Assembly: GCA_012455605.1 (NCBI GenBank)
Contig: GCA_012455605.1_3618.1
Direction: 5' to 3' (one strand)
From: a phage
Length of the DNA stretch: 64,000 nucleotides
A program made the translations under genes and the position numbers. The notes below the pieces were generated by a model. That model was not told the origin of the DNA, did not search any database, and saw nothing but the letters and a program-made list of their open reading frames with translations. The stretch's first letter is position 1. Each line of letters starts with the position of its first letter. This document shows, in pieces, positions 1 through 64,000 of the stretch.

Positions 1-957
1 ATGGCGTATTTAAAAGTTTTGATGGACGAGATTTTTGGTCGTGCAAATCAGTTAAATACCATATCGATGACCACAAATTCCCCTTCGGGATTTAAGGCAA
101 CAGGAGCCACAGTTTTCTCCACAGCAAACTTTTTGCTTGTATATGCAAAAGATCGCACCCAGAAGCCGCTTAACAAAATCTATATACCTAAAGGGTATGA
201 TACCGGATATAACAAATACCTATTAAACCCGGATGACCCTTATAAAAATTGGACGTGGTGCGGTATTGCCGATGCGTTTGCAAAGGCCAATGGCTATAAA
301 GATGCAAAAGAAGCCAAGAAAAAACTGCCTGACACATTCGATGATGAATTAGCACAATTTGCAATTGATAATGCAGAACGTGTATTTCAATCTGTTGCAA
401 TTGGTGGTGGTGCTAAAATAAAGAGAAAAGAAACTATAGAGAAGTCAAAGAAAGATAGGGATAAGGTTTATGTACATCCAAATGAGGATGTTGAAGGATT
501 TTATATCGCAAATGGTAGGCAAATGGTCTTTTACTCCAATAGGCTTTTGGAAATTGACGGTGAGATGCAACCTGCGGAACTAATAACTGATGTTTGGACA
601 GACATTAGTTGGAATGGAATAGCAAATGAAGGCGGCGTTAGTTTCAAAAATGGAAAAAAACCAGAAGCGCTTTTGAAGCGGATTTTCGAAATGTGTACGC
701 GAGAAGGCGATTTGGTATTGGATTCATTCGGTGGTTCGGGAACTACTGCTGCTGTAGCTCACAAGATGAAAAGACGTTGGATCTCCATCGAGATCGGTGA
801 TCATTGCCATACCCATATTATTCCGCGCTTGGAAAAAGTGATCGATGGGGAAGATCAAGGTGGTATTTCTAAGTCTGTAAACTGGCAAGGTGGTGGTGGC
901 TTCCGTTATTACAAACTTGCCCCGACCTTAATTGCGAAAGATAAGTCTGATCAATAA
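1..957 (+). CDS. DNA methyltransferase (N6-adenine/N4-cytosine, beta-class-like); may be 5'-truncated by the window edge
   Basis: C-terminal motif I LVLDSFGGSGTTAAVA typical of the N6_N4 MTase family; no DPPY motif seen in the 318 aa, so the gene may start upstream of the window. Confidence 0.7.
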   Translation: MAYLKVLMDEIFGRANQLNTISMTTNSPSGFKATGATVFSTANFLLVYAKDRTQKPLNKIYIPKGYDTGYNKYLLNPDDPYKNWTWCGIADAFAKANGYKDAKEAKKKLPDTFDDELAQFAIDNAERVFQSVAIGGGAKIKRKETIEKSKKDRDKVYVHPNEDVEGFYIANGRQMVFYSNRLLEIDGEMQPAELITDVWTDISWNGIANEGGVSFKNGKKPEALLKRIFEMCTREGDLVLDSFGGSGTTAAVAHKMKRRWISIEIGDHCHTHIIPRLEKVIDGEDQGGISKSVNWQGGGGFRYYKLAPTLIAKDKSDQ

Positions 958-1276
958 AGAGTACAATCAAATGATGAAACGTTATAAACCATACACTTTT
1001 GAAATCGATTTCGAACTTGACGATATGTTCACTGTAGAAGCTCAGGCAGTTGTCCAGTTGCCAGACCCGGAGTGCCGTGATTCTGATGTTGACTATTACG
1101 GATTTAGACAGATCACTGATGTGCATGTTTACCGCAACGGTGAAGAGGTGGACTTCCACCAACTGCCAAACGATATTCGCCACTCAATTTACAAACGTGC
1201 AGCTCGTGAACTAGAGTCCTATCTGGATGCAGCGACGACAGCAGCTGCATTTGCTGAAGAAGTGGGAGGTTTCTGA
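932..1276 (+). CDS. hypothetical protein
   Basis: 114 aa ORF packed between neighbours; no recognisable motif. Confidence 0.4.
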   Translation: MRKISLINKEYNQMMKRYKPYTFEIDFELDDMFTVEAQAVVQLPDPECRDSDVDYYGFRQITDVHVYRNGEEVDFHQLPNDIRHSIYKRAARELESYLDAATTAAAFAEEVGGF

Positions 1277-1674
1277 TGATTACAGGTGTGAAGATTATTC
1301 AATACCACTTAACCAAATTGGAAGATGCTGAAAAAGAGCTTGCAGAAGTTCTGAATAGTGGATATACTTTGCTATCATGCGCCTGCTCAGACACCTACGC
1401 TGTGTGGACACTTATCCGGAAGGAAGAGCCTGCGGGAATCTTGGTGCCAAACCCTAAGATCATTAGCGAGGTGGATGACTACGCTCAGGATGGCCTGCCA
1501 GAGGGCTGGGAAGTATGGGAGGGTGGTGAAAACCCTGCACCAGGTAAGTGGGTAAAATATAAACTACGTAGTGGTGCACAGTACGCTGACTACTCTGATG
1601 ACCTAGACTGGAGTCATTCTTCACCAGGATCGTCTGCAAGTTCATATGATATCGTTGCTTTTCAGGAAGAATAA
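1276..1674 (+). CDS. hypothetical protein
   Basis: 132 aa ORF; start overlaps the previous stop; no recognisable motif. Confidence 0.45.
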   Translation: MITGVKIIQYHLTKLEDAEKELAEVLNSGYTLLSCACSDTYAVWTLIRKEEPAGILVPNPKIISEVDDYAQDGLPEGWEVWEGGENPAPGKWVKYKLRSGAQYADYSDDLDWSHSSPGSSASSYDIVAFQEE

Positions 1675-1686
1675 GGAGATAGTGTT

Positions 1687-2169
1687 ATGTCAGATTTTAT
1701 GTGGAAAGTAGGTTACGCAGCTCCTGAAATGTGTGAGGCTTGCTTTGTGAAAATAGGCCGCGAGGATATCGACAAAGTGATCCTTAAGTTTCGTGATGTA
1801 GCTGTGATCGGCAACCGAGTGCTTAAGCACTTAAAGAATCTGAAGCTCACCAAAAAGAAGTTCTTCGGACTTTTCGAAGAGAAAGTTGATGCTTGGACCC
1901 ATTGCATTCAGGAAGCTAAATCTCACTACAGTGCTATCGTTACCCCAGAACGGGTAGCCAAGATGGAAGGACTCATCAACAGCACAGAGTTTGAGTGCCT
2001 AAAGGCTGCCCTTGATAGTTATCCGAAATGCCTCAAGCACTTGGACAAGTATGTAGAAAAGGATGGGGAAATGTATCTCACCCTGGATGCATACTATGAG
2101 ATGCAAGAAATTTTAAATTTAGATTTGACATTGGTATCCACTGAGTATACAATAGGTATCCGGGTTTAA
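1687..2169 (+). CDS. hypothetical protein
   Basis: 160 aa ORF with GGAG upstream; followed by an intrinsic terminator. Confidence 0.5.
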   Translation: MSDFMWKVGYAAPEMCEACFVKIGREDIDKVILKFRDVAVIGNRVLKHLKNLKLTKKKFFGLFEEKVDAWTHCIQEAKSHYSAIVTPERVAKMEGLINSTEFECLKAALDSYPKCLKHLDKYVEKDGEMYLTLDAYYEMQEILNLDLTLVSTEYTIGIRV

Positions 2170-2175
2170 CACTAG

Positions 2176-2202
2176 GCCCTGCCCGAAAGGGTGGGGCTTT
2201 TG
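2176..2202 (+). terminator. rho-independent terminator (GCCCTGCCC-GAAA-GGGTGGGGC stem-loop then T-tract)
   Basis: 9 bp stem with two G-U wobbles, GAAA tetraloop, TTTTG; near-identical copy at 13196. Confidence 0.65.
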
Positions 2203-2219
2203 CATTAGGAGACAGCAAA

Positions 2220-2984
2220 TTGAAATTTATCTATAAAGAACACTACCACAAAGGTGTTGTGTGGAGTCTATTTGACGGATCTGGCGGTGCAGTCATTGAC
2301 TGGGCAAAAGCTGGATATCTGTGCCTGTGCTTTAACGCAGAAGGTGCTGACCACGGCAGTTATGCAGAGGTGATCACCGATCATCCAAATATTCACTATG
2401 TAGATTATTGGATTGATCCATGGTTCCCTCAGGAAACTTTCTGCATGTACCCAGCTCCGGACTTTGTTCTTGCATTTCCTCCGTGCACCCACTTAGCGGT
2501 GTCAGGTGCTGCACACTTTAAGAAGAAGCTGGCTAAGGACCCGCTGATCCAGATTAATGCTGTAAAGGATGCTCGGGTTGCAGAAGAGTTGGGAGAGATT
2601 TACGATTGCCCGTGGCATGTAGAGAATCCTGTGGGTGTTATGTCCACACTGTGGCGCAAACCTGATTACCGTTTTCACCCTTCTGACTATGGCGGGTATT
2701 TACCGGAGGATGATGTAAACCCCTGGTTTCCTGAATTTATAGCTCCACGTGATGCCTATCCAAAAATAACTTGCGGCTGGATAGGTAATGGATTTATAAT
2801 CCCGGCCACAAAACCTGTCCCGCAAATAGTTGACGCGGTTAGCGGGTATTCCATGCAACACGCCAAGCTGGGTGGAAAGAGTGCAAGAACAAAGATGATT
2901 CGAAGCCTCACACCACGTGGCTGGGCAAAAGCCGTATTCTTAGCAAACGAGCCTGTAGTAAGGAGCAGAATTAATGGGAAGTAA
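2220..2984 (+). CDS. C5-cytosine methyltransferase-like protein (atypical)
   Basis: Motif I-like SLFDGSGG, motif IV-like FPPCTHLAVSGA (PC-T rather than PC-Q), ENV-like HVENPVG, in the order and spacing of C5-MTases; only 254 aa. Confidence 0.5.
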   Translation: MKFIYKEHYHKGVVWSLFDGSGGAVIDWAKAGYLCLCFNAEGADHGSYAEVITDHPNIHYVDYWIDPWFPQETFCMYPAPDFVLAFPPCTHLAVSGAAHFKKKLAKDPLIQINAVKDARVAEELGEIYDCPWHVENPVGVMSTLWRKPDYRFHPSDYGGYLPEDDVNPWFPEFIAPRDAYPKITCGWIGNGFIIPATKPVPQIVDAVSGYSMQHAKLGGKSARTKMIRSLTPRGWAKAVFLANEPVVRSRINGK

Positions 2985-5052
2985 ATTTATGGCATCTGCA
3001 TACAACCGTTTCGGTGAGCCAAACCCGAAAGCAACTAAGTATAAAAGTGGGGGAAGTGTGAAACGAGACTATCGTGATGAAAAAGAAGTTGAAACTGTAG
3101 AGACTGTTTTAGAAAATACTAAAATTGTCCCTGTCCCACAACAAAATATCGGTCTGATGGCTGCACAATATTTTGGTGTGCGATCAGCATTGTCCCAAGA
3201 AGACGGTGTGACAGTTACTGCAACATATTTCCCATATTACGACCGCTACGGAAATCTGTCAGGTTTCAAAAAGCGTGACTGGACGATTCCTAAAGAGCAA
3301 AGGGGCCATTTCTCCGTTGTTGGCATAGTAAAGGCTAACTCCCAGATGTTTGGGCAAAAGCTGTGTGCATCTTCTAACAACCGTAAGCAGATTAACGTTT
3401 GTGAGGGGGAAGGCGATGTTATTGCAGCATGGCAGGCTGCATATCAGATACAAGTAAAAGGGATTCTCACCAACGCTAAAGCCCCGGCAAAGGTGAAACA
3501 GTGGGCTAAAGAGGTCCAGGACGGGATCGATGCAGTTATCAACGGGGGTGACCTGGCAGGAAAACCCTGCCTGCCTTTTGTTGGAATTAACTGTGGATGT
3601 GCAAACGCAGTAGATACTTTTGCAAACAATGAGAAATTTATCCGTAGCTACGGAACAGTGGTCCTTGCAATGGACAACGATGCGGCTAACGAGGTAGAGA
3701 AGCAAAAACACGTTATCAAAGGTGTTGAAGCCACACATAATATTGCAGCATTTTTGATGGCTGACAACGTTTACCACGTGGAATATCCTGGCGAGGTAAA
3801 CGACCCTGATGGTGTAAAAGATATCCGTGACATGCTGAAGGCTAAAAAGCTGGAAGATATTGTAAACATGTTCCGGCATCCTGTTAAGTATGTGCCTGAT
3901 GCTGTGTCGGATTTAGAAGACTTCTCTATCGAATCTTTGCGGAAAAAGACTTCCAACGGGGTAGATATCAGCGCAGAGTTTCCAAAACTGCAAAAAATGC
4001 TAAAAGGCTTGCACAAAGGGACACTCGTAATGCTTACAGGTCCATCAGGAGGTGGTAAAACAACTGTAGCCAAAAAACTGGAACACTGTATTGCAAGATA
4101 CCTAATGGACCCGACATGTCCAAAGGCCGATGACTACGAAGAGGATGATCGTCTATGCATGATTCATCTTGAGGAGGACCCAGAGGAAGCAATTAACTCC
4201 TTGTATGCAAACCAGTTAGGGTTTGATGTTAAAGAGTTTGTTGAAGATCCTAGCCAGTTTCTAACTGATCAAGAACACGCAGAGATTCACCAATCATGGG
4301 CAAAAGCTGGAAAAATCAAAGTGTTCAAACATTTCGGATCTATTCCGGTGGACGAGTTGATTACCAAGCTTAAGCAAATGGTTTGCCTGTACCATTGCCG
4401 TTATATTGTGCTGGATCACCTGTCTATGGTAATTTCAGGGCTTAATGTTAAGGATGAGCGAAAAGAACTGGACATGGCTATGACCCAACTGGCTGCGTTT
4501 TGTAAGCAGTTTAACGTGTTTATCCTAGTGATCGCTCACCTCAAACGTACAGAGATTGTGCCTCCTAAGGACAAGGATGGTAACCCGTTACCTTTCTGGT
4601 ATCCTGTGCGAAAAGAGAATTTGCGAGGATCGGCTGGGCTTGAACAGTTGAGTTGGGTAGTCATAGGTGTTGAGGCTGAAGAAATGGTAGATCGTTCTCG
4701 TGGGCGTGTCCGTTTAGTAGGTCTTAAAAACCGTCCAGCAAAAACATTGGGTATTGCGGATACTTTGGTTATGGACCCGCATACAGGTAAGTTCCATGAT
4801 GCCAGTAATTGGTACTGGGACAAAGAAATGCAGATGTTTACAGACGGAGAAGGTGGGGAGGTTGTTTGGAGACCTCAGGCCATGTTTGAGGACCAAGAGC
4901 ATGCAGTTGTAGAAACACCTATGGGCAAGGTTGTAGCGGATAAGGTTGTAACTCCTACTATTAAGCCTGTTGACACGCAGGAAGACCTCCAGTACGATGA
5001 TCCATCCTCTGATCCGGTCCCCGGTTTTGAAGATGATGAAACACCTTTTTAA
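2974..5052 (+). CDS. DNA primase-helicase (TOPRIM primase fused to DnaB-like helicase)
   Basis: TOPRIM CEGEGD and LAMDNDAANE; Walker A GPSGGGKTT; Walker B IVLDHLS; acidic C-terminus ending EDDETPF. Confidence 0.85.
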   Translation: MGSKFMASAYNRFGEPNPKATKYKSGGSVKRDYRDEKEVETVETVLENTKIVPVPQQNIGLMAAQYFGVRSALSQEDGVTVTATYFPYYDRYGNLSGFKKRDWTIPKEQRGHFSVVGIVKANSQMFGQKLCASSNNRKQINVCEGEGDVIAAWQAAYQIQVKGILTNAKAPAKVKQWAKEVQDGIDAVINGGDLAGKPCLPFVGINCGCANAVDTFANNEKFIRSYGTVVLAMDNDAANEVEKQKHVIKGVEATHNIAAFLMADNVYHVEYPGEVNDPDGVKDIRDMLKAKKLEDIVNMFRHPVKYVPDAVSDLEDFSIESLRKKTSNGVDISAEFPKLQKMLKGLHKGTLVMLTGPSGGGKTTVAKKLEHCIARYLMDPTCPKADDYEEDDRLCMIHLEEDPEEAINSLYANQLGFDVKEFVEDPSQFLTDQEHAEIHQSWAKAGKIKVFKHFGSIPVDELITKLKQMVCLYHCRYIVLDHLSMVISGLNVKDERKELDMAMTQLAAFCKQFNVFILVIAHLKRTEIVPPKDKDGNPLPFWYPVRKENLRGSAGLEQLSWVVIGVEAEEMVDRSRGRVRLVGLKNRPAKTLGIADTLVMDPHTGKFHDASNWYWDKEMQMFTDGEGGEVVWRPQAMFEDQEHAVVETPMGKVVADKVVTPTIKPVDTQEDLQYDDPSSDPVPGFEDDETPF

Positions 5053-5110
5053 TGTTTAACAAAGAGTGGGAGGGGTAGTACAACCGCCTCCCCTTTAAGG
5101 AGAACTGTAT

Positions 5111-7540
5111 ATGAGCATGTGGTCGTTCGATTTTGAGTCATCCGGTTTGCTGGAAGACCCAGATCTTTATTATCACTGCGGTCTGTTTAAAGAGTTGAAT
5201 AAGAACCGTTTTATGCTGTTCCTTCCTCTAAATGACCGCACACACTACTCCGAGGAGGATATAGAAAAGGCTAAGAACTTCATTCTGGCAAAGAAAACTC
5301 TTTATAAAGATTTTGAAGTTCGCATAGCAGATTTTTCGGAGTTGGAAGGTTGGCTTACAGGAAATTCTGACTGGTCACCAACAGCTTTGAACTGCCATAA
5401 CTGCTACAGTTATGACTTTATGCTGATGGAAAGATTATCCGGTATTCATTTTGATATGTTCCGTGATCCTAAATGTATGGGGACTATCAACGACCACCAG
5501 GTTAACCTGTTCGATACGTTGGCAATGAGCCGAATCTTGTGGCCTGATCGCCCTTTACCGAAAGGTTGTCCGGACTCTGTATTCAACCCGGTTACTAAAA
5601 AAATGCAGCCTGTTGGTCCTCACGGCCTTATGGCATGGGGCTACGCTCTTGGTAACCAGAAAGTTCAAATTGATGACTGGCGCGATCTTCCGTTGTGGAA
5701 GTATGTGGATCGTGTATTCGAGGACGTTATCATCCAGGAGCTGCTCTGGAAAGAGCTGGTAGCGGAATCAAAAGGTGTATTCTACGGCAAATCTGACATG
5801 CAGAACTTTATGTACGATCCTGCCAAAGAGAAGCCGAAAGGATTCAAGAAGATCACCTGGAAGAACGCATTACGTCGAGGCATGCTGCAGCACTTCCTGA
5901 TGGAGCTGCAGGCCCGTCAGGGCGTATACTTCGACATAGATGGAGCTATTGCTTTACGTGACCGTTGCGATGCGTGGATGAAAGAAATCGCTGATCGTGT
6001 TGAACCACAACTGCCTTTAAAAGAACTGTCAATGTCTCAGCGGCCCAAGTTCCCTGAAAAGCCGTTTAACCAAGACGGGACAATCTCTAATAATGGTTGG
6101 AAATGGTTAAAAGATAAGCTTGGCTATCCTGTAGACATGAGCGCTTTAGAGTTCAAAGCCCCGCCTAAGAGAGCATTTACCTCTACAGGAGATGTCAGCA
6201 AGATGGGGATAAAATGGTGTGAAGAGATGGGATGCAAAGACCCCGATAAGATGGCTGATTTCTTGAGAGGCTATATTAAGGGCACTTCCACACCACACCC
6301 TTTGCCTAAAGAGTTGATGGATCAGGCAATAAGTGATCTACAGCAGAAGCGAATGCCGGACTGCAAGATACCTATGAAAATCAGCAACCAGGACGACATT
6401 AAGCGATACCTGATCAGTGCTGGCTGGCTTCCGACAATGTGGAGAACTAAGGATGTAACTAAAGACAGCAAGAAGAAAGCTTTACCTGATGCAGATGTTG
6501 ATGCACGAGTATATGCATATATGGACGAGCTTTTGGAGTCAGAGTATTGTGACCTAATTATCAACTTCTGGAACAAAACTGATGCTAAGTTCCAGACAAC
6601 CGTGCACAAGTTCCGAAGCTTTCCTAACTCCGAAAGGATTAAAAAGGAAGTATTCGGGAAAATACGTAGAAAAGCCAGGGCACTTATTACTTCTCCGCAA
6701 CTGAAAGATACGTTTGGACACCTATGCCCAAATCTTGAAAAATTGAACGGAGAGATGGCTAAAGATATCGTCTTGTGGTTATCATTGCGAAACCGCAGAT
6801 CGGTCCTTGATCCAATCAAGGAGGATAAGGTTGATACTGGTCTTCTTAATCACCCACGTTTGAAGATTGACCATAAGCTTCCTGCTAAAAGCTCTGGATT
6901 AACAAACACTTCCAGACAGAAACACAGTATTTGTGCAAACATGCCTAAACCATCTCCTAAAGTAGTTATGGGTAAAGAGATGCGTAGTCTGTGGGGTGTT
7001 CCTCCAGGATACTTTGAGATCGGTATTGACGGGTCCAACTTAGAGCAGCTTATCGGGGCTTGGGGTGCCTTTGAGTTCGACAACGGCCTGTATTACGATG
7101 TTGTAAGTAACGGAGACGCACACCAAAACAATGCTGAGGCATATACAAAAGTAGCAGGCAGAGAGGTGTCTCGTAACGACGGTAAACCTATCACGTATGG
7201 GGTTATGTATGGGGCACAAAAAGATAAAGTTGCAGATATGCTGGACATCTCTCCAGAGTTGGGACAAAGGGTAATCGATGCACTCTGGGATGCCAACCCT
7301 GGTCTTAAGGGGCGTAAAGAAGATCTGGAGAAATTCTGGGAAGCAACGGGTAAGAAGTTTATCTACTCTTTTGATGGTCATGCTATCTGGACCCGATCTA
7401 AACACTCTTTACTTAATGCATACCAACAAAATGGCGGCGCATCGTTGTGTGACTTAGTTGGGATACTCATGCACCATCAAATGGTGAAGCGTGGGTGGTA
7501 CGATGAAGGTGTTCGTCGTATTATTTATTACCATAAATAA
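5111..7540 (+). CDS. DNA polymerase, family A, with 3'-5' exonuclease domain
   Basis: Exo I FDFESSG, Exo II YSYDF; motif A-like IDGSNLEQL; motif B-like RNDGKPITYGVMYGAQ (T7 Pol-like). Confidence 0.8.
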   Translation: MSMWSFDFESSGLLEDPDLYYHCGLFKELNKNRFMLFLPLNDRTHYSEEDIEKAKNFILAKKTLYKDFEVRIADFSELEGWLTGNSDWSPTALNCHNCYSYDFMLMERLSGIHFDMFRDPKCMGTINDHQVNLFDTLAMSRILWPDRPLPKGCPDSVFNPVTKKMQPVGPHGLMAWGYALGNQKVQIDDWRDLPLWKYVDRVFEDVIIQELLWKELVAESKGVFYGKSDMQNFMYDPAKEKPKGFKKITWKNALRRGMLQHFLMELQARQGVYFDIDGAIALRDRCDAWMKEIADRVEPQLPLKELSMSQRPKFPEKPFNQDGTISNNGWKWLKDKLGYPVDMSALEFKAPPKRAFTSTGDVSKMGIKWCEEMGCKDPDKMADFLRGYIKGTSTPHPLPKELMDQAISDLQQKRMPDCKIPMKISNQDDIKRYLISAGWLPTMWRTKDVTKDSKKKALPDADVDARVYAYMDELLESEYCDLIINFWNKTDAKFQTTVHKFRSFPNSERIKKEVFGKIRRKARALITSPQLKDTFGHLCPNLEKLNGEMAKDIVLWLSLRNRRSVLDPIKEDKVDTGLLNHPRLKIDHKLPAKSSGLTNTSRQKHSICANMPKPSPKVVMGKEMRSLWGVPPGYFEIGIDGSNLEQLIGAWGAFEFDNGLYYDVVSNGDAHQNNAEAYTKVAGREVSRNDGKPITYGVMYGAQKDKVADMLDISPELGQRVIDALWDANPGLKGRKEDLEKFWEATGKKFIYSFDGHAIWTRSKHSLLNAYQQNGGASLCDLVGILMHHQMVKRGWYDEGVRRIIYYHK

Positions 7541-7674
7541 CATTGTGGCTTCGTGCAGTGATGCACGTCGAAAACCTCTTTAATTGACGGGAAGGCTAAG
7601 TTGACTTTTACACCTAAACATGGTAAAAGCTCAATATGCTAATCCGCAGCGAAGACTAAAGGGGTGTAGTTAAA

Positions 7675-8181
7675 ATGGCTAGATCAGTTGATTATCACGG
7701 ATATACCGTGTTTGATGATGGAACAATACCTTTATCGAAACGTGATCATACAACAATGTTTTGTTTTGATAATGGTCGAGGTTACCTTTGCGTAACCATG
7801 TTCATCGAAGGGAAGCAGTGCACAAAAGGTGTCCACCACTTGGTTGCCGAATGCTTTGTATCAAACCCTGATCCTGAAAGGCTCACATGGGTGAACCATA
7901 AGGACGGAAACAAATACAACAATGCATACTGGAACCTTGAATGGACCACCCCTGGTGGAAATATCAAACACGCTTATGATAATGACCTCAGAGTAAGGCC
8001 AGTCGGTGAGTATAATGCCAACGCTGTGCTGACCGAGGATGAGGTAACGGAGATTTGCGAGCTGTTACAGAGTGGTCTACGACAATGCGAGATTAGGGAT
8101 CTTGGGTACCCTTATGAGACGGTCAGAGCCATAAAGCAAAGAAGACAGTGGAAACATATCTCTAAAAACTACACCTGGTAG
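7675..8181 (+). CDS. HNH homing endonuclease (HNH_3/NUMOD-like)
   Basis: VNHKDGNKYNNAYWNLEW HNH motif; N-terminal YHGYTVFDDG; sits directly after the polymerase gene. Confidence 0.75.
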   Translation: MARSVDYHGYTVFDDGTIPLSKRDHTTMFCFDNGRGYLCVTMFIEGKQCTKGVHHLVAECFVSNPDPERLTWVNHKDGNKYNNAYWNLEWTTPGGNIKHAYDNDLRVRPVGEYNANAVLTEDEVTEICELLQSGLRQCEIRDLGYPYETVRAIKQRRQWKHISKNYTW

Positions 8182-8373
8182 TAACGTTCAGAGACTATCG
8201 AAAGCATAGCGCCAACATAAATTGGTGCGAAGAAGCGAGTAGAGTAGGCCAGCAAGTGCGGTCGAAATGGGAGGTGCCTTGGTAACAAGGTAGTGAGATA
8301 GTCCGATCCATACAGGAAACTGTATGGCTGTGCACGTAATGGTGCGGGGTAGCTTAACGACCTACCTGAACTA

Positions 8374-8730
8374 TTGGATGAGTACCAACTTCAGGTCCCT
8401 GACACACCTAAGTATAAGACTGTGTACACCTTCGACACAATCGAAGAACTGGAAGCATTTAAGGCAGAGCAGGAGGCCAAACTTCATGTGTTCGACGGTC
8501 ATAAGTACAAAAAGGCACGCAAGGATGAGGACGGAAACGAAGTGGTTGACAGAGACGGAAACACGGTGTACGATCCTATCCTGAACGATGACGGAAAGCT
8601 TGAACTTATCTGGAGCCCTGTGGGTGAAATGGTGGTGCATTGCTTCTGGCAAGCTTCTAAAATGATGGGCGTCCCGTTCCAGATCACAGGTGAATACCTG
8701 TGTGGTCGTAATTGGGGTGATTGTCACTAA
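8374..8730 (+). CDS. hypothetical protein
   Basis: 118 aa ORF; no recognisable motif. Confidence 0.4.
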   Translation: MDEYQLQVPDTPKYKTVYTFDTIEELEAFKAEQEAKLHVFDGHKYKKARKDEDGNEVVDRDGNTVYDPILNDDGKLELIWSPVGEMVVHCFWQASKMMGVPFQITGEYLCGRNWGDCH

Positions 8731-8779
8731 TGTAAACTATCAACACATGGAAGTGTTGTTGAGCAAAGAGGAGACTTTT

Positions 8780-9097
8780 ATGGTAGTAGAACCAACAAAA
8801 ACATTTACATCCATGACTATCCCTGTTATTATGCAGGTGGAGTGTGTTCAGGTATCTCAAGTGTGGCCAGGCACTAAAATCCCAACAGGGCCTGATTTCT
8901 TTCAGGTTGGGAAAGTGTACAATGTCTGGAAGGCACCAGATTGTCACCCTTTCATTAAAGAGAAGGCACCAAATTGCTACCCTTTCATCAAAGATGACCG
9001 TGGAATGCTGTGGTATCTTGGAAATGATTTGACACTGCACCTTGGGAATGCTATTATTGCAGTATTCAGACTTAACAAGAAGGAGACCGATCAATGA
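8780..9097 (+). CDS. hypothetical protein
   Basis: Start moved to the ATG at 8780 preceded by AGGAG; the track ORF from 8690 overlaps the upstream gene. Confidence 0.4.
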   Translation: MVVEPTKTFTSMTIPVIMQVECVQVSQVWPGTKIPTGPDFFQVGKVYNVWKAPDCHPFIKEKAPNCYPFIKDDRGMLWYLGNDLTLHLGNAIIAVFRLNKKETDQ

Positions 9098-9321
9098 CGA
9101 CTTTGGTTAAAGCTACCTTTGTAGAAGAAAAGATGACAGACCTGTCCTTCTTTAAAGAAGGAAAGACCTACGAGGTTTATTACGATAAAGCTCGTGCAAA
9201 CAAAATGATTAAAGACGAGGAAGGGGTTGCCTGGTATATCTCTCACCTGGCAAACGGTGAGTATCATATCTACGGAACCACTTTGCTTGCCAAGTTTGTA
9301 GTTGTTGAAGAGGACCTATGA
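9094..9321 (+). CDS. small acidic protein ending VVVEEDL
   Basis: 75 aa; C-terminal VEE-type tail as in the minus-strand small-protein family. Confidence 0.45.
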   Translation: MTTLVKATFVEEKMTDLSFFKEGKTYEVYYDKARANKMIKDEEGVAWYISHLANGEYHIYGTTLLAKFVVVEEDL

Positions 9322-9512
9322 AAGTAAAGTATCTTGCTGAAGGTATGAATAGGTATTTTACCCTTGGTGAAGAATATTGGCCCTTTACAAACAACGGCGA
9401 TGTCTACGTGAAAGATAATTTCGGCACGCCGTGGTTTCTGCACTCTAATGGGCTGGGATACTCCATTTACTGCGGTGCAGTGAACAACACAACTCTTGCA
9501 GAGTTCGTTTAG
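9318..9512 (+). CDS. hypothetical protein
   Basis: 64 aa ORF; start overlaps the previous stop. Confidence 0.35.
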   Translation: MKVKYLAEGMNRYFTLGEEYWPFTNNGDVYVKDNFGTPWFLHSNGLGYSIYCGAVNNTTLAEFV

Positions 9513-9522
9513 AGGAGGTAGG

Positions 9523-9894
9523 ATGTTAGTAAAAGGTACCCACACAGTCAAACAACGTATTGAAGTTGAGATTGATGATTGTGAGCTGAAGCATATTTTA
9601 CGGTCATGCTCCAACGTTTTGCTCCTTAGTATTCTTCAGGAGCGAGCGGAGAACGAGTTCTTAAATGCATTGGCAGGCCGTCCCGGTGACTTCTGTGTGC
9701 GTAAGCGTGGTGACAACAAGTCGTGGTTGTGGGAGATCGATGCCGACTGGGATTACCACAAAAATGAGGGTATAGATGAGCCTATTCGTGAACTGACGGA
9801 CAAAGAGATTCAGATGTACAATGAAGTTTGTCATTGGGCAACACGCCAACAAATTTACCTAGACCCTGTGTGGCTGATTGAAAATAGTCGTTGA
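9523..9894 (+). CDS. hypothetical protein
   Basis: Start moved to the ATG at 9523 with AGGAGG 6 nt upstream. Confidence 0.45.
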   Translation: MLVKGTHTVKQRIEVEIDDCELKHILRSCSNVLLLSILQERAENEFLNALAGRPGDFCVRKRGDNKSWLWEIDADWDYHKNEGIDEPIRELTDKEIQMYNEVCHWATRQQIYLDPVWLIENSR

Positions 9895-9919
9895 CAAGAA
9901 GTAAGGCTAGATGTAAGAT
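9891..9919 (+). promoter_or_regulatory. sigma70-like promoter (TTGACA-N17-TAAGAT)
   Basis: Consensus -35, 17 bp spacer, upstream of the gene at 9971. Confidence 0.45.
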
Positions 9920-9970
9920 ACTCCCCACAAACAGAGTATTGATTGTTAAATAATTAAGGAGACCTCTAAG

Positions 9971-10225
9971 ATGAAAATCATGTTGAAACCAGAATGCGTT
10001 GCAAACGACCGAGCTTTTAAAGATTGCACACTTGGCGCTACTTATGAAGCAGAGTTTTGTGAGAACCCTTTGGTAAAAGCCCTTCTGGAAGAAGGGGCCC
10101 CTTTATCACAAGAAGAGATTGATGAGCTGGAAAACTCAGCACAGTGCCTTACCTTTAAAGATGATGAAGGAGACTCTGTCTGGTGCACTGTTAATGAAGT
10201 AGTTTTTGTAAAACCTGAACATTAA
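9971..10225 (+). CDS. hypothetical protein
   Basis: 84 aa, AGGAGA ribosome-binding site. Confidence 0.45.
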   Translation: MKIMLKPECVANDRAFKDCTLGATYEAEFCENPLVKALLEEGAPLSQEEIDELENSAQCLTFKDDEGDSVWCTVNEVVFVKPEH

Positions 10226-10228
10226 TAC

Positions 10229-10257
10229 TTGACAACAGTGATAGGGCCTAATATAAT
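10229..10257 (+). promoter_or_regulatory. sigma70-like promoter (TTGACA-N17-TATAAT)
   Basis: Perfect -35 and -10 hexamers with 17 bp spacer. Confidence 0.6.
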
Positions 10258-10288
10258 GGCCCTATCAAAACGAAAGGGGACCACAGCA

Positions 10289-10561
10289 ATGACCAAACAA
10301 TATCAACGAATTAAGGCCAAGGTTAAGCCAGACTATCTGGAGAAAGACTCTGCTTTTCGGGACTGCACAGCCGACAAAGTTTACACAGGGGCCGTCCTGT
10401 TGAACGATGAACTTGAAGTAGATATTCTGGGTAAAGAGGCCACTATTAAGGACGACCAAGGCGATTATGTTTGCTGCACCACACGTGAGCTAGAAATCTT
10501 AGAATACTTCGGTGAAATCTTCACCTCTCTTGATGATTACTTAGATGATGAGGAAGCGTGA
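10289..10561 (+). CDS. hypothetical protein
   Basis: Start moved to the ATG at 10289, downstream of the consensus promoter (track ORF began inside the promoter). Confidence 0.45.
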   Translation: MTKQYQRIKAKVKPDYLEKDSAFRDCTADKVYTGAVLLNDELEVDILGKEATIKDDQGDYVCCTTRELEILEYFGEIFTSLDDYLDDEEA

Positions 10562-10950
10562 TGAAAAATATTTGGGATATCAATATCTTTGAAGCCTCTA
10601 AGCTTGATGGTGCTGATGGAGTGATTATGGTATCTGATGGCAAGGCAACACTAACTTCCGGAGATATCATCTATGCCTTGGACGAGCTGGCGCTTCTGAA
10701 ATCTACCGGTAACACTCTAGAGGAGCGTCTTCAAGGCTTCGCCTTCAAAGAAGGTACAAATACAGCCATGATGTGCACCACACGGACAGTTCAGATGGGT
10801 AACGGTGTCTATATGATTATTGCTGTGTGTCCTAAATTCAGCAACGTCAACAAAGATGATGCTGACGCGGTAAACGATGTGGTTGTTCTCTTCGTGGGTG
10901 ACGCTATGGCAGATCTGATGAATGCGGGAGAAGCAGCAAATGAAGACTGA
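10558..10950 (+). CDS. hypothetical protein
   Basis: 130 aa; ATGA start/stop overlap with the upstream gene. Confidence 0.45.
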   Translation: MMKNIWDINIFEASKLDGADGVIMVSDGKATLTSGDIIYALDELALLKSTGNTLEERLQGFAFKEGTNTAMMCTTRTVQMGNGVYMIIAVCPKFSNVNKDDADAVNDVVVLFVGDAMADLMNAGEAANED

Positions 10951-11242
10951 AAACATCACCCCAGCAGGGTTCTTAAAAGTATACCGTGAACTGCTGTATA
11001 CTACAGAGGACAGTGTTCTAGAGTATCCAGAATATCTCTTGCTGTATAAGTATCTGCAGGAGGCTGGTGAAAATCTGCCAGTTAGTGCAGAAGGCGGTCC
11101 GAACTGGGTATACAGCGCATGGAGAAAGGTTGACATTCTCCCAGACCCAGGCAAAGATATGGTAGTTTGGCAGCTTATCAACAACATCGGGATTCCAATC
11201 TTTGATGAAGCTGTTAAAATCTATTTTGAACTTGACGATTAA
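10922..11242 (+). CDS. hypothetical protein
   Basis: 106 aa ORF. Confidence 0.4.
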   Translation: MREKQQMKTENITPAGFLKVYRELLYTTEDSVLEYPEYLLLYKYLQEAGENLPVSAEGGPNWVYSAWRKVDILPDPGKDMVVWQLINNIGIPIFDEAVKIYFELDD

Positions 11243-11259
11243 TATCAGGAGACCTTAAG

Positions 11260-11505
11260 ATGACTGAAGTAGTTGCTCGCGCAGGACAGAAAGTACGTTG
11301 TGTTGAAGTAGGTTTTGGTGGCAAAGGGTGTCAAAACTTGACTCAAGGTAAGGAATACGCTGTTATCTCTGGTGGTGGCGACGAAAGTATTGTGTTCGAG
11401 GGCCACATCCTGGATGCTGAAAACTTTGAAATCTTTGACGACGATGGGGATCCGATCACCTGCCTGCTGGACGGGAATTGGGGAACTTTCGAAGTGATTG
11501 GCTAA
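11260..11505 (+). CDS. hypothetical protein
   Basis: 81 aa, AGGAGA ribosome-binding site. Confidence 0.45.
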   Translation: MTEVVARAGQKVRCVEVGFGGKGCQNLTQGKEYAVISGGGDESIVFEGHILDAENFEIFDDDGDPITCLLDGNWGTFEVIG

Positions 11506-11588
11506 CAAATACCTATTGTAATTTACAGAAGGGGATGCTAAAATAGTGTCTCCTTCTATGTTGTTCAAATAAAATCGGAGATTCCATA

Positions 11589-11954
11589 ATGGAACAAATG
11601 AACGATCAAGCGTCGGTTGCGATGAACGAGCAAGAACAACCTCAAGAATTTTTCTTAGGGTTAAGTAAAGATCAAGTGTCTCTTTTGCTAGTGCTTTCTT
11701 CTTTCATGGGAAGACTTCAGGAGCTCACACAACAACCGGAGGCTGAACAATTATTTCAGGCTCTGCGCGAAGAAGAAAAATATCGTCGTTTGGACTATGC
11801 CTTAGGTTGGGTAGCTCAACAACGAGATATGTTGATGGCCCTCTCTGGGACCACAAGTTTTGCAATGGGCCTGTTGGCTCAAGTTCAGGACAAATTAATT
11901 CAAGCAGGGTTTGCACACACGGCAAACACTAACGAAGAACAAGGAGACAAATAA
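11589..11954 (+). CDS. hypothetical protein
   Basis: 121 aa; start/stop overlap with the downstream gene. Confidence 0.45.
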   Translation: MEQMNDQASVAMNEQEQPQEFFLGLSKDQVSLLLVLSSFMGRLQELTQQPEAEQLFQALREEEKYRRLDYALGWVAQQRDMLMALSGTTSFAMGLLAQVQDKLIQAGFAHTANTNEEQGDK

Positions 11955-13180
11955 TGAGCGTTATTCAACAATTCGCTAACCCGATGAATCCGCGTGAAAC
12001 TGTTTTACTGGCTCACGGTATGATCAAGCGTGTTAGCATCAAACCTATTAAAGGGGCTGATCCTGCAACAGGTATTAAAACCACCGTGTGGCAAGGTAAG
12101 AAAATTGAATCCAGCCACACCATCTCTTTACTGATTTCTGAACTGGATTCCTCTGATAACCTGCTTCAAGGTGGCGAAGAAGTCTGGATCAGCATGGGTG
12201 ATAAGCTGCTTAAACCGGGTCATCAAGACTCTGTCTCTGTTAAGATTGATGACAAGTGGGAAACCGTAACACCAGGATGGATCGTAAATATCCCTTTGAA
12301 GGCAAACGAGCATAACGGTAAGACCTATTACAAAGGCTCACTGGCTAAGATGGTCAAGCTGGGTGCAGGAGAGGCTCCAGCAGCGACTCAGCAGCAAAAA
12401 CAGCAACAAGGTGCACAATCACAAGGCCAGAAGCAGAAACCTCAGCAGAATGCCAATCAGGACGTTTTACGCATCTATGGTGATGTGACTCAGATTGTTG
12501 GCAACGTGGTTACTGTTAATGACCACAAGATTGGCGAAGGTGCTATGGTTGTCACTGATGAGCAGCTTAAAGACCTAGTGGTAGGTGGTCGTGTTGCAGC
12601 CATTGTTGACAAAGACACTGGAAACATTATCAGTGGTTTCAAGGCCTACCCTCCTAAGGCAGAGAACGGCACTCAAGGCTCTGGTGGCAAGCGTAAATCC
12701 TCTTACGACCCTATCGGTGTGGAAACGGGGCATAGCATCAATGCGTTGCAGATCATCCTGGATCGCGGGTTTAAGGTAGACGACCCACTGGGCGTGGCTA
12801 AAACACTGCACGTAGTCACCATTGAGCTTAAGAAAGAGTATGCTCAAGCCACCAACCGAACTGAAGATGAAGTAGGTGCCAGTGTCGGTAATGCGGTGTT
12901 GAACGCTTGTCGCCGTATTGACAAGAAAACGAAAGTTGATGATTTTGCAGCGGCAATTACTGCAGAAGCAAAAGATGTCTTGACTAATCTGGCTGAGCCG
13001 TTGTACGATTGGATCAAGAACGGTGCTGGGTCAACTGACCATCAAGAACCTAAGGCTGCCAAACAGGAAGCAGCTCCACAGCAAAACACTGTAGACGCTC
13101 CTCCTGTAAATGATGGGGAAGATGACCCGATGGATCAGAATCCAGCACAGTACTCCTTTGATGATGACATCCCTTTTTAA
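11954..13180 (+). CDS. putative ssDNA-binding protein with SSB-type C-terminal tail
   Basis: Gln-rich linker and acidic C-terminus ending SFDDDIPF, identical to the E. coli SSB tip; N-terminal fold not recognised. Confidence 0.5.
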   Translation: MSVIQQFANPMNPRETVLLAHGMIKRVSIKPIKGADPATGIKTTVWQGKKIESSHTISLLISELDSSDNLLQGGEEVWISMGDKLLKPGHQDSVSVKIDDKWETVTPGWIVNIPLKANEHNGKTYYKGSLAKMVKLGAGEAPAATQQQKQQQGAQSQGQKQKPQQNANQDVLRIYGDVTQIVGNVVTVNDHKIGEGAMVVTDEQLKDLVVGGRVAAIVDKDTGNIISGFKAYPPKAENGTQGSGGKRKSSYDPIGVETGHSINALQIILDRGFKVDDPLGVAKTLHVVTIELKKEYAQATNRTEDEVGASVGNAVLNACRRIDKKTKVDDFAAAITAEAKDVLTNLAEPLYDWIKNGAGSTDHQEPKAAKQEAAPQQNTVDAPPVNDGEDDPMDQNPAQYSFDDDIPF

Positions 13181-13195
13181 CAATTAGTTAACATA

Positions 13196-13224
13196 GCCCT
13201 GCCCGAAAGGGTGGGGCATTTTTG
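13196..13224 (+). terminator. rho-independent terminator (second copy of the GCCCTGCCC-GAAA-GGGTGGGGC hairpin)
   Basis: Same stem-loop as at 2176, followed by ATTTTTG. Confidence 0.65.
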
Positions 13225-13242
13225 TATAAGGAGATCTGAAAA

Positions 13243-13659
13243 ATGACATTAGAAGATATCATTGTTAAACCTGAGAACTATGACCAATACAACCTGTCAA
13301 CTCAATCTGTAGACCTTGGATGCGCCACGGTCAGTGCGTGGCTGGTTAACGGAAAAGAGCTAGATAAATGCTTAGAAGCTCACATGTCTATTAACAAGTT
13401 TCTGGATGAAAATACGCACTGGCTTGAGGGTGCAGGAGTATATGCTTCATGGTTGGAGAGTATGGGATTCGACTACCAATCTGAAGAAGGGTGGTGGAGC
13501 TATTTAGCTATCTGCCCAGAGACGCTGAAATGCTTCATGAAATATTCTGAAGATTTGGAGTACCGGGCGGTGGTTGATAGTGCTATTGCCCGTTATAGCC
13601 GTAAACCTTTTTCCCACGACATTAAAACTGTGGAAGAATTTGTTGAAGTTTTCTGTTGA
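13243..13659 (+). CDS. hypothetical protein
   Basis: 138 aa, AGGAGA ribosome-binding site. Confidence 0.5.
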   Translation: MTLEDIIVKPENYDQYNLSTQSVDLGCATVSAWLVNGKELDKCLEAHMSINKFLDENTHWLEGAGVYASWLESMGFDYQSEEGWWSYLAICPETLKCFMKYSEDLEYRAVVDSAIARYSRKPFSHDIKTVEEFVEVFC

Positions 13660-13755
13660 CACAGGTTGAAAGGTGTGCAATTATAACTTCATATAACGGG
13701 AGGACGCGATGAACGAAGAAAACTGGGATGTATAACTAACAGGAGGCCACTGCCC

Positions 13756-13953
13756 ATGATTTATCGAATCCGTGTAAGAGAAGATGCACCAGGCTGTTAC
13801 TTTGACTGGCGTGGGTGGTGGTTTCTCCACCCAATGGATGGACTCACAGATAGAATGCTGGATGCTGCCCTTTATACAGATACCGATATAGAATATAATC
13901 TCTATCTGAAGGACGGTATAGATAACGGCCTGTTTGAAGCAATTCCTGTGTAA
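13756..13953 (+). CDS. hypothetical protein
   Basis: 65 aa, AGGAGG ribosome-binding site. Confidence 0.4.
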   Translation: MIYRIRVREDAPGCYFDWRGWWFLHPMDGLTDRMLDAALYTDTDIEYNLYLKDGIDNGLFEAIPV

Positions 13954-14021
13954 GAGACTGTGATAGCTATGTTTTATGATCTTCCTGTAGCACCACCACC
14001 TGTTGAACCCGGAGAACTAAG

Positions 14022-14447
14022 ATGACCTATGAAATGCCAAAACTGATTCGCGACGATGCCCAAAACGCTCACACCATTATTATGGGCAAACGCATGGATA
14101 TTATTTGTCATAAAGATTTCTGGGAAGGAAGTTACTTCACAGAGTATTTTGGTAAACTGGACAATGGTCTGCTGATCCAGTTCTACACCGATGCGGAAAA
14201 CAACATTCAGTGGGAGTTCGAAACTGAAGATATCCATAAACTTTTCACCTTCCTCGGTATTAAGGTTGAGGCCAAGTTTGAAGAAGGTGAGTGCGACGAT
14301 TGTGGATTCTACGAGGTAACAGATTTCTATCTTCCAAGTGGTGAGAACCTTTACTATGAAAGCCACTTCGGTAACTCCAATATGCCACAGTGCTGGGATG
14401 AGTTTTTTGAAATTGCGGAAGAGGAGCTGGCATACCGTGATTATTGA
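14022..14447 (+). CDS. hypothetical protein
   Basis: 141 aa acidic protein. Confidence 0.45.
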   Translation: MTYEMPKLIRDDAQNAHTIIMGKRMDIICHKDFWEGSYFTEYFGKLDNGLLIQFYTDAENNIQWEFETEDIHKLFTFLGIKVEAKFEEGECDDCGFYEVTDFYLPSGENLYYESHFGNSNMPQCWDEFFEIAEEELAYRDY

Positions 14448-14895
14448 TACTGTAGAGGGAGATCTAATCTCCATTTTCAAGAAAGGGTCAGGCCACATGA
14501 TCCACGGTTGTAACTGCTTTCACACAATGGGTGCAGGTATAGCGAAAGATATTGCCCGTGAGTTTCCTCAAGCACTGGCAGCCGACAAAGAGACTGCTTA
14601 TGGCAATCTAGACAAGCTGGGTATGTTTTCTTGTTGGGAGCATTTTGCCAAGAACAGGGTCGTATATGGAATCAACCTGTATACCCAGTTCTACCCAGGG
14701 CCCAATGCTGAATACTTCTCAATCATGAAAGGTTTTGAGCGAGTCAACGAGGTATTCAAAGGTGTGTCATTGCCGTTCTACATTCCTAAAATCGGATGCG
14801 GTATTGGCGGTCTAAAGTGGGAACATGTAGAAGATGTAATTAATCTTGCAACCACAGATATTGATGTGATCGTGGTGGAGTACAAAAAGTGTTGA
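14437..14895 (+). CDS. macro-domain protein (TARG1/OARD1-like ADP-ribose hydrolase candidate)
   Basis: GDLISIFKKGSGHMIHGCNCFHTMGAGIAKDIAREF resembles the TARG1 GDLF...HCIS..C.MGAGIA core; GTG start at 14437 overlaps the upstream stop. Confidence 0.6.
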   Translation: MIIDTVEGDLISIFKKGSGHMIHGCNCFHTMGAGIAKDIAREFPQALAADKETAYGNLDKLGMFSCWEHFAKNRVVYGINLYTQFYPGPNAEYFSIMKGFERVNEVFKGVSLPFYIPKIGCGIGGLKWEHVEDVINLATTDIDVIVVEYKKC

Positions 14896-14920
14896 CAGCT
14901 GACTCTTGAGGTGGTATAGT
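14892..14920 (+). promoter_or_regulatory. sigma70-like promoter (TTGACA-N17-TATAGT)
   Basis: Consensus hexamers and spacing. Confidence 0.5.
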
Positions 14921-15146
14921 CACCACAACAATTGAGAGAGGGAGCACTATGGAGACTAAAATCTTAATTCTAGCTGTGATAGATACAACCGAAGGGGCTG
15001 TGTTCGAATCTGCAGGAGGGTATTTCTACCTACCCTACGGAAAAAGAACTGCCGAACCGGGTAAAGATTCAATCATCAAAGTGTTCCCGTGTGCTTTCTG
15101 GCTGGAGATTCTGGTATAAGATTGCAGAAGATTTGGGAGAGAATTA

Positions 15147-15340
15147 TGAGAAACAAGAAAGAACTTTACTCTGGTGAGTGGATCAACGATCAACAGGTGG
15201 GAGAGGTAACCTGCTTCCGATGTTTTACCAGGTACAATCTTAAAACTGCACCAAAAAGTGTTCCAAAGACTGACGGTTATTACATAAAAGAACCTCATTG
15301 CCCAAAATGTAAATGCCGATTGTACTGGAGCAATCTGTAA
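15147..15340 (+). CDS. small Cys-rich protein (CxxC...CxxC)
   Basis: Start moved to MRNKKE; CFRC and CPKCKC pairs suggest a zinc ribbon. Confidence 0.4.
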
Positions 15341-15344
15341 AAGA

Positions 15345-15372
15345 TTGACATCTGAAAACTGCAGTGTATAAT
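15345..15372 (+). promoter_or_regulatory. sigma70-like promoter (TTGACA-N16-TATAAT)
   Basis: Consensus hexamers. Confidence 0.55.
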
Positions 15373-15403
15373 ATACGCATAAACTAACAGAGAGCGATGT
15401 ATT

Positions 15404-15595
15404 ATGGTAATTTTTAACCGGGATGGTATCATAGTTAGACAGCACCCGTTCCTTGAATACTATCAAATTGAGCAATGGTGCTACGGGGATTGCAGTCACT
15501 CTTATGGGCAAAGTTGGGGATATCGCACAGTTTTTGAATCAACAGACCTTGACAAAGTAAGACAGAAAGTTTTAGAACTTATTAACAACAAGTGA
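15404..15595 (+). CDS. hypothetical protein
   Basis: 63 aa ORF downstream of a promoter. Confidence 0.4.
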   Translation: MVIFNRDGIIVRQHPFLEYYQIEQWCYGDCSHSYGQSWGYRTVFESTDLDKVRQKVLELINNK

Positions 15596-15605
15596 GTATC
15601 GTGCC

Positions 15606-15938
15606 ATGGTAACATTGGAAAGACGTAAAGCTATCGCCGCCACACTGGCAGACATCTTTTGGGATTGCAACTTAAAAGATACTCGAAATTGTGGCGCATC
15701 TGTAGATGTATTATTCCCACGGCCCACCATTGTTGCAATGGGAAACCTGTTAAACGTAGTGTACGGAGCATGGGACAAAGAAGGTGGATTCTATATCTGG
15801 CAACCTGACTACGGAGCCTGGAAAGAGGTAAGGGGTGCGGATGACTTTGGGCCTACAGTTGCTAAGATGGATGGCTGGGAAATTTATGTTGGAAACGACA
15901 TGAAGCTGAAAGGCGAGATTGTTTACTGGTTACCTTAA
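15606..15938 (+). CDS. hypothetical protein
   Basis: 110 aa ORF. Confidence 0.45.
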   Translation: MVTLERRKAIAATLADIFWDCNLKDTRNCGASVDVLFPRPTIVAMGNLLNVVYGAWDKEGGFYIWQPDYGAWKEVRGADDFGPTVAKMDGWEIYVGNDMKLKGEIVYWLP

Positions 15939-15958
15939 GAAAGCGCAGGAGATAAAGT

Positions 15959-16204
15959 ATGAGCAAAGGGTGGACATTTGTAGACGGCGTTAAAAACATG
16001 CCTCTTGGAAAGTATATCGTAGCCATGGCAGATGAGAATGGCAATGTGGATTTCGGAGCTTGCGAGGTTGTTCTTGCAGGATCTGGTAACTATGTGGACA
16101 AAACCGGGATAATTAACGGTCAGTTCTACTTTGATCACAACCCTGTTGTAGCGTATATGGCTATGCCAGAGTTCAAGTTCCCAAAGGAGGGTGCAGATGT
16201 TTAA
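15959..16204 (+). CDS. hypothetical protein
   Basis: 81 aa, AGGAGA ribosome-binding site. Confidence 0.45.
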   Translation: MSKGWTFVDGVKNMPLGKYIVAMADENGNVDFGACEVVLAGSGNYVDKTGIINGQFYFDHNPVVAYMAMPEFKFPKEGADV

Positions 16205-16394
16205 GCTTAAATCTGCATGGAACATCGCTGTGGGGGACGAGATCCGTATCCCAGGTGGAAAGACCATTATGAAGATATCTCGTATCGAGTACGAAGGTGA
16301 TCGTGTATTTCATATCTTTGCAGAGGATGGTCGAGAAATTTATATACAGGCAGGCTCTCACATCTATATTCGTAAGAAAGGGGACGACAAATGA
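16191..16394 (+). CDS. hypothetical protein
   Basis: 67 aa, AGGAGG ribosome-binding site. Confidence 0.4.
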   Translation: MQMFKLKSAWNIAVGDEIRIPGGKTIMKISRIEYEGDRVFHIFAEDGREIYIQAGSHIYIRKKGDDK

Positions 16395-16720
16395 CAGAGA
16401 TCATCATTTCAACTGCAGGGTATGTGTTCCTGACAATCATTGCACTGACCATTCTGGTGGTGGTATATGGAATTGTTATTCTCCCTATTCTTGAGACAAT
16501 TAGTTTGTGTCGGTGTTGGAGAAAGGCTTACGGTCCACAGCCGTGGAAGGACTGGCCCCACCTGGTGCACATAGCGTTCTCTTATGCTTATGATCACGCC
16601 AGCAGTGCATGCATAACCGGGTATCACGCCCACAACTGGAGCTGGGAAGGGTTGAGGAAATGGAATGTTACAAAGACCATACCTCTGCGCATGTACAAAC
16701 CTAAAAACAAAGACAGCTAA
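16391..16720 (+). CDS. putative membrane protein
   Basis: Hydrophobic N-terminal segment VFLTIIALTILVVVYGIVILPIL. Confidence 0.45.
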   Translation: MTEIIISTAGYVFLTIIALTILVVVYGIVILPILETISLCRCWRKAYGPQPWKDWPHLVHIAFSYAYDHASSACITGYHAHNWSWEGLRKWNVTKTIPLRMYKPKNKDS

Positions 16721-16739
16721 TACTTGAAAATTCCTGGCA

Positions 16740-17300
16740 TATCAAGTATAAGGGGGATTTCTAAAATGGATTTCCTCCTTTTGATATTTCACCGGGCCGG
16801 ATATTTTAAAATTCTTAGAAAATCAGAAAATGGATCGAAAACTAAAATGGATTTTTCAGAGTAGGCGCGACAAGCTGAATAACTCATCCTATCGTTTGCA
16901 CCATATTCCAGGCCACCATTATAGATTTCCCACACATGCTAACCTCTCTCTACTAGAACTTCCTCCACTTACCCTTGACCTTCTATGGTAACAATCTAAC
17001 CGCTATCTTGAAGTTGCGGTGCAGCTTTCCAGGTACTCGATCTACTTTTCATTTCAGGGCTTGGATTTTCTGAAAATTTTTCTCGATAAATTTCTCAGTA
17101 CTCGATCTGTTTTTCGTTTTCTGAATCGGATTTTCTGGAAATCGTTCCGGCTCTCAACCTGAAATTTTGGGGACGAAATCGATTTTTCGTTTTCAGAAAT
17201 GGATTTTTAAAATTTCTATATGGGAATATTTTAGTGGATACTATTTTATAGTAAATTGTTACGGAGGGTAATTAGCGTGCTAATTAAATTTATTAAATGC
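16740..17300. repeat. non-coding direct-repeat region (AAATGGATTT and TACTCGATCT-T-rich units)
   Basis: At least 4 copies of AAATGGAT(T/C), 2-3 of (G)TACTCGATCT(A/G)TTTT, 2 of GGATTTTCTG(G)AAA; no credible ORF. Confidence 0.6.
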
Positions 17301-17355
17301 GAGGAGTTCTCATTTAGAATTTTGAATGATAATCATTCTCGTTTGCAGAATAATG

Positions 17356-17377
17356 GGCAGGCCCGGTGATTGTCTCC
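17356..17377. other. conserved element GGCAGGCCCGGTGATTGTCTCC (copy 1; variant at 17498-17512)
   Basis: 22 nt recurs exactly in inverted orientation at 26837-26858. Confidence 0.5.
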
Positions 17378-17735
17378 CGGCCCCTGCTGCCCCGGCTTGT
17401 TATTATAGTATCACACAGGACAAAGAAAGCAAGGATTTTTTGCATAAACTTTTAAATGATAATGATAACCGTTCTCATTTTATGCAGCGCCCATCCCCGG
17501 TGGTTGTCTCCCCCGTCACCGGTGCCTGTCGTCCTTTCGATAGGTATATTGTGCCACCTGGCGGGGCCGCTGTCAACACTTTTCAAAAAATTTTTCTAAC
17601 CTGATGCGCTAACCGCTGCAACCTGGCGGGGCCAGCCTGGCAGGACCTAACTGACCAGGTAGGAGAGAATGAAGGCTTGTAAACCTGGTGGGCCTATGCT
17701 ATAGGAGAAGTAACAATTGAAGAGGAGGTACAAAA

Positions 17736-17912
17736 ATGGAAGGTAATATGATCCCCCTGGAAAATGTAGCTATTAATGACGCTGAGGCTATCGCCCTGGT
17801 TGAAAAGGCTATGGCGGGAGCGTTGGAATATAAAGAAGAGTACGAAAAAATGATGGTTAACCTGGCAGGGGTGGCGGCTGGAGAATTCCGCCCAAAAAAT
17901 AATTTTAACTAA
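17736..17912 (+). CDS. small hypothetical protein (58 aa)
   Basis: ORF below the track cutoff; GAGGAGG 7 nt upstream of the ATG. Confidence 0.4.
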   Translation: MEGNMIPLENVAINDAEAIALVEKAMAGALEYKEEYEKMMVNLAGVAAGEFRPKNNFN

Positions 17913-17915
17913 TGG

Positions 17916-17944
17916 TTGACAGCTCGGACAGTTCTTGTTATTCT
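17916..17944 (+). promoter_or_regulatory. sigma70-like promoter (TTGACA-N17-TATTCT)
   Basis: Consensus -35, acceptable -10. Confidence 0.4.
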
Positions 17945-17997
17945 TATCCTCACAAGGTGAACAACACCACACTAATTAACAGAGAGGATAAAAAATC

Positions 17998-18195
17998 ATG
18001 AACGCCTACGGAATCAAAGTACGTCGCAGCACTCGCCAGGTGGTCACCGATCAAATGGTTTGCCAGGTGGATGTAACCATCAACAACGGGCAAGGCCTTT
18101 ATAAATTTCGTCGCGGTCATAGCTATACCCTGCAACAGCTTAATCGTTGCGCCCTGACAAAAGGCCAGATCAACCACTGGTTTAATAAAAAATAA
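17998..18195 (+). CDS. hypothetical protein
   Basis: 65 aa basic protein. Confidence 0.45.
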   Translation: MNAYGIKVRRSTRQVVTDQMVCQVDVTINNGQGLYKFRRGHSYTLQQLNRCALTKGQINHWFNKK

Positions 18196-18198
18196 ATA

Positions 18199-18227
18199 TT
18201 GACATATAGTCTGACACAAAATATACT
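18199..18227 (+). promoter_or_regulatory. sigma70-like promoter (TTGACA-N17-TATACT)
   Basis: Consensus hexamers. Confidence 0.55.
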
Positions 18228-18259
18228 GAAATCACAAAAGACACTAAGAGGATAAAATC

Positions 18260-18658
18260 ATGAAAACCACAACCTTTAATTTTGATAATGCCGACTTCTC
18301 TTTTTCTGATGTCAAGAACTGCCGCCGTGATCGTGGATTTTACAAGGCTTATAATCTGGTTGGCCTGGACGATGATAATAATTTGCACGAAGTAGCGGAG
18401 ATCCGGTACTATGCCGCCGCCAGCGGTAACACTAACTATTGCGTTTTTTGGATACACGACAACAAGAACAATAAGTACGGTTATACTGGCGGCAAGGCGA
18501 GCGGTCACGGTTATGATAAAGCTAACGCAGCACTTGAGAGCGCATTAAATGCTATGGGGATCACTGCCAACGGCTGGATCTATGAAGAAGAGTTTTTGTC
18601 GGCACTTGCTGACCATCTAGGCTATAAAAAGCACATTGTAACATGCGCCCACGAATAA
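18260..18658 (+). CDS. hypothetical protein
   Basis: 132 aa. Confidence 0.5.
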   Translation: MKTTTFNFDNADFSFSDVKNCRRDRGFYKAYNLVGLDDDNNLHEVAEIRYYAAASGNTNYCVFWIHDNKNNKYGYTGGKASGHGYDKANAALESALNAMGITANGWIYEEEFLSALADHLGYKKHIVTCAHE

Positions 18659-18665
18659 AAAATCA

Positions 18666-18693
18666 TTGACACGCTGCAAAATTTAAGTAAACT
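18666..18693 (+). promoter_or_regulatory. sigma70-like promoter (TTGACA-N16-TAAACT)
   Basis: Consensus -35; TAAACT -10 as in the 45 bp repeat family. Confidence 0.45.
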
Positions 18694-18741
18694 AGGCACA
18701 AAAGGCGGGAATGTTTCCCGCCAACACGAAGGAAAAAGATC

Positions 18742-19146
18742 ATGAATAAGAACGTACGCCGCATCATGAACGAACTGGCAAACGATGAAAAAATTATTGA
18801 CATGCATTTAGTCAACATTTGCCGCCGTTGTGTAACATATAACAACCGCGCCGCAAAAGCGCGTGAGATGAACGCAAAAGGCACCTTAAAGCCATTCCAG
18901 GTGGTGGTAAAGGCCATTAAAGATGTAACTAATACGGCAAACCAGGTACAGGGGAACACCAACGAGAGTACCAATATTGATCCGGCTTACATCATGAAAC
19001 GGATCCGGACCTGCAAGAACAAAGAGCAAGTGTATAATGTCATAGACTGGTTGGATTCTATGGGCGATGTGGTTTACAATAGGTTTTCTGCAGCTATCGA
19101 GATCCAGCTTGACAGGTTGGACGGTAAAGTACTGAAAACTTACTAA
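18742..19146 (+). CDS. hypothetical protein
   Basis: 134 aa. Confidence 0.5.
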   Translation: MNKNVRRIMNELANDEKIIDMHLVNICRRCVTYNNRAAKAREMNAKGTLKPFQVVVKAIKDVTNTANQVQGNTNESTNIDPAYIMKRIRTCKNKEQVYNVIDWLDSMGDVVYNRFSAAIEIQLDRLDGKVLKTY

Positions 19147-19147
19147 G

Positions 19148-19193
19148 TTTATTTTTAGATGGCCTTGACTCCAGGGCCATCAATAAAGTAAAC
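19148..19193 (+). repeat. 45 bp intergenic repeat, copy 1 (T-tract, GATGGCC hairpin around TTGACT, TAAACT)
   Basis: Near-identical copies at 19769 and 23509, structural variant at 20104. Confidence 0.6.
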
Positions 19194-19426
19194 TAATCTC
19201 AACTAAGCGAAAAAGGGGGGCTTTAAGATGAGCACTACACGCCAATACACAAAGGTAACTATTATCGTTTGCGTTGTCGGTTACATCCTGGCGCAAATGT
19301 TAATGAGTAGCGCTAACAGTTTTGCAAAATTTTTCTTAAATTTTTAATTGACAAACTAACTTAGATCGATATACTTAAACACGTAAACGGGAAAACTTCC
19401 CAGAGCACACAAAAGGAGAAAACACC

Positions 19427-19768
19427 ATGACTACTATGACCGCCGCAGAAAAAGCTATGCAGATCGCCGCGCTGAAAAAACAGATCGCAGACCTTGAGAA
19501 TAAGATCGATAACTTTGAAATCGACGAGGACAAGTACGACGAAAACTATGATGAATGGTTAGACGAGATCTACGGCGAAATCATGATCGGAAACATTTCT
19601 TTTCTTCCGTCGCGTATCCTCAAGGAGCTAGATCCTATCGCTTACCGCTGCGGATTTAGCGACTACATCGACAGCCTGGATATTGAGGACGATGAAGAAT
19701 ACCAGGAATTACAGACAGAGCTCGAAGAAGTGAAAGAAGAGCTTGCAGAACTGGAAGAAAACGAGTAA
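19427..19768 (+). CDS. highly acidic small protein
   Basis: 113 aa, very rich in D/E (DIEDDEEYQELQTELEEVKEELAELEENE). Confidence 0.5.
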   Translation: MTTMTAAEKAMQIAALKKQIADLENKIDNFEIDEDKYDENYDEWLDEIYGEIMIGNISFLPSRILKELDPIAYRCGFSDYIDSLDIEDDEEYQELQTELEEVKEELAELEENE

Positions 19769-19815
19769 ATTTATTTTTAGATGGCCTTGACTTCAGGGCC
19801 ATCAATAAAGTAAAC
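19769..19815 (+). repeat. 45 bp intergenic repeat, copy 2
   Basis: ATTTATTTTTAGATGGCCTTGACTTCAGGGCCATCAATAAAGTAAAC. Confidence 0.6.
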
Positions 19816-19857
19816 TTTAGACTGTTAACACTTAACCAATACAGAGGAGTTAAAACC

Positions 19858-20103
19858 ATGGCCGCACTAATTACCAAATATTATGCCCCTACCAACACCA
19901 AAAGCGCCCGTATCATGGTAAAAGGCTTCGGACGTAAAAAGGTTTACACCTGGGATTATGCCTTAGACACGGAAGACAACTACACCAACGCGATGACCGA
20001 TTTTATTAATGATCTGAACACGCGGATCTTAACAAATTATAAAATTACCGACATTGCTTATATAGGTGAAGGCGGGATCTGTTTTGTAGGCATTGTGAAA
20101 TAG
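19858..20103 (+). CDS. hypothetical protein
   Basis: 81 aa. Confidence 0.45.
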   Translation: MAALITKYYAPTNTKSARIMVKGFGRKKVYTWDYALDTEDNYTNAMTDFINDLNTRILTNYKITDIAYIGEGGICFVGIVK

Positions 20104-20150
20104 TTATTTTTTCGGTGGTCCTGGCTGCAGGGCCATCTATAAAGATAATT
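20104..20150 (+). repeat. 45 bp intergenic repeat, divergent copy 3 (compensated hairpin GGTCCTG/CAGGGCC)
   Basis: Same T-tract/hairpin/ATAAAG layout with a different but still pairing stem. Confidence 0.5.
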
Positions 20151-20177
20151 TATTAACACAATGAAAGGAGAAAGTAC

Positions 20178-20531
20178 ATGATCAGCGGGGCAAGTTTTAT
20201 TATTGGCGCTATTGCTACGGCTTTAATTGTAAACAAGATCCAATCTAAAAACGAAAAAGAGAGCAACGCGCTCACAGAATACCCATTTTGGGTATTCAAC
20301 GACAATGAAGACTACATTATCAAGTACAAGAATGAGAAGGGCGACCAGGTAACACCGCGACCGATCCCAGCTTACAAGATGCAAGAAACACTATACCGCC
20401 TAAAGGCTGGAGGCGCAAAAATCGTAGACTTTTGGGGATATGATTGCAAGGATCAGGAGGTTATAAAACGGCGTATCCGGGCGATTCAGGCAAATATTGA
20501 AGTTAGCAAGGGGGGAATATATGAAGATTAA
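20178..20531 (+). CDS. hypothetical protein with N-terminal hydrophobic segment
   Basis: 117 aa; N-terminus ISGASFIIGAIATALIV. Confidence 0.45.
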   Translation: MISGASFIIGAIATALIVNKIQSKNEKESNALTEYPFWVFNDNEDYIIKYKNEKGDQVTPRPIPAYKMQETLYRLKAGGAKIVDFWGYDCKDQEVIKRRIRAIQANIEVSKGGIYED

Positions 20532-20718
20532 TTTTGAGAAGATTGTAAAGCGATCTCATGATTCCGAAGAGTTGCCGGAACGCCGCCAGCGCAACAATAA
20601 ATTGAATAAGCCAAAAAGATTTGGGAAGATCTGGCGGAATCATTATGATCGTAAATTGCCGGGCCTACTTTTGGAACGTGAACGACAGGCGGAACGATAC
20701 CGCCACAAAGGCAAATAA
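20521..20718 (+). CDS. small basic protein
   Basis: Start moved to the ATG at 20521 with AAGGGGGG upstream; Arg/Lys-rich. Confidence 0.4.
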   Translation: MKINFEKIVKRSHDSEELPERRQRNNKLNKPKRFGKIWRNHYDRKLPGLLLERERQAERYRHKGK

Positions 20719-20726
20719 CAACCAAC

Positions 20727-20755
20727 GCCCCGCCATTGTGCGGGGCTTTTTATTT
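20727..20755 (+). terminator. rho-independent terminator (GCCCCGC-CATTGT-GCGGGGC then TTTTTATTT)
   Basis: Perfect 7 bp GC stem followed by a T-tract. Confidence 0.7.
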
Positions 20756-20899
20756 CTATCCTACGAATAGCGCCCCTGGTTGGCCCTGTAAGCGCCAAAA
20801 AGGCCCCACCTATGCAATCGCCCCCCTTTAACCTGAAAACATCGCTTAGGGCCGTTTTATGGCGTTAAAAATATCATTGACAGTGATTTTATTTAAAGC

Positions 20900-20927
20900 T
20901 TGACATCTTAAACAGGTTAGCTATACT
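20900..20927 (+). promoter_or_regulatory. sigma70-like promoter (TTGACA-N16-TATACT)
   Basis: Consensus hexamers; a second TTGACA lies 25 bp upstream. Confidence 0.5.
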
Positions 20928-20959
20928 AACCACATCAAAGAGAGAAAGGAGTAAACGCC

Positions 20960-21220
20960 ATGCGTAAATTAAAAAATTTTGATAAAGTTGATGTTGTCCT
21001 GAATAATTTTTACTACTGCAACAACAAGGCCATTTGGTGGCGTGATAGTTCCACCGATAAAGTCAAGGCGCGCTTTCTCCAGGGGCACTGGCAAGGCCGC
21101 CCAGTGATTAAAATCATGGGGCAATTGGTAGCGTTTAAAAATTGCCGCCGTGTTGATGACGTTGAGGAGATTTTAAACATTTTGCGCCACAATAATTTAA
21201 AAAATAGTGTTGACAAGTAA
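20960..21220 (+). CDS. hypothetical protein
   Basis: 86 aa. Confidence 0.45.
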   Translation: MRKLKNFDKVDVVLNNFYYCNNKAIWWRDSSTDKVKARFLQGHWQGRPVIKIMGQLVAFKNCRRVDDVEEILNILRHNNLKNSVDK

Positions 21221-21237
21221 ATCTCAATAAGTATAAT
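21210..21237 (+). promoter_or_regulatory. sigma70-like promoter (TTGACA-N16-TATAAT)
   Basis: Perfect hexamers overlapping the upstream stop codon. Confidence 0.55.
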
Positions 21238-21294
21238 TAAACACACAGGCGGGAAAACTTACCGCCACTAACAAAGAAAACAGGAGAAAATATC

Positions 21295-21918
21295 ATGACC
21301 ACCGTTAACATTACCACAGGTTACAATTTATCTTTCGACGTGCTGACCGACGAACAAAAAGAAAAAGCCATTGAAATGGTACGCGAAAGAGAAGAACACA
21401 GCGGGGATGACTTTTTTGCAGAAAGTGTAATTGAACACTACAAAGAATATATCTTTCCAGAGTACGGCCTTGAAGATACCGAAGTACATTGGTCCGGTTT
21501 TTGGTGCCAGGGTGACGGCGCGTCAATCAGTGCTGAAAACGTGGATTTAGAAAAATTTTTGCGTAAAGTAAAGGCCCTGACCAAGTTCCGATCAATTCGT
21601 CACTTGTTCGGCACAATGCACGATGGCGAGTTATCAGCCAGTGTTGAACGCGACAAGTACAGCCATTACAGCCATGAAAACACTGTAAGCGGGTACATTG
21701 ATACCACTTGGCTAGATCTGACCGCCAAACAAGAAAACAAAGTGGAAGACCTGGAAGAACTGATCACCGAGACGGTACGGGAGCTATCCCGCAAGGTTTA
21801 CGTAGACCTGGAGGAGGCCTATCTAGAACAGTTCACCGCAGAAAACCTGATCGGCCTTATCGAGGCCAATGATTGGCGGTTTGATGTCGATGAATATGGT
21901 GAGATGACTTTTTCATAA
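21295..21918 (+). CDS. hypothetical protein
   Basis: 207 aa acidic protein. Confidence 0.5.
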   Translation: MTTVNITTGYNLSFDVLTDEQKEKAIEMVREREEHSGDDFFAESVIEHYKEYIFPEYGLEDTEVHWSGFWCQGDGASISAENVDLEKFLRKVKALTKFRSIRHLFGTMHDGELSASVERDKYSHYSHENTVSGYIDTTWLDLTAKQENKVEDLEELITETVRELSRKVYVDLEEAYLEQFTAENLIGLIEANDWRFDVDEYGEMTFS

Positions 21919-21926
21919 ATAAAGTG

Positions 21927-21954
21927 TTGCAATAACCTAAAAACCTGCTATATT
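21927..21954 (+). promoter_or_regulatory. sigma70-like promoter (TTGCAA-N16-TATATT)
   Basis: Near-consensus hexamers. Confidence 0.4.
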
Positions 21955-22008
21955 AAAACTCAAGGGGGCAAGACGTTTGCCCCCACACAAAACAAAGAGG
22001 AAAACATC

Positions 22009-22389
22009 ATGAAAAACACTACTAAAGCTATTGACACCGTTATGTTTAACCTGGTTACATTCCGTGAAGATATGAAAGATCTTCCACGTGAAACAGTGTG
22101 CGACCATATCGAAAACTATCGCAAACTAATCAAAGAGTTGCCTTTAAAACGTGACCAGTATGCGGCTAACGCTATGCTTAACGCCATGATCAAAAAGATG
22201 ATTCAGTGTGATTTAACTCTGGCCTATGATTATGCAGGTGGTCGTTTTGCAGTATACAATCAGCCCGTGCCTGGTATGAGCACCACCGAAGAATTGCACG
22301 CGTTAAATCTGAAACAAGATGTATGGGATAACATGCCCCGCGTGGTGGTGTGGGCAGAAAGCGGAAAGATTTACGGCGATAATTTTTAA
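22009..22389 (+). CDS. hypothetical protein
   Basis: 126 aa. Confidence 0.5.
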   Translation: MKNTTKAIDTVMFNLVTFREDMKDLPRETVCDHIENYRKLIKELPLKRDQYAANAMLNAMIKKMIQCDLTLAYDYAGGRFAVYNQPVPGMSTTEELHALNLKQDVWDNMPRVVVWAESGKIYGDNF

Positions 22390-22398
22390 TCAGGCAAC

Positions 22399-22426
22399 AG
22401 GCGGCATATTTGCCGCCTTATTGTTA
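22399..22426 (+). terminator. rho-independent terminator (AGGCGGCA-TATT-TGCCGCCT then TATTGTT)
   Basis: 8 bp stem; its position argues that the downstream gene starts at 22454. Confidence 0.5.
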
Positions 22427-22453
22427 AACAGAACTGCAAAAGAGGTACATAGA

Positions 22454-22825
22454 ATGGAATTTATTATTTTGGCTGTAGTAGTTGCCTTGTTCAACGCCTG
22501 GATCGCTGGCAAGATAGGTAGATCCGCTTTTCTATGGTTTGTTATATCTATTTTCCTGGGAGTGGTTGCAACTATTGTATTGGTTATCCTTGCAATTGTT
22601 GACAAGGGGAATAATAGAAAGGGTAAAGTGTTTTCCGACCTGTATGACGCACAAACGTTTGTCAACGCCTATTATAGTGATCTTCCAGTCTCCCTACGCT
22701 GCAGCCTGGCACAACAGGTTTTTGATGAGGCTAAAACCAGAGACCAAGCCCATGAGATATGTTTAACTGAGGCGGATCGCCTATTTGAGAGGAATAGAAA
22801 ATATGTGGACCAGCCGTTTAAATAA
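22454..22825 (+). CDS. putative membrane protein
   Basis: Start moved to MEFIIL; two hydrophobic segments. Confidence 0.45.
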   Translation: MEFIILAVVVALFNAWIAGKIGRSAFLWFVISIFLGVVATIVLVILAIVDKGNNRKGKVFSDLYDAQTFVNAYYSDLPVSLRCSLAQQVFDEAKTRDQAHEICLTEADRLFERNRKYVDQPFK

Positions 22826-22935
22826 CGCCACGTTAATTAATCCCTTTAGTGAAGATTTGAAGCCAGCCGCCTGGCGTGACGGATTCAATAACGAACGCTT
22901 TATTTTCAGGCCTGATCTTGAGGAATTTTATAACA

Positions 22936-23061
22936 ATGGATCGAACAACAGCGGAGATAATTTTTCTTGTGGTGTGCGTGGTGATAGGACTCCTGGGGGC
23001 CATTGTAAACCACGTAACTGCTAACAGGAGGGAAGGGGGAGACGATGACAACCAAGGATAA
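22936..23061 (+). CDS. small putative membrane protein
   Basis: MDRTTAEIIFLVVCVVIGLLGAIV; start choice uncertain and it conflicts with the overlapping ORF 22785-23024. Confidence 0.3.
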   Translation: MDRTTAEIIFLVVCVVIGLLGAIVNHVTANRREGGDDDNQG

Positions 23062-23168
23062 GCCCCGCACCGATAAGGCGCGCCGTGCTATGGTATGGCT
23101 TGAGATCATCGCCCTTGAAATATTGTTAGGCGTAGGGATGTATTTTATCGCTGTAAGTAACTGATAAC

Positions 23169-23212
23169 GGCCCCCGATCATGGGGCCTATCTTTAAAAAA
23201 AAAAAAATTTTT
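23169..23212 (+). terminator. GC hairpin (GGCCCC-GATCAT-GGGGCC) followed by an A13 run then T5
   Basis: Stem-loop plus a 13 nt homopolymeric A tract. Confidence 0.4.
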
Positions 23213-23223
23213 CTTCCGGGGTG

Positions 23224-23251
23224 TTGCAATCCGGTCCGGAATGTGGATAAT
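23224..23251 (+). promoter_or_regulatory. sigma70-like promoter (TTGCAA-N16/17-GATAAT)
   Basis: Near-consensus hexamers. Confidence 0.4.
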
Positions 23252-23306
23252 AACAATCAACGGGGAAACATCCCCACCAACACAAAAACCAGAAAGGAGA
23301 AACAAA

Positions 23307-23507
23307 ATGAGCAACAATATCCGCGTTATTAACTTCAAAAAAGAAGAAAAAATTGCCGTGCTGATTGACGGTCAAGAAATCTTCAAGGGCGACTATGAAG
23401 ATCATCAAACGGCGATTAGTATCACTCGCGTGATTGGTTATCATAATTTCTACCCCCAAGGCGCTGAAGCAGCAGTTAAACGAATCAAAGAGATTGTAGG
23501 CCTGTAA
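23307..23507 (+). CDS. hypothetical protein
   Basis: Start moved to MSNNIRV with AAGGAGA upstream. Confidence 0.45.
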   Translation: MSNNIRVINFKKEEKIAVLIDGQEIFKGDYEDHQTAISITRVIGYHNFYPQGAEAAVKRIKEIVGL

Positions 23508-23508
23508 A

Positions 23509-23553
23509 ATTTATTTTTAGATGGCCTTGACTTCAGGGCCATCGATAAAGTAA
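23509..23553 (+). repeat. 45 bp intergenic repeat, copy 4
   Basis: ATTTATTTTTAGATGGCCTTGACTTCAGGGCCATCGATAAAGTAAAT. Confidence 0.6.
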
Positions 23554-23600
23554 ATTTAAACCCTGTTAAAATACCACGCAGTTAACAAGGAGTGATAGAC

Positions 23601-23900
23601 ATGTTTATCCAGGCTAATAATCTTTATTTCTTTGATGGTCAGATCGTAGATGGTGTGGAAGTGGAGATCACCGGGTGCCCTGGCGGTCAGGCTATGACTT
23701 TTCGGAATAATGCCTTTGATGATTCTCATATAGTTATGAGAATGGAAGTTACGAAGCTGGACGACAAGAAAACACTCATTGACTATTCCGTGAAAGATCA
23801 TCCAGACTACCACATGATCTATGGTGATTTGTGCATTGTTGACCGTGACAAGGTGAACGGCATTGTGATCGCTATTGTGAACGATGTTTTCTCAAACTAA
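23601..23900 (+). CDS. hypothetical protein
   Basis: Start moved to MFIQANN with AAGGAG upstream. Confidence 0.45.
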   Translation: MFIQANNLYFFDGQIVDGVEVEITGCPGGQAMTFRNNAFDDSHIVMRMEVTKLDDKKTLIDYSVKDHPDYHMIYGDLCIVDRDKVNGIVIAIVNDVFSN

Positions 23901-23917
23901 TTTCAACAGGTCATTTT

Positions 23918-24268
23918 ATGAAAGTCAAACTATATTACCTTAATGAGCTTAACCCCCTTGCCCAGGTCCGCGCCCTGGCTAATACCTTGATTTGTGAGAA
24001 ATCTGTATATTGTGTTGAGCTTAACGCCATGCGTGAACGTCTCAAAGGTGGTTACTTTGACATCCATGCTGCAATCAACGGCCTGAATATGGAATTTATC
24101 CGCTTACGTAACAGCAGCCGGAATCTGGCAAGAATGGAACAAGATCCGGCCCACCTTCGTAAGCTGGTTATTGAAAATCATCTGATGTTCAATGCCGAGG
24201 GTGATTATTACCATTTTCAACGAAAACGTTGGTACCGTGGCGGCAATACAGGCAAGAATGCAAAATAA
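23918..24268 (+). CDS. hypothetical protein
   Basis: 116 aa. Confidence 0.45.
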   Translation: MKVKLYYLNELNPLAQVRALANTLICEKSVYCVELNAMRERLKGGYFDIHAAINGLNMEFIRLRNSSRNLARMEQDPAHLRKLVIENHLMFNAEGDYYHFQRKRWYRGGNTGKNAK

Positions 24269-24304
24269 GGCCCCTAGCAGGTCCTGCAGCGATATAATCA
24301 CATA

Positions 24305-24337
24305 AAGGCTATGCGGTTGCATGGCCTTTATTATTTT
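24305..24337 (+). terminator. rho-independent terminator (AAGGCTATGC-GGTT-GCATGGCCTT then TATTATTTT)
   Basis: Stem-loop followed by a T-rich tract. Confidence 0.5.
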
Positions 24338-24384
24338 AGCGTTACAGCGGCCCCAAGGCGCTTAAAAATTTTTTAAAGAAGTAC

Positions 24385-24413
24385 TTGCATCAAGCCCTAC
24401 AATATGGATAATA
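24385..24413 (+). promoter_or_regulatory. sigma70-like promoter (TTGCAT-N17-GATAAT)
   Basis: Near-consensus hexamers. Confidence 0.4.
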
Positions 24414-24469
24414 GGACGTGTCAGGGGGGGAGGCCCCAATCATTAACCGGATAGATAGGAGTTAAAACC

Positions 24470-24754
24470 ATGGCTATTGTTACCGCTGGCGATGTAGTAG
24501 AAATGGAAGCAAAATACTTAAAAGCGGGTATGCATATCCTACGCAACGATCTTGAACTAGTCCTGACAATGGTTGACTATAACCCAGGGCAAGATTATCC
24601 AAGCATCGACTACTTTTTTGAGTATGTTGATGAAGAGTTGAAAGAGGATGAGGCCTATTGCGGTGAGTTCTGCAACTTCTTTTGCCCTGATGAGGTTGTA
24701 AAAGTTATCTATCAACCTGGCGTACCTTTCCCGCTGCACGCTATCAATAAATAA
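24470..24754 (+). CDS. hypothetical protein
   Basis: 94 aa acidic protein. Confidence 0.45.
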   Translation: MAIVTAGDVVEMEAKYLKAGMHILRNDLELVLTMVDYNPGQDYPSIDYFFEYVDEELKEDEAYCGEFCNFFCPDEVVKVIYQPGVPFPLHAINK

Positions 24755-24809
24755 ACCTGGCGGGGCCGAAAAGGCCCCCAATTATGAAAATAAAGAGAGG
24801 CAAATCATC

Positions 24810-25043
24810 ATGATGGAACAAATTAAACGCGCCGAGGCTATTAATGGCAACGTGATCTATTTTGTCAGCAAAAACGAAAAAGGCGTACCATATGCGGCAG
24901 TAATAGTACAACCTGACGGCGATTATTGGTTTACTGTGTACGGCGCTTATTCTTTTGGGCGTCCAGTGCATGATAAAATTTTGAAAGTAGCGAACCCTAC
25001 CGGGAAGAATATCACAGCAGAAAAATTTTTTGAAAATAGTTGA
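24810..25043 (+). CDS. hypothetical protein
   Basis: 77 aa. Confidence 0.45.
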   Translation: MMEQIKRAEAINGNVIYFVSKNEKGVPYAAVIVQPDGDYWFTVYGAYSFGRPVHDKILKVANPTGKNITAEKFFENS

Positions 25044-25067
25044 CATGACCATATAAGACTGTAATAT
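25040..25067 (+). promoter_or_regulatory. sigma70-like promoter (TTGACA-N16-TAATAT)
   Basis: Consensus -35. Confidence 0.45.
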
Positions 25068-25118
25068 ATAAATCAAAGGGGGCAACGAACCCCACCAACT
25101 ACAAAGAGGATAAAAATC

Positions 25119-25298
25119 ATGGCTATTATTGCAAAGACTGAGATCGTAGGCTTAGATTCTATTCTCCTCGCATATGAGGAAGCTATAGAAATGTATGTGG
25201 TTTCCTATGGTGAGTATATCCGTGAATATAAATCTATTGATCTGGCTTTTGAATGTTATATCCGCCAGGTTAATAAAGCGTACGATGATTATCGTTAA
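25119..25298 (+). CDS. small hypothetical protein (59 aa)
   Basis: ORF below the track cutoff; AAGAGGA upstream; fills the gap between two promoters. Confidence 0.4.
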   Translation: MAIIAKTEIVGLDSILLAYEEAIEMYVVSYGEYIREYKSIDLAFECYIRQVNKAYDDYR

Positions 25299-25304
25299 AA
25301 TAGT

Positions 25305-25333
25305 TTGACAACAGCCATCTTACAAAGCATAAT
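25305..25333 (+). promoter_or_regulatory. sigma70-like promoter (TTGACA-N17-CATAAT)
   Basis: Consensus -35. Confidence 0.45.
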
Positions 25334-25385
25334 ACATAAGGCGGTGGAATGGTCCGCCACCTGGAACAAAGAAGAGGTAAACACC

Positions 25386-25631
25386 ATGAAAAGCAATAAA
25401 GGTTATAACGGTTACAAAAACAAAACTCATTGGAATGTAAGCCTTTGGATTAATAACGACGAGTCATTGTACCGGTTGGCCCAAGACTTTATTAACGCCA
25501 ATGCTAATCGTAATGATGCGGCGCGGGATATGATGCTTTTTCTGGAGCTAACCGGACAAGATAAGACCCCGGACGGCTTCAAGTACAGCACTACGGCGAT
25601 CCGTGCCGCGATGGTTGGAATGAAACACTAA
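25386..25631 (+). CDS. hypothetical protein
   Basis: Start moved to MKSNKGY with AGAGG upstream. Confidence 0.45.
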   Translation: MKSNKGYNGYKNKTHWNVSLWINNDESLYRLAQDFINANANRNDAARDMMLFLELTGQDKTPDGFKYSTTAIRAAMVGMKH

Positions 25632-26129
25632 AAGCACATAGCCGCCTTACCCTGGGGCCGTGGTAGCGGCCCCATGAATAAGGTTACTAACAGAAGAGAA
25701 TAAACACTATGAAACAGAAATTAATCGATGCAGTGATCTTGGTTATTGCCCTGGGTATTGGCCTGATTGCAACCATGGCTAATGTGATCTTGTCTTCCAA
25801 CGGTATCGGGTGAGGTTGGCAAATGATCACTAACAAAACAGGCAAAACAGAATTTTTACGCAACTTACAGATCGGCAAGCCTGAGATCTGGCATTGCACT
25901 AAAACACCACGTGACGAAATGAAAGACTTCACCGCCACGCTACAACGGGTAAAGATATCTATCACGCAGAAAAAGGCCTTACTAGTGGTGGAAGGGGAGA
26001 TCCCCCAAACCGTTGTTATAGTTGAGCGTACAGCATAGTTTAATTTATACCGATACCCGAAAATTAACCAACAAAGCATAAACAGGCGGTTACCGCCGCA
26101 TTAAACGTAGCAGAAAGAGGCTAGACACA

Positions 26130-26414
26130 ATGAAAAAGATTATCGCAGTGGTTGCCCTGGTTGTTGGACTTAATGCGCCTGCAATGGCTAAAGAGCTGGC
26201 AAAAGAGGTTGATCTAACGGATATCCATGCCGTCAATCAAATCGGGGTTACTTATCGCTTATGCCTTGCCGCTAAAACTTTTAATGACGGCACAACAGAG
26301 TACTACGGATTCGAGGGTATCCGGTGCGGTGAGCTTGCTCGCGACCTTAAGGAAGATCCAGACCTGGAGGATCTGCCCATAACCGTGAACGGGAAAACTT
26401 ACGTGAACCGTTAA
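26130..26414 (+). CDS. putative secreted/periplasmic protein
   Basis: Signal-peptide-like N-terminus MKKIIAVVALVVGLNAPAMA. Confidence 0.5.
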   Translation: MKKIIAVVALVVGLNAPAMAKELAKEVDLTDIHAVNQIGVTYRLCLAAKTFNDGTTEYYGFEGIRCGELARDLKEDPDLEDLPITVNGKTYVNR

Positions 26415-26563
26415 CCATGAGAAAGATAATTATCACCTTGGGGATCGTGGCGGGATCGCTGGCGCTCTTTCCCCTTATGGTTAGATATGTGCTGATCGGT
26501 ATTGTCCTGGCAGTCAGTGATCTATTGGAAACGGTTGGCACCTTGTTTTAAAGAGCGGTAAAA

Positions 26564-26755
26564 ATGAATATCGAACAAGTTAGAAAGGTATTGGCGGTAC
26601 TGCGTTATCATAATCATAGAAAGGTTATAGACGATCCTGATTATGTTGATTCAAGTCTGGAAGAGGATACGCTACAAGCCATAAGTAACATGCAAGAATT
26701 GCTAAAGCGCATGACAGAGAAAAACCGACCGGACTACATAGGCGAAAAAATATAA
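26564..26755 (+). CDS. hypothetical protein
   Basis: 63 aa. Confidence 0.4.
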   Translation: MNIEQVRKVLAVLRYHNHRKVIDDPDYVDSSLEEDTLQAISNMQELLKRMTEKNRPDYIGEKI

Positions 26756-26770
26756 TATTTATAAACTACA

Positions 26771-26800
26771 AAACAGGGCTTGCTATGGTCCTGTTTTTTG
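26771..26800 (+). terminator. rho-independent terminator (AAAACAGGGC...GGTCCTGTTTT then TTTG)
   Basis: Stem-loop followed by a T-tract. Confidence 0.55.
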
Positions 26801-26815
26801 TTATACTTATTACAC

Positions 26816-26858
26816 GGCAGGCACCTGGCGACGGGTGGAGACAATCACCGGGCCTGCC
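26816..26858. other. conserved element, inverted copy (reverse complement of GGCAGGCCCGGTGATTGTCTCC) inside a GGCAGGC/GCCTGCC hairpin
   Basis: Exact 22 nt match to 17356-17377 on the opposite strand. Confidence 0.5.
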
Positions 26859-26965
26859 TGTCATATAAGAACTATAAAAACCGTTGACATCTGCCAGGTG
26901 GTGGGGTAACATTATCTTGAAGGGGCAAAAGTGCCCACACAACAACCAGAAGAGAGGAAAACATC

Positions 26966-27238
26966 ATGTCAAGCTGGATTAATCAAGAAGTCGAATCACG
27001 TTTTAATGCTATTTGGGATCTCATCGAAAAAGAGGACGGAACATCAAGCCCTTACCTCAATAATCTTGAATTCCATTTTGTGGAAGCGATGAACGCAGAA
27101 CATGATCACGAAGGTGGCGCGGATGATTTCGCTAAAGGTTATGGCTTTAACAATGCCAACGAAATGATCGAGGCGGTCGTACTCCAGGCTGAGGAAGATT
27201 ATCAATTAAAAACGCTTGAATTCTGCCGCCATAAGTAA
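26966..27238 (+). CDS. hypothetical protein
   Basis: 90 aa acidic protein, AGAGAGGA upstream. Confidence 0.45.
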   Translation: MSSWINQEVESRFNAIWDLIEKEDGTSSPYLNNLEFHFVEAMNAEHDHEGGADDFAKGYGFNNANEMIEAVVLQAEEDYQLKTLEFCRHK

Positions 27239-27298
27239 TAAGATAATGACACGGGCCAAAAGGCCCGCTAATCAGAACCGCATAAAGAGGTAAACATC

Positions 27299-27562
27299 AT
27301 GAAACGTCTTGATCAGCTCAAACTAGTTCAGTACATGGCCTACAAAGTTCTTGAAGTCCAAAAAGGTAGCAAAAAAGAGGTTTGCGAGAAAGCATATAAG
27401 ATCTTTACCCGTAAAAAAGATGATTGGATGTTACGCCAGACCAAAAAAGCCGATATCCTGGGGTACCTGGAAGAAGAGATCCGACTTGAAGAGCAAGAAG
27501 AGATCCGCCGCAGTGAAGCAGATTATCAGGCAGCTTGGGAAAACTGGATGAGTAACAAATAA
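27299..27562 (+). CDS. hypothetical protein
   Basis: 87 aa charged protein. Confidence 0.45.
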   Translation: MKRLDQLKLVQYMAYKVLEVQKGSKKEVCEKAYKIFTRKKDDWMLRQTKKADILGYLEEEIRLEEQEEIRRSEADYQAAWENWMSNK

Positions 27563-27628
27563 TACAACAAGTTGCACGATCAGGGGGCAATAAAGCCCCT
27601 TGATCACATAAAAATTATGCTATCCTTA

Positions 27629-27657
27629 TTGACAAGGATCGGCAGTTTTGCTATATT
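27629..27657 (+). promoter_or_regulatory. sigma70-like promoter (TTGACA-N17-TATATT)
   Basis: Consensus hexamers. Confidence 0.5.
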
Positions 27658-27706
27658 CTTTTTTGAAGGGAAGTTGTAAAAAAATTAACTAAGAGGTAAA
27701 AACACC

Positions 27707-28126
27707 ATGAACATTAAATCTAATAATCCGGCATATAGCTTTGATAACGCTTTTTGTCACGGCCCGGCGGCGAAAGGATTCGAAATCGATGGTAAACTAA
27801 TTATTGTCAATGTTGACGGGGAAGAGGTTGCAGTATATCCGGTGGCAGACGTAAAAAGCCGTTTACAATGCCGCATTGATGTTACCGCCTATCAGCTTGA
27901 TCCGGTCCGCATAGTTGCCCTGGTCCTGGAAGAAGAAATTAAAGCCATGCACCATAGCAACAGGTTTATTGGTGACGCCCAGGATAATATGAAGGTATGC
28001 CGCCATAAAGTTAATGAAGTGCTTAAAGAATATGGCTTTAAAGATCTGATGATCAAACGTGAGGAAAAATTCCGCTACCGTAACGACCTGGCAAATCGAA
28101 TCTATGAAATATACGAATCATTATAA
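27707..28126 (+). CDS. hypothetical protein
   Basis: 139 aa; last plus-strand gene before the convergent region. Confidence 0.5.
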   Translation: MNIKSNNPAYSFDNAFCHGPAAKGFEIDGKLIIVNVDGEEVAVYPVADVKSRLQCRIDVTAYQLDPVRIVALVLEEEIKAMHHSNRFIGDAQDNMKVCRHKVNEVLKEYGFKDLMIKREEKFRYRNDLANRIYEIYESL

Positions 28127-28144
28127 TTTCTTAACTAAACTATC

Positions 28145-28172
28145 AGGGGCTTTAAAAGGCCCCTTTCTTTTT
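28145..28172 (+). terminator. rho-independent terminator (AGGGGC-TTTAAAAG-GCCCCT then TTCTTTTTG)
   Basis: Stem-loop and T-tract closing the plus-strand block. Confidence 0.6.
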
Positions 28173-28559
28173 GTCTGTATTTCTCCTACCACAAACGGCC
28201 CAGCCTGGCAAGTGGAATAATTGACTAGCCATCAATCCCACACACTGTACAAACATACATGTAAAATAACTATTGCATAATTTTTCATTGTGTGGTAGCA
28301 GGGCCATTTTTACCCGTTTTCTCTCTCAAAATTGCACGTAATGCCGCTATTGCACAAAATTTAACCTGATGCACATCTTCAATATCTTGTCAACAACTAA
28401 AAATCTTTATAAGTCATACACTTACACACTCACAAAAGCGTGTTCTACGTGAAAAATCGAGTATAACTATAGCCGCCAGATCTCAGAATTTACGTACGCT
28501 CACCATTCTATAGTCTGCTAAGTATTTATTCCAACCATAGAATAACGGAATAGTCAATA

Positions 28560-29440
28560 CCTGCATAAAATAATTATTCGTGTAAACTGCATAACATAAA
28601 TCAGCTTATGTGTCAACATTCTTGGTAAACAGTCCGAAATTGTAATGGTAAGTTATAATAAACAGAGAAATCTTTAGTCGTCTAATGTTTACTGTACATA
28701 ACTATACTGACTGGAATCATTAGATGACTAAGAGAAAGATAAGAAATCATTAACAATGCAATTGTTTTATTCGTAACAATAAGGCAACTATGCAAACGAA
28801 TGGCATGGCGCGACGGAGTCGCGACATAATATAAAAGCAGTAACCATCACCCCCGTGATAGTTTGTCTGCAAACTATTAATCAGATCATAGTTGCCTTGT
28901 ATTTAGTTAATCATGACATAACAAGCAAGGCAACTATAGATCTTCTAATAGTTGCCCTGCTTTTATATTATGTCATCTATTGTAAACAAGTTAATTATTG
29001 TCATGCAAACGAATGTCATGGCTTATCATTTTTGAGTAAACAATCTATGCGTGAACAGTTAGCTATGTAAACTATTAGACATGTAAACTATTGAGAATGT
29101 AAACAGTAAAGGGAGTGAATAGTGATAGCGTAAACAGTCAGGCATGTCAATTATGTTCAGTGTCACCATTATGTCATATTGTGTCACAGTATGCCCAGTA
29201 TGTCAGACAAGTTTTTCTCCTCTTTGTCAAGTGCTGCATGAAAAATTTACAATCTGGTATGGTAGCATTTTTGCGGCCCTGTTTACATTCAGTTGTGTAT
29301 GTATAAGCCTTGTTGTGTGGGCGTTTAGACGTCTAGACGGTTGGAAGTCTACAGGTCAATATCTAATCTATTGGTTGCTAACTATATCCCACACAAATAG
29401 TAAGAAATATAATTGTTATGTGTGTAAACTGTAACTCATG
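28560..29440. repeat. AT-rich iteron-like region (TGTAAAC units, AAGGCAACTAT inverted repeats)
   Basis: At least 10 (A)TGTAAAC(A/T) units including three tandem at 29063-29108; AAGGCAACTAT forward at 28781 and 28927, reverse at 28888 and 28948; GCAAACGAATG(G/T)CATGG twice. Confidence 0.6.
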
Positions 29441-29699
29441 TTATCAATCCCTGTATGGATCGCCAGTGGTGCGCATAATGGGTATTATGTTAAATTGCCC
29501 GTAATGATAACAGTTCTCACAATGATAGGTATTCTCATTCAATCCCACAAGATAGGTTGCAAATGTTGTGCCACTGTGTGAACGGCCTCACCTATTAATT
29601 TGCCACACTGCCCCGATATTTGAGAATTGTTATAAGAATGAGAATGATTCCCATTTCGTCCGCCTGGCAGCACTCCAGTCGCTACCGCTCATAACAGGG

Positions 29700-30260
29700 C
29701 AGAACTAGACCCTCTTCAGATATTTCTGGCTGACTCTTCAGGTCTGTGTGGGAAAAGCCAACCTCTCCGGCGGGAAGGGGGGGTCAATTAAAAAATTTAC
29801 GGGGTATATGAAGCGCTCTTCAGGTAAGGCATGTATTATGGGATGAAACCCTCTTCAGGCAATGATATTTGTGGGTGTGATATTTGCTGGAAAGCCAGAT
29901 ATGACGGGACTCCCGGCGGGGCAGGGGTAGTACAGGAAGGGAAAATATGGGGATGTAGTTGGGGAAATTGATCAGACAGGTGGAGTATAGTATATGTTAC
30001 AAGTATGTTAAATATGGATGGTGAATATCTATAGGATTTGTGTGTAAAATCAAAGACTTAAGTGGTGTTGTGGTATTTTCTATAAATAATTCAAGTTTAA
30101 TAGGGAATATTTGTCAGAAAGGTAGGTTCAGGTTATTTAAAGTTGTATTTCAGATGCATGTTTACAGAAGCAGGTAACCCCCCTCCCCCTTCGGCTACCA
30201 TTCACCTTTTCCTCTAACTGGTACTTAAACACTTATTCAGACTCTTCAGGTTATCACCCA
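29700..30260. repeat. CTCTTCAG(G) repeat cluster with G-rich inverted repeats
   Basis: Copies at 29712, 29735, 29816, 29851, 30242 (a sixth at 30890); CGGCGGGAAGGGGGGG near 29770 versus CCCCCCTCCCCCTTCGGC near 30178. Confidence 0.55.
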
Positions 30261-30601
30261 TATATCATATGGCAGTGACTGGTGTCCTCAGGCCCCTCTT
30301 TCGTCACCCGTCCGCTTCGCCATGCTAATGCCATAGCCAGTGGTTCGGTTGTTCACCCTGTTCACTCAGGTGTATCTCCATACCCCTTCAAACCGAAGAG
30401 AACAGAAAACCCGAATTACTCGGTAAAAGAAAAGAGAAGAACTTAATTTTATCAGGATAGGCAAGAATGTCAAGGCATGACTGCTCACTAAACAAGCAAA
30501 CAGTCATGTGTGGGAGGTAAGTGATTGTGGTGGTAGGAAATTTAGTTGAAAGATGTGTTATAGGTGCTCCCAGCACTTTTAGCCGGGCAGCTAGTTGTGT
30601 G

Positions 30602-30817
30602 TCAGTCCAGCGGTTCATCCCCTACTTCACTGAAATCGATGTTCATGGTCTCCTCCCAACCATCGATCTCAGCACAAGAGTGGAGATCTTTAGGACTTAC
30701 TCCCAAAGCCTCAGCAACAGCGTCTATATTTAACACCTCTGGCAGGTATGATTCATCGAATTCAAGGTAAATCAGGCCACGAGTGTTGTCAGCTCCACCA
30801 AATATTTCTATCTTCAT
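30602..30817 (-). CDS. hypothetical acidic protein
   Basis: 71 aa; last gene of the minus-strand block. Confidence 0.4.
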   Translation of the reverse strand: MKIEIFGGADNTRGLIYLEFDESYLPEVLNIDAVAEALGVSPKDLHSCAEIDGWEETMNIDFSEVGDEPLD

Positions 30818-30938
30818 AAAATCTCCTCTGGAAATGAGAGTGTGAACTGGGTTTTATACGTTCCAATACGTTGGAATTATGCACGTTTGCCTCTTCAGGC
30901 CATGCTTTAGCATGAGGAACCTGTGTGGGCTCGGTGCT

Positions 30939-31352
30939 TCATAGTCTACCACCTCTGAACTCTTCGTGCTCCGGCATGATAGAGAACCAGATATCTACGA
31001 TGTCTTCCCACGTTAGGTCATCAGCCTCAGGATCTACCTGGAGCGAAGATGGAGAATATTCAGAATCGAAGTTTTCCTCTTTCACTGGCTCAGCCAAGGG
31101 ACATATAGTCACTCCTTTGGATGTCTCTTCAGATGCATGTGTGTTTATCATGTTCCACCCGTGAGTATTCCGGCAACAGCCGCTATGGACGTAATGATCA
31201 TCAGGATCACCACTAAAACTTCGGACAATGTTCTCATTGTGTATCCTATATTCTCTAAACGATGTGTGGATAATATCACGAGGGCGGTAATGTGTCAACA
31301 GAAACGCCGCGAGGGTTTGGTTAAAATCCGAGCGTATGGTGATTTGGGTCAA
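30939..31352 (-). CDS. hypothetical protein
   Basis: 137 aa. Confidence 0.45.
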   Translation of the reverse strand: MTQITIRSDFNQTLAAFLLTHYRPRDIIHTSFREYRIHNENIVRSFSGDPDDHYVHSGCCRNTHGWNMINTHASEETSKGVTICPLAEPVKEENFDSEYSPSSLQVDPEADDLTWEDIVDIWFSIMPEHEEFRGGRL

Positions 31353-31511
31353 AACGGACGTGCGTTCTCGCTACGCTCGAAAGAGAGACTTGTTTGTAGA
31401 AAGCTCTTAAACGCTCTGTAACGAGATTAACTACCAGAGGTATGCAATCGTGCACCAGATAAAGAAAAGGACGCCATAGAGCGTCCTAGGTGTCTTAAAT
31501 TTGATATTTTG

Positions 31512-31823
31512 CTATACCCACGAGGGCTTATCAAGGTTGGAGTAGCTGAAAGGTGTCAAAAGGTGACTGTCAAAATCTCTCAAACTATCCAGATCTTTTT
31601 CCTCGTCCTGACACCATCTGTGCCTACATTTATTGTTGTAGTGCATAGAATGCATAGCGTTCTGCAACTTAACAGGCACAAGTGATTCGGGAGTAGATAG
31701 TATTGTTGGGTATGCCAGAACCACTTCAAACAGTGGAAACACATCGAAACTAAAGTCTACCTCTGCAGAGGTTGATGGCATGTAGGAGTATTTAGCCGCC
31801 TTTGTAGACATAATCCACCTCAC
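31512..31823 (-). CDS. hypothetical protein
   Basis: 103 aa. Confidence 0.4.
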   Translation of the reverse strand: MRWIMSTKAAKYSYMPSTSAEVDFSFDVFPLFEVVLAYPTILSTPESLVPVKLQNAMHSMHYNNKCRHRWCQDEEKDLDSLRDFDSHLLTPFSYSNLDKPSWV

Positions 31824-32146
31824 ACAGGTTTGATAATACCTTTACCGAATAACTCTTCGTATCTAATCTTATCCGGATCCCACTCCTGGATAATTTCGAA
31901 GACAATATCCAACCCTGGGATAATCACTTCTCCAGTGTCAAGTTTGGCAAGAACAAAACCAGAAGGTTGAATGGTTTCCCAGTTGCGACGATTGGAATAG
32001 AAGACCTCGAAAATATCACCGACCTTGATCTGTTGATCAAGATGTTCAAGGTTCTCTTTCATGTAGACGCAGCGTATTTTTCGTGCAGGCCATAGACCAC
32101 CTGCATCACGTTCATTCAATTCTTTTACAGTGATCGGTATACCCAT
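31820..32146 (-). CDS. hypothetical protein
   Basis: 108 aa; start/stop overlap with the downstream gene. Confidence 0.45.
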   Translation of the reverse strand: MGIPITVKELNERDAGGLWPARKIRCVYMKENLEHLDQQIKVGDIFEVFYSNRRNWETIQPSGFVLAKLDTGEVIIPGLDIVFEIIQEWDPDKIRYEELFGKGIIKPV

Positions 32147-32201
32147 CTCAAATCTCCTTCATAGATAGTAAAAAGAGGGGCCCAAGCCCCTCTCTTTGTC
32201 A

Positions 32202-32507
32202 TTATTCTACAGAGCGTTTGAACAGAATGTCTGCCTCGGACATGTGCTCAACCTCTTCTTCGATTTTAGCTCGACGTTTTTCAGCCTCATATCGAATATC
32301 GAACTCGGTAGCCACCAGAGATTTGATGAATTTAGGAGAATACAGATGATCCTGCTTCTCAACAAGAATGATATCCTTGATGGCATCTTTCAGATCTTTA
32401 ATCTGAAGTTGGAGTTCCACCAGTTCTTCGATTGTTTTGCGAAGGCGATCACGCTCTGCAGTGTCAGAAGGAAGAGAGGTGAACAGTTCAACTTTAGATT
32501 TAGCCAT
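32202..32507 (-). CDS. hypothetical charged, probably coiled-coil protein
   Basis: 101 aa, E/K/R-rich. Confidence 0.45.
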   Translation of the reverse strand: MAKSKVELFTSLPSDTAERDRLRKTIEELVELQLQIKDLKDAIKDIILVEKQDHLYSPKFIKSLVATEFDIRYEAEKRRAKIEEEVEHMSEADILFKRSVE

Positions 32508-32535
32508 AGTAAGAGTCTCCTTATGTTGTTTTAAA

Positions 32536-32853
32536 TTAACGTTCTACAAAAATACCGTTCAGTTCAATAACCAGGAATTTCTGGTCTTCACTATCGTCTC
32601 GTGCCAGCACCTCACAGACGTATCGGTCATCCCCATCATCATCGCAGTCAAATACAAGACTGAGGACTTTATCATGGTAAACCTTCGCCACTACCGCCTC
32701 GTAAGTATTGCCGATTGTGAATCCAAGATAATCTCCGATGCATTTGACAACAACATGGTCTCCAGCATTTAAGTCAATCTTCGTCATTACTGCGCTCCTT
32801 GGGTAATAATACTGTATGTAAAACTTTAACCAGAGATGTGAATAACGCCCCAA
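32536..32853 (-). CDS. hypothetical protein
   Basis: 105 aa. Confidence 0.45.
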   Translation of the reverse strand: MGRYSHLWLKFYIQYYYPRSAVMTKIDLNAGDHVVVKCIGDYLGFTIGNTYEAVVAKVYHDKVLSLVFDCDDDGDDRYVCEVLARDDSEDQKFLVIELNGIFVER

Positions 32854-32942
32854 AACACACCGATAGCGCTAAAACAGACAAGGCCATCATTAAAGCTTCA
32901 GTAAAATCAGTCATTCCTCACCTCTTGTTAGTCACTATACTA

Positions 32943-33206
32943 TCATTTATCCTCGCCGTCAAGAACTTTTTTAAATCTTTCAGGTATATCACCCGTTCTT
33001 AGATAGTTCATGACCTCACAAGGTTCCCACTTGAATTTCTTACAGAGCAGGGCGGCTGAGATTGTTTCATTGCGAAAAGAAAGGATATTAATATCCCACT
33101 CTGAGAACCCCAACTTCCGAAGGGTAGCTACAGAAATCCTCACCGCAACCCAGCAGCAAAAACATGCAACAAACGCCACTGCTACAACCCACATCGGGAT
33201 GTTCAT
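32943..33206 (-). CDS. putative membrane protein
   Basis: N-terminal hydrophobic segment MWVVAVAFVACFCCWVAV. Confidence 0.4.
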   Translation of the reverse strand: MNIPMWVVAVAFVACFCCWVAVRISVATLRKLGFSEWDINILSFRNETISAALLCKKFKWEPCEVMNYLRTGDIPERFKKVLDGEDK

Positions 33207-33295
33207 ATAAGCACCTTACTGAAATACAAGACATAGGGTTAAGGTTACTGACCAGCAAATAATTAACAGTGCCGTTGCAACCTTGGCAAGATTTA

Positions 33296-33583
33296 TCATA
33301 GTGCCTCTAAGATTTCATACCCTTCGGGTCGGAATACAAGCCACTCCGTGGCTCCGTTTGGTCGATATGCTTTATACAAAACAACCTGATCTCGGCACAT
33401 GCACATAGCTACATAGTTTTCATCCACACCTGCAGCCTGCATTGCATCTTCTTCTCCGGCAACTGCTTTGCTTACAACCTCCTTGGTAGGCAGGTGTGCG
33501 ATCAGCTCGTCACCATCATTAATTCCAAAATGGCTGAGTTCTCCATTGGTATCTTTAATCTTAATCTTAACCAGATCTTTCAT
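33296..33583 (-). CDS. small acidic protein (C-terminal YEILEAL)
   Basis: Member of the small acidic-tail family. Confidence 0.45.
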   Translation of the reverse strand: MKDLVKIKIKDTNGELSHFGINDGDELIAHLPTKEVVSKAVAGEEDAMQAAGVDENYVAMCMCRDQVVLYKAYRPNGATEWLVFRPEGYEILEAL

Positions 33584-33912
33584 TAGTCTTCCTCCAGGTT
33601 CAAAGGTCCTAAGATTTCATATGCCAGATTAGAAGTTACCAGAGGGTCTTCTGCGTCTTTAGTATTATACCACCCGTGAATAACCAGAGTCCCACTTTGT
33701 TTCATGTCCAACTGGAACTCTTCTGCCGTTTCCTCATCCAGCTCCAAGATTTCCATAAGGTATTTGATGTTAGGGAGGTATGCAGCTGTTACAGTCCCCT
33801 CTACCAGACCTTCAGGCCAACCTACATCTGGATGACAAGTAGGAACCAGGTTGGTCAGCTTAATGGTGTACGCTTTTTCTGCACGAGCCTTCAGTAACGG
33901 GTCAATCTTCAT
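33583..33912 (-). CDS. small acidic protein (C-terminal YEIL...LEED)
   Basis: Start/stop overlap with neighbours; acidic-tail family. Confidence 0.45.
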   Translation of the reverse strand: MKIDPLLKARAEKAYTIKLTNLVPTCHPDVGWPEGLVEGTVTAAYLPNIKYLMEILELDEETAEEFQLDMKQSGTLVIHGWYNTKDAEDPLVTSNLAYEILGPLNLEED

Positions 33913-34262
33913 TATTCGTCCTCCTCTTCGGTACCTGCTTCCAGTAATAAGTTAAGAATATCTTCTGCACAAGGTTCATAGAACTCTTGGCCTTCATTAT
34001 CGATGATTTTGTAGTCATCTCCACGAATAATCAGGGGATCACTCTCAAAATTATCGAGACCTTTAACAACGACAACACGATCGATTGCCATCATTGTAAG
34101 AACTTTATCGACATCTTCCTCTGCTACACCATACTGCAGCAGAATGTCTTTGGTAGGAGGAACAGCATCCACCACAACGCCGTTACCAAAACCTTCTGGA
34201 AGTTTAGCTAAAATATCTTCCGGAACCACATTCACATCAAAACCGGTAATTTCTACTTTCAT
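33912..34262 (-). CDS. small acidic protein
   Basis: 116 aa with acidic C-terminus; weak similarity to 34263 and 35688. Confidence 0.45.
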   Translation of the reverse strand: MKVEITGFDVNVVPEDILAKLPEGFGNGVVVDAVPPTKDILLQYGVAEEDVDKVLTMMAIDRVVVVKGLDNFESDPLIIRGDDYKIIDNEGQEFYEPCAEDILNLLLEAGTEEEDE

Positions 34263-34523
34263 TTACAGCACCTCTTCGTCAACTACTTCATAAAAATGGC
34301 CTGGGATTGCAATAGCGTTCTCACCTTCACCTACAAACACAGTTCCGTCAAGAATCAACATCATAAGAATTTCTGTAATATCCTCTTCCGGAACGTTGCC
34401 AAAACCTTTAATCAGCTCGTAGGTTGGAATATTTACCTCTAAGATGTCACCATCTTTAGAACGGAAATCAACACCGTCCTGAATCTCTGCCGTTTCAAGG
34501 TTTTTCAATTTAATCTTCATCAA
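34263..34523 (-). CDS. small acidic protein (C-terminal YEVVDEEVL)
   Basis: Acidic-tail family. Confidence 0.45.
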   Translation of the reverse strand: MMKIKLKNLETAEIQDGVDFRSKDGDILEVNIPTYELIKGFGNVPEEDITEILMMLILDGTVFVGEGENAIAIPGHFYEVVDEEVL

Positions 34524-34600
34524 TCGGTCCCCCTGTCTTATTAAGATGAAGGTATTATTTCACACAGGGTTGGCGTTGTCAACACCTGTGTGCAAGAAAA

Positions 34601-34996
34601 TTACTGAAACAGTGCGGATAAATTACCTTCTGGTGGGAACTTATCTGCCAAAAACGGTGTTAGCACAGTAGCCTTCTGAAGATCTGGGGTCCACTCGTTG
34701 TTCAGAACATCCCAGTAGTACGCAATGTTGCTGTGTGGGTGCCGCATTACGAACTTTTTCCCTTCGTAGTCATCTGAAACCTCTACAGAAGAAATAACAA
34801 CAGAATCTTCAAGGGTTTCTTCATAGAAAGATCCACCTTCAAATTTCCAACGAGATGCAAGAGCCCCTGCCTTGAACGCTGCAGATAACGGACTGTCGGC
34901 AAGAACATACATTTCTTGCACTCTGTCGCTGCGATCTTTGCTTCTTACGTTGTATACAGTATCTGAGCTATACTCAACACGGTATAGGCTTACCAT
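34601..34996 (-). CDS. hypothetical protein, paralog of 36808-37206
   Basis: Shared HP.S...YW......WTP core between the two 131-132 aa proteins. Confidence 0.5.
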   Translation of the reverse strand: MVSLYRVEYSSDTVYNVRSKDRSDRVQEMYVLADSPLSAAFKAGALASRWKFEGGSFYEETLEDSVVISSVEVSDDYEGKKFVMRHPHSNIAYYWDVLNNEWTPDLQKATVLTPFLADKFPPEGNLSALFQ

Positions 34997-35355
34997 TACC
35001 GCACCTCCTCAATAACTTCCACATCTGAACCTACCACAAATGCAAAAGGACAGGTTTCATGAAAGATATCCGGATCGCCGCCAAGCTTGCTAACAATTTC
35101 TCCACCACTAATAAACACAAGCTCACCGATATTCATCAGATTGCTGAAATAGTACCCATAATGATTAAAGAATGCAGCAGGGTCAGGTAGACTAGTAGCC
35201 TCAAGCACTACATCGGTTGAGGTTACTTTCTTATCATAACCTCTCGCCTTTTGAGATGCAAGATCTGCAGAATCCTCAGGCGACCGGAGATGCACAGGAA
35301 TTGTTTCACCAATAAAGCGTACTTTCATATTATCACCCAACAACCATAGCTTCAA
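34996..35355 (-). CDS. small acidic protein (C-terminal DVEVIEEVR)
   Basis: Acidic-tail family. Confidence 0.45.
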   Translation of the reverse strand: MKLWLLGDNMKVRFIGETIPVHLRSPEDSADLASQKARGYDKKVTSTDVVLEATSLPDPAAFFNHYGYYFSNLMNIGELVFISGGEIVSKLGGDPDIFHETCPFAFVVGSDVEVIEEVR

Positions 35356-35596
35356 AAGGAGTCATGAACGAATAAACGGCATCATCATCTGCTTCAGGGA
35401 ATGCTCCCAAAGACTTCATATCCGAGCCCTTGACAAATACAAGGTTTTGATCAAAGGCTTCTTGGGGGTCAATCCGATACATATTTCGTAAAATATCGCT
35501 TACCTCCTCATCAAGAGGTGAGTATGCTGTGCACGTTTTTCCGATCAAGCTTTGAGAATCAGGGTATCCACCTGAAGTTTTAAAATAAACAATCAT
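35333..35596 (-). CDS. hypothetical protein
   Basis: 87 aa. Confidence 0.4.
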   Translation of the reverse strand: MIVYFKTSGGYPDSQSLIGKTCTAYSPLDEEVSDILRNMYRIDPQEAFDQNLVFVKGSDMKSLGAFPEADDDAVYSFMTPFEAMVVG

Positions 35597-35687
35597 ATAG
35601 TATCACCTCTGGTAAGAGATTGGGACTCCTTTCCCACAAATAATTACAAATCTTCCTTAGCGAGGAAGTATGCTAATCCAAGCAGGA

Positions 35688-35957
35688 TTATTCCTCTACA
35701 ATCTCATACACATCGGGAGTTACAATCAACTCTTCTCCGTTACCCGGTGCAACAAACACCACCAAACCTTCAGGTGTGTGCTTTTTAGCCATCTCGATAA
35801 CATCTTCTCGCAGAGCTGGCTCCATCAGATCAAAACCTTCACCTAGGGCATCACGAACCACCTTCATATAGTCCACTGGTTGTGCTTCAACAATCATGCC
35901 TTCAACCAGTCCACAATTTTTGTCTGCCAGCTCAGTTTGGAATAATTTAATTTTCAT
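35688..35957 (-). CDS. small acidic protein (C-terminal VYEIVEE)
   Basis: Acidic-tail family. Confidence 0.45.
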   Translation of the reverse strand: MKIKLFQTELADKNCGLVEGMIVEAQPVDYMKVVRDALGEGFDLMEPALREDVIEMAKKHTPEGLVVFVAPGNGEELIVTPDVYEIVEE

Positions 35958-36094
35958 TTAGAGGTCTCCTCAATTATTTGATATTAATAGCCGTAACCTA
36001 ACACATTAACTACAACTGCGATTGCAAACATAATTTCAAAGCATGCAATCTCTACATTTGGGACTAATTTCTTAATCACACCCATTGTAGCACC

Positions 36095-36415
36095 TCATTC
36101 TCCAAAGTCAATCTTTACTTTGCCTTTCCCCTTACCTTTCTTTCCACCGCATTTAGCCAGCTGACGTGCTGCAACATCTACCATACGGTCAGTTGCCTCG
36201 TAAGCATCACTGCCTTTAGCCTTGGCAATAACTTCTTTTCCAGAATTGTCAAAAATGAACGCCATAACTTCCTGGTGATCATTTTCAACTTTTACACTCA
36301 CACGTGCATAGTTAACAGAGGGATGTAAACGCTCCAGCTTGGACATTTTGCGGGAAATAAAAGATACCATACCTTCTGTGATTTCTACATTGTTGCCAGT
36401 GATTTCAATTTGCAT
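36095..36415 (-). CDS. hpf: ribosome hibernation promoting factor (HPF/RaiA) homolog
   Basis: MQIEITGNNVEITEGM...KLERL...VSVKVEN...KGSDAYEATDRMVDVAARQLAK follows the bacterial HPF/YfiA pattern along its length. Confidence 0.75.
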   Translation of the reverse strand: MQIEITGNNVEITEGMVSFISRKMSKLERLHPSVNYARVSVKVENDHQEVMAFIFDNSGKEVIAKAKGSDAYEATDRMVDVAARQLAKCGGKKGKGKGKVKIDFGE

Positions 36416-36499
36416 AACGTGTTCCTTTTAAGGAAGAGGGAATAACTATCTCTCTTTGAAAACAATGATACTAAATCTGAAGCGTTGTGTCAACAGTTT

Positions 36500-36790
36500 T
36501 TACAGCTTGTTGTCGATAGTTTTTAAAATATCCACAGCAAGATCTGCCATTTTTCGAACATACTCTGCAAACTCAACAGGATCCTTGATCAAAGAATTCA
36601 CAGGGTCGTACCCTAGAGCGTTTAAAATGGCTGCAGCATCTACAACCTTCTCATCATTTGCGAAGATCTCTCCGTCAAACTTGTAGGTCCATTTTGAGTC
36701 AACCTTAGCAGAGCAGGGTTTGTCCATGCTTGTTACACCATCGTCTTTAAACTCTCCTGCGTTATCAATATTTAGAATTAAATCCATCAT
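36500..36790 (-). CDS. hypothetical acidic protein
   Basis: 96 aa. Confidence 0.45.
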   Translation of the reverse strand: MMDLILNIDNAGEFKDDGVTSMDKPCSAKVDSKWTYKFDGEIFANDEKVVDAAAILNALGYDPVNSLIKDPVEFAEYVRKMADLAVDILKTIDNKL

Positions 36791-36807
36791 GGTGACACCT
36801 CACTGTT

Positions 36808-37206
36808 TCAGTTTAGCTTTTCTTCAACAACCCCATAACTTGGGGCAGAGTCAAGAGCTTTCTGGTTTAAAAGTGGCGTAGCAGAATCTGCAAACGGTGT
36901 CCAAGTTTTTGTTCTGGCATTCCAGTAATGCTTCACTCTGGAGTCTGGATGCACTATAACAAAAACTTTTTCACTTGTCAACACATTAATTTCTTCTACA
37001 CCCTTGCTGATAATTTCTCCGTCATAGCCCCCAGTCTGGTATCCTTCGTACCAGGTTCTTGCATAGGCATAGCCAGCCTGCCAGCATGCAGCCTCCTCCG
37101 AGGTGGAGACTACGTAGAAGTCTTTCTCAAATTCTGGAATACGCCCTTGCTTTACGCTCCAAGCCCCGCGAATTTTCATTGTAACTTTAAACAGTTTATT
37201 TTTCAC
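36808..37206 (-). CDS. hypothetical protein, paralog of 34601-34996
   Basis: Shared VIVHPDSRVKHYWNARTKTWTP-type core. Confidence 0.5.
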   Translation of the reverse strand: MKNKLFKVTMKIRGAWSVKQGRIPEFEKDFYVVSTSEEAACWQAGYAYARTWYEGYQTGGYDGEIISKGVEEINVLTSEKVFVIVHPDSRVKHYWNARTKTWTPFADSATPLLNQKALDSAPSYGVVEEKLN

Positions 37207-37218
37207 AACGGTTACCCA

Positions 37219-37473
37219 TCACAGCTCTACAATATCTGCATCTGACCCTACCCCAAAGGCATAGTAGGACTCTTCCCCGAAATAATATTCAGGTGCACCA
37301 GCGGTGATCAGGTCTGATCCCAAGATAAACACCACGTTGTGGCCTACATAACTGTGATGTTGCCGCACAGGATCATCCCACGGCAACCCTTCAAAGTATA
37401 CCGCAGGAACGACCTTTCCATTCAGGAAGGATTGTCCCAAGTAGACGTTAGAATCAAGAATTTTAACCTTCAT
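37219..37473 (-). CDS. small protein of the MKVK-LD family (C-terminal DADIVEL)
   Basis: Paralogous to 37463 and 41016 (MKVK.LDS..Y.GQ...GKV, LI.AGA). Confidence 0.5.
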   Translation of the reverse strand: MKVKILDSNVYLGQSFLNGKVVPAVYFEGLPWDDPVRQHHSYVGHNVVFILGSDLITAGAPEYYFGEESYYAFGVGSDADIVEL

Positions 37474-37690
37474 GATCGTCCTCCACTACCTCTACATCCT
37501 CACCTAGGGCAAAGTTATAGGTCCACTGACTGTCAAAGCATTCCTGAGATGCACCAGCGGCAATAAGATCTGCTCCTTTTATTTTTAAAAGGTCAGGGTA
37601 ATCTTCGTTAGGGACAGCAGTAAACACTTTTCCTACTAAAGGCTCCTGACCAATATAGAAGCTTGAATCTAAAACTTTAACTTTCATCAA
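37463..37690 (-). CDS. small protein of the MKVK-LD family (C-terminal DVEVVEDD)
   Basis: Tandem paralog of 37219. Confidence 0.5.
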   Translation of the reverse strand: MMKVKVLDSSFYIGQEPLVGKVFTAVPNEDYPDLLKIKGADLIAAGASQECFDSQWTYNFALGEDVEVVEDDHEG

Positions 37691-37974
37691 CGGTCTCCAT
37701 CAGGTGGTTGTGGGACGTAAACACTGTTACGAATATCGTCAGCAGTGTAGTAATAAGTGGTTCCAACCCTGTCTCGGGCTGCAATGTACTCTGCTATACC
37801 AATAAGTGCCATTGATTTGGTGGCGTATCTTCCCAACTCGTTAGCTCCCCAGTAGAATTTAGACCAGTAGGGAATAAGACCGAACAAATATACCTTTTGA
37901 CGAACTTCCCAGTAAGTGCCTTTTCCGACAAGTTTAAACTCTACTTCACTACTGTTAATCTTTTTCATTATCAA
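37687..37974 (-). CDS. hypothetical protein
   Basis: 95 aa. Confidence 0.45.
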   Translation of the reverse strand: MIMKKINSSEVEFKLVGKGTYWEVRQKVYLFGLIPYWSKFYWGANELGRYATKSMALIGIAEYIAARDRVGTTYYYTADDIRNSVYVPQPPDGDR

Positions 37975-38267
37975 TCTCCCTCTACCGTGGTCGGATTGTC
38001 AGTAAGAAATTGAGCATTGGCTGGAGGCACGCCTGACATTTTCCACACAACCATAAGTTTGTAACCAGGCACTCTATTAAGTGCAGATCGAGTAGAGTTT
38101 GTGCACGTATACTTTCGCTTTCCAAACCCGTTCTCCATCATAATCCAGTACCCAGTATCTTTGTCACCAGGTATCGGTAGACCACCTTCATCAACCCACT
38201 GAATGGACCACGGCACGATGGCTACAGCTTTATATTTAAACTTTTTAAACCACTCAAAAAGTTTCAT
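37971..38267 (-). CDS. hypothetical protein
   Basis: 98 aa. Confidence 0.45.
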   Translation of the reverse strand: MKLFEWFKKFKYKAVAIVPWSIQWVDEGGLPIPGDKDTGYWIMMENGFGKRKYTCTNSTRSALNRVPGYKLMVVWKMSGVPPANAQFLTDNPTTVEGD

Positions 38268-38452
38268 AATTCAGCCTCGCTTGGCAACTCTTCTACCTTA
38301 ACATGCCGAAAAGTGTTACCGTAATGGTTGATCCATGACATCAGCTCGCTTTCTTGCTCTTCCTCTGGGATGAACTCTCGAATGCTGACAAGTTTTAAGA
38401 AAACCCAATCACAATCTGCACCCATTCTACCAGACAGGCAATAGTGCTTCAT
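38264..38452 (-). CDS. hypothetical protein
   Basis: 62 aa. Confidence 0.35.
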   Translation of the reverse strand: MKHYCLSGRMGADCDWVFLKLVSIREFIPEEEQESELMSWINHYGNTFRHVKVEELPSEAEL

Positions 38453-38470
38453 AAAACCCTCCTGCCTGGT

Positions 38471-38665
38471 TTAGAATATTGCTTCTTCCATTGCGCCTGA
38501 GAGCAACAAAGAGGTGATCTGGCTAACATTCATCTCAGACTCTACTTCCTCCCCTTTGAAAGGTTCGCGGCAGAATAGGACTGTTTCAGGACTTTTACTT
38601 CGAACAATATAATACAAATCATTCAATGTGTTGTAGTAATAAGTGTTAAAACGTAAGTTTTTCAT
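38471..38665 (-). CDS. hypothetical protein
   Basis: 64 aa. Confidence 0.35.
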   Translation of the reverse strand: MKNLRFNTYYYNTLNDLYYIVRSKSPETVLFCREPFKGEEVESEMNVSQITSLLLSGAMEEAIF

Positions 38666-38949
38666 TTTCTAGTCCTCTTCTTAGATTTTTGGGGAGAAAC
38701 GCTTTCTGCAATACGAGACAGACGTTCTTCTGAAGCCTTACCTACTCCAGGTTTTTTAAGTGGATTATCTTTATGACCACAATCCAACTGGATATTGGAT
38801 ACCTCTCCAACTTTGTAAGTCAATTCTAGTAAAAGGTTGTCGTCCTTGTCAAATGTTTTTACGATAAATTTTTTATCGTTCTCCTGAACTTCATATCTGG
38901 TACCTGCAGTATACAGCATGGTGCCATCAGCATAGGATATCCAGATCAT
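38662..38949 (-). CDS. hypothetical protein
   Basis: 95 aa. Confidence 0.45.
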   Translation of the reverse strand: MIWISYADGTMLYTAGTRYEVQENDKKFIVKTFDKDDNLLLELTYKVGEVSNIQLDCGHKDNPLKKPGVGKASEERLSRIAESVSPQKSKKRTRK

Positions 38950-39293
38950 TGAGCCTCCTTTTGCTGCAACAGCATTAACTCTTTGTTAGAGATCTTTACT
39001 GCTGTTTTTATTGTTCCATCTTCACGAAACCACGACCAGAACTCTACAGTGTCACCACTATCAAGTAAAGCATGCCCATGGTAAAAATCTTTGTCCTTAG
39101 ACAGTTTCTCATCTATATCTGCATCAACACATTCGTGATCCATAGCATTTTGCCTGAACGCATCGGTTATGCCAATGCACGCCTTGCTCTCAAGACTGGT
39201 ATATCCGATATCTTTTAATTCAGTTTCCCAAGTCCAGTACCCTATAAAAGCTAAAACAGCTACCCACAGTAATAACGTTTTAATCTTTGGCAT
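38946..39293 (-). CDS. putative secreted or membrane-anchored protein
   Basis: N-terminal MPKIKTLLLWVAVLAFIGYWTW. Confidence 0.45.
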   Translation of the reverse strand: MPKIKTLLLWVAVLAFIGYWTWETELKDIGYTSLESKACIGITDAFRQNAMDHECVDADIDEKLSKDKDFYHGHALLDSGDTVEFWSWFREDGTIKTAVKISNKELMLLQQKEAQ

Positions 39294-39355
39294 TCTCTCT
39301 ACCTCTCTCTTAGTTTATTTCACTATGGCACATCCTTTGTGCCATATCTCAACTA

Positions 39356-39826
39356 CTACTTAAATAGTAGTTCAAAATAGTGCAAAATTAACAGAAGTTG
39401 AACTACACCTAGTGCAACGGCGAGTATGTTAATCTTAGAATCGAAAAACTTCTTAACTTTTACTCTAAAAGGTTCCTTAATGTCCTTTACGATCCTATCT
39501 ATAGATGACCTCATATCTCTGATTACCATCCTGAACATTAAAGACGGATGCTCCCCCATCTCTGTAACGGAATCGAAAACATACTCTCTTCGGTCATAAG
39601 GGCCGCCAGCTCTGCGTATTAACCTCTCCACAGAGACCTCGAACGTCACACCTGTAACGTAATCATCTATAACAAGTCGTGACGGGTCTTTACCTTTACT
39701 ATCAAGAGGTATCAAAGTTATCTTTCCAGATTTTGTTAAAATTTCCCCTTTTTCAAGCAAGGTGTACCAATGCTCTCTGCCAAGACTGTTGAGGCACGTT
39801 TTTACATATTTAACAAACATCGTCAC
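39356..39826 (-). CDS. hypothetical protein with C-terminal hydrophobic segment
   Basis: 156 aa; ends ILAVALGVVQLLLILHYF. Confidence 0.45.
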   Translation of the reverse strand: MTMFVKYVKTCLNSLGREHWYTLLEKGEILTKSGKITLIPLDSKGKDPSRLVIDDYVTGVTFEVSVERLIRRAGGPYDRREYVFDSVTEMGEHPSLMFRMVIRDMRSSIDRIVKDIKEPFRVKVKKFFDSKINILAVALGVVQLLLILHYFELLFK

Positions 39827-40026
39827 CCCTCATCGCACGTCTGATATAACCACTCTATAAAATCTTGATACCATTCGCCCTCTGAGCGCTCCGTAGGCCA
39901 ATAATCTTCACCCTCTCGTGCATTAAAATCTGAGTATTCAACTTTCCACTCCTTTACCAGCTCGTGGAGAAGGTTTTCAGCCTGCTCTAAAGATTTATTT
40001 TTTACCATTGCTGTCTCCTTTTTCAA
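39823..40026 (-). CDS. hypothetical protein
   Basis: 67 aa. Confidence 0.4.
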   Translation of the reverse strand: MKKETAMVKNKSLEQAENLLHELVKEWKVEYSDFNAREGEDYWPTERSEGEWYQDFIEWLYQTCDEG

Positions 40027-40227
40027 GATAGTTATACATCAGAACTGCACCACCTAAGATGGCTACCAGTAACAATATCCCAGATAGCATCTCAATAAAC
40101 ATGGCTTGAAACACTGGAAGGTCTCCCTAAATTAACGCACCATTTTAAATACATGCTCTTTTCCCATAAAGGTGCCTGGCTAAGATCTGCGTAGAACGCA
40201 ATCTCTTTAAGAACAGTATAGATAGTT

Positions 40228-40455
40228 TTAGGTGCGGTCTCCATCCCTACTCTCCTTCCTGATATTCTTGTAGTAATCAACTAGGCACATTATTACGATG
40301 AAGATAACAACAGGCCAAAAAGGTGCAGCAGTGATGATGGTGATAAAATCATCAAACTTCACCCTTCGTCTGGACACGATGCATACACCTGTCAAGAATA
40401 CCGCTGTTATAACGGATATTACCAGGTAACCTATTAACACAACATTTATACTCAT
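40228..40455 (-). CDS. putative membrane protein
   Basis: Two hydrophobic segments. Confidence 0.4.
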   Translation of the reverse strand: MSINVVLIGYLVISVITAVFLTGVCIVSRRRVKFDDFITIITAAPFWPVVIFIVIMCLVDYYKNIRKESRDGDRT

Positions 40456-40485
40456 TAGCCTTCCCTTTATAGGTTAAATTGTATA

Positions 40486-41019
40486 CTACAGATGGTTGCT
40501 TATGGTGTCAAGAAAAGTATCCCGTTCTTTCTTGGAGTTTTCACAGGTGTAGCTGAAAAACATATCTAGAATAACCTTATTGATATATTCCAGCTCCTCC
40601 GTGTTCAGGTACTTAGCAGGATCTACAATGACATCCCAAGTCTCATACAGACCGCACTCATGATACCCCCAACGCTGCTCAATTGTCAAGCTGAGCGGCA
40701 AATCTTTACCGTCACAAACAACCTTCCATCTACAAATGCTGGTATCTGGGCGCAACTGTGTACGGTATACCTGTACAAAATCCAATCTGAATTTGAGGTA
40801 CTCGTCATACAATTTAAGCACAAAGCTCTCAATTTGTGGAGACACTTTTGCAGCAAACTGTGCGTATTTATACTTGCACTGGATGATCTTTCTGCGTTTC
40901 GCAGTTAAATTTTTTGCAGCCAGTTGTTCTTCAGTATATCTCCATCTACGATCAACAAACGCAACAGGGTCTTTGTCCCCATAGAGGTCTTCCCAGTTAA
41001 TAAGAAGCATACCTGTCAC
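40486..41019 (-). CDS. hypothetical protein
   Basis: 177 aa. Confidence 0.5.
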   Translation of the reverse strand: MTGMLLINWEDLYGDKDPVAFVDRRWRYTEEQLAAKNLTAKRRKIIQCKYKYAQFAAKVSPQIESFVLKLYDEYLKFRLDFVQVYRTQLRPDTSICRWKVVCDGKDLPLSLTIEQRWGYHECGLYETWDVIVDPAKYLNTEELEYINKVILDMFFSYTCENSKKERDTFLDTISNHL

Positions 41020-41249
41020 TCCTCCACAACTTCAAGGCCTTTGCCGCCTCGTTCTGGTAGATTACTTAAAGATAGGTAATATGTATAGTCAGGAGAGATC
41101 CTGCCAGACTCTGCACCTGCAGCTAATAAATCTTTTCCCTTAACCATGACAACATTATCGTTTGCAGATAGCCGTTTTGCTTCCACAATTTTACCAATGC
41201 AGTCAACCAAAGAAGGGTACCCTAAATCTGTAAGAAATTTAACTTTCAT
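41016..41249 (-). CDS. small protein of the MKVK-LD family (C-terminal LEVVEE)
   Basis: Paralog of 37219 and 37463. Confidence 0.5.
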   Translation of the reverse strand: MKVKFLTDLGYPSLVDCIGKIVEAKRLSANDNVVMVKGKDLLAAGAESGRISPDYTYYLSLSNLPERGGKGLEVVEE

Positions 41250-41288
41250 GCTACCTCCTACTTCTACCGTCCCTGGTAAGATAAATTA

Positions 41289-41687
41289 TTACTGAACAGA
41301 GCGCGGAGCCGGGAAGGATAACTCTTCTAAAGAGAAGATTTCATTTCCCACAATCCATGTTGCCGGATCATCCGGGTTGACTGGATAGATAATCATCACC
41401 TCGTCCGTGCTACATACCCGCTTTTTACCTGTAGAGTTATCAGCAACTAGCATACGAGGCTCTTCAGAGATACACAGGTATCCGCCACGTCCAACTGTCC
41501 CTTCTACAGGGTCCTGGCCTTTTATTACGATGATTATCTTCTCTCCTGAGACGATATTACCTTGCACACTAACAGTTTGACCAACTTTAGATGTGCCGAA
41601 CTTGGTGGTTTCAAACATTAAATCTCGAATTACTGTTGCATAGTCTCCAGACACTTTCTTACCTTCTTTAGTGATCTCAATCTTCAT
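41289..41687 (-). CDS. hypothetical protein
   Basis: 132 aa. Confidence 0.45.
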   Translation of the reverse strand: MKIEITKEGKKVSGDYATVIRDLMFETTKFGTSKVGQTVSVQGNIVSGEKIIIVIKGQDPVEGTVGRGGYLCISEEPRMLVADNSTGKKRVCSTDEVMIIYPVNPDDPATWIVGNEIFSLEELSFPAPRSVQ

Positions 41688-41959
41688 ACACTGGGCTCCT
41701 TAAATGAATCTATATAGTCAATTAAATCCCAAGCATCCCTATGGCCTGTCATAGGGTATACTTCTCCGAGAGGGATCATAGCAATAAGTCTATCAAAAAC
41801 CCAGTCTGGACGCAACATTTTATGGTGATATTCCCACTCACCTTCCACAGATTTTTTCTGAGTGATCAGGATCTCTGTGTAGTGTTTCGCCTGTCTTGAG
41901 TAGATTGAAAATGACTTGTACATAAATGACCCCCTCTTGTTGAAAACAACAATACACAA
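41684..41959 (-). CDS. hypothetical protein
   Basis: 91 aa. Confidence 0.4.
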   Translation of the reverse strand: MCIVVFNKRGSFMYKSFSIYSRQAKHYTEILITQKKSVEGEWEYHHKMLRPDWVFDRLIAMIPLGEVYPMTGHRDAWDLIDYIDSFKEPSV

Positions 41960-42313
41960 CTACCAGGTTACTGTCAAGTAGGCAACCGTATTATTTTTCT
42001 CTGGGGAGATGCCAACAACATCTACCTGCAGACCTCCTGCCCTTAAATCTCCAACAATGTGCGGGAAGTAATCTGAGAGATGCGAGGGTAGATTTATCGA
42101 AAATCCGCACCCCAGAAAGCCTGCTAACGCTTTATTTTGTATCTCCCCCACAATCGCATCATAAATGGAGTTAAGCTCGTCAGGAAGCGTTACAGGACGT
42201 TTTAGCGCTAACTGGTGTAATTTGTCCTTAGCACTCATTTTCATTTCAGGTCTACCTCTGGAGGTGCCAACCACATAAATGGCGGCAGGTCTAAACGGTT
42301 CTTCTTGTCCCAC
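41960..42313 (-). CDS. hypothetical protein
   Basis: 117 aa. Confidence 0.4.
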   Translation of the reverse strand: MGQEEPFRPAAIYVVGTSRGRPEMKMSAKDKLHQLALKRPVTLPDELNSIYDAIVGEIQNKALAGFLGCGFSINLPSHLSDYFPHIVGDLRAGGLQVDVVGISPEKNNTVAYLTVTW

Positions 42314-42774
42314 ACAAAATATGCATATGCTTGCCCGTCAGTTCTGCCATTCGATTGGAATGATGGACGCTTAGATATTGTGATCACAGTGGTAGGTGCA
42401 TTATCAAGCCACCATTCAAATCTGGCTTTGCTTTCCAAAAAATTAAGACGCAAAAGCATAATAACTACGTCAGCATCTTTCAACGCCTTGTCTACAAACT
42501 CACGAGCCAGGCTGTACGGTGGGTTGGTGATAATACAGTCAACATGGTTGTATTCTGTATTCAGATAGTCAACACCTTCTTGGATTTCTCCCCATGCAGA
42601 TCCTAACGGCATACGGGAGTAGAACACACCTGAGGCGCTATTCCTGCAAGGCTCTAGGTAGGTCCAGTCTTCTGGGAACGGAATAAGGTCATACAGCCCT
42701 TCTGCACACCACTCCGGTGTCACATACTCATCGTAGGCGTTACGTTGTTCATCAGGTTTTCTAGCACAAGTCAT
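42241..42774 (-). CDS. small N6-adenine methyltransferase-like protein
   Basis: YVTPEW...YLEPCRNSASGVFY then DCIITNPPYS (motif IV NPPY); 177 aa. Confidence 0.55.
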   Translation of the reverse strand: MTCARKPDEQRNAYDEYVTPEWCAEGLYDLIPFPEDWTYLEPCRNSASGVFYSRMPLGSAWGEIQEGVDYLNTEYNHVDCIITNPPYSLAREFVDKALKDADVVIMLLRLNFLESKARFEWWLDNAPTTVITISKRPSFQSNGRTDGQAYAYFVWDKKNRLDLPPFMWLAPPEVDLK

Positions 42775-42785
42775 GCAAATCTCCA

Positions 42786-42814
42786 GATCATAAAAGCCCT
42801 CCGAAGAGGGCTTT
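42786..42814 (-). terminator. rho-independent terminator on the minus strand (AGCCCTC-TTCG-GAGGGCT then UUUUAUG)
   Basis: Stem-loop between the ClpP-like gene and the downstream methyltransferase. Confidence 0.5.
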
Positions 42815-42825
42815 AGAATTAATGT

Positions 42826-43875
42826 TTAAGCTTCTTCGACAATTCCTGCACCCAGGATTTTTTCATTGAGCTCTTTTGCTGTTTTAATAATATTGTCCAC
42901 CAGACGCTTGCGGGTCTTATCTTTAACCTGAACTTCTTCACCTCCGTTCAGGGTGGTTTTCAATTGGGACAAAATGTCCTGAAGCTCTACCACAGAGAAC
43001 CGCTGCAGATCTTCCGAGGTAATCTCACCCAGTGCAATCTTAATGGTCTCACCGCTCTCCATCTGCAGATTCAGGAACACAGTGTGAACATCACCTTTCA
43101 TACCATTTGCTTTTGCAGACTCAACAGCATGAACCAGCTCGTCCAGAGATGTGCATTGGTGAATCTCTGGCAGGCCTGCTTCACCTAGCACGCCTTCTTC
43201 ATCACTTTTTGCCAAAAGCTTTTTCGGTTTCTGTCCATTCTGAATGCGCTGAATGTTTTCATCGTCCAGAATAATAGCACCAGTTCGAGATGCCAGCTCT
43301 TCCCCATCTAACCACACTTCGCCGCCAGCTGTGATGGATGCGATCTCATCTTCTGTTAGCACTCCACCGTAGTATTTTTCGATCAGGCGTTCAAAACGTT
43401 TCTTCCAGTAGTTGACCTGGGTATTCATGTTCACACCGTTACCATAGGTGCCACCTTGATAGTAGTGGAACATAAATTCTGTGTCCGGAGCCACAGTTCG
43501 TTCTTTGCAACCCAGCCATAAGATTGTTCCTGCCGAGCAGCACATCCCTTCAGCGTGTACAACAACGCTTGCCTGAGACTCGCGGAATGCCTGCAAATAC
43601 GCCATAGCGATGTGAACGCAACCACCAGGACTGTTAATAATCACCCGAATGCTTTCTTCCGGCTGAGCCATACGGATCGTCTGCAGACGAGACATATGAT
43701 CTTGTAAGTCTTCCAAATCGTCGATATAAAGAACGTGGTCAACAACAGGTGTTGGGTAGCTGTATGTTTCCATAATACCACCCGGCATACCGAACATTTT
43801 ATTACTCATAGGTTCGAAACCGTTCTGTTTTTCTTTCGTGCCGTGTACCATGGTGCTGCGATGTGTTAAATTCAT
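42826..43875 (-). CDS. ClpP-family serine protease-like protein
   Basis: INSPGGCVHIAMAY and GMCCSAGTIL resemble the ClpP INSPGG and catalytic-Ser motifs. Confidence 0.6.
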   Translation of the reverse strand: MNLTHRSTMVHGTKEKQNGFEPMSNKMFGMPGGIMETYSYPTPVVDHVLYIDDLEDLQDHMSRLQTIRMAQPEESIRVIINSPGGCVHIAMAYLQAFRESQASVVVHAEGMCCSAGTILWLGCKERTVAPDTEFMFHYYQGGTYGNGVNMNTQVNYWKKRFERLIEKYYGGVLTEDEIASITAGGEVWLDGEELASRTGAIILDDENIQRIQNGQKPKKLLAKSDEEGVLGEAGLPEIHQCTSLDELVHAVESAKANGMKGDVHTVFLNLQMESGETIKIALGEITSEDLQRFSVVELQDILSQLKTTLNGGEEVQVKDKTRKRLVDNIIKTAKELNEKILGAGIVEEA

Positions 43876-43935
43876 GAGAAATCCTTAATATTGGAAGTTG
43901 AAAGCTGTTTATTTAAACCTGATTCACATTTACCT

Positions 43936-44247
43936 TTATTTAGCAATCACTATGGAATACTTACGATTGTCAGAAGCATCACAGCTCAGTGATTGCCAGT
44001 CTACCACATACCACGTATCATTGTCAACAATTACTTTATCGCCTGTTCTGTAGCAGGTGCTGCTTTCAATAATCCGAGACTCGATAAAGAATCTGTGTCG
44101 GCGCTCACGTAGCAACGCTAAGTTGATTATATTACCACCACTGTCCTTGATCCATACATTCTTGGATCCTTTATATGCCAGAATTGTCTCGCCGTTATAG
44201 ACAAACAGGCAGTATATTTTATTCAGTTTCTCTTGTACTGTAGCCAT
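43936..44247 (-). CDS. hypothetical protein
   Basis: 103 aa. Confidence 0.45.
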   Translation of the reverse strand: MATVQEKLNKIYCLFVYNGETILAYKGSKNVWIKDSGGNIINLALLRERRHRFFIESRIIESSTCYRTGDKVIVDNDTWYVVDWQSLSCDASDNRKYSIVIAK

Positions 44248-44345
44248 ACTATCTCCTTCTCCTTGTCCGATAATAATATCTAAAGCTTACCTGTTTGTCA
44301 ACAAATGTTTTAGATATCTAAGGGTGGAATAACCACCCTTCTGTG

Positions 44346-45134
44346 TTACTCGGAAACAGGGGTCCAAATATGATTTGCACGATCCTCAATAAGATTGAGT
44401 GCAATCTGACGACCCAATCCGGAACGAACGACATCGTCTGGACTATCAAAGCTGATCATTCCAACCTCAGGATCTGGATGACGAGTAAAGAAATCCGTCA
44501 CCCATGCAAGTCCAGATTTACCAGGGATGTCACGTTGGCTATTATCGCCCATGATTACAAGGGTGGCCTGATCAGAGATCCTTGTGATAATTGACAACAT
44601 TTCTTCAGGGTTAGTTTGCTGTGCCTCGTCAATCAGGACAAAGCATCGCTCATCGAAACTACGACCACGAATGCTTTCAACCTCACAAATCTCGATACGG
44701 CTGTTCTGACCATCTCCCAGCATTGCGGCAAAAGCACCTTTGCCAACACGACGACAAATAGTGTCCATCATGCTTCGAAGATAAGGCCACAGTTTCTGCA
44801 TTGCATTACCGGGTTTAAATCCTGAAGTCTTTCCTGTCTGAACGTAAGGACGTGCAACAATGATCTTATCAATCTCGTTCTTACGCAGAAGATCACCTGC
44901 ATATGCAGATGCCATGAATGTCTTACCGGATCCAAACACACCGTTTACAATAATAATCTTACGTGACCCTAGATAATCAAGATACTTTTGCTGCTTCTTA
45001 TTCATTGGTCGGAGAGCTGGAGCGGTGTGCTCTCGTTCGTCAGCAAATTTCTCAGCAGCCTTACGCAGGCGATCAGATTTGCGAGCCTCTCTAGCTTCAT
45101 CACGCATGCGTTTTGTTTCTTTAGCTCGACCCAT
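44346..45134 (-). CDS. phoH: PhoH-like ATPase
   Basis: Walker A GVFGSGKTFMA; Walker B-like VLIDEAQQ; size and layout typical of phage PhoH. Confidence 0.8.
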   Translation of the reverse strand: MGRAKETKRMRDEAREARKSDRLRKAAEKFADEREHTAPALRPMNKKQQKYLDYLGSRKIIIVNGVFGSGKTFMASAYAGDLLRKNEIDKIIVARPYVQTGKTSGFKPGNAMQKLWPYLRSMMDTICRRVGKGAFAAMLGDGQNSRIEICEVESIRGRSFDERCFVLIDEAQQTNPEEMLSIITRISDQATLVIMGDNSQRDIPGKSGLAWVTDFFTRHPDPEVGMISFDSPDDVVRSGLGRQIALNLIEDRANHIWTPVSE

Positions 45135-45172
45135 GTTGGGACTCCTTTCAGATTGAGATGTGCCAAGTACTT

Positions 45173-45523
45173 TTACTGCAACAGTTTTTCAATAGCCGCT
45201 TCCATGCTGCTTGCAACAGCCTGAACTCGGATATTCATCTCTTCTTGGTGGATCAGCTCCTTAAGCTCTTTAATGGTAAATTCTTTAGAGAAACCTTCCA
45301 CCATAATCTTGTGTAAGGCTTCTTGCGTGCCTACTTGCAAGAACTTTTCCAGTTTGTTGGCAGAGGCTTCTAAATCAGCCCGAATACGAGGGTCATCTGT
45401 GCGATTCAGCATTAGGCGTAAGCCATCAAGATTAGTAGAAATAGCGTCTGCATGTTGAGTAACTAACCGTGGCAAAATGAGATCTACAAACTTATTAGCC
45501 AAATCGATACGTTCTTGTGTCAC
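45173..45523 (-). CDS. hypothetical protein
   Basis: 116 aa; GTG start overlapping the upstream stop (GTGA). Confidence 0.45.
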   Translation of the reverse strand: MTQERIDLANKFVDLILPRLVTQHADAISTNLDGLRLMLNRTDDPRIRADLEASANKLEKFLQVGTQEALHKIMVEGFSKEFTIKELKELIHQEEMNIRVQAVASSMEAAIEKLLQ

Positions 45524-45633
45524 TGTTGCACCCCCTCTTCATCCTCATGATATTTCTTTTCACGCTTGTGTTTTTTCTTAAGCTCAAGCGCAATTTCTTT
45601 TTTGTACGCCTTCTTCAAGGCTTTTTTAGCCAT
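45520..45633 (-). CDS. small lysine-rich protein (37 aa)
   Basis: ORF below the track cutoff; GGAGGAGG upstream; sits between a consensus promoter and the next gene. Confidence 0.4.
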   Translation of the reverse strand: MAKKALKKAYKKEIALELKKKHKREKKYHEDEEGVQQ

Positions 45634-45664
45634 TTGGCACCTCCTCCGCTTTCATTTTACGATA

Positions 45665-45694
45665 ATTATACCTATCTAAACAAAACTTTGTCAA
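45665..45694 (-). promoter_or_regulatory. sigma70-like promoter on the minus strand (TTGACA-N18-TATAAT)
   Basis: Perfect hexamers read on the reverse strand just downstream of the nrdG stop. Confidence 0.5.
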
Positions 45695-45697
45695 CAA

Positions 45698-46171
45698 CTA
45701 GTCTACCTGAACCCAACCGCCTGGTACTTTTTTAAACATTCTTTGGTTATCACTGCCTCGGAACGGTTTCTTGGTTGGTAAATCTTTTACATACTTACCG
45801 TCAATGATGATATCAGCCAGTTTAAGAACATCACTAGAGATATGGTCAAATGTGAACCCAGTATATACAAGAATAGTTTTCTTGTCACCAAATTTTTCCT
45901 TAATTTTCTCCATCAAGCTAATAATATCTGGCTCATTATAGTATGCTAAGGGTTCTCCCCCCAGCAGAGAGATACCGCACACAGATGGGTTATCTAAATC
46001 TGACAAGATTTTTTGTAAATCTTCTTCAGTGAACTCTCTCCCCTTATCTTTTGACCAAAATGCCTGATTAAAGCAACCAGGGCAAGCGTGTGGGCACCCA
46101 GATACCCACAAGGCAGTTCTAATACCTGGCCCTTCGGTGTAAGATATTTCTGCGTATCCGACAATATTCAT
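45698..46171 (-). CDS. nrdG: anaerobic ribonucleotide reductase activating protein NrdG (radical SAM)
   Basis: CPHACPGCFN radical-SAM cysteine motif; start set at MNIVGY, whose ATG overlaps the upstream small ORF's TGA. Confidence 0.85.
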   Translation of the reverse strand: MNIVGYAEISYTEGPGIRTALWVSGCPHACPGCFNQAFWSKDKGREFTEEDLQKILSDLDNPSVCGISLLGGEPLAYYNEPDIISLMEKIKEKFGDKKTILVYTGFTFDHISSDVLKLADIIIDGKYVKDLPTKKPFRGSDNQRMFKKVPGGWVQVD

Positions 46172-46284
46172 AGATACTCCGCATCGCATTCAGGGCAATG
46201 CCAAATAAAATCGTCCAGTGCCTTGCACCAACGAAGATTGCAACGACAACCGCACTTGCAAATTTTATAAATACCTGTAGACAT
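46168..46284 (-). CDS. small Cys-rich protein (38 aa), translationally coupled to nrdG
   Basis: MSTGIYKICKCGCRCNLRWCKALDDFIWHCPECDAEYL; AGGAGG 6 nt upstream; ATGA overlap with nrdG. Confidence 0.4.
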   Translation of the reverse strand: MSTGIYKICKCGCRCNLRWCKALDDFIWHCPECDAEYL

Positions 46285-46345
46285 ACTGTACCTCCTAGCT
46301 CGCTGTGCCAACAATATGCCACATCCTTGTGGATTTTGTCAAGTA

Positions 46346-48469
46346 TCAGCAACCACAACTTCCGTAGTGCTTAACCCGTTCTATAACTTCCGCTTGCTTA
46401 CCTTTATTGTAAGGACGGGAGTTTGGACTAGACAGGTACCCGGATACACGTCTGATCACACTGATCGTTCCCTCTTCATGGTTTCCACACTCTGGGCATA
46501 CAAAGCCTTTAGCTGTTGCACTAAACTCACCAGAGAAACCACACTTGAGACATTTATCCACAGGTTGGTTAATACCAAAATACATAATGTGTTTATACCC
46601 GAAGTCAACAAGAGCCTCTAAAGCATCTAAATTGTTTTTCAGATTTGGTGTCTCTACGTATCCGATGTTGCCGCCAGAGGAGATCATAGCAAAACCCTCC
46701 TCATACTCCCACTTATCAAAAGGAGAGCTATTGATCCACACTGGCTGATGGAAACTGTTGGTGAGATATTCATGCTCGTGCTTCAACACTTCAGGATATT
46801 CACGATCCAGACAGGTTGCAGCTTTATAGCATAGACTCTCAGAAGGGGTGCCGTACAAGCTAAACGCTAGTCTACTTTCCTTCTTGTATCGCTCACAAGC
46901 ATCTCTCATGTGCTGAAGTATTCCAAGAGCTAAAGCCTTGTCACCCTCCCTGCCCAAAATCTGACAGGTTTCATACACACCAATATACCCAATACTGATG
47001 GAAGCGTACCCGTCATAGAAGAGTTTATCAATACTCTCTTCAGGATCCAGGCGAGCAAGAGCGCCTTCACACCACATGATAGGGTTCTGCCCTGCTTTGG
47101 TGCCTTTCAGACGGTTAACCCTTACAAGGTGAGCTTCATATGCCAAATCCAGATACTCGTCAAGAACGGCAAAGAAATCAACACCTTCCGTCTTAGCTTT
47201 TGCCGCAATCATTGGCAGGTTAAGACTAACAACACCCAAGTTGAATCTGCCGAGGTATTTCTCCTCACCTGTTTCCAAGTCATTGTATTTGCTAAGAAAA
47301 CTCCGGCAACCCATGCTCGTTACTTTGCCATCTGTCGAGCCTGTCACTTTACGATTTAGTGGAACAGAAACAAAGTCAGGATAAATCCGCTCTGCAGAGC
47401 ATTCCAGAGCTAATCGTTTCAAATCATAGTTGGGATCTCCAGGGCTCATGTTGACACCCTCTTCTAGGAAGAACAGCACTTTAGGGAACACAGGTGTGAT
47501 ACGTTCTTCACCAAGACCCATTTTGTGGACTTTCAAATAGTTTTTGGTAATCATTCTACCAAAGACCGAGGTATCCAGTCCTAAACTTAATGTGATGAAT
47601 GGAGTTTGCCCGTTGACAGAGGTTAACGTATTGATTTGATAGAGCAAAGTCTGCATGCTGTCAAATACGTCTTTATCTGTCATTTGCATTGCAACAGTCT
47701 CAGCATCTGGCAACCAATGTTCCTGGCAAAATTTAAGGTTCTTCTCATAGGTTGCTTCAGCATACTGTGCCAGATAATGATCAATATGGCTCATAGTCTG
47801 ACCACCATATTGAGCACTAGCTACCGCACTAGAGATTTGGCTAAGGATTGTTGTTGCAACCCCTATTGACTTCGGCTTACTGACATGGGCGTTACCAATG
47901 TTGAATCCGTTTTCCAACATATCTGGATAATTTACTAAACAACAGTTTGTTAACGGACTGATCAAATAGTCAAGGTCATGCACATGGATGAAGCCTTTAT
48001 TGTGCTCTTCGGAGACACGGTCTGGCAGGATCTGTGTCGATGCAAGGTGTTTGCTAAGGATGCCTGCAAGCAGGTCACGATGAGTGTGTACATGATTGGT
48101 AGGCTTATTTGCGTTTTCTTTTGTAAATTCATCACAAGTGCGATCCAGGAAGCCACTAATATCTGCAAGCAGTTTTCCACCTGCCTCTCTGTTATTATCT
48201 CTTGTCTGCCTATACTGGATGTATTCTCTGGCTGCACATTTTAAACCCATATCCATAAGAGCGTCTTCAACAAGGATATGGATATTTTTTACAGAGATCG
48301 TGCACTGGTCGGTTGGTAGATTGTTAGCAACAACTTCATTAACCGCGCAGGCGATCCGGTAAGCTTCTTCTTCAGTATGTCCAGACTCAAGTAAGGCGGA
48401 CTCTGCCGCCTTGATCACCTTAATTCCGTTATAGAACTCTTCTCTACCGTCCCGTTTTACAACTTTCAC
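46346..48469 (-). CDS. nrdD: anaerobic ribonucleotide reductase NrdD (class III)
   Basis: N-terminal ATP-cone; C-terminal Zn ribbon CLKCG...CPECG and glycyl-radical motif RRVSGYL. Confidence 0.9.
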   Translation of the reverse strand: MKVVKRDGREEFYNGIKVIKAAESALLESGHTEEEAYRIACAVNEVVANNLPTDQCTISVKNIHILVEDALMDMGLKCAAREYIQYRQTRDNNREAGGKLLADISGFLDRTCDEFTKENANKPTNHVHTHRDLLAGILSKHLASTQILPDRVSEEHNKGFIHVHDLDYLISPLTNCCLVNYPDMLENGFNIGNAHVSKPKSIGVATTILSQISSAVASAQYGGQTMSHIDHYLAQYAEATYEKNLKFCQEHWLPDAETVAMQMTDKDVFDSMQTLLYQINTLTSVNGQTPFITLSLGLDTSVFGRMITKNYLKVHKMGLGEERITPVFPKVLFFLEEGVNMSPGDPNYDLKRLALECSAERIYPDFVSVPLNRKVTGSTDGKVTSMGCRSFLSKYNDLETGEEKYLGRFNLGVVSLNLPMIAAKAKTEGVDFFAVLDEYLDLAYEAHLVRVNRLKGTKAGQNPIMWCEGALARLDPEESIDKLFYDGYASISIGYIGVYETCQILGREGDKALALGILQHMRDACERYKKESRLAFSLYGTPSESLCYKAATCLDREYPEVLKHEHEYLTNSFHQPVWINSSPFDKWEYEEGFAMISSGGNIGYVETPNLKNNLDALEALVDFGYKHIMYFGINQPVDKCLKCGFSGEFSATAKGFVCPECGNHEEGTISVIRRVSGYLSSPNSRPYNKGKQAEVIERVKHYGSCGC

Positions 48470-48744
48470 TTTTTCTCTCCAAAACCATTCTTAACAAAAG
48501 AGATGAAATCGTCGGCACCGCCTATATGGACACTGTCAAGATCGCTTTCTAAGAAGATCTGCGGCAACGTTCTGGGGACAATTGGACTGCACTTCTCAAT
48601 AAGCTCTTCTTTTGTGTAGCCCTCGCCAAGTGTCTTATATACAAAAGGCAGACCTTTGCTGATTGCAAATTCTTTTGCTCTGACACAATGTGGGCAGTTA
48701 TCCTTACCGTAAATGATGATGAAAAAAGATTTTTCGCAGCTCAT
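48466..48744 (-). CDS. glutaredoxin/NrdH-like redoxin
   Basis: CPHC active-site motif near the N-terminus, 92 aa. Confidence 0.75.
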   Translation of the reverse strand: MSCEKSFFIIIYGKDNCPHCVRAKEFAISKGLPFVYKTLGEGYTKEELIEKCSPIVPRTLPQIFLESDLDSVHIGGADDFISFVKNGFGEKK

Positions 48745-48747
48745 ATA

Positions 48748-49836
48748 TTAAAACTCCCAAATTTCTTCTTCAGCGTCGTTAACAGTTGTGTTGACGCGGT
48801 AGTCAGTGTTCGACATTTCTTGGTTCGCCGTCTGTTGTAATGAAGGTTTCATCCACACCTGCATAAACGGTAGCGGGTCCTTTGTTGGCGGCACAAAGTC
48901 TTTGTCGATGTCGTAGTAATCATAAATCGGTGAGCAGTTATAGTCAACCCACTCTTTAAGCAACGGTGAGTTAAGACCTATAATCGCTCTTCCTTCGCTG
49001 AAAATATAGTCACTCCAACCGTACTCTTTGGTTCGTACTTCATCAAGAATCTCTTTTAACTCCCCCTTTATCTCAAGGAAGCTTTTCTCCCATGCGGGAT
49101 CATTAAGCAAGATATCAATGATGGCAAAATCACCTTTCGAATGTAGCATTTCGTCAAGCATGATTTTTTGAACAAGCTGCGCCACCTGAACAAAGATACC
49201 CTGTTCAGCTACTGCGAAAGTGCATGCAAAACTTGCAATAAACTCAATACTTTCCAGAGCTAAAAGCGCAAAAAGCGCTCTAAGAATGCATTTCCGCACA
49301 ATATCTTCTTCAACACTAGAAGGATCCAGGCGGTATTTTGCACCAATAACCTCAAGCTCTTGCATGTATTTGACAATAACGCCGGATCTGCTCAGAACGT
49401 TTTGGTTTTCCTGAATCTCTTCTATAATCTCACGGGCATTGGGGAGGCATTGTCTAACAATCTCTGAGTAAGTTAGTGCGTGAAGAACTTCAATCTCTGA
49501 CTGTTTCATCAATAGAGTGAAAAGCTCACTATTAGTGATGAATGGTGAAAAGAGGCAGATGATCGATCTTGCCGCAACGCTATCAGCCTCCCATTGCCAC
49601 ATCAAGGTCTGCACCATCACGTCATAAGTTGACTTTGAGCATGTTACAAAATCTGAAATAGATTGCGACAAATCCACTTCATCCTCTGCCCAATCTTGCT
49701 CTTTTTGTTTTTTGTATAGTTCAAACAGTTGTGGATATTTTTTGTTGATAGAGTCGTACATACCCATTTGCTGTCCCAGAAACAGCGGATAGTCACCAGT
49801 TTTATGAGCGGTGTTCTCAGCATTAAATACAGCCAT
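48748..49836 (-). CDS. nrdB: ribonucleotide reductase beta subunit NrdB (class I)
   Basis: Di-iron ligand pattern and typical C-terminal tail; start moved to MAVFNAEN to avoid overlapping nrdA. Confidence 0.85.
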   Translation of the reverse strand: MAVFNAENTAHKTGDYPLFLGQQMGMYDSINKKYPQLFELYKKQKEQDWAEDEVDLSQSISDFVTCSKSTYDVMVQTLMWQWEADSVAARSIICLFSPFITNSELFTLLMKQSEIEVLHALTYSEIVRQCLPNAREIIEEIQENQNVLSRSGVIVKYMQELEVIGAKYRLDPSSVEEDIVRKCILRALFALLALESIEFIASFACTFAVAEQGIFVQVAQLVQKIMLDEMLHSKGDFAIIDILLNDPAWEKSFLEIKGELKEILDEVRTKEYGWSDYIFSEGRAIIGLNSPLLKEWVDYNCSPIYDYYDIDKDFVPPTKDPLPFMQVWMKPSLQQTANQEMSNTDYRVNTTVNDAEEEIWEF

Positions 49837-49874
49837 TATTCTACCTCTAAAATGGGGCCGAAGCCCCTTTAAAA

Positions 49875-52190
49875 TTATAGTGCACAGCTTTCGCAATACG
49901 GATCTTCAACTGAACTATCTGCAATCAAAGGATAGTTCTTTCTGGTTTCATCTTCAGCCTGTTTCTTGGCATGAAGTTCCTCTGCCAAGGAGTCACCAGC
50001 ACCAACCCTAGAGTTTAAATAATACCATGTCTTCATCCCGAATTTAGTGGCACGGATAAGGTACCCTAACTGCTCCTTCATTGAAATTTTACCATCTTTC
50101 AACTTGGTGTAGTCTATGTATAAATCCGCGCTGATTGCCTGACCTGTGAATTTTTGAATCACGGCATACATATCGATCATGTCGTTAGTATCAACGTCCC
50201 AAGCCGAGGTGTAATACTCTTTCAACTCATCATAGTCAGGAACGATAAACAGCACCTGCCCTTGTGGCGACTTTTTAAAGATAATGTGCTCACGGACAGG
50301 ATAAACCCCGTTAGTGGTGTTTGTTGCCAGCGAAGAGCTTTCATTAGGCATATATGCTTCAAGAACGCTATTACGTAGCCCACCATTCTCAATGATTTCT
50401 TTACGTAACCCTTCCCAATCCTGTTTAAGAGAAGGATCTTTCACCACGCTATCGACCTCTTTGTTATAGGTGTCGATTGGTAACCAACCTTCTGGATATT
50501 TTGTTTTATGCATCCACTCGCAGACACCACGCTCTTTTGCCAACCGTAAACTTGCCTTATGCAAGCTGTAGCTGTGAAGTTCTGCAAGATCGTGAACGAG
50601 CTGTTTACTTTCAGGAGACCCGTAAGTAACCTTGTGGCTGGCAATAAAATGTGCAACATTGGTAAGGCCAACCCCGATGGATCTGCGTTTTTTAACTGTG
50701 CTTTCCATATTTTCATACGGATATGTCATGATTTCCATAACATTGTCAATCATAAGCACCGTATAGTATGCAACATCCTCATACTCCTCTGGAGTAACCC
50801 TCCCAGCTACAAGAGATGACAGGAAGCACAATGCAACCTCTCCATCATCAGCATCGTACTTGAAGATATTACGCATATCTGAATAGCCTTTTGTCGGGAG
50901 GGCTATTTCTGCACACAGGTTGCTTGAATAGATCACATCTTTAAAAGGTGTATGTCTATTCATCTCATCTGTCCAGTATACGTACAGCCTTCCCACCTCA
51001 GTGCGCTGCGTGATCAGTTCAACAGCAAGATCTCTAGCTCGGATCCATGTTTTAGGAATACTGTCATCTTTAGCAATACGATCAACCTCTGCATCAAACT
51101 CCTCCATAGACATGGTGAAGATACCCTCATGCAGTTGAGGCGCGTGCTTATAAGAAACAAGCATCCAATCTAAATTCTTAGCCACACGGTTGATAAACGA
51201 CCTATTAATACCGATGGAGTAGTCCATGGTGTTGATTCTTTTTGAAGCAACAGTCATAGGGTTTCTCAAACGGATTAGCTCATCAATCTGCGGGTCCAGT
51301 GCAAGGAATGATACTGTTGCAGAACCACCACGTGATTGTTGTCTGTTCTCCTTAACCCCAGCATCAATACCTCGATAATATGGAATCTTACCCATATGTT
51401 TAATAGTGTTACCACGAACACCATCGCCTGCAGATCTTGAGGATAAGTAGTAGCCGATACCTGCTTGGTTAACCGTCATTGTGTACGCAACTTCACGTGC
51501 CACACCAATAGATTTTGCTGTATCGTCAGCTTTTATTACACAACAAGATGCATACCCTGTCTTACCTGTGCGCAGCCCGTTTAAGTACGGTGTTGGGGCA
51601 TTGATCTTTAAGTCGGACAGATAAGTGTATAATTTTACAACATCGTTGATACGACGTTCTTTCGGCATATTCTTCATGACAGCCATTGCTATCCCCATAA
51701 ACATCATCTGGGGAGATTCAAACAAGGTGTCTTTAAGAGTATCCTTGATCCCGTATTTGTCGCGAAACTGTTTAAGGACTGCATAGCCATAACCGAGATC
51801 TTTACTGTGGTCAATAACAGCGCCTAAAGTGTTTAGCTCGGTAAAGCTATAACCCATATCCTCCCAATAACCTTTCTCAACCATGTCATTGTAAAATGAT
51901 GGTAAGGAAGGGATCTTTGTAAACCCTCCAAAAGCCTCTTTATAGATCTGACCAATAAGAACACGACCAGCCATACGGGAATGTGCTTCGTCTTTACGGC
52001 TAACACAAGAGTCTATAATAGCTTGGTTAACTTCTTTGGTTGTACATCCATCATACAACCGCTTGTAGGCATCCAGTGCAATATGTGACCAATTGCCGTT
52101 ACCATCGTCACCGAAAATAGCTGCCTTATTTAAACGTTCTGGATCGAATGCCACTTCACATCCGTTGCTTTTAATTACCTTGGTGATCAA
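49875..52190 (-). CDS. nrdA: ribonucleotide reductase alpha subunit NrdA (class I)
   Basis: N-terminal ATP-cone; NLCAEIALP active-site motif; C-terminal CESC pair. Confidence 0.9.
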   Translation of the reverse strand: MITKVIKSNGCEVAFDPERLNKAAIFGDDGNGNWSHIALDAYKRLYDGCTTKEVNQAIIDSCVSRKDEAHSRMAGRVLIGQIYKEAFGGFTKIPSLPSFYNDMVEKGYWEDMGYSFTELNTLGAVIDHSKDLGYGYAVLKQFRDKYGIKDTLKDTLFESPQMMFMGIAMAVMKNMPKERRINDVVKLYTYLSDLKINAPTPYLNGLRTGKTGYASCCVIKADDTAKSIGVAREVAYTMTVNQAGIGYYLSSRSAGDGVRGNTIKHMGKIPYYRGIDAGVKENRQQSRGGSATVSFLALDPQIDELIRLRNPMTVASKRINTMDYSIGINRSFINRVAKNLDWMLVSYKHAPQLHEGIFTMSMEEFDAEVDRIAKDDSIPKTWIRARDLAVELITQRTEVGRLYVYWTDEMNRHTPFKDVIYSSNLCAEIALPTKGYSDMRNIFKYDADDGEVALCFLSSLVAGRVTPEEYEDVAYYTVLMIDNVMEIMTYPYENMESTVKKRRSIGVGLTNVAHFIASHKVTYGSPESKQLVHDLAELHSYSLHKASLRLAKERGVCEWMHKTKYPEGWLPIDTYNKEVDSVVKDPSLKQDWEGLRKEIIENGGLRNSVLEAYMPNESSSLATNTTNGVYPVREHIIFKKSPQGQVLFIVPDYDELKEYYTSAWDVDTNDMIDMYAVIQKFTGQAISADLYIDYTKLKDGKISMKEQLGYLIRATKFGMKTWYYLNSRVGAGDSLAEELHAKKQAEDETRKNYPLIADSSVEDPYCESCAL

Positions 52191-52495
52191 TTTGCTTCCT
52201 CCACTTCACTAACGTATTTATCAAGGCAGGTATCAGTATCTTGCTGGATAAAAGTATCCTCTTCTACAGAGATATTTATAATTTTACCTGTATACTCGTC
52301 ATAATAGACATCATCATACATTTTAATATCGTTTGTCAGGCCATTGAACCAAAGCCAACCAACATACTCTGCCCGACTTGCAAAACCAAGATCCTTCCAC
52401 TTGGAGTTATGACTCATCTTCACCACCTTAGCTTTCAATACCGAATAATTTTTCCAGGCGATGCAGATCTTCAAAATTGAAAGGTTCATCAACAA
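52187..52495 (-). CDS. hypothetical protein
   Basis: 102 aa; true start may be internal. Confidence 0.4.
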   Translation of the reverse strand: MLMNLSILKICIAWKNYSVLKAKVVKMSHNSKWKDLGFASRAEYVGWLWFNGLTNDIKMYDDVYYDEYTGKIINISVEEDTFIQQDTDTCLDKYVSEVEEAN

Positions 52496-52889
52496 TATGA
52501 ATATCTTCAGCCTTTTCAGATTGTTTTGTATACTTTCTTACATTAACACGATCTTCTACAGGGATATCATACGGGAGATCTTGAACAAGCATTGCCTCAC
52601 CAGGTGCTTTATCTACATCTAAAATATCTACACCGTTATACATTTGTGGGTATCTAAAGTCTGCACGCATGACACCAGCAAATACATCTGCCTTTCGATA
52701 ATGTGTTGGCTTATTTTTGCATCGAACGTTTTTTCCACGAAGAACATCAATACTTTTTAAATCAAACCCTACGGCAAAGAGTGCAGCTCGGAGACCGTTT
52801 CGTGTGCGAACGTTAAACCCGGGGACGGTAGATAGAAAATCTAAAGTAACTGAAATAAATGTCTTTTTAGGAATCATAACATTACTCAT
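52428..52889 (-). CDS. hypothetical protein
   Basis: Start moved to MSNVMIPKK with GGAGA upstream, compatible with the promoter at 52930; no confident motif. Confidence 0.4.
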   Translation of the reverse strand: MSNVMIPKKTFISVTLDFLSTVPGFNVRTRNGLRAALFAVGFDLKSIDVLRGKNVRCKNKPTHYRKADVFAGVMRADFRYPQMYNGVDILDVDKAPGEAMLVQDLPYDIPVEDRVNVRKYTKQSEKAEDIHIVDEPFNFEDLHRLEKLFGIES

Positions 52890-52929
52890 ATCTGTCTCCA
52901 TTTCTGGCTCACCAACAAAGTGAGCCATT

Positions 52930-52958
52930 ATTATAGATTATCTAATACTATTAGTCAA
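52930..52958 (-). promoter_or_regulatory. sigma70-like promoter on the minus strand (TTGACT-N17-TATAAT)
   Basis: Near-perfect hexamers read on the reverse strand. Confidence 0.5.
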
Positions 52959-52987
52959 CACAAAAGTTACCTATCGCTGTGATAGGA

Positions 52988-53971
52988 TTAACCTTTCACG
53001 AAGTGGTTATTAAGCAGTTGTCTGTGCTGAACCCACCCACAAAAGTTGGCAGACCAGAATTTACCATCACGGTCTTGATGGGTTACACCTTCCTGCCAAG
53101 TACTGATGTCTTGTGTGATTTCACATGAAGACAGGTAGTAGTTTAAACGTTCCATTGCGTTATCGTGATCCATAGGTGTTGCCTGGTGCTCGTAAGGGCT
53201 TGCATGAATACGATCCCCACCAATCAATTTTTTAGCCACACTATCTGCCTTTTCAAACGTGCTGTCAATATTTCGATAAGATACTTGTGCACAGCAACTA
53301 GCACTGATAGACAGAGCTTCTTTAGTATCGAGAATGCAGAGCTTTCCTTCTGTGTCACGTACAGCGTAGTTAAACTCTCCGTCCAAATAAACGTGCTCTA
53401 CATATGGGGTGTGCCATTGACCCGGTTTAAGGATTTCAGGAGTGCTATTCTCAAGAGCCTCCCACATACAATTAGCTAACATCTGAATCGTAGGATCCGC
53501 ATCGTGCCAGCAACGGAGGTGGAAAAAATTATTCCACTCGGTGCTTGTTACAACTGTTTTCATGCGCTGGAACGGCTCCACTAAGCGGTTACATACTTGC
53601 TTATGGTAACCAGCAAGGGCGAACTTCTCTGCATGCCAAGCGGCGTTTTTTGCAGCTTCTTTCCAAAACTCTTCAGGAGTTAGCTCCATGTCAGTGTACT
53701 CTACACGGATCTTTTGATCGTGTTCCCCACCATCTTCCATTCCTCGCTTATTTACACCGAAGCGAACTGGCATTGCCGGATTCTCCACAATCTGTTGCAG
53801 CATCTTGCCGACAGGTACTGCACGGGAAGACATGGCGTTTCGGCTGAACACTCGGTGCGTCATAAGCTCTGAGTGAATAATTCGAGGATACTCTAGTTCA
53901 AAAGTGGTGATACGCTTACCTTTCTCGGAAATGCTGTCAGCAATAATCTTTGCAGTGCACAGTTTTAGCAT
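52988..53971 (-). CDS. thyX: ThyX-like FAD-dependent thymidylate synthase
   Basis: MTHRVFSRNAMSSRA resembles the ThyX RHR-x7-S signature (first Arg replaced by Thr); neighbours are nucleotide-metabolism genes. Confidence 0.55.
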   Translation of the reverse strand: MLKLCTAKIIADSISEKGKRITTFELEYPRIIHSELMTHRVFSRNAMSSRAVPVGKMLQQIVENPAMPVRFGVNKRGMEDGGEHDQKIRVEYTDMELTPEEFWKEAAKNAAWHAEKFALAGYHKQVCNRLVEPFQRMKTVVTSTEWNNFFHLRCWHDADPTIQMLANCMWEALENSTPEILKPGQWHTPYVEHVYLDGEFNYAVRDTEGKLCILDTKEALSISASCCAQVSYRNIDSTFEKADSVAKKLIGGDRIHASPYEHQATPMDHDNAMERLNYYLSSCEITQDISTWQEGVTHQDRDGKFWSANFCGWVQHRQLLNNHFVKG

Positions 53972-54171
53972 TATTTAGCTCTCCTTGTTTTAATTTTGGA
54001 AATTTCGTCTGGGTTTATGTTGGCCTTAAATGCAAGGTATCTGTTGAACATGTCAGAGCACATATCTTGGGTGATCCTAGAGGCATACACTAGCTTACCT
54101 CCTAGATCATACACCTCTAGCCAGTCACCGTATCTGACTACAGGATCGCCACCTTTAGAACATCTGCCCAT
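53971..54171 (-). CDS. hypothetical protein
   Basis: 66 aa. Confidence 0.4.
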   Translation of the reverse strand: MGRCSKGGDPVVRYGDWLEVYDLGGKLVYASRITQDMCSDMFNRYLAFKANINPDEISKIKTRRAK

Positions 54172-54172
54172 T

Positions 54173-54766
54173 TCAAATACCTTCTAAAAATTTTCCTATT
54201 TTATACCAGCTATTAGCGGTATAGTCAACACTGACCTTTAACTCCTCGAATTGCTCATAAGGCGTATCTTTTAGGATTTTAATAACTTCAGGTCGTGAAG
54301 CGAATTGGTTCAGGTATTCATGCCTGTCGTCAATTATAACATCTACAGCCACATTCCCTTTGAAATGTGTGGCGTAGAAGCCGTGGCCCTGGGTGTGATC
54401 GTCCAGATCCATAAAATCACTGGTCCAACGCTTTAAGAACCTTGATTTAGATGCAAGGTGACCTTTCTTGCATACCGAGATAAATGCAAGCTTGTGACCA
54501 CGAGCCACCAAATCTTTCATAACCTCAATAGCCCCCTCTTCAGGCTTAAGGAAGTCGTAGAGGAACGGATCACTCCAGAAATCAAAAGGTCCTATGATGT
54601 TTTCTTTGGGACGATCAGGCCAATACTTTGACAGATCGTAATACATTAGCCCATTAGAAGGTTTAGCTACTGTCTTACTGGCTGGACCATACAAACGCTC
54701 CAACCACTCCCACCATGCTGTTCCTGAATCTACCAGTGTCAGATCTACATCAATTCCGATTAACAT
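54173..54766 (-). CDS. HAD-family phosphatase, putative 5'-deoxyribonucleotidase
   Basis: N-terminal IGIDVDLTLVD matches the HAD DxDx(T/V) motif; sits next to the dNMP kinase. Confidence 0.55.
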   Translation of the reverse strand: MLIGIDVDLTLVDSGTAWWEWLERLYGPASKTVAKPSNGLMYYDLSKYWPDRPKENIIGPFDFWSDPFLYDFLKPEEGAIEVMKDLVARGHKLAFISVCKKGHLASKSRFLKRWTSDFMDLDDHTQGHGFYATHFKGNVAVDVIIDDRHEYLNQFASRPEVIKILKDTPYEQFEELKVSVDYTANSWYKIGKFLEGI

Positions 54767-55374
54767 TCTTCTTGGGCCTCTTTAGCATCAATATACTTGC
54801 ACACAATCTCCGATGCACACTCCCAAGGTGCACCTTCAGGGTTTACAACATCAAACTCAACCCCTTTTATTCCGTTCTTTTCCAGACTTAGATAGGTTCT
54901 GGAATCATTTCCCCAGTCATATCCTGCACGGTGAATACGGAACAACAACAGATCTCCACCTGTGCTGTATGCGTACTCGCTAAGGCATGCCAGCTCCTCT
55001 TTGAATCCCCCATCGGAGTAAACAATAACCCCTTTACCTTCAGGGAAATCTTTCTTCAAAGATGCGACTGCGGCTTTACCGAAAGCATCTTCACCAAAGA
55101 TAGGTTTAATCAGATTTTCACTACAATGGATCATCCATTCTCGCGGAGAAACATGCTTGCCGTCTATCATTAAGAAAGGGCAAGGCTCTTCTTTGTAGTG
55201 GCGGTCATAAAGTGCATTCCAGAGTTGAGGAGTTACACCAGCTGCCTTAATTGCCACACTGAAGAGCATTTCCTTAACCTCACGGTGGTGTGAGTTAGGA
55301 ATAGCTTCCAACAAGAGATCTGCAATGTGATCCTTACCACTGCTGGGTGGGGCGTTAAGAACAATAATATCCAT
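54760..55374 (-). CDS. deoxynucleoside monophosphate kinase-like
   Basis: P-loop-like N-terminus IVLNAPPSSGKDHIADLL, similar to phage dNMP kinases. Confidence 0.6.
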   Translation of the reverse strand: MDIIVLNAPPSSGKDHIADLLLEAIPNSHHREVKEMLFSVAIKAAGVTPQLWNALYDRHYKEEPCPFLMIDGKHVSPREWMIHCSENLIKPIFGEDAFGKAAVASLKKDFPEGKGVIVYSDGGFKEELACLSEYAYSTGGDLLLFRIHRAGYDWGNDSRTYLSLEKNGIKGVEFDVVNPEGAPWECASEIVCKYIDAKEAQEEC

Positions 55375-55577
55375 TAAAAACCTCCGTGGTATTCTTCAAC
55401 TGCATCAATAATACTTTTACACTTATCTACCAGCTCGTTAGCCACTACAGCATCGTCTTCCCAAACAGCCTCCTCAATCTGATCAAGCAATGATCGCATC
55501 TTACTCATCATTTCTGGGATAAAGTTTTCTGAAAAGCTGTCTGGAATTGTTAACTCTAGTGTCATTTCGGTCTCCAA
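55374..55577 (-). CDS. hypothetical acidic protein
   Basis: 67 aa. Confidence 0.4.
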   Translation of the reverse strand: METEMTLELTIPDSFSENFIPEMMSKMRSLLDQIEEAVWEDDAVVANELVDKCKSIIDAVEEYHGGF

Positions 55578-55592
55578 TCATACTATGCGTTA

Positions 55593-56051
55593 TTAGAAGT
55601 TTGTTTTTACACGTCCCTTCTCATCAACCTCGTTGTTAGCTAAAAGCGTTACAAAGTCTGTGAAACGAACATGAAGAACCCTTTTCTTATCAAGGTATCC
55701 TAAAGCCACCCCTGAGAAATTTAGCATCAAAGGGGCTAAAGAAGCTCTGGCACTGAAATGCTGTTGTTCTACCCTTCCAACACCCTTAGTGTAGGATGGG
55801 TTAAGATTGTAAGTTCTGAATCCCAGTTTTGTTGGAGCTTTAGAATTAAAAACGACTTTATAGCGTTTCTTACTCAACTTATGCTCCAGGATAAGCATTC
55901 CCTTATCACCTTTGATAAGTTGAAAATCTGTAAAGTGCTCTTTTAAGACGAAAGGTAGTGCCAGTCCCATCGCCTGTCCTCTTTGTACCGCTGTCTCACC
56001 AAAAGCTTTTGCATCAGTAAGTTCTTTGGTCAAGTCTATGCTTTTGATCAT
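55593..56051 (-). CDS. hypothetical protein
   Basis: 152 aa. Confidence 0.45.
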   Translation of the reverse strand: MIKSIDLTKELTDAKAFGETAVQRGQAMGLALPFVLKEHFTDFQLIKGDKGMLILEHKLSKKRYKVVFNSKAPTKLGFRTYNLNPSYTKGVGRVEQQHFSARASLAPLMLNFSGVALGYLDKKRVLHVRFTDFVTLLANNEVDEKGRVKTNF

Positions 56052-56862
56052 ACCTGGTCTCCAAAATGTATTGTAGTTCTTTCTTACCTATACTCTTCAT
56101 TCCAGCAGTCTTACCTGCTTCTTCTTGAAAAGAAGAATAGCATTCAGCAAACACTCTGTCAACACCGTTAACTAAAGATTTTATGAAATATGTTGATTCT
56201 TCAGATTTTGGGTCATCATCCCCCAATACTTTTCCAGCATTATACCCAACACGTCTTACACAGAAGTCGTAGTCATCTGGTGTGCTAAAAGAAAATAACT
56301 TATTCTCTCCAATCTCTACAGGATCCCTATTGCACGCCTTTTTCTCCCAAATTTGGAAAACACATGGCACGTCATAAGGTTTGCCATTAAGTAAAAACGA
56401 ATTCTTAGGGCACCTTTCGCTGTAGACAAGGTGCATCGACATGTCCAGTTTGTTTGCAAAAAATATTTTTTCAAATGTCCGTGGCAAGATGAAGGCTATA
56501 GCCCCTCCAAGCTCTAGCAATGATGCACAATGGTTAAAGAATTTGCAAGCTAAGGATGAATTCTTGCCAAATGGTGGGTTACCTATGAAGACATCTGCCT
56601 TGGGATGCACCTCCAAGAAGTTTGCCTGAATGCACGGTGTTGGTCCTTCAAATTCAGGATCTGGTACTAAATCGTACGACAGTATCTCTGAAAATAGTTT
56701 TGAAAAAGAACCCCTTCCAGCAGAAGGCTCAACGTATGCACAATTCCCATACTTATCTTTTACTTTACCAACAAGATATTCTGCATACTCAGGGTTTGTG
56801 TAGTATTTGTCGTTGGACTCTTTCTTGCTCAAAGTGCCTCCAAAAGGAAAAGGGAGGCGCAA
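56014..56862 (-). CDS. N6-adenine DNA methyltransferase (gamma-class, M.TaqI-like motif order)
   Basis: YYTNPEYAEYLV (TP motif), YVEPSAGRGSF (motif I), DVFIGNPPFG (motif IV). Confidence 0.7.
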   Translation of the reverse strand: MRLPFPFGGTLSKKESNDKYYTNPEYAEYLVGKVKDKYGNCAYVEPSAGRGSFSKLFSEILSYDLVPDPEFEGPTPCIQANFLEVHPKADVFIGNPPFGKNSSLACKFFNHCASLLELGGAIAFILPRTFEKIFFANKLDMSMHLVYSERCPKNSFLLNGKPYDVPCVFQIWEKKACNRDPVEIGENKLFSFSTPDDYDFCVRRVGYNAGKVLGDDDPKSEESTYFIKSLVNGVDRVFAECYSSFQEEAGKTAGMKSIGKKELQYILETRYDQKHRLDQRTY

Positions 56863-56877
56863 GCCTCCCTATAATTG

Positions 56878-57861
56878 TTAGATTATCTGAATCAGGGTAT
56901 TTTTCATTTCTTCTCTGGTGCGGATGTTGTTACGGTCACGAACAACAGATCCACAACCTTCGCAGCGGTATGTTTTAAATGCACTCAGTTGAGTATATGC
57001 CAAAGCTTCTTCCTCGTGAAGGTGTTCTCCACCACATCGTGGGCAACGAACCTTTGGCTCCTCGTCCTGGTAGTACAATGACATGTTTGGGTGCTGCTTA
57101 GCAAACGGGCGAGCCAGCAAATACAGTCCTTCCAGAGACAGGATATCACCAACATTATACTCCCGCATCTGTTTAAATGCCTCAAGATCGCCATGGACAC
57201 ACTTGATCCACATTTCAAATGTGTGATCAATCAGTTTCTGTCGGGCCAGTTGGAAGTATTTGCATGCATACTCCAAAGTGTTTGCATTCAAACGGAATGC
57301 CTTCTTGATCATTTTAAGGGTGTCAACCTCTTTGTAGGGGCTTGTTGGAGGCAACCCGTGAAATGCAAATCGTTGGTTGGCCCACCCGCAGTCAAAACCT
57401 GAATTGTGGGCTACTGCGACATCGCATTTATCCAGATAATACCACAAATCCTGAATCAATTCGAGATCATTGTGAATATCCTCATCCCACATTTTGTAAT
57501 CGGGAAGAGCGCAGTCAACCACACTAGGGCTGTCTAACCACTTACCTGCGAAAGTTAGCATATAAGGCATAACTTCAATACCACAGGTTTGAATGTTGGT
57601 CTTATAGTGCCCAAAGAACCAGCCGTTTGTTGGGGATGTCTCTGTATCATACACCCAAACTTTAGCGCCTTTGTGCTCTTCAAGGAAGCGCTCCGTTGCT
57701 TCTCCTACAATCTCTGACATATTCTCTTGTGCACGTTTAAGCTGTAGTCGGATCCAGCTCTCACGTGACTCACGACCTAAAAATTCACGAGCAATTTGTC
57801 TATTAGTGTATCCCTGTTGCTTTAGTGTTAAAATTTGCTCAAGAGTTAACTTTGTCATCAT
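56878..57861 (-). CDS. DEDD-family 3'-5' exonuclease with N-terminal HTH and C-terminal zinc ribbon
   Basis: Exo I VYDTETS, Exo II AHNSGFDCGW; N-terminal GYTNRQIAREF HTH-like; C-terminal CPRCGG...CEGCGS. Confidence 0.65.
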   Translation of the reverse strand: MMTKLTLEQILTLKQQGYTNRQIAREFLGRESRESWIRLQLKRAQENMSEIVGEATERFLEEHKGAKVWVYDTETSPTNGWFFGHYKTNIQTCGIEVMPYMLTFAGKWLDSPSVVDCALPDYKMWDEDIHNDLELIQDLWYYLDKCDVAVAHNSGFDCGWANQRFAFHGLPPTSPYKEVDTLKMIKKAFRLNANTLEYACKYFQLARQKLIDHTFEMWIKCVHGDLEAFKQMREYNVGDILSLEGLYLLARPFAKQHPNMSLYYQDEEPKVRCPRCGGEHLHEEEALAYTQLSAFKTYRCEGCGSVVRDRNNIRTREEMKNTLIQII

Positions 57862-57873
57862 CGTTAAGATTCC

Positions 57874-58095
57874 TTAGTAAAACTGAAGAATGTCTTTTAA
57901 AGCGAAGTCACGATATTCGCCCTTGTCTACATCGAAGGCACGCATCAACCACTGCTCTTCTTTATGATACTCTGTAGAACCAAACCATAAATTAGGCTCA
58001 GTAACGCAGCGATCTGCAACAACACCTTTCCAGTTACGGTATTTCATCCTGATCAGGACCGAGTCGCAAGGATTGAATACCTTTTTCATCCCCAT
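57874..58095 (-). CDS. hypothetical protein
   Basis: 73 aa. Confidence 0.4.
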   Translation of the reverse strand: MGMKKVFNPCDSVLIRMKYRNWKGVVADRCVTEPNLWFGSTEYHKEEQWLMRAFDVDKGEYRDFALKDILQFY

Positions 58096-58639
58096 AGAAA
58101 TCTCTCTCCTCAGTTTTCTTTATAAACTCCTGCATGTAGAACTCAATAGCCTCATGCTTGGTGCACTCCGGATCAATGACAAGATTGAGATCTGATTCTG
58201 CTCGTGCAATAATCGTAGCTTTAGAGCATCGCCTCAAGAACTTTGTCATATCATCTCTGTAGTTTTTGTGGAGCGGGAAGTCGCTGTAGTCTTTCTCCAA
58301 ATAGTCAGCAATCCGGCGCAACGCCTCTGATAAACTGCAATCTGTATACTCGTTACAGTATTTCATCCAGTATTTAAGCACATACCCCTCAAAGGTATTA
58401 GTGCATTGAGACAAAACACCCCTGCAACGACCAGTCAGATGATCATGATCTAAACAAGGCTTACGAAGTGGCTCGCACAAGATCGGATCAAGACCATCCT
58501 GCTCCTCTGACAATTCTTTTCGAAAGTTGGCTATGTCCTTAGAATCTTTTAACCACCCGTTATGAACTGGGGCTTTGACAGCTTTCTTTCTTATTTTACG
58601 CTTTGCGATAATCCCTCCAGATGAGCCCTGCCTATCCAA
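58034..58639 (-). CDS. recombination endonuclease VII-like
   Basis: CLDHDHLTGRCRGVLSQCTN matches the Endo VII zinc/HxDH core. Confidence 0.7.
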   Translation of the reverse strand: MDRQGSSGGIIAKRKIRKKAVKAPVHNGWLKDSKDIANFRKELSEEQDGLDPILCEPLRKPCLDHDHLTGRCRGVLSQCTNTFEGYVLKYWMKYCNEYTDCSLSEALRRIADYLEKDYSDFPLHKNYRDDMTKFLRRCSKATIIARAESDLNLVIDPECTKHEAIEFYMQEFIKKTEERDFYGDEKGIQSLRLGPDQDEIP

Positions 58640-59220
58640 TAAGCATCTGCGAGATCGGCCTTACCTTGTACCAAATTGATCCCGTCTAGGAACCCAGGTT
58701 CAGATACTTCGCAGGCCTTAACCATCAACTTTTTATCCATTGTAACAGGTTTCTTCACAGTATGCTCTTTACCTGTCTTTTTGTCAAGCTTTTTCTTCTC
58801 CTCAAAAGCAAGTTCTTCAGGAAGATGACTACGAGCAAACTTTTTGGCAGTTGTTGGTGTCACTGTGTGGACCTTAAACAGGCCGTCATTTTCACAATCA
58901 GCTAAGGCATCCCAAAGCATAATTTCAAGACCGTAAAACAACCCAGCCAGTTCACGTGTGGCATCCCCGCGTGATCCAAAGGAAAGCCCTTCCATAACCA
59001 CGGTGTCAACGTGATGCGTGTGGATATAATATCTGACCTGTTTGCAGATCCAGTCAATACGCTCAGCAGCTGTTGCAAAAGAAACCGTCCCTGGTTTCTT
59101 CTCTTTTGCAGATGAGCTTTGAGTTCGTAACACAACCTTATGAACAGGCTTTCCATCGTCCCATACAACGCAAGCTGTGTGTGTCAACGACTGGTCTATG
59201 GATAATAGACGCTCTCTCAT
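58591..59220 (-). CDS. RuvC-like Holliday junction resolvase
   Basis: LSIDQSLTHTACVVWD (first Asp), VVMEG (Glu), DAYWIGRAHLE (C-terminal Asp) in RuvC-like order. Confidence 0.55.
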   Translation of the reverse strand: MRERLLSIDQSLTHTACVVWDDGKPVHKVVLRTQSSSAKEKKPGTVSFATAAERIDWICKQVRYYIHTHHVDTVVMEGLSFGSRGDATRELAGLFYGLEIMLWDALADCENDGLFKVHTVTPTTAKKFARSHLPEELAFEEKKKLDKKTGKEHTVKKPVTMDKKLMVKACEVSEPGFLDGINLVQGKADLADAYWIGRAHLEGLSQSVK

Positions 59221-59552
59221 GCTTCCTCATCCTCCTCTCCTTCATCAGGAGCATAAGCCTTATCTTTGAACAAGACGAGAGAGCAAAGCTTAACATCTGT
59301 TTCCACACTGGTGAACATGCATAACCGCTCGCCCTCAATCAACTCACAATCCTCTTTTAAAACAGCAGACCATACACGGTCATCTGCGTAATCATCTGTG
59401 TACAGGATGTATGAAATAGTGTCATCTTCATACAACCGCCACATACCTGTGGCAACAATAAATGTATTTTTTGTTTTAATGGTCCCTGTTGTATGATCAT
59501 CCTCAAAAACAGCTTCCATAATTGCACTATCTACAGAATTTTTAGTCATCAA
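59217..59552 (-). CDS. hypothetical protein
   Basis: 111 aa. Confidence 0.45.
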   Translation of the reverse strand: MMTKNSVDSAIMEAVFEDDHTTGTIKTKNTFIVATGMWRLYEDDTISYILYTDDYADDRVWSAVLKEDCELIEGERLCMFTSVETDVKLCSLVLFKDKAYAPDEGEEDEEA

Positions 59553-60688
59553 ATTGCTCCAACATTTCTAAGAACGTTAACAAGTTTTGTTTGATCATTG
59601 AATGTTCGCTTCATATACAAACAGTCAAAAATTATACTCATCCATTGACCTACGGAAATTCTACGATCAACACCATTGAAGTCAGTATACTTAACAACAC
59701 CTTTCGGGAACCACTTCTTGTACTGATCAATAATAGCCACCCACATCTCCTTTGGAGTGCTGCACTGAGACAGTAGGTAGAATGCTGAGGCATCCCCGAA
59801 CTTACCCTTACCGATAAGTCCTTGATACGGCTTGATGTTGTCAGCAGAGTCACCACACAGCATTTGGTATCCGAAGAACAGCATTCCGTAACCACCAACC
59901 TCTCCATTAGGCTTCATGAAGATGTTACCCATACCGTTATCGATCAGCATAGGGGTTTCCCTTACAAAATCTCCCTTATCGTTTCGCATGGGATCGAACA
60001 CAAGCCCCGGTAGTGTTCTTTGGTCCTTATCAATAGAGATAATAAACTTGTTGAACTTACCTGTTTTTTGGTAGTGGTTCCAACCTTCAAATTGCTGGAT
60101 AGCTAACCAGTCATCAGCCTCTATACCGTTGATCACTTGAGCATTATACTGCTTTTGGAGATACTGTCTTGCATCTCCAAGCAGCAGTGGTCGAAGAGTA
60201 TTGTTACGGTTGGCTTTATATCTTTCCGGCATGGGAAGATCTAGTCTGAAATTACCTGTGCCCCCAAGTACCCCCACGCACCGATCTTCCGGAATACCGA
60301 GATAATTAAGGACTGCATTAGCTTTACACTTAATTGTGTGCAAGCAGTTCTCTACAGGATCAGGGGTTTGGATATCCAAGACATCGAAATCTTCCCGTGT
60401 CCACGGAATAAACTCCTTGCCAGCCTTTTTACATGCAGCTTCACGGTTGGTATTCTCAGCTTTTAACCAACCACCAACGGTGTTCTTCTGCCGCCCCCAG
60501 AACTCTGTTCGTGTTTTAAACATCTTCTTACGTCCGGAGGCTTTGTGTGTTACCTCAATTGTCCTTTTTTCACAACTTGCTGCAGCTTGATATGCAACCT
60601 GATCGAAGTCATAATAAACTATAGCGTCAGGTTCAAGAAGATCAGCCAGACAATCTATGGACTCAATAAGTGGATATTCTCTACTCAA
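59549..60688 (-). CDS. 5'-3' exonuclease / flap endonuclease (FEN family)
   Basis: YKANR, GIEADD and H3TH GDSADNIKPYQGLIGKG motifs. Confidence 0.85.
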   Translation of the reverse strand: MSREYPLIESIDCLADLLEPDAIVYYDFDQVAYQAAASCEKRTIEVTHKASGRKKMFKTRTEFWGRQKNTVGGWLKAENTNREAACKKAGKEFIPWTREDFDVLDIQTPDPVENCLHTIKCKANAVLNYLGIPEDRCVGVLGGTGNFRLDLPMPERYKANRNNTLRPLLLGDARQYLQKQYNAQVINGIEADDWLAIQQFEGWNHYQKTGKFNKFIISIDKDQRTLPGLVFDPMRNDKGDFVRETPMLIDNGMGNIFMKPNGEVGGYGMLFFGYQMLCGDSADNIKPYQGLIGKGKFGDASAFYLLSQCSTPKEMWVAIIDQYKKWFPKGVVKYTDFNGVDRRISVGQWMSIIFDCLYMKRTFNDQTKLVNVLRNVGAI

Positions 60689-60989
60689 AGACCCTCCTGT
60701 TAGTTATTCTGCAAGATGGTTGGATGCTGTAATGGAATGCATCATCACTTTCTGCAATAAGTGACTCAACATCCCAATACTTTTCAAAAAGGAACGGATT
60801 AGAACCCCAGTGATGAGTTATTTTCATCAAGGAGTCTGGTATCAGATAACCAGAGATCTTAACTACATCGCCAGGTTGAATTGTGTTTTCATGAAGGTTG
60901 CTTGCCTTCTTCAGGATCATACCTTTATGATTCTCGTTTGCATACAACTGGACAATATCTTTATCTTCAACAATAAAAATTTTAAGCAT
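60681..60989 (-). CDS. hypothetical protein
   Basis: 102 aa. Confidence 0.45.
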   Translation of the reverse strand: MLKIFIVEDKDIVQLYANENHKGMILKKASNLHENTIQPGDVVKISGYLIPDSLMKITHHWGSNPFLFEKYWDVESLIAESDDAFHYSIQPSCRITNRRVFE

Positions 60990-61048
60990 ATCTAGTTCTC
61001 CTGGTTTATAAATATCTGAACGATAATATCAGATTAATAACACTTTTG

Positions 61049-61342
61049 TCAAGACTTTTTAGTCTTTCTTGGAGAGCTTTTTGTTGATCTTTTCCTTTTG
61101 TGGTAGATTCCAAGTGCAGCGTTTTCTTGGGCGCACGTTTTAACAGTTCTCAGACAAGAACTTTCAGCTTTAGGCAGGTTTAACTCCCACCAACCAAGCC
61201 AGTAAAGTTCTGATTCAGACAACTGCTCAGATTCAGCCTTCCGATACAAGGCTTGCATACCTCTGATGATATCGTCCAGAGGTGTATCGAATACAAAAGC
61301 TGTCTTATCGAATTTCTCTTTTACAGGTCTCTTAGCCATCAA
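61049..61342 (-). CDS. hypothetical basic protein
   Basis: 97 aa with Lys/Arg-rich C-terminus. Confidence 0.45.
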   Translation of the reverse strand: MMAKRPVKEKFDKTAFVFDTPLDDIIRGMQALYRKAESEQLSESELYWLGWWELNLPKAESSCLRTVKTCAQENAALGIYHKRKRSTKSSPRKTKKS

Positions 61343-61847
61343 GGTAACCCTCTATCCACGAAAAGTCAGTCTTCCATTCTGGAACTTTACTAAGCTCACG
61401 CCACTCTGCAAAGCAGTCTCGGTAATACGCCTCTGCCATACCTTTAGTGATCTTATTCACCTTAGCCAACTGATTAACTGCCTGAGCATACTTTCCACGG
61501 ATATTTGCTAACCCAGGATGCACCGATGTGTGACAATCTGGGCATAATGCTATCAGTCCGACAAGCCGGATCACTCCCTCTTCGAAAGTGTAAAGTTCAT
61601 GACACTCCACTGGGTGTTTGCTGCCTTTACCGCCGCACACCTCACAGGTGTAGTTGGCTTCTCTATAGCACTTCTTGCGGATCTTATCCCACTCACTCTT
61701 CTTCACAGCGTTTCGGAGGTTATTATACCAAGCTGTTTCTGGGATCAGTTGCACAATAAGCCTTCGTTCAGACTTCATTAAACGTCCGTCTTCCACGTGT
61801 TCTCCCTCATTCAAAGAAATGGGTGCGAGGGCAGGAACCTGCCTCAC
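61332..61847 (-). CDS. HNH endonuclease (McrA-like zinc-binding HNH)
   Basis: CEVCGG...ECHELY...LCPDCHTSVH pattern. Confidence 0.6.
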   Translation of the reverse strand: MRQVPALAPISLNEGEHVEDGRLMKSERRLIVQLIPETAWYNNLRNAVKKSEWDKIRKKCYREANYTCEVCGGKGSKHPVECHELYTFEEGVIRLVGLIALCPDCHTSVHPGLANIRGKYAQAVNQLAKVNKITKGMAEAYYRDCFAEWRELSKVPEWKTDFSWIEGYLDG

Positions 61848-62076
61848 CTTGTTTCACAAGCTCGTAGAGCTCACCTTGGCTTGTCTCATAAAGGCAAATA
61901 CGTTTACCATTGTCACGATATACATCGACAATATACGCTGTTTCACCTGCAAACACGACACCACAGGCCAGACATGCCGCCATGAACAAAATTGCCAACA
62001 GAAAATCTTTCATGGTTAAACCCCCTCAAACATTTTATGAGGTAACAATACCACGTCCGTGTGGTTATGTCAATGA

Positions 62077-62838
62077 TCAATCCTCAACACAAGGTCTTGG
62101 ATAGCCTCTGGATAACTTCCACTCAGTTAGTGACATCCCTCCGTAGAGACAGTTTACTTCCCAAGACTTTCTTGCACAAACTGCCTCCCACCACGGATTT
62201 AGCCACTTCCTGTCGTTGAAGCATCTTAAGTTTCTTCCTTTGTTATCTCGTGCCCTCCAACAGGTATCTTTCTTAGACCAATCAATACCTGGCAGGATAT
62301 TATTCTTGTGCGGGTTTGGAACTATCTTTAAAGCCTCTTCCGGGTTGGCTATTGACCATTCAACCCTAGACTTAGCCTCTTCGAAAGTGTCAAAATCTCC
62401 CAACCTAACATTTACCCTATTTATCCTTCTACTTGCCCTCCACTTACCCTCTCTTTTCAGCCATACCACACCAGTCACTGTAGAGGTGTTATTGCTTTGC
62501 ACATTTTCCAAGGCTCTCTTACAGTAGTTATCCCAAGGCTTCAACATTTGAAGGTTTTCTATCTTGTCTACAGGCACTCCGTTAGTAGAATTTTTCTTAG
62601 AGACGATATGATCGATATGCCAAGTATCTGTGACACATCCGTAAAACATGTCAAAAATTTCCCTATGTCTGCCACGTTTAACATTTGTCAGCTTATTGTA
62701 CACTTGGAAATATCCAGTCTTTTTGTTGTAGTGTCCAGCCCTATTTCCATTCCTACTGTAGCCAGGTTTCCAAAAGATTAGATCACCATCCTTGTACCAA
62801 TAAGGATAGTAATCATTAAAAAAGAAATGTATCTTCAT
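62077..62838 (-). CDS. HNH homing endonuclease with AP2-like domain
   Basis: WHIDHIVSKKNSTNG...NLQML HNH_3 motif; GVVWLKREGKWRA AP2-like segment. Confidence 0.7.
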   Translation of the reverse strand: MKIHFFFNDYYPYWYKDGDLIFWKPGYSRNGNRAGHYNKKTGYFQVYNKLTNVKRGRHREIFDMFYGCVTDTWHIDHIVSKKNSTNGVPVDKIENLQMLKPWDNYCKRALENVQSNNTSTVTGVVWLKREGKWRASRRINRVNVRLGDFDTFEEAKSRVEWSIANPEEALKIVPNPHKNNILPGIDWSKKDTCWRARDNKGRNLRCFNDRKWLNPWWEAVCARKSWEVNCLYGGMSLTEWKLSRGYPRPCVED

Positions 62839-62892
62839 ATCTCAACACACCTCTGGTGTAGAAAGGTAGGCGAGTGGCCTACCTTTTGATCA

Positions 62893-63390
62893 TTAATCCA
62901 GAACAACACCTCCAAACTCTACAAATTTCTTAAGCAACTTGTCAATGGTTTTTGGATTTTGGTCGTACTGGTTGTATGGGAACGAAGCCCAAATATTTGA
63001 GGTCTTACGTATAGCAGATTTAATATGACCGTTATCTATGTCTTCAAGTGCTTTACGTTCCCTGATCAACTGGATTGCCCACTTATCCTGGCTATCTGGT
63101 CCAAAATCCGGCAACTTAAGCTGTTTTTTGTAGTGTTCCCAGTATTTGACAAGAAATTGATATTTACCGCAGGCTGTAGTTCTTTGCCCTTTTGAGTTAA
63201 ACACTTTACCAGGGCGACCGTTTGCAAAAGGGTGCGTAGAAAAATCTGTAAAGATTTCAGGTTTTCCGTCCATCCCGTATGCTACAACATCGTATCCTCC
63301 ACATTTGGTGGCAGGGTGGGTTGTTGTTCCCTCTGCCCAGCCAATAAGATCCAAGAAAGCTTTTCGTTGAATATTTTTATCAAGTTTCAT
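62893..63390 (-). CDS. endolysin, lambda R-type lytic transglycosylase
   Basis: QRKAFLD..GWAEGT, GGYDV, CGKYQFL..YW..YKKQL, NIWASFP align with lambda R along the whole length. Confidence 0.85.
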   Translation of the reverse strand: MKLDKNIQRKAFLDLIGWAEGTTTHPATKCGGYDVVAYGMDGKPEIFTDFSTHPFANGRPGKVFNSKGQRTTACGKYQFLVKYWEHYKKQLKLPDFGPDSQDKWAIQLIRERKALEDIDNGHIKSAIRKTSNIWASFPYNQYDQNPKTIDKLLKKFVEFGGVVLD

Positions 63391-63458
63391 TTTTCATACT
63401 CTCCAGTTTACTCATAACTAACCCGATCAACAACACTGCATAGTGTGGTTATGTAGGT

Positions 63459-63488
63459 GCCAATTGAAAAAACCTTCATTCAATTGGC
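63459..63488. other. perfect 10 bp inverted repeat (GCCAATTGAA-N10-TTCAATTGGC)
   Basis: Between the ligase stop and the lysozyme start; no U-tract, so more likely an operator or processing site than a terminator. Confidence 0.35.
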
Positions 63489-63515
63489 TACCGTTACCTA
63501 CTAAACCTTCCTACA

Positions 63516-64000
63516 TCATTCCAGAACCTCCCAAGTATCTGGGTTAACATTTCGGACGCAGATACCGACAGGGAATTGGTAGTTGTTGTCTTCTGTCCTT
63601 GCTTGATATTTGAAGGTGACAAACTTGCCGATCATTTCCTGCATCCTGTCATAGCTACGCTCCTCGTGCGTGCCTTTCATCTTCATTTTAACAACAACAC
63701 CTTCCTTGTCAACACAGATAAGAACACCTTCATCATTCTTATCTTTCTCAACGTCAATAACTTTCACCTCTGCGTCGTTGAACTTTTTCCATTTCAATGC
63801 TTCAGATGTTCGCTGACCATACTCATATTTACCACAGAAGTTACGCATAATGGTACCTTCATATCCTTCAGACATAAATATACCAACAGACTCTTCGCAC
63901 CGATCAACCGTATATGCAAGCTCTGCGTCAACAACCTTGATATGGTCAAGCATCAGAGTGGTAACGGTATCCTCTGCATCCATAAGATCCTTGCAGCGTC
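63516..64000 (-). CDS. ATP-dependent DNA ligase, C-terminal part (continues beyond the window)
   Basis: SEGYEGTIMR (motif IV EGxxxK/R-like) and ALKWKKF (motif V-like) then an OB-like tail; the adenylation KxDG motif would lie past position 64000. Confidence 0.55.
   Translation of the reverse strand, partial: RCKDLMDAEDTVTTLMLDHIKVVDAELAYTVDRCEESVGIFMSEGYEGTIMRNFCGKYEYGQRTSEALKWKKFNDAEVKVIDVEKDKNDEGVLICVDKEGVVVKMKMKGTHEERSYDRMQEMIGKFVTFKYQARTEDNNYQFPVGICVRNVNPDTWEVLE

What the first reader, a model, noticed from the sequence alone, without database searches (positions are those of the whole stretch)
14437..14895. Phage-encoded macro-domain protein, a candidate counter to ADP-ribosylation-based defence
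The ORF carries a GDL...HGCNCFHTMGAGIA core that matches the TARG1/OARD1-type macrodomain signature. Macrodomains remove ADP-ribose from proteins or nucleic acids; a phage copy embedded among early small genes could reverse host ADP-ribosyltransferase toxins of the DarT type. It starts at a GTG that overlaps the upstream stop.
Basis: partly seen in the sequence, partly recalled or inferred. Interest (0 to 1): 0.7.

Follow-up and report, generated by a model that had tools for sequence, protein, structure and literature searches.

The report
Phage macrodomain gene, T4 AdfM-type

Summary
ORF 14437(GTG)..14895 (+), 152 aa, carries the quoted GDL...HGCNCFHTMGAGIA core, and its start overlaps the upstream ORF by 11 nt.

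The window is a Vequintavirus (rV5-like) coliphage. The protein aligns end to end with T4 Tk.4 (38% identity, E 2e-42). A 67%-identical copy sits at the tk.4 position of a Krischvirus.

Deleting tk.4 (adfM) sensitises T4 to DarTG2 (2025 preprint). PhiKZ AdfM, a distant macrodomain, removes DarT2's ADP-ribose from DNA in vitro (Cell Rep 2026).

That Gln matches SCO6735 Gln85, which is essential for thymidine-ADP-ribose-DNA hydrolysis.

It is a new member of a known kind, of low to moderate interest.

The parts
14437..14895 (+). Macrodomain gene (152 aa plus stop), a T4 Tk.4/AdfM-type stand-alone ALC1-like macrodomain
14420..14426 (+). Shine-Dalgarno-like AGAGGAG, 10 nt upstream of the GTG start
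   Evidence: Read directly from the sequence.
14503..14544 (+). H23-G-C-N26-C...M31-G-A-G-I-A36: first ADP-ribose-binding loop. N26 aligns with DarG N22 and SCO6735 N27; H23 aligns with SCO6735 H24 and Poa1p H23.
   Evidence: Invariant columns H23 G24 N26 C27 M31 G32 G34 A36 in the 45-sequence alignment. Alignments to PDB chains. Hx[CA]NC found in 144/150 representatives.
14680..14688 (+). Y82-T83-Q84: family-invariant Gln at the position of DarG Lys80, TARG1 Lys84 and SCO6735 Gln85
   Evidence: Profile-to-PDB alignments. Invariant in A1/A2. Y[TS]Q found in 142/150 representatives. The structural equivalence and the dead SCO6735 Q85A/E mutants come from PMC9411070.
14785..14811 (+). P117-K-I-G-C-G-I-G-G125: glycine-rich diphosphate-binding loop. 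TARG1 Asp125 corresponds to Gly124 here.
   Evidence: Motif found in 137/150 representatives.
14022..14447 (+). Upstream 141-aa ORF of unknown function (phrog_8157), overlapping the macro start by 11 nt and probably translationally coupled. The pairing is not conserved outside Vequintavirus.
   Evidence: No Pfam or PADLOC hit. The homolog in Krischvirus JSE lies next to dam, not next to the macro gene. The model had pLDDT 55 and was unusable.
13656..13684 (+). Sigma-70-like promoter (TTGACA-17-AATTAT with extended -10 TG), the likely start of the unit 65-aa ORF / 141-aa ORF / macro gene
   Evidence: Consensus scan and sequence. Inference only.
14892..14920 (+). Sigma-70-like promoter (TTGACA-17-TATAGT, TG, 11/12) overlapping the macro stop codon and serving the next small genes. 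It marks the 3' boundary of the unit.
   Evidence: and sequence.

Best explanation
Identity: the gene encodes a stand-alone, catalytically competent ALC1/TARG1-class macrodomain. It is the Vequintavirus member of the T4 Tk.4 = AdfM ('anti-DarT factor macrodomain') family.

Proposed mechanism: the gene is probably expressed from host-type promoters, together with two small upstream ORFs, in the region just downstream of the replication genes. The protein binds ADP-ribose attached by a DarT2-type toxin to thymidine in single-stranded phage DNA. It then hydrolyses the ribose-base bond, releasing ADP-ribose and restoring a replicable template. It would therefore act as an 'orphan antitoxin' against DarTG2-type defence.

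Chemistry: probably the lysine-independent, Gln-dependent kind described for SCO6735. Gln84 would position the substrate and a water network, while Asn26 and the two Gly-rich loops hold the distal ribose and diphosphate.

Shown here: the fold, the class, family membership, conservation of the active-site motifs, and purifying selection.

Inferred: substrate (dT-ADPr ssDNA), timing of expression, and the in vivo anti-DarTG2 role in this phage.
For: Fold and class:
- Pfam Macro above its gathering score.
- NCBIfam DarG E 8.7e-12 and PADLOC DarG E 1.3e-12, both over the macro part.
- Model pLDDT 95.7, pTM 0.90.
- Foldseek PDB top hits are TARG1, Poa1p, DarG, BT1257, DarTG and SCO6735.

Family membership:
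- Full-length alignment to T4 Tk.4, 38% identity, E 2e-42.
- The Krischvirus UPWr_E1 copy, 67% identical, lies between regB and tk, the tk.4 position, and is 43% identical to T4 Tk.4.
- All of these fall in phrog_335.
- The second-best BFVD match is annotated tk.4 (Acinetobacter phage 133), TM 0.88.

Function of relatives:
- A T4 tk.4 knockout is sensitive to DarTG2 (10.1101/2025.11.20.689424).
- PhiKZ AdfM removes DarT2 ADP-ribose from DNA in vitro (PMC13309987).
- SCO6735, which has Gln at the same position, cleaves dT-ADPr DNA and rescues DarT toxicity; its Q85A/E mutants are dead (PMC9411070).

Active site:
- Invariant H23, N26, G32, G34, Y82-T83-Q84, P117, G120 and G122.
- Q84 aligns to DarG K80, TARG1 K84 and SCO6735 Q85.

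Selection and conservation:
- dN/dS 0.09-0.11.
- 119 records carry a protein match of at least 80% identity, close to the 120 records that hold this genome region.

Context:
- Co-directional with, and downstream of, the primase/helicase, helicase and DNA polymerase genes.
- Flanked by sigma-70-like promoters.
Against: - There is no experiment on this protein or on any Vequintavirus, and I found no DarTG2 plating data for rV5-like phages.
- T4 AdfM has genetic evidence only, from a preprint. No enzymology has been done on any Gln-type phage macrodomain.
- Identity to T4 Tk.4 is only 38%, and macrodomains are promiscuous across protein, nucleic-acid and small-molecule ADPr derivatives.
- The protein lacks the DarG catalytic Lys. 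It also lacks SCO6735's five-residue-longer, Lys-rich mobile loop, which was credited with efficient DNA binding.
- It is mildly acidic (pI about 5.9), which is not obviously a DNA-binding surface.
- The only biochemically characterised phage AdfM (PhiKZ gp104) is a distant relative, 22% identical and Lys-type.
Confidence: 0.68

Rival explanations
1. It is a small-molecule ADP-ribose-derivative hydrolase, the historical 'phosphatase / A1pp' annotation. On this reading it is a Poa1p-like ADP-ribose-1''-phosphate phosphatase or O-acetyl-ADP-ribose deacetylase. It would clean up by-products of RNA repair (the KptA/Tpt1 pathway) or of sirtuin reactions rather than repair DNA.
For: - It shares the H-x-C-N-C...G-x-G-I-A motif almost residue for residue (Poa1p 'ihSCNCngsWGgGIA').
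- Iyer et al. 2022 argued that many phage Macro domains may prefer soluble ADPr derivatives (PMC9503650).
Against: - The 'phosphatase' label is a domain-name inheritance, not a measurement.
- In T4 the only phenotype found for tk.4 is DarTG2 sensitivity.
- None of the 22 window proteins scanned against Pfam matched a KptA/Tpt1, 2H phosphoesterase, RNA ligase or sirtuin family. The remaining small ORFs of the window were not scanned.
- In-vitro Appr1p phosphatase activity is common and weak among macrodomains (my own knowledge), so it would not exclude the DNA role.
Confidence: 0.12
2. It reverses ADP-ribosylation of proteins or RNA rather than DNA. Candidate sources are mRNA ADP-ribosylation by CmdTAC-type systems, host or rival-phage protein ADP-ribosyltransferases, or the phage's own ADP-ribosyltransferase acting as a regulatory eraser.
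For: - TARG1 and SCO6735, both close structural relatives, also de-modify proteins (PMC9411070).
- The top Foldseek PDB hit is TARG1.
- The AdfN paper notes that phage ADPr erasers might also act on RNA-targeting systems (PMC11825919).
Against: - The TARG1 protein-deglycosylation dyad Lys84/Asp125 is absent (Gln84/Gly124).
- The SCO6735 paper concludes that the enzyme uses a different reaction mechanism on protein substrates than on DNA.
- No ART domain was seen among the window ORFs scanned, though only 64 kb of about 137 kb was available.
- The T4 ortholog's phenotype is specific to DarTG2 in the screens reported.
Confidence: 0.1
3. It neutralises DarT, or another NAD-dependent defence such as Thoeris or other ADPR-signal systems, without catalysis on DNA. 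It could bind and inhibit the toxin, or bind and degrade an ADPR-derived signal.
For: - Catalytically dead SCO6735, DarG and TARG1 still inhibit DarT in vitro by interaction (PMC9411070).
- ICP1 AdfB works by binding DarT (PMC11481870).
Against: - Strict invariance of the catalytic-site residues (N26, Q84, Gly loops) across more than 140 of 150 diverse representatives argues for enzymatic function.
- The protein has no DarG-like C-terminal DarT-binding domain: it is 152 aa, and the DarG models match only their first ~143 positions.
- Similarity to ThsA Macro is far lower than to the ALC1-like class.
Confidence: 0.07

Closest known systems
T4 Tk.4 = AdfM (anti-DarT factor macrodomain; HIDEN-SEQ preprint, bioRxiv 10.1101/2025.11.20.689424)
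   Same: - Same family: full-length alignment, 38% identity, E 2e-42, both in phrog_335.
- Same size (152 vs 155 aa).
- Same stand-alone architecture.
- Same invariant HGCNCFHTMG.G and NLYTQF.PGPN motifs, including Gln at the DarG-Lys position.
   Different: - Different phage lineage (Vequintavirus vs Tequatrovirus) and a different neighbourhood: downstream of the replication genes and coupled to a 141-aa ORF, instead of between vs and tk.3.
- GTG rather than ATG start.
- Anti-DarTG2 activity is shown genetically only for T4.
PhiKZ gp104 = AdfM of chimalliviruses (Cell Rep 2026, PMC13309987)
   Same: - Stand-alone phage macrodomain of the ALC1-like class.
- Falls in the same broad PHROG (335).
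- Conserved Asn (N23 in PhiKZ, N26 here).
- Demonstrated to remove DarT2 ADP-ribose from DNA.
   Different: - Only 22% identical (pairwise E 8e-5).
- PhiKZ keeps the DarG-type catalytic Lys (FPTK, K78), whereas this family has YTQ.
- PhiKZ AdfM is imported into a phage nucleus, which Vequintaviruses lack.
Streptomyces coelicolor SCO6735 / Bacteroides BT1257 subclass of ALC1-like macrodomains (PDB 5E3B, 2FG1/2AFC)
   Same: - Gln at the catalytic-Lys position (Q85 in SCO6735, Q84 here).
- H-x-C-N motif.
- No Lys/Asp dyad.
- SCO6735 hydrolyses dT-ADPr DNA and neutralises DarT.
   Different: - About 22% identity.
- The phage family lacks the five-residue-longer Lys-containing 'mobile loop' that defines the SCO6735 subclass. 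It has a short, conserved P-G-P turn instead.
- SCO6735 K34 and K89 are not conserved here.
DarG2 antitoxin macrodomain (T. aquaticus 5M31/5M3E, M. tuberculosis 5M3I, Thermosipho DarTG 7OMU)
   Same: - NCBIfam and PADLOC DarG models hit at E about 1e-12.
- Conserved Asn and Gly loops.
   Different: - No C-terminal DarT-binding domain.
- No adjacent darT.
- Catalytic Lys80 replaced by Gln.
- The score (44.9 bits) is far below the NCBIfam DarG equivalog cut-off of 250 bits.
Human TARG1/OARD1 (PDB 4J5S)
   Same: - Top Foldseek hit (E 3.7e-10, TM 0.73-0.79).
- Same class.
   Different: - Catalytic Lys84 is Gln here and Asp125 is Gly.
- About 23% identity.
- TARG1 is a eukaryotic protein-Glu/Asp and DNA de-ADP-ribosylase.

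Membership tests
Macrodomain superfamily (Pfam PF01661), ALC1/TARG1-like class | Three-layer alpha/beta/alpha macro fold, closest to ALC1-like members rather than to MacroD, PARG or viral nsP3 types | tested here: met
   [not shown]
Macrodomain superfamily (Pfam PF01661), ALC1/TARG1-like class | Conserved ADP-ribose-binding loops: Asn before the G-x-G loop, and a second Gly-rich diphosphate loop | tested here: met
   N26, M31-G-A-G-I-A36 and P117-x-I-G-C-G-I-G-G125 are invariant or nearly invariant.
T4 Tk.4 / AdfM family (T4-type anti-DarT factor macrodomain) | Full-length sequence homology to T4 Tk.4, with the shared HGCNC and NxYTQ motifs | tested here: met
   38% identity, E 2e-42, residues 2-150. 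Same PHROG. A 67%-identical homolog sits at the tk.4 locus of Krischvirus UPWr_E1.
T4 Tk.4 / AdfM family (T4-type anti-DarT factor macrodomain) | Stand-alone phage-encoded macrodomain with no toxin partner ('orphan antitoxin') | tested here: met
   The 152-aa protein consists of the macrodomain only. None of the nine surrounding ORFs scanned has a hit to any Pfam family, DarT's included. Two non-Vequintavirus family members examined also lack a DarT neighbour.
T4 Tk.4 / AdfM family (T4-type anti-DarT factor macrodomain) | Loss of the gene sensitises the phage to DarTG2 | not testable with these tools
   Shown only for T4. No data exist for Vequintavirus.
DarG2 antitoxin (NCBIfam NF048014 equivalog) | Two-domain protein (macrodomain plus C-terminal DarT-binding domain) encoded next to darT | tested here: not met
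   Only model positions 3-143 of 338 are matched, at 44.9 bits against a cut-off of 250. The protein ends at residue 152. No darT is adjacent.
DarG2 antitoxin (NCBIfam NF048014 equivalog) | Catalytic Lys80 | tested here: not met
   Q84 aligns with the first Lys of 'PTKK' in Mtb DarG 5M3I. The residue is invariant Gln across the family.
TARG1/OARD1 | Catalytic dyad Lys84 / Asp125 | tested here: not met
   The profile alignment to 4J5R places Q84 on TARG1 K84 and G124 on D125.
SCO6735/BT1257 subclass of ALC1-like macrodomains | Gln at the position of the DarG/TARG1 catalytic Lys, essential for dT-ADPr hydrolysis | tested here: met
   Q84 aligns with Gln of 'NMIGQH' (chain residue 105, native Q85) in 5E3B and with the equivalent Gln in 2FG1. 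Mutagenesis is reported in PMC9411070.
SCO6735/BT1257 subclass of ALC1-like macrodomains | Mobile loop five residues longer than in DarG/TARG1, carrying Lys89/Lys93 | tested here: not met
   The HMM alignment shows a 5-6-residue insertion in 5E3B and 2FG1 relative to the phage profile, directly after the Gln. The phage family has the short 'F-x-P-G-P' turn. The definition of the loop comes from PMC9411070.
Poa1p-type ADP-ribose-1''-phosphate phosphatase | Phosphatase activity on ADP-ribose-1''-phosphate | not testable with these tools
   [not shown]

The most novel reading that the evidence does not exclude
The Tk.4-type phage macrodomains, including this one, may form a third mechanistic subtype of DNA ADP-ribosylglycohydrolase. 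Like SCO6735 they have an invariant Gln in place of the catalytic Lys. Unlike SCO6735 they keep the short DarG-length loop and carry their own invariant H-G-C-N-C, Asp50 and P-G-P signatures. Such an enzyme might have a broader or different substrate range than DarG, for example other DarT families or bases, or RNA- or protein-linked ADP-ribose. That would make it a general eraser against ADP-ribosylating defences rather than a DarTG2-specific one.

A more speculative add-on: the acidic 141-aa ORF translationally coupled to it in Vequintavirus could be a DarT-binding partner, giving a 'split DarG' arrangement. I found no comparative or structural support for this.
Probability: 0.2. Interest if true: 0.5.

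Novelty: new member of a known kind. Interest (0 to 1): 0.3.

Why it matters
If the inference holds, rV5-like coliphages carry a constitutive enzymatic counter to DarTG2-type DNA ADP-ribosylation. These phages are widely used as typing, biocontrol and therapy candidates against E. coli O157 and other pathotypes. The gene would help predict host range on DarTG-bearing strains.

It would also extend the AdfM concept from T4 and chimalliviruses to a third major myovirus lineage. By tblastn the protein has matches in about 2,700 of 50,697 phage records, a broad set that also takes in distant macrodomains.

The invariant Gln-type active site gives a simple target for mutagenesis. It could show whether phage erasers use the lysine-independent chemistry proposed for SCO6735.

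It does not open a new question. The kind of gene and its likely role were published in 2025-2026, and relatives are already annotated 'macro domain protein'.

Tried and rejected
1. 'Split DarG' idea: that the overlapping upstream 141-aa acidic ORF supplies a DarT-binding domain.
- It has no Pfam or PADLOC hit.
- Only 4 homologs turned up in the 5.8-billion-protein search.
- Its Krischvirus homolog lies next to dam, not next to the macro gene.
- The AlphaFold model had pLDDT 55, so no fold search was warranted.
- Result: unsupported, but not formally excluded.

2. DarT-linked cellular relatives, as evidence for an antitoxin origin.
- A Pelagimonas chromosomal copy and a 195-kb phage-like contig copy both lack DarT neighbours.

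3. Companion NAD/ADP-ribose genes in the window.
- None of the 22 window proteins scanned against Pfam matched an ART, NADAR or NAD-salvage family.
- The large minus-strand ORFs are ClpP-like, PhoH, NrdD, NrdAB and ThyX. The small neighbours have no Pfam hits.
- The NADAR AdfN reported for 'Vequintavirinae' Bas60-62 belongs to the phi92-like relatives, not to Vequintavirus proper.

4. Phenotype data for rV5-like phages on DarTG2: none found in the literature.

5. Residue-level alignment of Poa1p at the Q84 position.
- Not obtained. Only the N- and C-terminal segments aligned, and Poa1p ranked below the five alignments printed.
- A Poa1p literature search returned only five papers that mention it in passing, none a structural paper on Poa1p, and I opened none of them.

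6. Alternative longer start (GTG 14338, 185 aa): rejected on homolog N-termini, the Shine-Dalgarno position and existing annotations.
Full report
**Observation**

The + strand ORF runs from GTG 14437 to the TGA at 14893-14895 and encodes 152 aa. It contains the quoted G8-D-L10 and H23-G-C-N-C-F-H-T-M-G-A-G-I-A36.

The GTG lies 11 nt inside the preceding ORF (14022..14447, stop 14445-14447). An AGAGGAG run at 14420-14426 precedes it by 10 nt. The frame is open back to 14338, but several observations fix the start at 14437:
- Homologs from many phages, including T4 Tk.4, begin at the equivalent codon.
- GenBank annotators chose the same start in A51.2 and DrSchubert.
- The GTG is conserved in Vequintavirus and is an ATG in Krischvirus and T4.

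**Genome identity**

The window is 95-97% identical over 3.5 kb to about 120 rV5-like Vequintavirus coliphages. Protein matches of at least 80% identity occur in 119 records, which is close to that count.

It is annotated variously as 'macro domain protein', 'phosphatase' or 'hypothetical protein'.

dN/dS is 0.09 against A51.2 and 0.11 against DrSchubert, whose protein is 82% identical. It is a real gene under purifying selection.

**What it is**

Sequence-profile evidence:
- Pfam Macro scores 25.9 bits against a cut-off of 22.
- phrog_335 gives E 1.9e-59.
- NCBIfam DarG gives E 8.7e-12 and PADLOC DarG 1.3e-12. Both match only the first ~143 positions of two-domain models, far below the equivalog cut-off.

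Structural evidence, from an AlphaFold2 model built on 44 homologs (pLDDT 95.7, pTM 0.90):
- Foldseek against the PDB returns TARG1, Poa1p, DarG (T. aquaticus, M. tuberculosis), BT1257, the Thermosipho DarTG fusion and SCO6735 as top hits.

**Family placement**

- The protein aligns end to end with T4 Tk.4 at 38% identity, E 2e-42, sharing HGCNCFHTMG.G and NLYTQF.PGPN.
- A 67%-identical copy in the T4-like Krischvirus UPWr_E1 sits between regB and tk, exactly where tk.4 lies in T4. That copy is 43% identical to T4 Tk.4.
- T4 Tk.4, the Krischvirus copy and the window protein all fall in phrog_335.
- The family is very large. tblastn finds 2,741 phage records. An exhaustive profile search finds 1,280 50%-identity clusters at E<=1e-30.

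**What is known about relatives**

- T4 tk.4: a 2025 preprint found it to be the single transposon-sequencing hit under DarTG2. A clean deletion sensitised T4 to DarTG2, and the gene was renamed adfM. No enzymology was reported (10.1101/2025.11.20.689424).
- PhiKZ gp104: independently also named AdfM. It was shown to remove DarT2-installed ADP-ribose from DNA in vitro and to protect chimalliviruses (PMC13309987).
- SCO6735: a bacterial ALC1-like macrodomain that cleaves thymidine-linked ADP-ribose on DNA and rescues DarT toxicity (PMC9411070).

**Active site**

In a 45-sequence alignment the invariant positions are H23, G24, N26, C27, M31, G32, G34, A36, D50, N80, Y82, T83, Q84, P117, G120 and G122.

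Among the 150 best representatives of the exhaustive search:
- 142 have Y[TS]Q.
- 144 have Hx[CA]NC.
- 137 have the P-x-I-G-x-G-x-G-G loop.

Profile-to-PDB alignments place Q84 on the first Lys of 'PTKK' in Mtb DarG and on K84 of TARG1. They also place it on the Gln of 'NMIGQH' in SCO6735 and BT1257. Counting along the 5E3B chain, that Gln is native Gln85.

The SCO6735 paper shows by structural superposition that Gln85 is equivalent to DarG Lys80 and TARG1 Lys84, and that Q85A and Q85E are inactive.

TARG1 Asp125 corresponds to Gly124 here. The protein is therefore not TARG1-like or DarG-like in its catalytic residues. It is SCO6735-like in the Gln.

It differs from SCO6735 in one respect. It lacks the five-residue-longer Lys-bearing mobile loop that defines the SCO6735/BT1257 subclass.

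PhiKZ AdfM is only 22% identical and keeps the DarG-type Lys (FPTK). The two proteins called AdfM thus represent different active-site subtypes, and the window protein belongs with the T4 type.

**Context**

The gene lies on the same strand as, and downstream of, an adenine methyltransferase, primase/helicase, helicase and DNA polymerase. A 408-aa protein ending in the SSB-like tail FDDDIPF also lies upstream.

A terminator-like hairpin follows the 408-aa gene (13196-13217). A sigma-70-like promoter at 13656-13684 precedes a 65-aa ORF, the 141-aa ORF and the macro gene. A second, stronger promoter at 14892-14920 overlaps the macro stop codon. This fits transcription by host RNA polymerase early in infection, but that is inference.

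The neighbours have no Pfam hits and fall in PHROGs of unknown function.

The overlapping 141-aa ORF is confined to Vequintavirus and to about 59 records at under 60% identity; those listed are Krischvirus-type (JSE-like) phages. In JSE it lies next to dam rather than next to the macro gene. The pairing is lineage-specific, and its structure could not be modelled (pLDDT 55).

Two non-Vequintavirus family members that I examined are stand-alone genes without DarT neighbours.

**Mechanism**

Best explanation (confidence about 0.68): a stand-alone 'orphan antitoxin' enzyme that hydrolyses ADP-ribose from thymidine on single-stranded phage DNA modified by DarT2-type toxins. It would use Gln84, Asn26 and the two Gly loops, and would restore replication.

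Rivals:
- A small-molecule Appr1p/OAADPr hydrolase, the source of the 'phosphatase' label. This is supported only by structural closeness to Poa1p and by domain-name history.
- A protein or RNA de-ADP-ribosylase.
- Non-catalytic toxin or signal binding, which the strict conservation of catalytic residues makes unlikely.

**Novelty and score**

The kind of gene, a phage macrodomain that counters DarTG2, was published in 2025-2026, and relatives are already annotated as macro domain proteins. What is new is limited to two points. The first is the assignment of the Vequintavirus gene to the T4-type AdfM family. The second is the explicit note that this family has a Gln-type active site with a short loop.

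I rate it a new member of a known kind, interest about 0.3.

Noticed in passing
window 5111..8727 (+): exon 1 5111..7534, insertion 7535..8376, exon 2 8377..8727: The family A DNA polymerase gene is split. Residues 1-808 and 809-925 match the intact 925-aa polymerase of phage A51.2 at 99% identity. They are separated by an 842-bp insertion. The insertion matches the full Rfam group I intron model (RF00028; window 7525..8326; 40.6 bits, below the gathering score of 50; E 1.3e-8). It carries a 168-aa ORF (7675..8181) with a weak HNH_3 hit (E 0.0028). A51.2 has the intron-less allele.
   Followed up: partly
search results for window 13000-16500: Sixteen GenBank records named 'Campylobacter phage' (MG0656xx, host C. 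jejuni) are 95-97% identical to this E. coli Vequintavirus. Most of them have no annotation. The host attribution looks doubtful.
   Followed up: no
L003 (Escherichia phage UPWr_E1, Krischvirus) 3001-3456; window 14437-14895: The tk.4-position macrodomain of this T4-like Krischvirus is much closer to the Vequintavirus protein (67% identity) than to T4 Tk.4 (43%). The 141-aa upstream ORF also has its only non-Vequintavirus homologs in Krischvirus-type phages (37% identity). This suggests gene exchange between these two unrelated coliphage lineages.
   Followed up: partly
window 13654-13684 and 14890-14920 (+): In two places a gene's TGA stop codon is embedded in the -35 box of a strong sigma-70-like promoter (…TGT TGA CA… = TTGACA). 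The first is at the end of ORF 13243..13659 and the second at the end of the macro gene. A perfect 12/12 promoter also lies at 15345-15372. This looks like a recurring compact gene-end/promoter module in this region.
   Followed up: no
window 11954..13180 (+): A 408-aa protein (phrog_4477, unknown function) ends in …SFDDDIPF, the acidic tail typical of E. coli SSB, and has a Gln/Gly-rich linker. It has no Pfam hit and no sequence match in the PDB. It may be a divergent single-stranded-DNA-binding protein that recruits host SSB-interacting proteins. It lies 1.2 kb upstream of the macro gene.
   Followed up: partly
window 14022..14447 (+): A 141-aa acidic ORF overlaps the macro gene's start by 11 nt. 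It has conserved Cys residues (C29; C91-x-x-C94). Only 4 homologous clusters were found among 5.8 billion proteins. There is no family annotation, and the AlphaFold model was poor (pLDDT 55). Function unknown.
   Followed up: partly
window 42826..53971 (-): A nucleotide-metabolism block lies on the opposite strand. It contains a ClpP-like protease, PhoH, the anaerobic ribonucleotide reductase NrdD, NrdB, NrdA and a ThyX-like protein. ARAGORN found no tRNA genes anywhere in the 64-kb window.
   Followed up: no

What the first reader, a model, noticed from the sequence alone, without database searches (positions are those of the whole stretch)
16740..17300. A 560 bp non-coding direct-repeat region inside the plus-strand gene block
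It contains repeated AAATGGATTT units, two to three copies of (G)TACTCGATCT(A/G)TTTT(C)(A/G)TTTTC and two of GGATTTTCTG(G)AAA, with no ORF or RBS signal. It could be a second iteron set (origin or regulatory site) or a transcribed non-coding RNA locus.
Basis: seen in the sequence. Interest (0 to 1): 0.5.

Follow-up and report, generated by a model that had tools for sequence, protein, structure and literature searches.

The report
Essential non-coding repeat region, likely origin
The flagged repeats are real and belong to a 1-kb non-coding control region that is conserved across a whole group of E. coli-type phages and cannot be disrupted by transposons. It is most likely the phage's DNA replication origin, placed next to binding sites resembling those of the host iron sensor Fur.

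Summary
The window is a Vequintavirus (rV5-like phage, closest to FFH2). The repeats at 16740-17300 are real and non-random. They lie in a 1,015-bp gap (16721-17735).

No ORF in the gap behaves like a gene. Frames break in relatives, variation shows no codon periodicity, and two of the three annotated ORFs checked have no Shine-Dalgarno sequence.

Six Vequintavirinae genera share the same architecture with fixed spacing, while the flanking genes share no detectable protein similarity. The parts are:
- short GATATTT and GAAATGGWTTT repeats;
- a spacer that varies in sequence but not in length (about 190 bp);
- exactly three composite units (17033, 17098, 17171);
- the least stable DNA duplex in the 64 kb (17190-17340);
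- 19-bp palindromes matching the E. coli ryhB Fur operator at 21-22 of 23 bases;
- minus-strand sigma-70 promoter-like sites pointing into the AT-rich stretch.

No Rfam family matches, and no conserved RNA structure appears on either strand.

A 2025 transposon map of Vequintavirus Bas54 gives 0 of 11 TA sites hit across unit 3 plus the AT-rich stretch. Both flanking genes are dispensable.

Best reading: an essential cis-acting DNA element, probably a transcription-activated replication origin (confidence about 0.45). Rivals are an essential leftward non-coding RNA and a packaging site.

The parts
16717..16752 (.). Inverted repeat (ATACTTGA / TCAAGTAT, 14-nt loop) directly after the stop codon of the upstream gene (16391-16720). 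It may be a bidirectional transcription stop at the left edge of the gap.
   Evidence: I8. A different sequence occupies this position in L007 and L008. Function is inferred only.
16755..16860 (.). Left repeat block. It holds GATATTT twice (16783, 16800) and GAAAATGGATTT-type 11-12-bp repeats (AAATGGATTT at 16764 and 16845, variant at 16829).
   Evidence: Pairwise diversity in 11 Vequintavirus genomes is 0.056, against 0.149 in the adjacent coding sequence. The same motif classes occur in other genera.
16861..17030 (.). Spacer 1. Its sequence varies freely (diversity 0.254, C-rich on the + strand) but its length is invariant.
   Evidence: The distance from the last AAAnSGnTTT motif to unit 1 is 189 bp in all 11 Vequintavirus genomes, with compensating indels in L007 and L008. 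It is 190-194 bp in four further genomes from three other genera (Seunavirus, Mydovirus, Henunavirus). There is no convincing RNA structure.
17033..17097 (.). Composite repeat unit 1 (GTACTCGATCT-ACTTTTCATTTC-...TTGGATTTTCTGAAAATTTTTC).
   Evidence: Positional counterparts exist in six genera.
17098..17170 (.). Composite repeat unit 2 (GTACTCGATCT-GTTTTTCGTTTTC-...TCGGATTTTCTGGAAATCG).
   Evidence: Units 1 and 2 correspond to bas54_0100: 3 TA sites, 1 hit, mean count 5.
17171..17235 (.). Composite repeat unit 3, degenerate at its 5' box (GGGACGAAATCGATTTTTCGTTTTCAGAAATGGATTTTTAAAATTTC).
   Evidence: (D1). It lies in the interval with 0 of 11 transposon hits in Bas54.
17190..17340 (.). AT-rich stretch (23-26% G+C). 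It is the least stable duplex of the whole 64-kb window and the candidate DNA unwinding element.
   Evidence: global minimum at window sizes 60, 100 and 150. 17167-17271 corresponds to bas54_0101, called 'Essential' with 0 of 11 TA sites hit.
17296..17314 (.). Weak copy of the 19-bp palindrome (AATGCGAGGAGTTCTCATT, 4 mismatches), 29 bp before the next copy.
   Evidence: The 29-bp spacing recurs in other genera.
17325..17343 (.). 19-bp palindrome AATGATAATCATTCTCGTT, a Fur-box-like operator. With its flank it matches the E. coli ryhB Fur operator at 21 of 23 bases (minus strand).
   Evidence: (4 sites in the window, 0.04 expected), (0 of 300 shuffles reach the score).
17322..17354 (+). Weak +-strand promoter-like site overlapping the palindrome. 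By eye it reads TTGAAT-18-CAGAAT (17322-17351). The tool reports ATGATA-17-AATAAT (17326-17354).
   Evidence: TTGAAT and CAGAAT are conserved in 8 of 9 genomes across genera. Function is inferred.
17355..17398 (.). G+C-rich hairpin-forming segment with the invariant core CCGGTGATTGTCTCC (17363-17377).
   Evidence: (D5). The core sequence is conserved across genera but the stems are not consistently conserved.
17402..17432 (-). Minus-strand promoter-like site P_L1 (TTGCTT-19-TATAAT), reading leftward toward the palindromes, the AT-rich stretch and the units.
   Evidence: Read from the sequence. The spacer is long in this genus. The counterpart in other genera is TTGCAA-17-TATATT, found by the tool; SSE121 has TTGATC-16-TATTAT at that position.
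17461..17479 (.). Second strong palindrome, AATGATAACCGTTCTCATT. It is followed by a second CCGGTGGTTGTCTCC module (17496-17512), so the operator-hairpin module is duplicated 136 bp apart.
   Evidence: (D5, D9).
17548..17600 (-). Strong minus-strand promoter-like site P_L2 (A/T-rich upstream element, TTGACA-17-TG-n-CACAAT), reading leftward.
   Evidence: 10 of 12 matches, TG present. Counterparts were found by the tool in CR8, SSE121 and BIS47. Its upstream/-35 part resembles the ryhB promoter upstream region at 17 of 19 bases.
17601..17735 (+). Spacer 2, rich in indels, with a weak rightward promoter-like site (TTGTAA-17-TATAGG, 17677-17705) and the Shine-Dalgarno sequence of the next gene (17736-17912).
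   Evidence: 68 of 145 columns carry gaps. A better counterpart, TTGACC-17-CACAAT, is present in CR8.

Best explanation
The flagged repeats are the protein-binding part of an essential, cis-acting, non-coding DNA element. I think this element is most likely the phage's origin of replication, of the transcription-activated type.

Proposed working, from right to left in window coordinates:
1. Host RNA polymerase starts at one or more minus-strand sigma-70 promoters (P_L2 at 17576->17548, P_L1 at 17432->17402) and transcribes leftward.
2. The transcript passes the 19-bp Fur-box-like palindromes (17461, 17325, 17296), where a bound protein could gate passage. That protein is probably host Fur, or else a phage repressor.
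3. It then enters the most easily melted DNA of the region (17190-17340), opening it or leaving an RNA primer.
4. The three composite units (17033, 17098, 17171) and the left repeat block (16755-16860) are held at a fixed distance of about 18 helical turns. They bind a still unidentified phage or host protein that organises the DNA and recruits the phage's T7-like primase-helicase and DNA polymerase.

Shown:
- the repeats are real;
- coding signal is absent;
- the architecture and spacing are conserved across genera;
- the AT-rich stretch is the stability minimum of the window;
- the palindromes match the ryhB operator;
- transposon insertions are not tolerated in a close relative.

Inferred: promoter activity, protein binding, and the link to replication.
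For: 1. Non-coding. Every candidate ORF is broken, shifted or absent in some relative. Variation is spread evenly over the three codon phases, whereas the adjacent real gene shows 7, 7 and 16 variable sites by phase. The three ORFs annotated in Bas54 have no Shine-Dalgarno sequence.

2. Strong selection on the DNA. Pairwise diversity is 0.056 (left block), 0.060 (three units) and 0.032 (palindromes and promoters). The flanking coding sequences give 0.149 and 0.082, and spacer 1 gives 0.254.

3. Deep conservation of the architecture. Exactly three units with the core G-K-W-CTCGATC-N3-TTTTC...CGTATTYTC (or TGGATTTTC) at 63-78 bp spacing occur in Vequintavirus, Seunavirus, Mydovirus, Certrevirus and Henunavirus. 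Phapecoctavirus has a different repeat pair at the same place. The flanking genes share no detectable protein similarity.

4. Length-invariant but sequence-free spacer. It measures 189 bp in all 11 Vequintavirus genomes despite indels, and 190-194 bp in three other genera. The distance from the last GATATTT to unit 1 is 234-235 or 247-249 bp across genera. This is expected for a DNA architecture and not for a gene.

5. Physical properties. 17190-17340 is the least stable duplex of all 64 kb at three window sizes. The region has the highest A4/T4-tract density in the window.

6. Promoter-like sites. In this gap and its counterparts most lie on the minus strand, although one to three also lie on the + strand in each scan. 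At the two homologous positions, P_L1 and P_L2, the minus-strand sites recur across genera.

7. Replication proteins. The phage encodes a T7-gp4-like primase/helicase (2974-5052) and a PolA-type polymerase (5111-7540). No origin-binding initiator was found, though only a few proteins were scanned. In T7 itself the primary origin is two promoters followed by an AT-rich segment (established knowledge).

8. Experiment, in Bas54/MaxBurger, which is 92% identical here (bioRxiv 10.1101/2025.11.20.689424):
- 17167-17271: 0 of 11 TA sites hit;
- 17016-17162: 1 of 3 TA sites hit, mean count 5;
- 17326-17599: 5 of 15 TA sites hit, mean count 12.7;
- gene to the left: 18 of 21 hit, mean count 220;
- gene to the right: 12 of 14 hit, mean count 152;
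- next six genes downstream: all called non-essential (6/6 to 27/27 TA sites hit), so polar effects do not explain the gap.
Against: - No replication data exist for this locus. The rV5 authors found no skew signal here (PMC3606486).
- A second non-coding region (28130-30600) is also free of insertions in Bas54 and could equally be the origin.
- The units are 40-65 bp long and 63-78 bp apart. This is unlike classical 17-22-bp iterons in helical register.
- No initiator gene is adjacent, and no DNA-binding protein was identified.
- No DnaA or IHF sites are conserved.
- P_L1 has a 19-bp spacer in this genus. All promoters are consensus predictions only.
- The transposon data are at gene level, from a preprint. 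They do not cover 16722-17015.
Confidence: 0.45

Rival explanations
1. An essential leftward non-coding transcription unit. P_L2 and P_L1 (plus a third promoter in some genera) would produce a 0.5-0.8-kb RNA covering the palindromes, the AT-rich stretch, the three units and the left block, ending at the hairpin at 16717-16752. The RNA itself would act, for example as a regulator, a sponge or an antisense partner of a +-strand small RNA, and the repeats would be linear RNA motifs.
For: - Minus-strand promoter-like sites are conserved in four genera.
- Spacer 1 is G/U-rich on the minus strand. It gives a better consensus fold there (-14.2 kcal/mol, 6 pairs with changes on both sides) than on the + strand (-5.2, none).
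- One substitution in the small hairpin near 17270-17290 is tolerated as G:U only on the minus strand (by eye).
- The region is essential and is not explained by its neighbours.
Against: - The repeat block has no consensus structure on either strand (-4.3 and -3.6 kcal/mol over 241 columns, covariation term about 0).
- Folding z-scores are -0.03, -0.60 and -1.38.
- The count of pairs changed on both sides in the spacer is within the shuffle range (151 of 500).
- There is no Rfam match.
- An unstructured RNA spacer would not be expected to keep an exact length through compensating indels.
- The insertion-free core is the AT-rich stretch and unit 3 rather than the promoters.
Confidence: 0.22
2. 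A DNA packaging recognition site (pac) or other terminase or genome-end signal. The repeats and A-tract-rich DNA would be bound by the small terminase, as at the SPP1 and P1 pac sites.
For: - It is an essential cis-acting non-coding DNA with several classes of direct repeats, A/T tracts and fixed spacing.
- rV5-like genomes are described as circularly permuted, which implies headful packaging from a pac site (PMC3606486).
- GATC pairs 21 bp apart occur inside units of several genera (by eye).
Against: - The locus lies in the early-gene block, tens of kb from the terminase operon, which is at position 1 of Bas54 while this locus is at 81 kb. Known pac sites usually lie in or beside the small terminase gene.
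- Promoters directed into a stability minimum have no obvious role in packaging.
- Record ends in GenBank show no consistent relation to this locus.
Confidence: 0.1
3. An architectural or decoy region that binds host factors. Many copies of Fur-type operators and A/T-tract repeats on replicating phage DNA would titrate Fur or nucleoid proteins and so reprogram host iron uptake or transcription. Alternatively, the region is only the regulatory region of a Fur-controlled phage small RNA.
For: - The palindromes match the strong ryhB Fur operator at 21-22 of 23 bases (PMC2189734).
- Copies also occur in the second non-coding region (29521, 29637).
- In other genera a +-strand terminator-like hairpin lies about 195 nt downstream of the operator-overlapped promoter. 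It shows compensatory changes in Hena1.
- The phage carries an iron-dependent ribonucleotide reductase.
Against: - A decoy would not need three individually conserved units at fixed spacing.
- A single insertion would not inactivate a decoy, yet 0 of 11 sites are hit.
- The most insertion-sensitive part lies outside the palindromes.
Confidence: 0.08
4. The region encodes small essential proteins, as annotated in several records (for example bas54_0100, bas54_0101 and bas54_0102, or FFH2 ORF179-181).
For: - ORFs of 30-92 codons are present and annotated.
- Two of them are called essential or strongly defective in the transposon screen.
- The 92-codon frame is also open in CR8 and Hena1.
Against: - Annotations disagree between records in position and strand.
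- The bas54_0101-type ORF is absent in FFH2 and DrSchubert and shorter in others. The 30-codon and 92-codon ORFs carry a stop or a frameshift in rV5_ev156. The 32-codon ORF stops after 7 codons in DrSchubert.
- There is no third-position excess of variation in any frame, within the genus or across genera.
- None of the three annotated ORFs has a Shine-Dalgarno sequence.
- The repeats are out of frame with one another, at spacings of 65 and 73 bp.
Confidence: 0.04

Closest known systems
Phage T7 primary origin (tandem promoters phi1.1A and phi1.1B followed by an AT-rich segment) and T4 oriF/oriG (promoter plus downstream unwinding element)
   Same: - One or two promoters point into the most AT-rich, least stable DNA.
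- The phage has a T7-type primase-helicase and a PolA-type polymerase.
- No initiator protein was found among the few proteins scanned.
   Different: - The promoters here are host sigma-70 type and are only predicted.
- Beyond the AT-rich stretch lies a large array of conserved repeats with fixed spacing.
- Operator palindromes lie between the promoters and the AT-rich stretch.
- T7 and T4 tolerate loss of a single origin, whereas this locus does not tolerate insertions.
Iteron-type origins (lambda ori, P1 oriR, pSC101, R6K gamma)
   Same: - Same-orientation direct repeats flank an AT-rich unwinding region.
- As in pSC101, three repeats are followed by inverted-repeat operators at a promoter.
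- Several classes of short repeats are present in one non-coding region.
   Different: - The units are 40-65 bp composites spaced 63-78 bp apart, not 17-22-bp iterons about 22 bp apart.
- The three units are individually distinct and positionally conserved across genera rather than homogenised.
- No Rep gene lies next to the element, and the binding protein is unknown.
E. coli ryhB promoter and its Fur operator (Fur box)
   Same: - TGCAAAYGAGAATGATTATCATT on the phage minus strand matches TGCAAATGAGAATGATTATTATT at 21-22 of 23 bases.
- The A/T tract and -35 of P_L2 resemble the ryhB upstream region at 17 of 19 bases.
- The motif is a 19-bp palindrome of Fur 7-1-7 type.
   Different: - There is no RyhB-like RNA (no Rfam hit).
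- The operators occur as arrays at 29-bp spacing.
- They lie about 50-75 nt downstream of the strong leftward promoters rather than over a -10 element.
- Binding by Fur is untested, and a phage repressor is not excluded.
pac sites of SPP1 and P1
   Same: They are repeat-rich, A-tract-rich, essential cis-acting DNA of a few hundred bp. GATC-containing repeats are present in some genera.
   Different: This locus is not near the terminase genes. It carries promoter-like sites and a stability minimum. No cleavage or terminus data exist.

Membership tests
Iteron-type replication origin | Three or more direct repeats in the same orientation within a non-coding region | tested here: met
   Three units lie at 17033, 17098 and 17171. 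There are three in each of six genera.
Iteron-type replication origin | Short repeats (about 17-22 bp) spaced in helical register (about 11 or 22 bp) | tested here: not met
   The units are 40-65 bp long and spaced 65 and 73 bp apart (63-78 bp in other genera).
Iteron-type replication origin | An adjacent AT-rich DNA unwinding element | tested here: met
   17190-17340 is the global duplex-stability minimum of the 64-kb window, at 23-26% G+C.
Iteron-type replication origin | A cognate initiator (Rep) gene encoded next to, or containing, the repeats | tested here: not met
   - The flanking genes are not conserved between genera.
- The gene of about 280 aa upstream in other genera has no Pfam domain and no homologue in the window.
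- Nothing nearby is annotated as an initiator or regulator.
Iteron-type replication origin | Initiation of DNA synthesis maps to the site, or the site drives replication of a test plasmid | not testable with these tools
   This needs marker-frequency sequencing, 2D gels or a replication assay.
Transcription-activated origin (T7 primary origin, T4 oriF/G type) | Promoter(s) directed into an AT-rich, easily unwound segment | tested here: inconclusive
   Consensus scans place minus-strand promoter-like sites upstream of the AT-rich stretch in the window and in three other genera. No transcript data exist.
Transcription-activated origin (T7 primary origin, T4 oriF/G type) | A replisome that can use an RNA polymerase transcript without a dedicated initiator (T7-like primase-helicase plus PolA) | tested here: met
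   A primase/helicase is encoded at 2974-5052 (E 6.6e-160) and a DNA polymerase at 5111-7540 (E 1.1e-90).
Transcription-activated origin (T7 primary origin, T4 oriF/G type) | Cis-acting requirement for phage growth | tested here: inconclusive
   Published transposon data show 0 of 11 hits in 17167-17271, with dispensable flanks. Cis versus trans action has not been tested.
Fur box (operator of the Fur regulon) | A 19-bp palindrome close to GATAATGATAATCATTATC or to validated Fur sites | tested here: met
   - By eye, 15-16 of 19 bases match the consensus.
- 21-22 of 23 bases match the gel-shift-validated ryhB site, and 0 of 300 shuffles reach that score.
- The window holds 4 sites against 0.04 expected.
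Fur box (operator of the Fur regulon) | Binding by Fur-Fe2+ and iron-dependent regulation | not testable with these tools
   This needs a gel-shift or footprint assay and infection of a fur mutant or of iron-starved cells.
Known RNA family (Rfam) or structured non-coding RNA | A match to a curated covariance model | tested here: not met
   There are 0 matches at the gathering score in the window. The only match at E<5 is a 20.8-bit chance hit. Five related loci give 0 matches.
Known RNA family (Rfam) or structured non-coding RNA | A conserved secondary structure supported by covariation and stability | tested here: not met
   - Units: -4.3 and -3.6 kcal/mol, with no covariation.
- Spacer, minus strand: the signal is weak and does not exceed the controls for the number of pairs changed on both sides.
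- Folding z-scores range from -0.03 to -1.38.
Protein-coding gene | A reading frame kept in relatives, excess third-position variation and a ribosome-binding site | tested here: not met
   

The most novel reading that the evidence does not exclude
A virulent phage makes an essential genome function depend on the host iron sensor. A replication origin, or an essential long non-coding transcript, would be gated by an array of Fur operators whose sequence, together with part of the adjacent promoter, looks as if it was taken from the host ryhB locus. Phage DNA replication would then be tuned to iron supply, which also limits the phage's own iron-dependent ribonucleotide reductase. The three fixed-spacing composite units would define a new class of origin-organising repeats for phages with T7-like replisomes.
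Probability: 0.2. Interest if true: 0.8.

Novelty: new variant of a known kind. Interest (0 to 1): 0.62.

Why it matters
Vequintavirinae are among the E. coli, Salmonella and Klebsiella phages most often isolated, and they are used for biocontrol and therapy. Their origin of replication and early regulatory circuitry are unknown.

- **Essential 'genes' that may not be genes.** Two 'essential genes of unknown function' in the first genome-wide transposon map of such a phage are probably not genes. They appear to be parts of a non-coding element conserved across at least six genera. This changes how the essentiality map should be read.
- **A region to preserve.** It marks a stretch that must be kept intact in engineered or synthetic genomes.
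- **A testable origin candidate.** The locus can be tested directly as a replication origin.
- **A possible link to host iron.** The Fur/ryhB-like operators suggest a testable connection between host iron status and the development of a strictly lytic phage. I found no report of this in the searchable literature.

Tried and rejected
- **tRNA or tmRNA:** none found.
- **Rfam:** nothing at the gathering score or at permissive thresholds, in the window or in five related loci.
- **Coding:** rejected.
- **Structured RNA in the units:** rejected on both strands. The spacer's minus-strand fold looked promising but did not exceed the controls for pair counts, and its z-score is -0.03.
- **A-tract phasing at about 10.5 bp:** only the 93rd percentile, not significant.
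- **GATC clustering:** 3 sites against about 2.2 expected in the flagged region, so no enrichment.
- **Host-factor motifs, examined by eye:**
  - DnaA box: one 7-of-9 match at 17234, not conserved in the alignment.
  - IHF: not conserved.
  - CsrA GGA motifs: present in this genus, but replaced by CGTATT in other genera.
  - T7 primase sites: GGGTC occurs only in Certrevirus units.
  - oriC 13-mers: a resemblance only.
- **A conserved neighbouring gene as the binding protein:** none found.
- **Copies of the element in E. coli chromosomes, satellites or plasmids:** none found. The single 'plasmid' hit is a phage genome.
- **Unit pattern in IMG/VR:** found only on Vequintavirinae-sized contigs.
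- **Literature searches** for a described origin, transcriptome or Fur link in these phages found nothing, apart from the transposon study.
- **Per-site transposon counts** for this locus are not held in the stored supplement, so only gene-level values were available.
Full report
**Context.** The window is a Vequintavirus (rV5-like myovirus). The 1.5 kb around the finding is 98.6% identical to phage FFH2 and matches 124 phage records. On the + strand, the block from 1 to 28126 carries a T7-gp4-like primase/helicase (2974-5052), a PolA-type DNA polymerase (5111-7540) and many small early genes. The minus-strand block from 64000 down to 30602 carries the ribonucleotide reductases, thymidylate synthase and other genes. 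The finding lies in a 1,015-bp gap between the gene ending at 16720 and the gene starting at 17736. A second, 2.5-kb gap (28130-30600) separates the two converging blocks.

**Observation.** The repeats are as described.
- AAATGGATTT occurs three times, all in this region (16764, 16845, 17197). 0.46 are expected and 0 of 100 shuffles reach 3.
- A 57-nt repeat lies at 17026-17082 and 17091-17147 (74% identical, 65 bp apart). A third, degenerate copy is at 17171-17207.
- GGATTTTCTG occurs at 17063 and 17128 as part of that repeat.
- The region has the highest density of A4/T4 tracts in the window (99.8th percentile).

**Not coding.** Small ORFs exist and are annotated inconsistently, on either strand, in different records.
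- In an 11-genome alignment, none is conserved as a frame.
  - The 32-codon ORF at 16766, the only one with a Shine-Dalgarno-like sequence, stops after 7 codons in DrSchubert.
  - The 53-codon ORF at 16830 is frame-shifted in three genomes.
  - The ORF at 17167-17271 is missing in FFH2 and DrSchubert.
  - The ORFs at 17277 and 17326 carry a stop or a frameshift in rV5_ev156.
- Variable sites are spread evenly over the three codon phases in every candidate frame. The adjacent real gene shows 7, 7 and 16 variable sites by phase.

**Conservation within the genus.** The gap is a mosaic. Pairwise diversity is:

| Segment | Coordinates | Diversity |
|---|---|---|
| Upstream coding sequence | 16642-16720 | 0.149 |
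| Left repeat block | 16755-16860 | 0.056 |
| Spacer 1 | 16861-17030 | 0.254 |
| Three units | 17031-17230 | 0.060 |
| AT-rich spacer | 17231-17290 | 0.136 |
| Palindromes and promoters | 17291-17590 | 0.032 |
| Spacer 2 (68 gapped columns) | 17591-17735 | 0.106 |
| Downstream coding sequence | 17736-17800 | 0.082 |

Spacer 1 changes freely in sequence but not in length. The distance from the last left-block repeat to unit 1 is 189 bp in all 11 genomes, and DrSchubert and isim reach that value through compensating indels.

**Conservation across genera.** Distant BLAST first showed only about 17284-17441 as conserved in other genera. Reading the homologous gaps showed the same architecture in Seunavirus (SSE121, LNA4), Mydovirus (BIS47), Certrevirus (CR8, PcCB7V, F2M1E) and Henunavirus (Hena1). 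A variant is present in Phapecoctavirus (phiWec186). From left to right the parts are:
- two to four GATATTT motifs;
- 11-12-bp GAAATGGWTTT-type repeats;
- an unconserved spacer of 190-194 bp, with the distance from GATATTT to unit 1 at 234-235 or 247-249 bp;
- exactly three composite units 63-78 bp apart, with the core CTCGATC-N3-TTTTC...CGTATTYTC, or TGGATTTTC in Vequintavirus and Henunavirus;
- a short AT-rich stretch;
- one to five 19-bp palindromes AATGAGAATnATTCTCATT, often 29 bp apart;
- a conserved CAGAAT..GGGCA..CCGGTGATTGTCTC segment;
- two minus-strand sigma-70 promoter-like sites, found by the scan tool in CR8, SSE121 and BIS47 and in the window.

Each unit resembles its positional counterpart in other genera more than it resembles its neighbours, so the triplication is old and each copy is maintained. 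The protein-coding genes flanking the gap share no detectable similarity between genera. The non-coding element is therefore better conserved than its neighbours.

**RNA tests.**
- No Rfam family matches.
- The three-unit block has essentially no consensus structure on either strand: -4.3 and -3.6 kcal/mol over 241 columns, with a covariation term near 0.
- Spacer 1 folds better as minus-strand RNA (-14.2 against -5.2 kcal/mol). However, the number of pairs with changes on both sides is within the shuffle range (151 of 500). The helices are short and rich in G:U pairs, and the single-sequence z-score is -0.03.
- The whole flagged region gives z-scores of -0.60 (minus strand) and -1.38 (plus strand).

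I therefore treat the repeats as DNA-level sites. An unstructured transcript cannot be excluded.

**DNA properties.** The least stable duplex of the entire 64-kb window, at window sizes of 60, 100 and 150 bp, lies at 17190-17340, between unit 3 and the palindromes. Its G+C content is 23-26%. In most other genera the lowest-stability segments of the 5-6-kb loci also fall inside the gap.

**Fur/ryhB link.**
- The palindrome occurs four times in the window against 0.04 expected: at 17325 and 17461, plus 29521 and 29637 in the second gap. A weak copy lies at 17296.
- A search of 5,426 E. coli genomes hit the yhhX-yhhY intergenic region, which is the ryhB promoter.
- Local alignment shows that the phage minus strand matches the ryhB operator TGCAAATGAGAATGATTATTATT at 21-22 of 23 bases in five genomes from four genera, including the window (18-19 of 23 in phiWec186, 16 of 18 in CR8); 0 of 300 shuffles reach the score in six of the seven genomes aligned (1 of 300 in CR8). 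The A/T tract and -35 of P_L2 match the ryhB upstream region at 17 of 19 bases.
- The ryhB site is a 25.2-bit Fur site confirmed by gel shift (PMC2189734).
- Binding of Fur to the phage sites is an inference. I found no report of Fur boxes in lytic phages.

**Experimental evidence from the literature.** A 2025 preprint (bioRxiv 10.1101/2025.11.20.689424) mapped Himar1 insertions in Vequintavirus Bas54 (MaxBurger). I fetched that genome. It is 92% identical to the window here, and I mapped its annotated ORFs onto the window. The TA-site counts I computed equal those in the supplement.

| Bas54 feature | Window coordinates | Content | TA sites hit | Mean count | Call in the screen |
|---|---|---|---|---|---|
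| bas54_0099 | 16391-16720 | upstream gene | 18 of 21 | 220 | Non-essential |
| bas54_0100 | 17016-17162 | units 1 and 2 | 1 of 3 | 5 | not classified |
| bas54_0101 | 17167-17271 | unit 3 plus AT-rich stretch | 0 of 11 | 0 | Essential |
| bas54_0102 | 17326-17599 | palindromes and promoters | 5 of 15 | 12.7 | Strong fitness defect |
| bas54_0103 | 17736-17912 | downstream gene | 12 of 14 | 152 | Intermediate |

The next six genes downstream are all non-essential, so polarity cannot explain the result. The authors count these ORFs among essential genes of unknown function. [quoted passage not shown] Together with the evidence against coding, this makes the core of the flagged region an essential non-coding element.

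**Interpretation.** The features are:
- several classes of direct repeats at fixed spacing;
- a spacer that is constrained in length but free in sequence;
- the stability minimum of the window;
- promoter-like sites pointing into that minimum;
- a T7-like replisome, with no initiator protein found among the few proteins scanned;
- intolerance to insertions.

An essential cis-acting DNA assembly site explains these best. I commit to a transcription-activated replication origin as the most likely function (0.45).

The main rivals are:
- an essential leftward non-coding RNA (0.22);
- a packaging site (0.10);
- a host-factor decoy or small-RNA regulatory region (0.08);
- real micro-proteins (0.04).

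The second gap is equally essential and could be the origin instead. One of the two gaps may be the origin and the other the packaging signal.

**Comparison with known systems.** The element works most like the T7 primary origin or the T4 oriF type, where promoters sit next to an unwinding element. It also resembles iteron origins such as pSC101, which has three repeats followed by operator palindromes at a promoter. It fails two defining features of iteron origins, repeat size and phasing and an adjacent Rep gene, so I do not file it as a member. The palindromes meet the sequence definition of a Fur box, but binding is untested.

**Caveats.** All promoters are consensus predictions. P_L1 has a 19-bp spacer in this genus and the rightward promoter at 17677-17705 is weak. 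The transposon data are gene-level values from a preprint and leave 16722-17015 unscored. No replication, transcript or binding data exist for this locus.

Noticed in passing
window 17296-17343, 17461-17479, 29521-29539, 29637-29655: 19-bp palindromes (consensus AATGAGAATnATTCTCATT) are nearly identical to the Fur operator of the E. coli ryhB promoter (21-22 of 23 bases with flank). They are arranged at 29-bp spacing in several genera and occur only in the two large non-coding regions of the window.
   Followed up: partly
window 28130-30600: A second, 2.5-kb non-coding region lies between the converging gene blocks. It holds its own direct repeats (for example ATGCAAACGAATGKCATGGC twice, CTCTTCAGG motifs, AACTATnnATC..ATAGTTGCC twice) and two of the palindromes. 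The Bas54 transposon study reports no insertions in the homologous region of about 2 kb.
   Followed up: partly
L012 about 3069-3268; L014 about 2540-2735; L013 3130-3240: In genera other than Vequintavirus, a conserved block of about 85 nt (CTACCGGCGATCCACCTTCC...GTTAGCCCCGCCTTTTCGCCGTGGGGTGGCG) ends in a +-strand terminator-like hairpin. The hairpin has G:U pairs only on the + strand and shows compensatory changes in Hena1. Together with the operator-overlapped promoter about 195 nt upstream, it looks like a Fur-controlled phage small RNA. The window has a second palindrome-hairpin module at this position instead.
   Followed up: partly
L034 (MaxBurger) 776-1365; L012 2627-2971; L018 2185-2816; L001 2990-3806: Many GenBank records annotate 'hypothetical protein' genes over this non-coding element, on different strands and in different frames. 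BIS47_205 covers all three units. bas54_0101 and bas54_0102 are therefore listed as essential genes in the transposon study.
   Followed up: yes
PLSDB record CP057073.1, 17143-17997: A 137,565-bp 'non-mobilizable plasmid' of E. coli from cattle faeces matches this region at 93% over 99% of the query. Its size also fits a Vequintavirus genome deposited as a plasmid.
   Followed up: no
phage records MG0656xx: Sixteen records named 'Campylobacter phage', with host given as C. jejuni, are 95-98% identical to this E. coli phage region. The host assignment looks doubtful.
   Followed up: no
window 1-957 and 2220-2984; whole window: In the DrSchubert counterpart, the genes aligned to these window positions are annotated as an N6-adenine methyltransferase and a Dcm-like methyltransferase. 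GATC is over-represented in the window (358 found, about 250 expected).
   Followed up: no
window 5111-7540 and 7675-8181: The DNA polymerase ORF is 809 codons here and is followed by a separate 168-codon ORF. In DrSchubert the polymerase gene is annotated as a single 925-codon gene. This could reflect a split, an insertion or a frameshift.
   Followed up: no
L014 1393-1980: In Salmonella phage SSE121 an HNH endonuclease gene sits directly against the left edge of the homologous non-coding region.
   Followed up: no

What the first reader, a model, noticed from the sequence alone, without database searches (positions are those of the whole stretch)
17356..26858. Conserved 22 nt element GGCAGGCCCGGTGATTGTCTCC in three copies, one inverted
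There is an exact copy at 17356-17377, a variant (CCGGTGGTTGTCTCC) at 17498-17512 inside a second GATAAT...CG-rich unit, and an exact reverse-complement copy at 26837-26858 embedded in a GGCAGGC/GCCTGCC hairpin just downstream of a terminator and upstream of a promoter. Exact 22 nt identity in intergenic DNA suggests a protein-binding site or structured RNA motif.
Basis: seen in the sequence. Interest (0 to 1): 0.5.

Follow-up and report, generated by a model that had tools for sequence, protein, structure and literature searches.

The report
Promoter-linked stem-loop of rV5-like phages
The repeated 22-base sequence is the conserved core of a small GC-rich stem-loop that sits right after a bacterial-type promoter in rV5-like E. 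coli phages and their relatives, usually next to binding-site-like sequences for the host iron regulator Fur; it is a real, undescribed regulatory element whose function is still unknown.

Summary
The 22-mer is exact at 17356-17377 (+) and 26837-26858 (-). The window is a Vequintavirus (rV5-like E. coli phage), and all three copies lie in non-coding DNA.

The conserved unit is not the 22-mer. It is a 14-nt core, GAGACAAnCACCGG, inside a ~40-nt GC-rich imperfect stem-loop. In every member examined, a sigma70-type promoter reads into the stem-loop, with its -10 ending 27-31 nt before the core (37 in copy 3). This holds across five Vequintavirinae genera, Stephanstirmvirinae and one 168-kb contig with no blastn match.

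At copies 1 and 3, and in many relatives, the predicted transcript next meets perfect Fur-box palindromes (AATGAGAATCATTCTCATT).

The likeliest reading is a 5'-terminal leader or non-coding RNA structure of a special class of early transcripts, with a sequence-specific loop. Support for the structure is modest. An outer stem is kept with G.U pairs only on the promoter-sense strand, but covariation is not significant. A DNA-level site remains a serious rival.

There is no Rfam family, no literature mention and no copy in host genomes.

The parts
17355..17392 (-). Copy 1 stem-loop. It read as GGGCAG..CCGG-GAGACAAUCA-CCGG..CUGCCC on the minus strand. The 22-mer at 17356-17377 forms its loop plus 3' arm.
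17405..17432 (-). Weak sigma70-like promoter upstream of copy 1: TTGCTT-16-TACTAT with a TG extension, and an overlapping TATAAT at 17407-17402. Predicted start is about 17394-17398.
   Evidence: The homologous promoter in L070 is TTGACA-16-TATTAT.
17484..17526 (-). Copy 3 stem-loop region. The core variant GGAGACAACCACCGG is the reverse complement of 17497-17511.
17548..17576 (-). Leftward sigma70 promoter TTGACA-17-CACAAT with a TG extension, reading into copy 3. Predicted start is about 17541.
26816..26858 (+). Copy 2 stem-loop: GGCAGGC..CCUGG..GGAGACAAUCA..CCGGG..GCCUGCC. The 22-mer at 26837-26858 forms its loop plus 3' arm.
   Evidence: (z -3.6).
26770..26807 (+). Terminator-promoter cassette upstream of copy 2. 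It is an intrinsic-terminator hairpin at 26770-26797 whose loop carries the -35 TTGCTA. An extended -10, TGTTATACT, ends at 26807. Predicted start is about 26814.
   Evidence: The same design is seen in L249, L258-L262, L092 and L341.
17325..17343 (.). Fur-box-like palindrome AATGATAATCATTCTCGTT next to copy 1. A degenerate second box lies at about 17295-17313.
   Evidence: The consensus is identical to a published Fur box (PMC1790865).
17455..17479 (.). Two overlapping Fur-box-like sites (AATGATAATGATAACCGTTCTCATT) next to copy 3.
17026..17210 (.). Three ~65-nt direct repeats that contain GATC. They lie downstream of the leftward transcripts, are conserved in all genera, and belong to the same non-coding region (16721-17735).
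   Evidence: (families D4, D5, D7).

Best explanation
The 22-mer is the loop plus 3' arm of a ~40-nt GC-rich stem-loop. The stem-loop begins 2-6 nt after the predicted start site of a host-type (sigma70) promoter. Copies 1 and 3 are transcribed leftward and copy 2 rightward.

It is the core of a promoter-coupled, non-coding module inherited by Vequintavirinae, Stephanstirmvirinae and at least one more distant large phage.

The most likely mode of action (inferred, not shown) is at the RNA level. The module would give a special class of early transcripts a 5'-terminal clamp: an outer stem that starts at the 5' end. The clamp presents an invariant, largely unpaired sequence, GAGACAAnCACC, to a trans-acting factor that is still unknown.

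A 5'-terminal stem by itself is known to protect E. coli RNAs from 5'-end-dependent decay. The invariant loop implies an extra, sequence-specific step.

In copies 1 and 3, and in most relatives, the transcript then runs within 10-60 nt into one to four Fur-box palindromes. It goes on toward a set of GATC-containing direct repeats beside the replication genes. Read-through of this non-coding RNA may therefore be gated by the host iron regulator.

What is shown:
- the repeat itself;
- its conservation;
- the promoter coupling;
- the match of the boxes to the Fur-box sequence.

What is inferred:
- that the promoters fire;
- that the RNA folds;
- that Fur binds;
- what the loop recruits.
For: 1. 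The window is ~97% identical to rV5-like phages. The unit is kept at 78-86% identity in otherwise diverged intergenic DNA of Mydo-, Seuna-, Certre-, Henuna- and Phapecoctavirus.

2. A profile finds 51 hits (40 distinct) in the loci held, all of them in such phages. One is L053, a 168-kb contig with no blastn match to 50,697 phage records.

3. Every true unit has a sigma70-like promoter in one orientation. The -10 ends 27-31 nt before the core (37 in copy 3). The mean promoter score is 8.7 in the sense orientation against 6.9 antisense. Scores of 9 or more occur in 25 of 38 sense cases against 3 of 38 antisense cases.

4. The 6-bp outer stem starts at the predicted 5' end. It is paired in 93.9% of cells, against 26-56% when the partner is slid.

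5. The outer stem holds 23 G.U cells on the sense strand, which would be C.A mismatches on the other strand. RNAalifold recovers the stem only on the sense strand, at -3.06 against -1.35 kcal/mol.

6. There are compensatory or register changes in the stems:
- position 3 of the outer stem is A-U, G.U or G-C;
- FBKp34 has AUGGCA/UGCCAU;
- V18 copy 2 has GGCACC/GGUGCC in place of GGCAGGC/GCCUGCC;
- phage isim has CUUGG/CCAGG in place of CCUGG/CCGGG.

7. The region is non-coding. Substitutions by codon position in the annotated ORF are 6/9/6, and there are 1-nt indels.

8. The Fur-like boxes give 6 matches on the two strands, at 4 sites, against 0.06 expected. They are identical to a published Fur consensus. 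They cluster in the same two non-coding regions in three genera.
Against: Covariation is not statistically supported. Only one pair shows changes on both sides, and the shuffle controls reach the observed values.

Replacing the 5' arm by shuffled versions lowers stability only slightly. The mean z is -0.64 over 19 representatives, and 13 of them have z above -1.

Minimum free energies show no strand bias. The consensus folding energy is weak.

A mixed alignment of all copy types gives no consensus structure.

The promoter upstream of copy 1 in this window is weak (7/12). Copy 1 may therefore be internal to the transcript that starts at 17541, not 5'-terminal.

No transcript data exist for any of these phages. 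No partner for the loop was found. Copy 2 in this window has no Fur box.
Confidence: 0.4

Rival explanations
1. The element is a DNA-level site. The core GGTGATTGTCTC / GAGACAATCACC would be a binding site for a phage or host protein, placed at about +20 to +35 of a special promoter class. It could act as a roadblock or switch-off operator, or as part of a transcription-activated replication origin. The flanking complementarity would be incidental to GC-rich DNA.
For: - What is conserved is above all sequence, not pairing. The invariant columns are AA.CAC.
- Stability is hardly better than with shuffled 5' arms, and covariation is not significant.
- The distance to the promoter is near-fixed.
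- Copies 1 and 3 lie in a 1-kb ORF-free region with three GATC-containing direct repeats, just downstream of the methylase, DnaB-like helicase-primase and Pol A genes.
Against: - The core is not a palindrome, and its weak dyad symmetry is not conserved between genera.
- The conserved positions extend over ~35 nt, up to ..TGCCnG..ATTC.
- The outer stem keeps pairing through G.U on one strand only.
- 5' arms of unrelated sequence still pair with the 3' arm in L053, L277, L092 and FBKp34.
- Copy 2 is not in an origin-like context.
Confidence: 0.27
2. The functional strand is the opposite one. At copy 1, a Fur-repressed promoter (TTGAAT-18-CAGAAT, with the Fur box in its spacer) would start a rightward RNA at about GGGCAGG. 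This would be a short iron-regulated RNA, antisense to the leftward transcript. The hairpin would serve as its 5' structure or as a weak terminator.
For: - TTGAAT-N18-CAGAAT is found in several Vequintavirinae genera with the box exactly between the hexamers.
- GAAT next to the hairpin is almost invariant.
- In this window the plus-strand hairpin of copy 1 is followed by a U-rich stretch.
Against: - Position 2 of the putative -10 varies (CAGAAT, CTGAAT, CGGAAT, CAAAAC). TTG of the -35 is lost in Phapecoctavirus, which has GTAAAT or GCAAAT.
- Antisense promoter scores are low, and copy-2-type units lack a comparable antisense promoter.
- In DU_PP_IV and FBKp34 the box is 33-45 nt away from CTGAAT.
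- On this strand the outer stem has C.A mismatches, and RNAalifold does not recover it.
Confidence: 0.13
3. There is no function of its own. The copies would be remnants of duplicated terminator-promoter cassettes, kept alike by gene conversion or by recombination between phages. The exact 22-nt identity would be a recent conversion tract.
For: - The two 3'-arm variants (GCCTGCC and GGGTGCC) occur at both copy 1 and copy 2 in close relatives.
- The isim/Murica group carries a recombination junction inside the core.
- Copy 1 retains traces of the copy-2 cassette (TTGCT..gtcctgt).
Against: - Both copy types already exist in two subfamilies, with the flanks diverged beyond alignment, while the core stays nearly invariant.
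- The core is kept in a contig with no detectable nucleotide similarity elsewhere.
- Conversion cannot explain conservation between genera.
Confidence: 0.06
4. Copies 1 and 3 are part of a real protein-coding gene: the 92-aa ORF at 17326-17604, annotated as a hypothetical protein and placed in phrog_14993.
For: The ORF is annotated in several records and matches phrog_14993 at E = 5e-63.
Against: - There is no excess of third-position substitutions (6/9/6), and relatives carry 1-nt indels.
- The start codon lies inside the Fur-box palindrome, with no ribosome-binding site.
- The homologous DNA in other genera has no such ORF.
- A 1-nt insertion in the core (GAGTACAAAACACC) is tolerated.
Confidence: 0.02

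Closest known systems
5'-terminal stabilising stem-loops of E. coli and phage mRNAs (ompA-type leaders; established knowledge, not tested here)
   Same: The stem is predicted to begin within a few nucleotides of the transcript's 5' end. It sits directly behind a sigma70 promoter and precedes either genes (copy 2) or non-coding RNA (copies 1 and 3).
   Different: Such stabilisers need no particular loop sequence. Here a 12-14-nt loop and 3'-arm sequence is nearly invariant across subfamilies, which implies specific recognition.
Promoter-proximal antitermination RNAs of lambdoid phages (lambda nut boxA/boxB; HK022 put)
   Same: These are cis-acting RNA stem-loops placed just downstream of early promoters, in a genome region crowded with terminators.
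   Different: There is no boxA consensus (CGCUAUUCU matches 6 of 9 and is not conserved). There is no boxB-type pentaloop and no two-stem put architecture. No N-like factor is known, and read-through was not tested.
Fur boxes of Fur-repressed promoters (for the adjoining palindromes)
   Same: The relatives carry a 19-bp 9-1-9 palindrome, AATGAGAATCATTCTCATT. It is identical to the Xanthomonas Fur consensus and about 84% identical to the Shewanella and B. subtilis consensus sequences (PMC1790865). It has the 7-1-7 core TGAnAATnATTnTCA and occurs in arrays of 1-4.
   Different: The boxes lie in the genome of a virulent phage. They are downstream (+45 to +110) of the promoter that reads into them, rather than clearly over a -35/-10.
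ColE1 RNA II/RNA I and the T7 primary origin (promoters reading into an AT-rich origin)
   Same: Tandem promoters at 17576 and 17432 read into an AT-rich stretch with direct repeats, next to T7-like replication genes (DnaB-like helicase-primase and Pol A). A structured 5' RNA domain with a possible antisense partner is present.
   Different: No origin has been mapped in these phages. Copy 2 has the same element without any origin-like context.

Membership tests
Any Rfam family | A covariance-model match at the gathering score or at a low E-value | tested here: not met
   There are no matches in the window at gathering threshold. There are none at E<=1 in six related loci. The only match in 16600-17800 is a chance-level hit (E 0.43) elsewhere in that stretch.
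Intrinsic (Rho-independent) terminator | A GC-rich hairpin immediately followed by a U tract on the transcribed strand | tested here: not met
   The 22-mer hairpins are not in the terminator list. The terminator near copy 2 is the separate hairpin at 26770-26797. Sense-strand tails are CAUUAUUCUGC and UGUCAUAUAAG.
Fur box (adjoining palindromes) | A 19-bp inverted repeat matching AATGAnAATnATTnTCATT, with the 7-1-7 core TGAnAATnATTnTCA | tested here: met
   The box at 17325-17343 matches 18/19, and relatives match 19/19. The published consensus is in PMC1790865.
Fur box (adjoining palindromes) | The operator overlaps the -35/-10 of the repressed promoter | tested here: inconclusive
   TTGAAT-18-CAGAAT spans the box in several genera. 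Its key positions vary, and the arrangement is absent in Phapecoctavirus and in copy-2-type units.
Fur box (adjoining palindromes) | Binding by Fur-Fe2+ | not testable with these tools
   This needs EMSA, footprinting or ChIP.
Lambda nut / HK022 put antitermination RNA | For nut: the boxA consensus (CGCUCUUUA) plus a boxB 5-bp stem with a pentaloop. For put: a two-stem ~70-nt structure. | tested here: not met
   The closest match to boxA is CGCUAUUCU (6/9). It is replaced by CGUCAUUCU, UGUCAUUCA or CAUUAUUCU in other lineages. There is a single composite stem-loop with a 9-19-nt loop.
Lambda nut / HK022 put antitermination RNA | Makes RNA polymerase read through terminators | not testable with these tools
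   This needs in vitro or in vivo read-through assays.
5'-terminal stabilising stem-loop | The stem begins no more than about 4 nt from the RNA 5' end | tested here: inconclusive
   The geometry fits predicted start sites: the stem begins 6-8 nt after the -10. No start site has been measured.
tRNA or tRNA-like gene (as annotated in OY978796) | A cloverleaf detectable by ARAGORN | tested here: not met
   No tRNA is found in the window or in L003.
Host repetitive extragenic elements (REP/BIME/ERIC-type) | Copies present in the host chromosome | tested here: not met
   There is no blastn match in 5,426 E. coli genomes. The 53 pattern hits in 185,579 species genomes are all in unrelated taxa and lack the Fur box, which is chance level.
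Protein-coding sequence (phrog_14993) | Codon-position bias of substitutions and conservation of the reading frame | tested here: not met
   Substitutions by codon position are 6/9/6, and there are 1-nt indels.

The most novel reading that the evidence does not exclude
A virulent-phage regulatory switch in which a promoter-coupled RNA element and arrays of host Fur boxes work together. The hairpin-led non-coding transcripts would read into two Fur-box-studded non-coding regions, one of them beside the replication genes with GATC-containing repeats. The phage would then couple early transcription or initiation of replication to the iron status of the host. The invariant loop would be the handle for an RNA-polymerase-modifying or RNA-binding factor, in the manner of put or nut.
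Probability: 0.12. Interest if true: 0.75.

Novelty: new member of a known kind. Interest (0 to 1): 0.5.

Why it matters
rV5-like and phAPEC8-like phages are widely used as therapeutic and biocontrol phages, yet their early regulation is essentially unstudied. Most early genes are of unknown function, no origin has been mapped and no transcript maps exist.

This element is a concrete, testable handle:
- three defined promoters with a shared leader;
- a 14-nt invariant motif to mutate or to use as bait;
- perfect Fur boxes, which suggest that a strictly lytic phage reads the host's iron regulator.

It also shows that an ORF annotated in many genomes (phrog_14993) is probably spurious.

Tried and rejected
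- **Rfam.** The gathering and E-value scans of the window and of six related loci found nothing.
- **tRNA remnant.** The idea came from the tRNA-Met/Ile features in OY978796. ARAGORN finds none, so those features are misplaced.
- **Host origin.** No E. coli match and only chance hits in bacterial genomes.
- **Short-motif scans of IMG/VR.** Only longer gapped patterns were informative.
- **One alignment of all copy types.** RNAalifold gave no structure, so the copy types had to be analysed separately.
- **Other recognition motifs.** I compared the core by eye against the sigma54 promoter, CRP, IHF, PhoB, LexA, Tus/Ter, hix/gix sites and CRISPR repeat mimics. None fits in spacing or sequence. 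These are my own comparisons from memory, not tool tests.
- **Micro-ORF through the core.** Rejected because of the 1-nt insertion variant and non-synonymous variation.
- **Function of neighbouring genes.** All flanking small ORFs fall in PHROGs of unknown function.
- **Literature.** Searches for the sequences, for Fur boxes in these phages and for transcript maps found nothing relevant.

Full report
**What is in the sequence**

The 22-mer GGCAGGCCCGGTGATTGTCTCC is present exactly at 17356-17377 on the plus strand and at 26837-26858 as a reverse complement. Allowing up to three mismatches there are 2 matches against 0.01 expected. For that pattern there are 3 matches against 0.09 expected.

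The identity between copies 1 and 2 stops at 22 nt (inverted repeat I10). It is therefore not the visible tip of a long recent duplication.

**Where the window comes from**

The window is a Vequintavirus, an rV5-like myovirus of E. coli. Bases 16000-19000 are 97% identical to phage PDX and 96.5% identical to FFH2.

Upstream lie a DNA methylase, a DnaB-like helicase-primase (2974-5052) and a family-A DNA polymerase (5111-7540). From 17736 to 28126 there are small plus-strand genes, and all those tested fall in PHROGs of unknown function. An ORF-free stretch follows at 28160-30900.

Copies 1 and 3 lie in a 1-kb gap between genes (16721-17735). Copy 2 lies in a 210-nt gap (26756-26965).

The 92-aa ORF at 17326-17604 is annotated over copies 1 and 3 in several records and placed in phrog_14993. 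It is very probably spurious:
- its ATG sits inside a palindrome, with no ribosome-binding site;
- substitutions against four relatives fall 6/9/6 over the three codon positions;
- relatives carry 1-nt indels.

**Conservation**

The unit around copy 1 is kept at 78-86% identity in intergenic DNA that is otherwise diverged. This holds for Klebsiella (Mydovirus), Salmonella, Cronobacter and Enterobacter (Seunavirus), Pectobacterium and Cronobacter (Certrevirus), Erwinia (Henunavirus) and Phapecoctavirus phages.

The unit around copy 2 is kept in Phapecoctavirus, Justusliebigvirus, a Klebsiella member of Stephanstirmvirinae and some Certrevirus phages.

A sequence profile of 28 units finds exactly three copies in the window, two in 35 kb of a Phapecoctavirus and one in 35 kb of a Certrevirus. 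Over all 341 loci held it finds 51 hits, 40 of them distinct. These include diverged members:
- L092;
- L277;
- L053, a 168-kb contig whose first 3 kb have no blastn match among 50,697 phage records.

Gapped-pattern scans of IMG/VR, JGI metagenomes and 185,579 bacterial or archaeal species genomes returned true members only from such phage contigs. The 53 genome hits are in unrelated taxa and none has the neighbouring palindrome, which is chance level. E. coli genomes have no match.

**The 22-mer is not the conserved unit**

In phage V18, copy 1 reads GAGACAATCACCGGGCCTGCC and copy 2 reads GAGACAATCACCGGGGGTGCC. Both 3' variants occur at either site in close relatives.

The invariant columns are AA.CAC, within a core GAGACAAnCACCGG. 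The exact 22/22 identity in this genome is a lineage detail.

**Promoter coupling**

This is the most consistent feature. In one orientation, every true unit is preceded by a sigma70-type promoter: -35 TTGnnn, a 16-18-nt spacer and a TAnnnT -10, often with a TG extension. The orientation is the minus strand for copies 1 and 3 and the plus strand for copy 2.

The -10 ends 27-31 nt before the core, or 37 nt in copy 3. The intervening sequence differs completely between lineages.

Promoter scores average 8.7 in this orientation against 6.9 in the other. Scores of 9 or more occur in 25 of 38 cases against 3 of 38.

In the window the promoters are:
- TTGACA-17-CACAAT at 17576-17548, on the minus strand;
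- a weak TTGCTT-16-TACTAT at 17432-17405, on the minus strand;
- TTGCTA-16-TATACT at 26780-26807, on the plus strand.

The third promoter is built into a terminator. The -35 lies in the loop of the hairpin at 26770-26797, and the T run forms the spacer. This compact design recurs upstream of copy-2-type units in five other genera.

**Structure**

On the promoter-sense strand, the transcript would begin 0-6 nt before a stem whose 3' half directly follows the core.

I tested 19 distinct copy-1-type units from genera other than Vequintavirus. Their 6-bp outer stem (AUAGCG or AUGGCG with CGCUAU, CGUCAU or UGUCAU) is paired in 93.9% of cells, against 26-56% when the partner is slid. RNAalifold predicts it without guidance.

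The outer stem contains 23 G.U cells, which would be C.A mismatches on the other strand. On the reverse complement RNAalifold does not recover it, and the consensus energy is -1.35 against -3.06 kcal/mol.

There are changes that keep pairing:
- A-U, G.U or G-C at the third pair;
- AUGGCA/UGCCAU in FBKp34;
- GGCACC/GGUGCC in V18 copy 2, where this window has GGCAGGC/GCCUGCC;
- CUUGG/CCAGG in phage isim, where this window has CCUGG/CCGGG.

The evidence is nevertheless modest:
- covariation does not exceed the shuffle controls;
- replacing the 5' arm by shuffled versions weakens folding only slightly, with a mean z of -0.64 over 19 representatives;
- minimum free energies show no strand preference;
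- a joint alignment of all copy types has no consensus fold.

The safest description is an outer clamp of about 6 bp, plus variable inner pairs, that present a nearly invariant sequence.

**The neighbours**

Copies 1 and 3 are followed, in the sense direction, by AATGATAATCATTCTCGTT (17325-17343) and AATGATAATGATAACCGTTCTCATT (17455-17479). In relatives the box is the perfect 9-1-9 palindrome AATGAGAATCATTCTCATT, in arrays of one to four.

That sequence is letter for letter the Fur-box consensus derived for Xanthomonas. It is about 84% identical to the Shewanella and B. subtilis Fur consensus sequences (PMC1790865).

The window has four such sites against 0.06 matches expected. In three genera they cluster in the same two ORF-free regions. 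Boxes also follow copy-2-type units in DU_PP_IV, L092, L277 and FBKp34. They do not follow copy 2 in this window.

Beyond the boxes lie three ~65-nt direct repeats that contain GATC (17026-17210). These repeats are conserved in all genera examined.

**Interpretation**

I commit to the RNA reading with a confidence of 0.4. On this reading, the element is a promoter-coupled 5' leader structure that marks a small class of early, partly non-coding transcripts. Its stem sits at the 5' end, a position known to protect E. coli RNAs from 5'-end-dependent decay. Its loop is recognised sequence-specifically by an unknown partner. In the copy-1 context the transcript runs into Fur boxes, which could gate read-through toward the repeat region beside the replication genes.

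The rivals are:
- a DNA site at +20 to +35 of these promoters, or an origin component (0.27);
- a Fur-repressed rightward promoter TTGAAT-18-CAGAAT that would make the opposite strand the functional one (0.13);
- conversion-maintained remnants with no function (0.06);
- a coding sequence (0.02).

**Comparison with what is known**

No Rfam family matches. No paper in the library contains the sequences. The rV5 and Certrevirus genome papers list promoters and terminators but not this element. No transcript maps exist for these phages.

The element resembles 5' stabiliser stem-loops and promoter-proximal antitermination RNAs in position. It fails the defining sequence and shape features of nut and put. 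It is not a terminator, a tRNA or a host repeat.

I file it as a new member of a known kind, a phage cis-regulatory leader or non-coding motif, of unknown function.

Noticed in passing
window 17295-17479 and 29521-29655; L248 8647-8723 and 17687-18449; L249 8393-8469 and 19098-20122: Fur-box-like palindromes cluster in the same two ORF-free regions in Vequintavirus, Certrevirus and Phapecoctavirus. This suggests that these virulent phages carry arrays of host Fur operators.
   Followed up: partly
window 17026-17210: Three ~65-nt direct repeats, each with GATC, an internal inverted repeat and an A6T6-like tract. They are conserved in all genera just beyond the Fur boxes and lie next to the helicase-primase and Pol A genes. 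They are candidate origin iterons.
   Followed up: partly
window 19144-19194, 19766-19816, 20100-20150, 23506-23556; also 26770-26807: A repeated 'hairpin with a -35 in its loop, then a -10' cassette (GATGGCCTTGACTCCAGGGCCATC..TAAACT). It is a compact terminator or insulator plus promoter design, used throughout the early region and in distant relatives.
   Followed up: partly
window 17556-17568, 17621-17633, 24755-24767: The exact 13-mer ACCTGGCGGGGCC, which contains a CCWGG site, occurs three times. The copy at 17556-17568 lies in the spacer of the leftward promoter at 17576-17548. Related CCAGGTGG and CCTGGTGG sequences lie in other early promoter spacers, for example 26884-26912.
   Followed up: no
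window 28160-30900: A 2.7-kb stretch with no ORF of 100 aa or more, where plus-strand and minus-strand gene blocks converge. This is the 'non-coding' box of the rV5 paper. It contains Fur-like boxes and many short repeats.
   Followed up: no
window 17326-17604: The 92-aa ORF annotated as a hypothetical protein in many records, and forming phrog_14993, looks spurious. It has no codon-position bias, relatives carry 1-nt indels, and its start lies inside a palindrome.
   Followed up: yes
L003 1511-1664 (OY978796.1): The tRNA-Met and tRNA-Ile features annotated over the homologous element are not tRNAs (ARAGORN finds none). They are probably misplaced coordinates.
   Followed up: yes
records MG065635-MG065690: Seventeen 'Campylobacter phage' records are 93-98% identical to E. 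coli rV5-like phages over these regions. The host assignment looks doubtful.
   Followed up: no
L003 about 1680-1760; L006 about 1670-1750; L008, L009 and L005 at the same place: A conserved GC-rich block of about 85 nt (CTACCGGCGATCCACC...GCCGTGGGGTGGCG) lies to the right of the leftward promoter in Seuna-, Mydo-, Henuna- and Phapecoctavirus. I did not notice it in the window's non-coding region, though I ran no search for it. It has no Rfam hit at E<=1. It may be another structured RNA.
   Followed up: no
L259 203-620 (phage isim; also the Murica group): A ~315-bp insertion carrying an extra gene replaces the terminator-promoter cassette and the 5' arm of copy 2. The junction lies inside the conserved core, which suggests that the core serves as a recombination point for module exchange.
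   Followed up: partly
L008 about 1620-1650, L006, L003 and L249 (plus strand CTTTACAAATCTTTACAAA); L260-L262 upstream of TTGACA: A tandem TTTGTAAAGA motif lies directly upstream of the -35 of the leftward promoter in several genera. It occurs in the opposite orientation upstream of the next rightward promoter. It could be an UP element or an activator site. I did not see it near the copies in the window.
   Followed up: no
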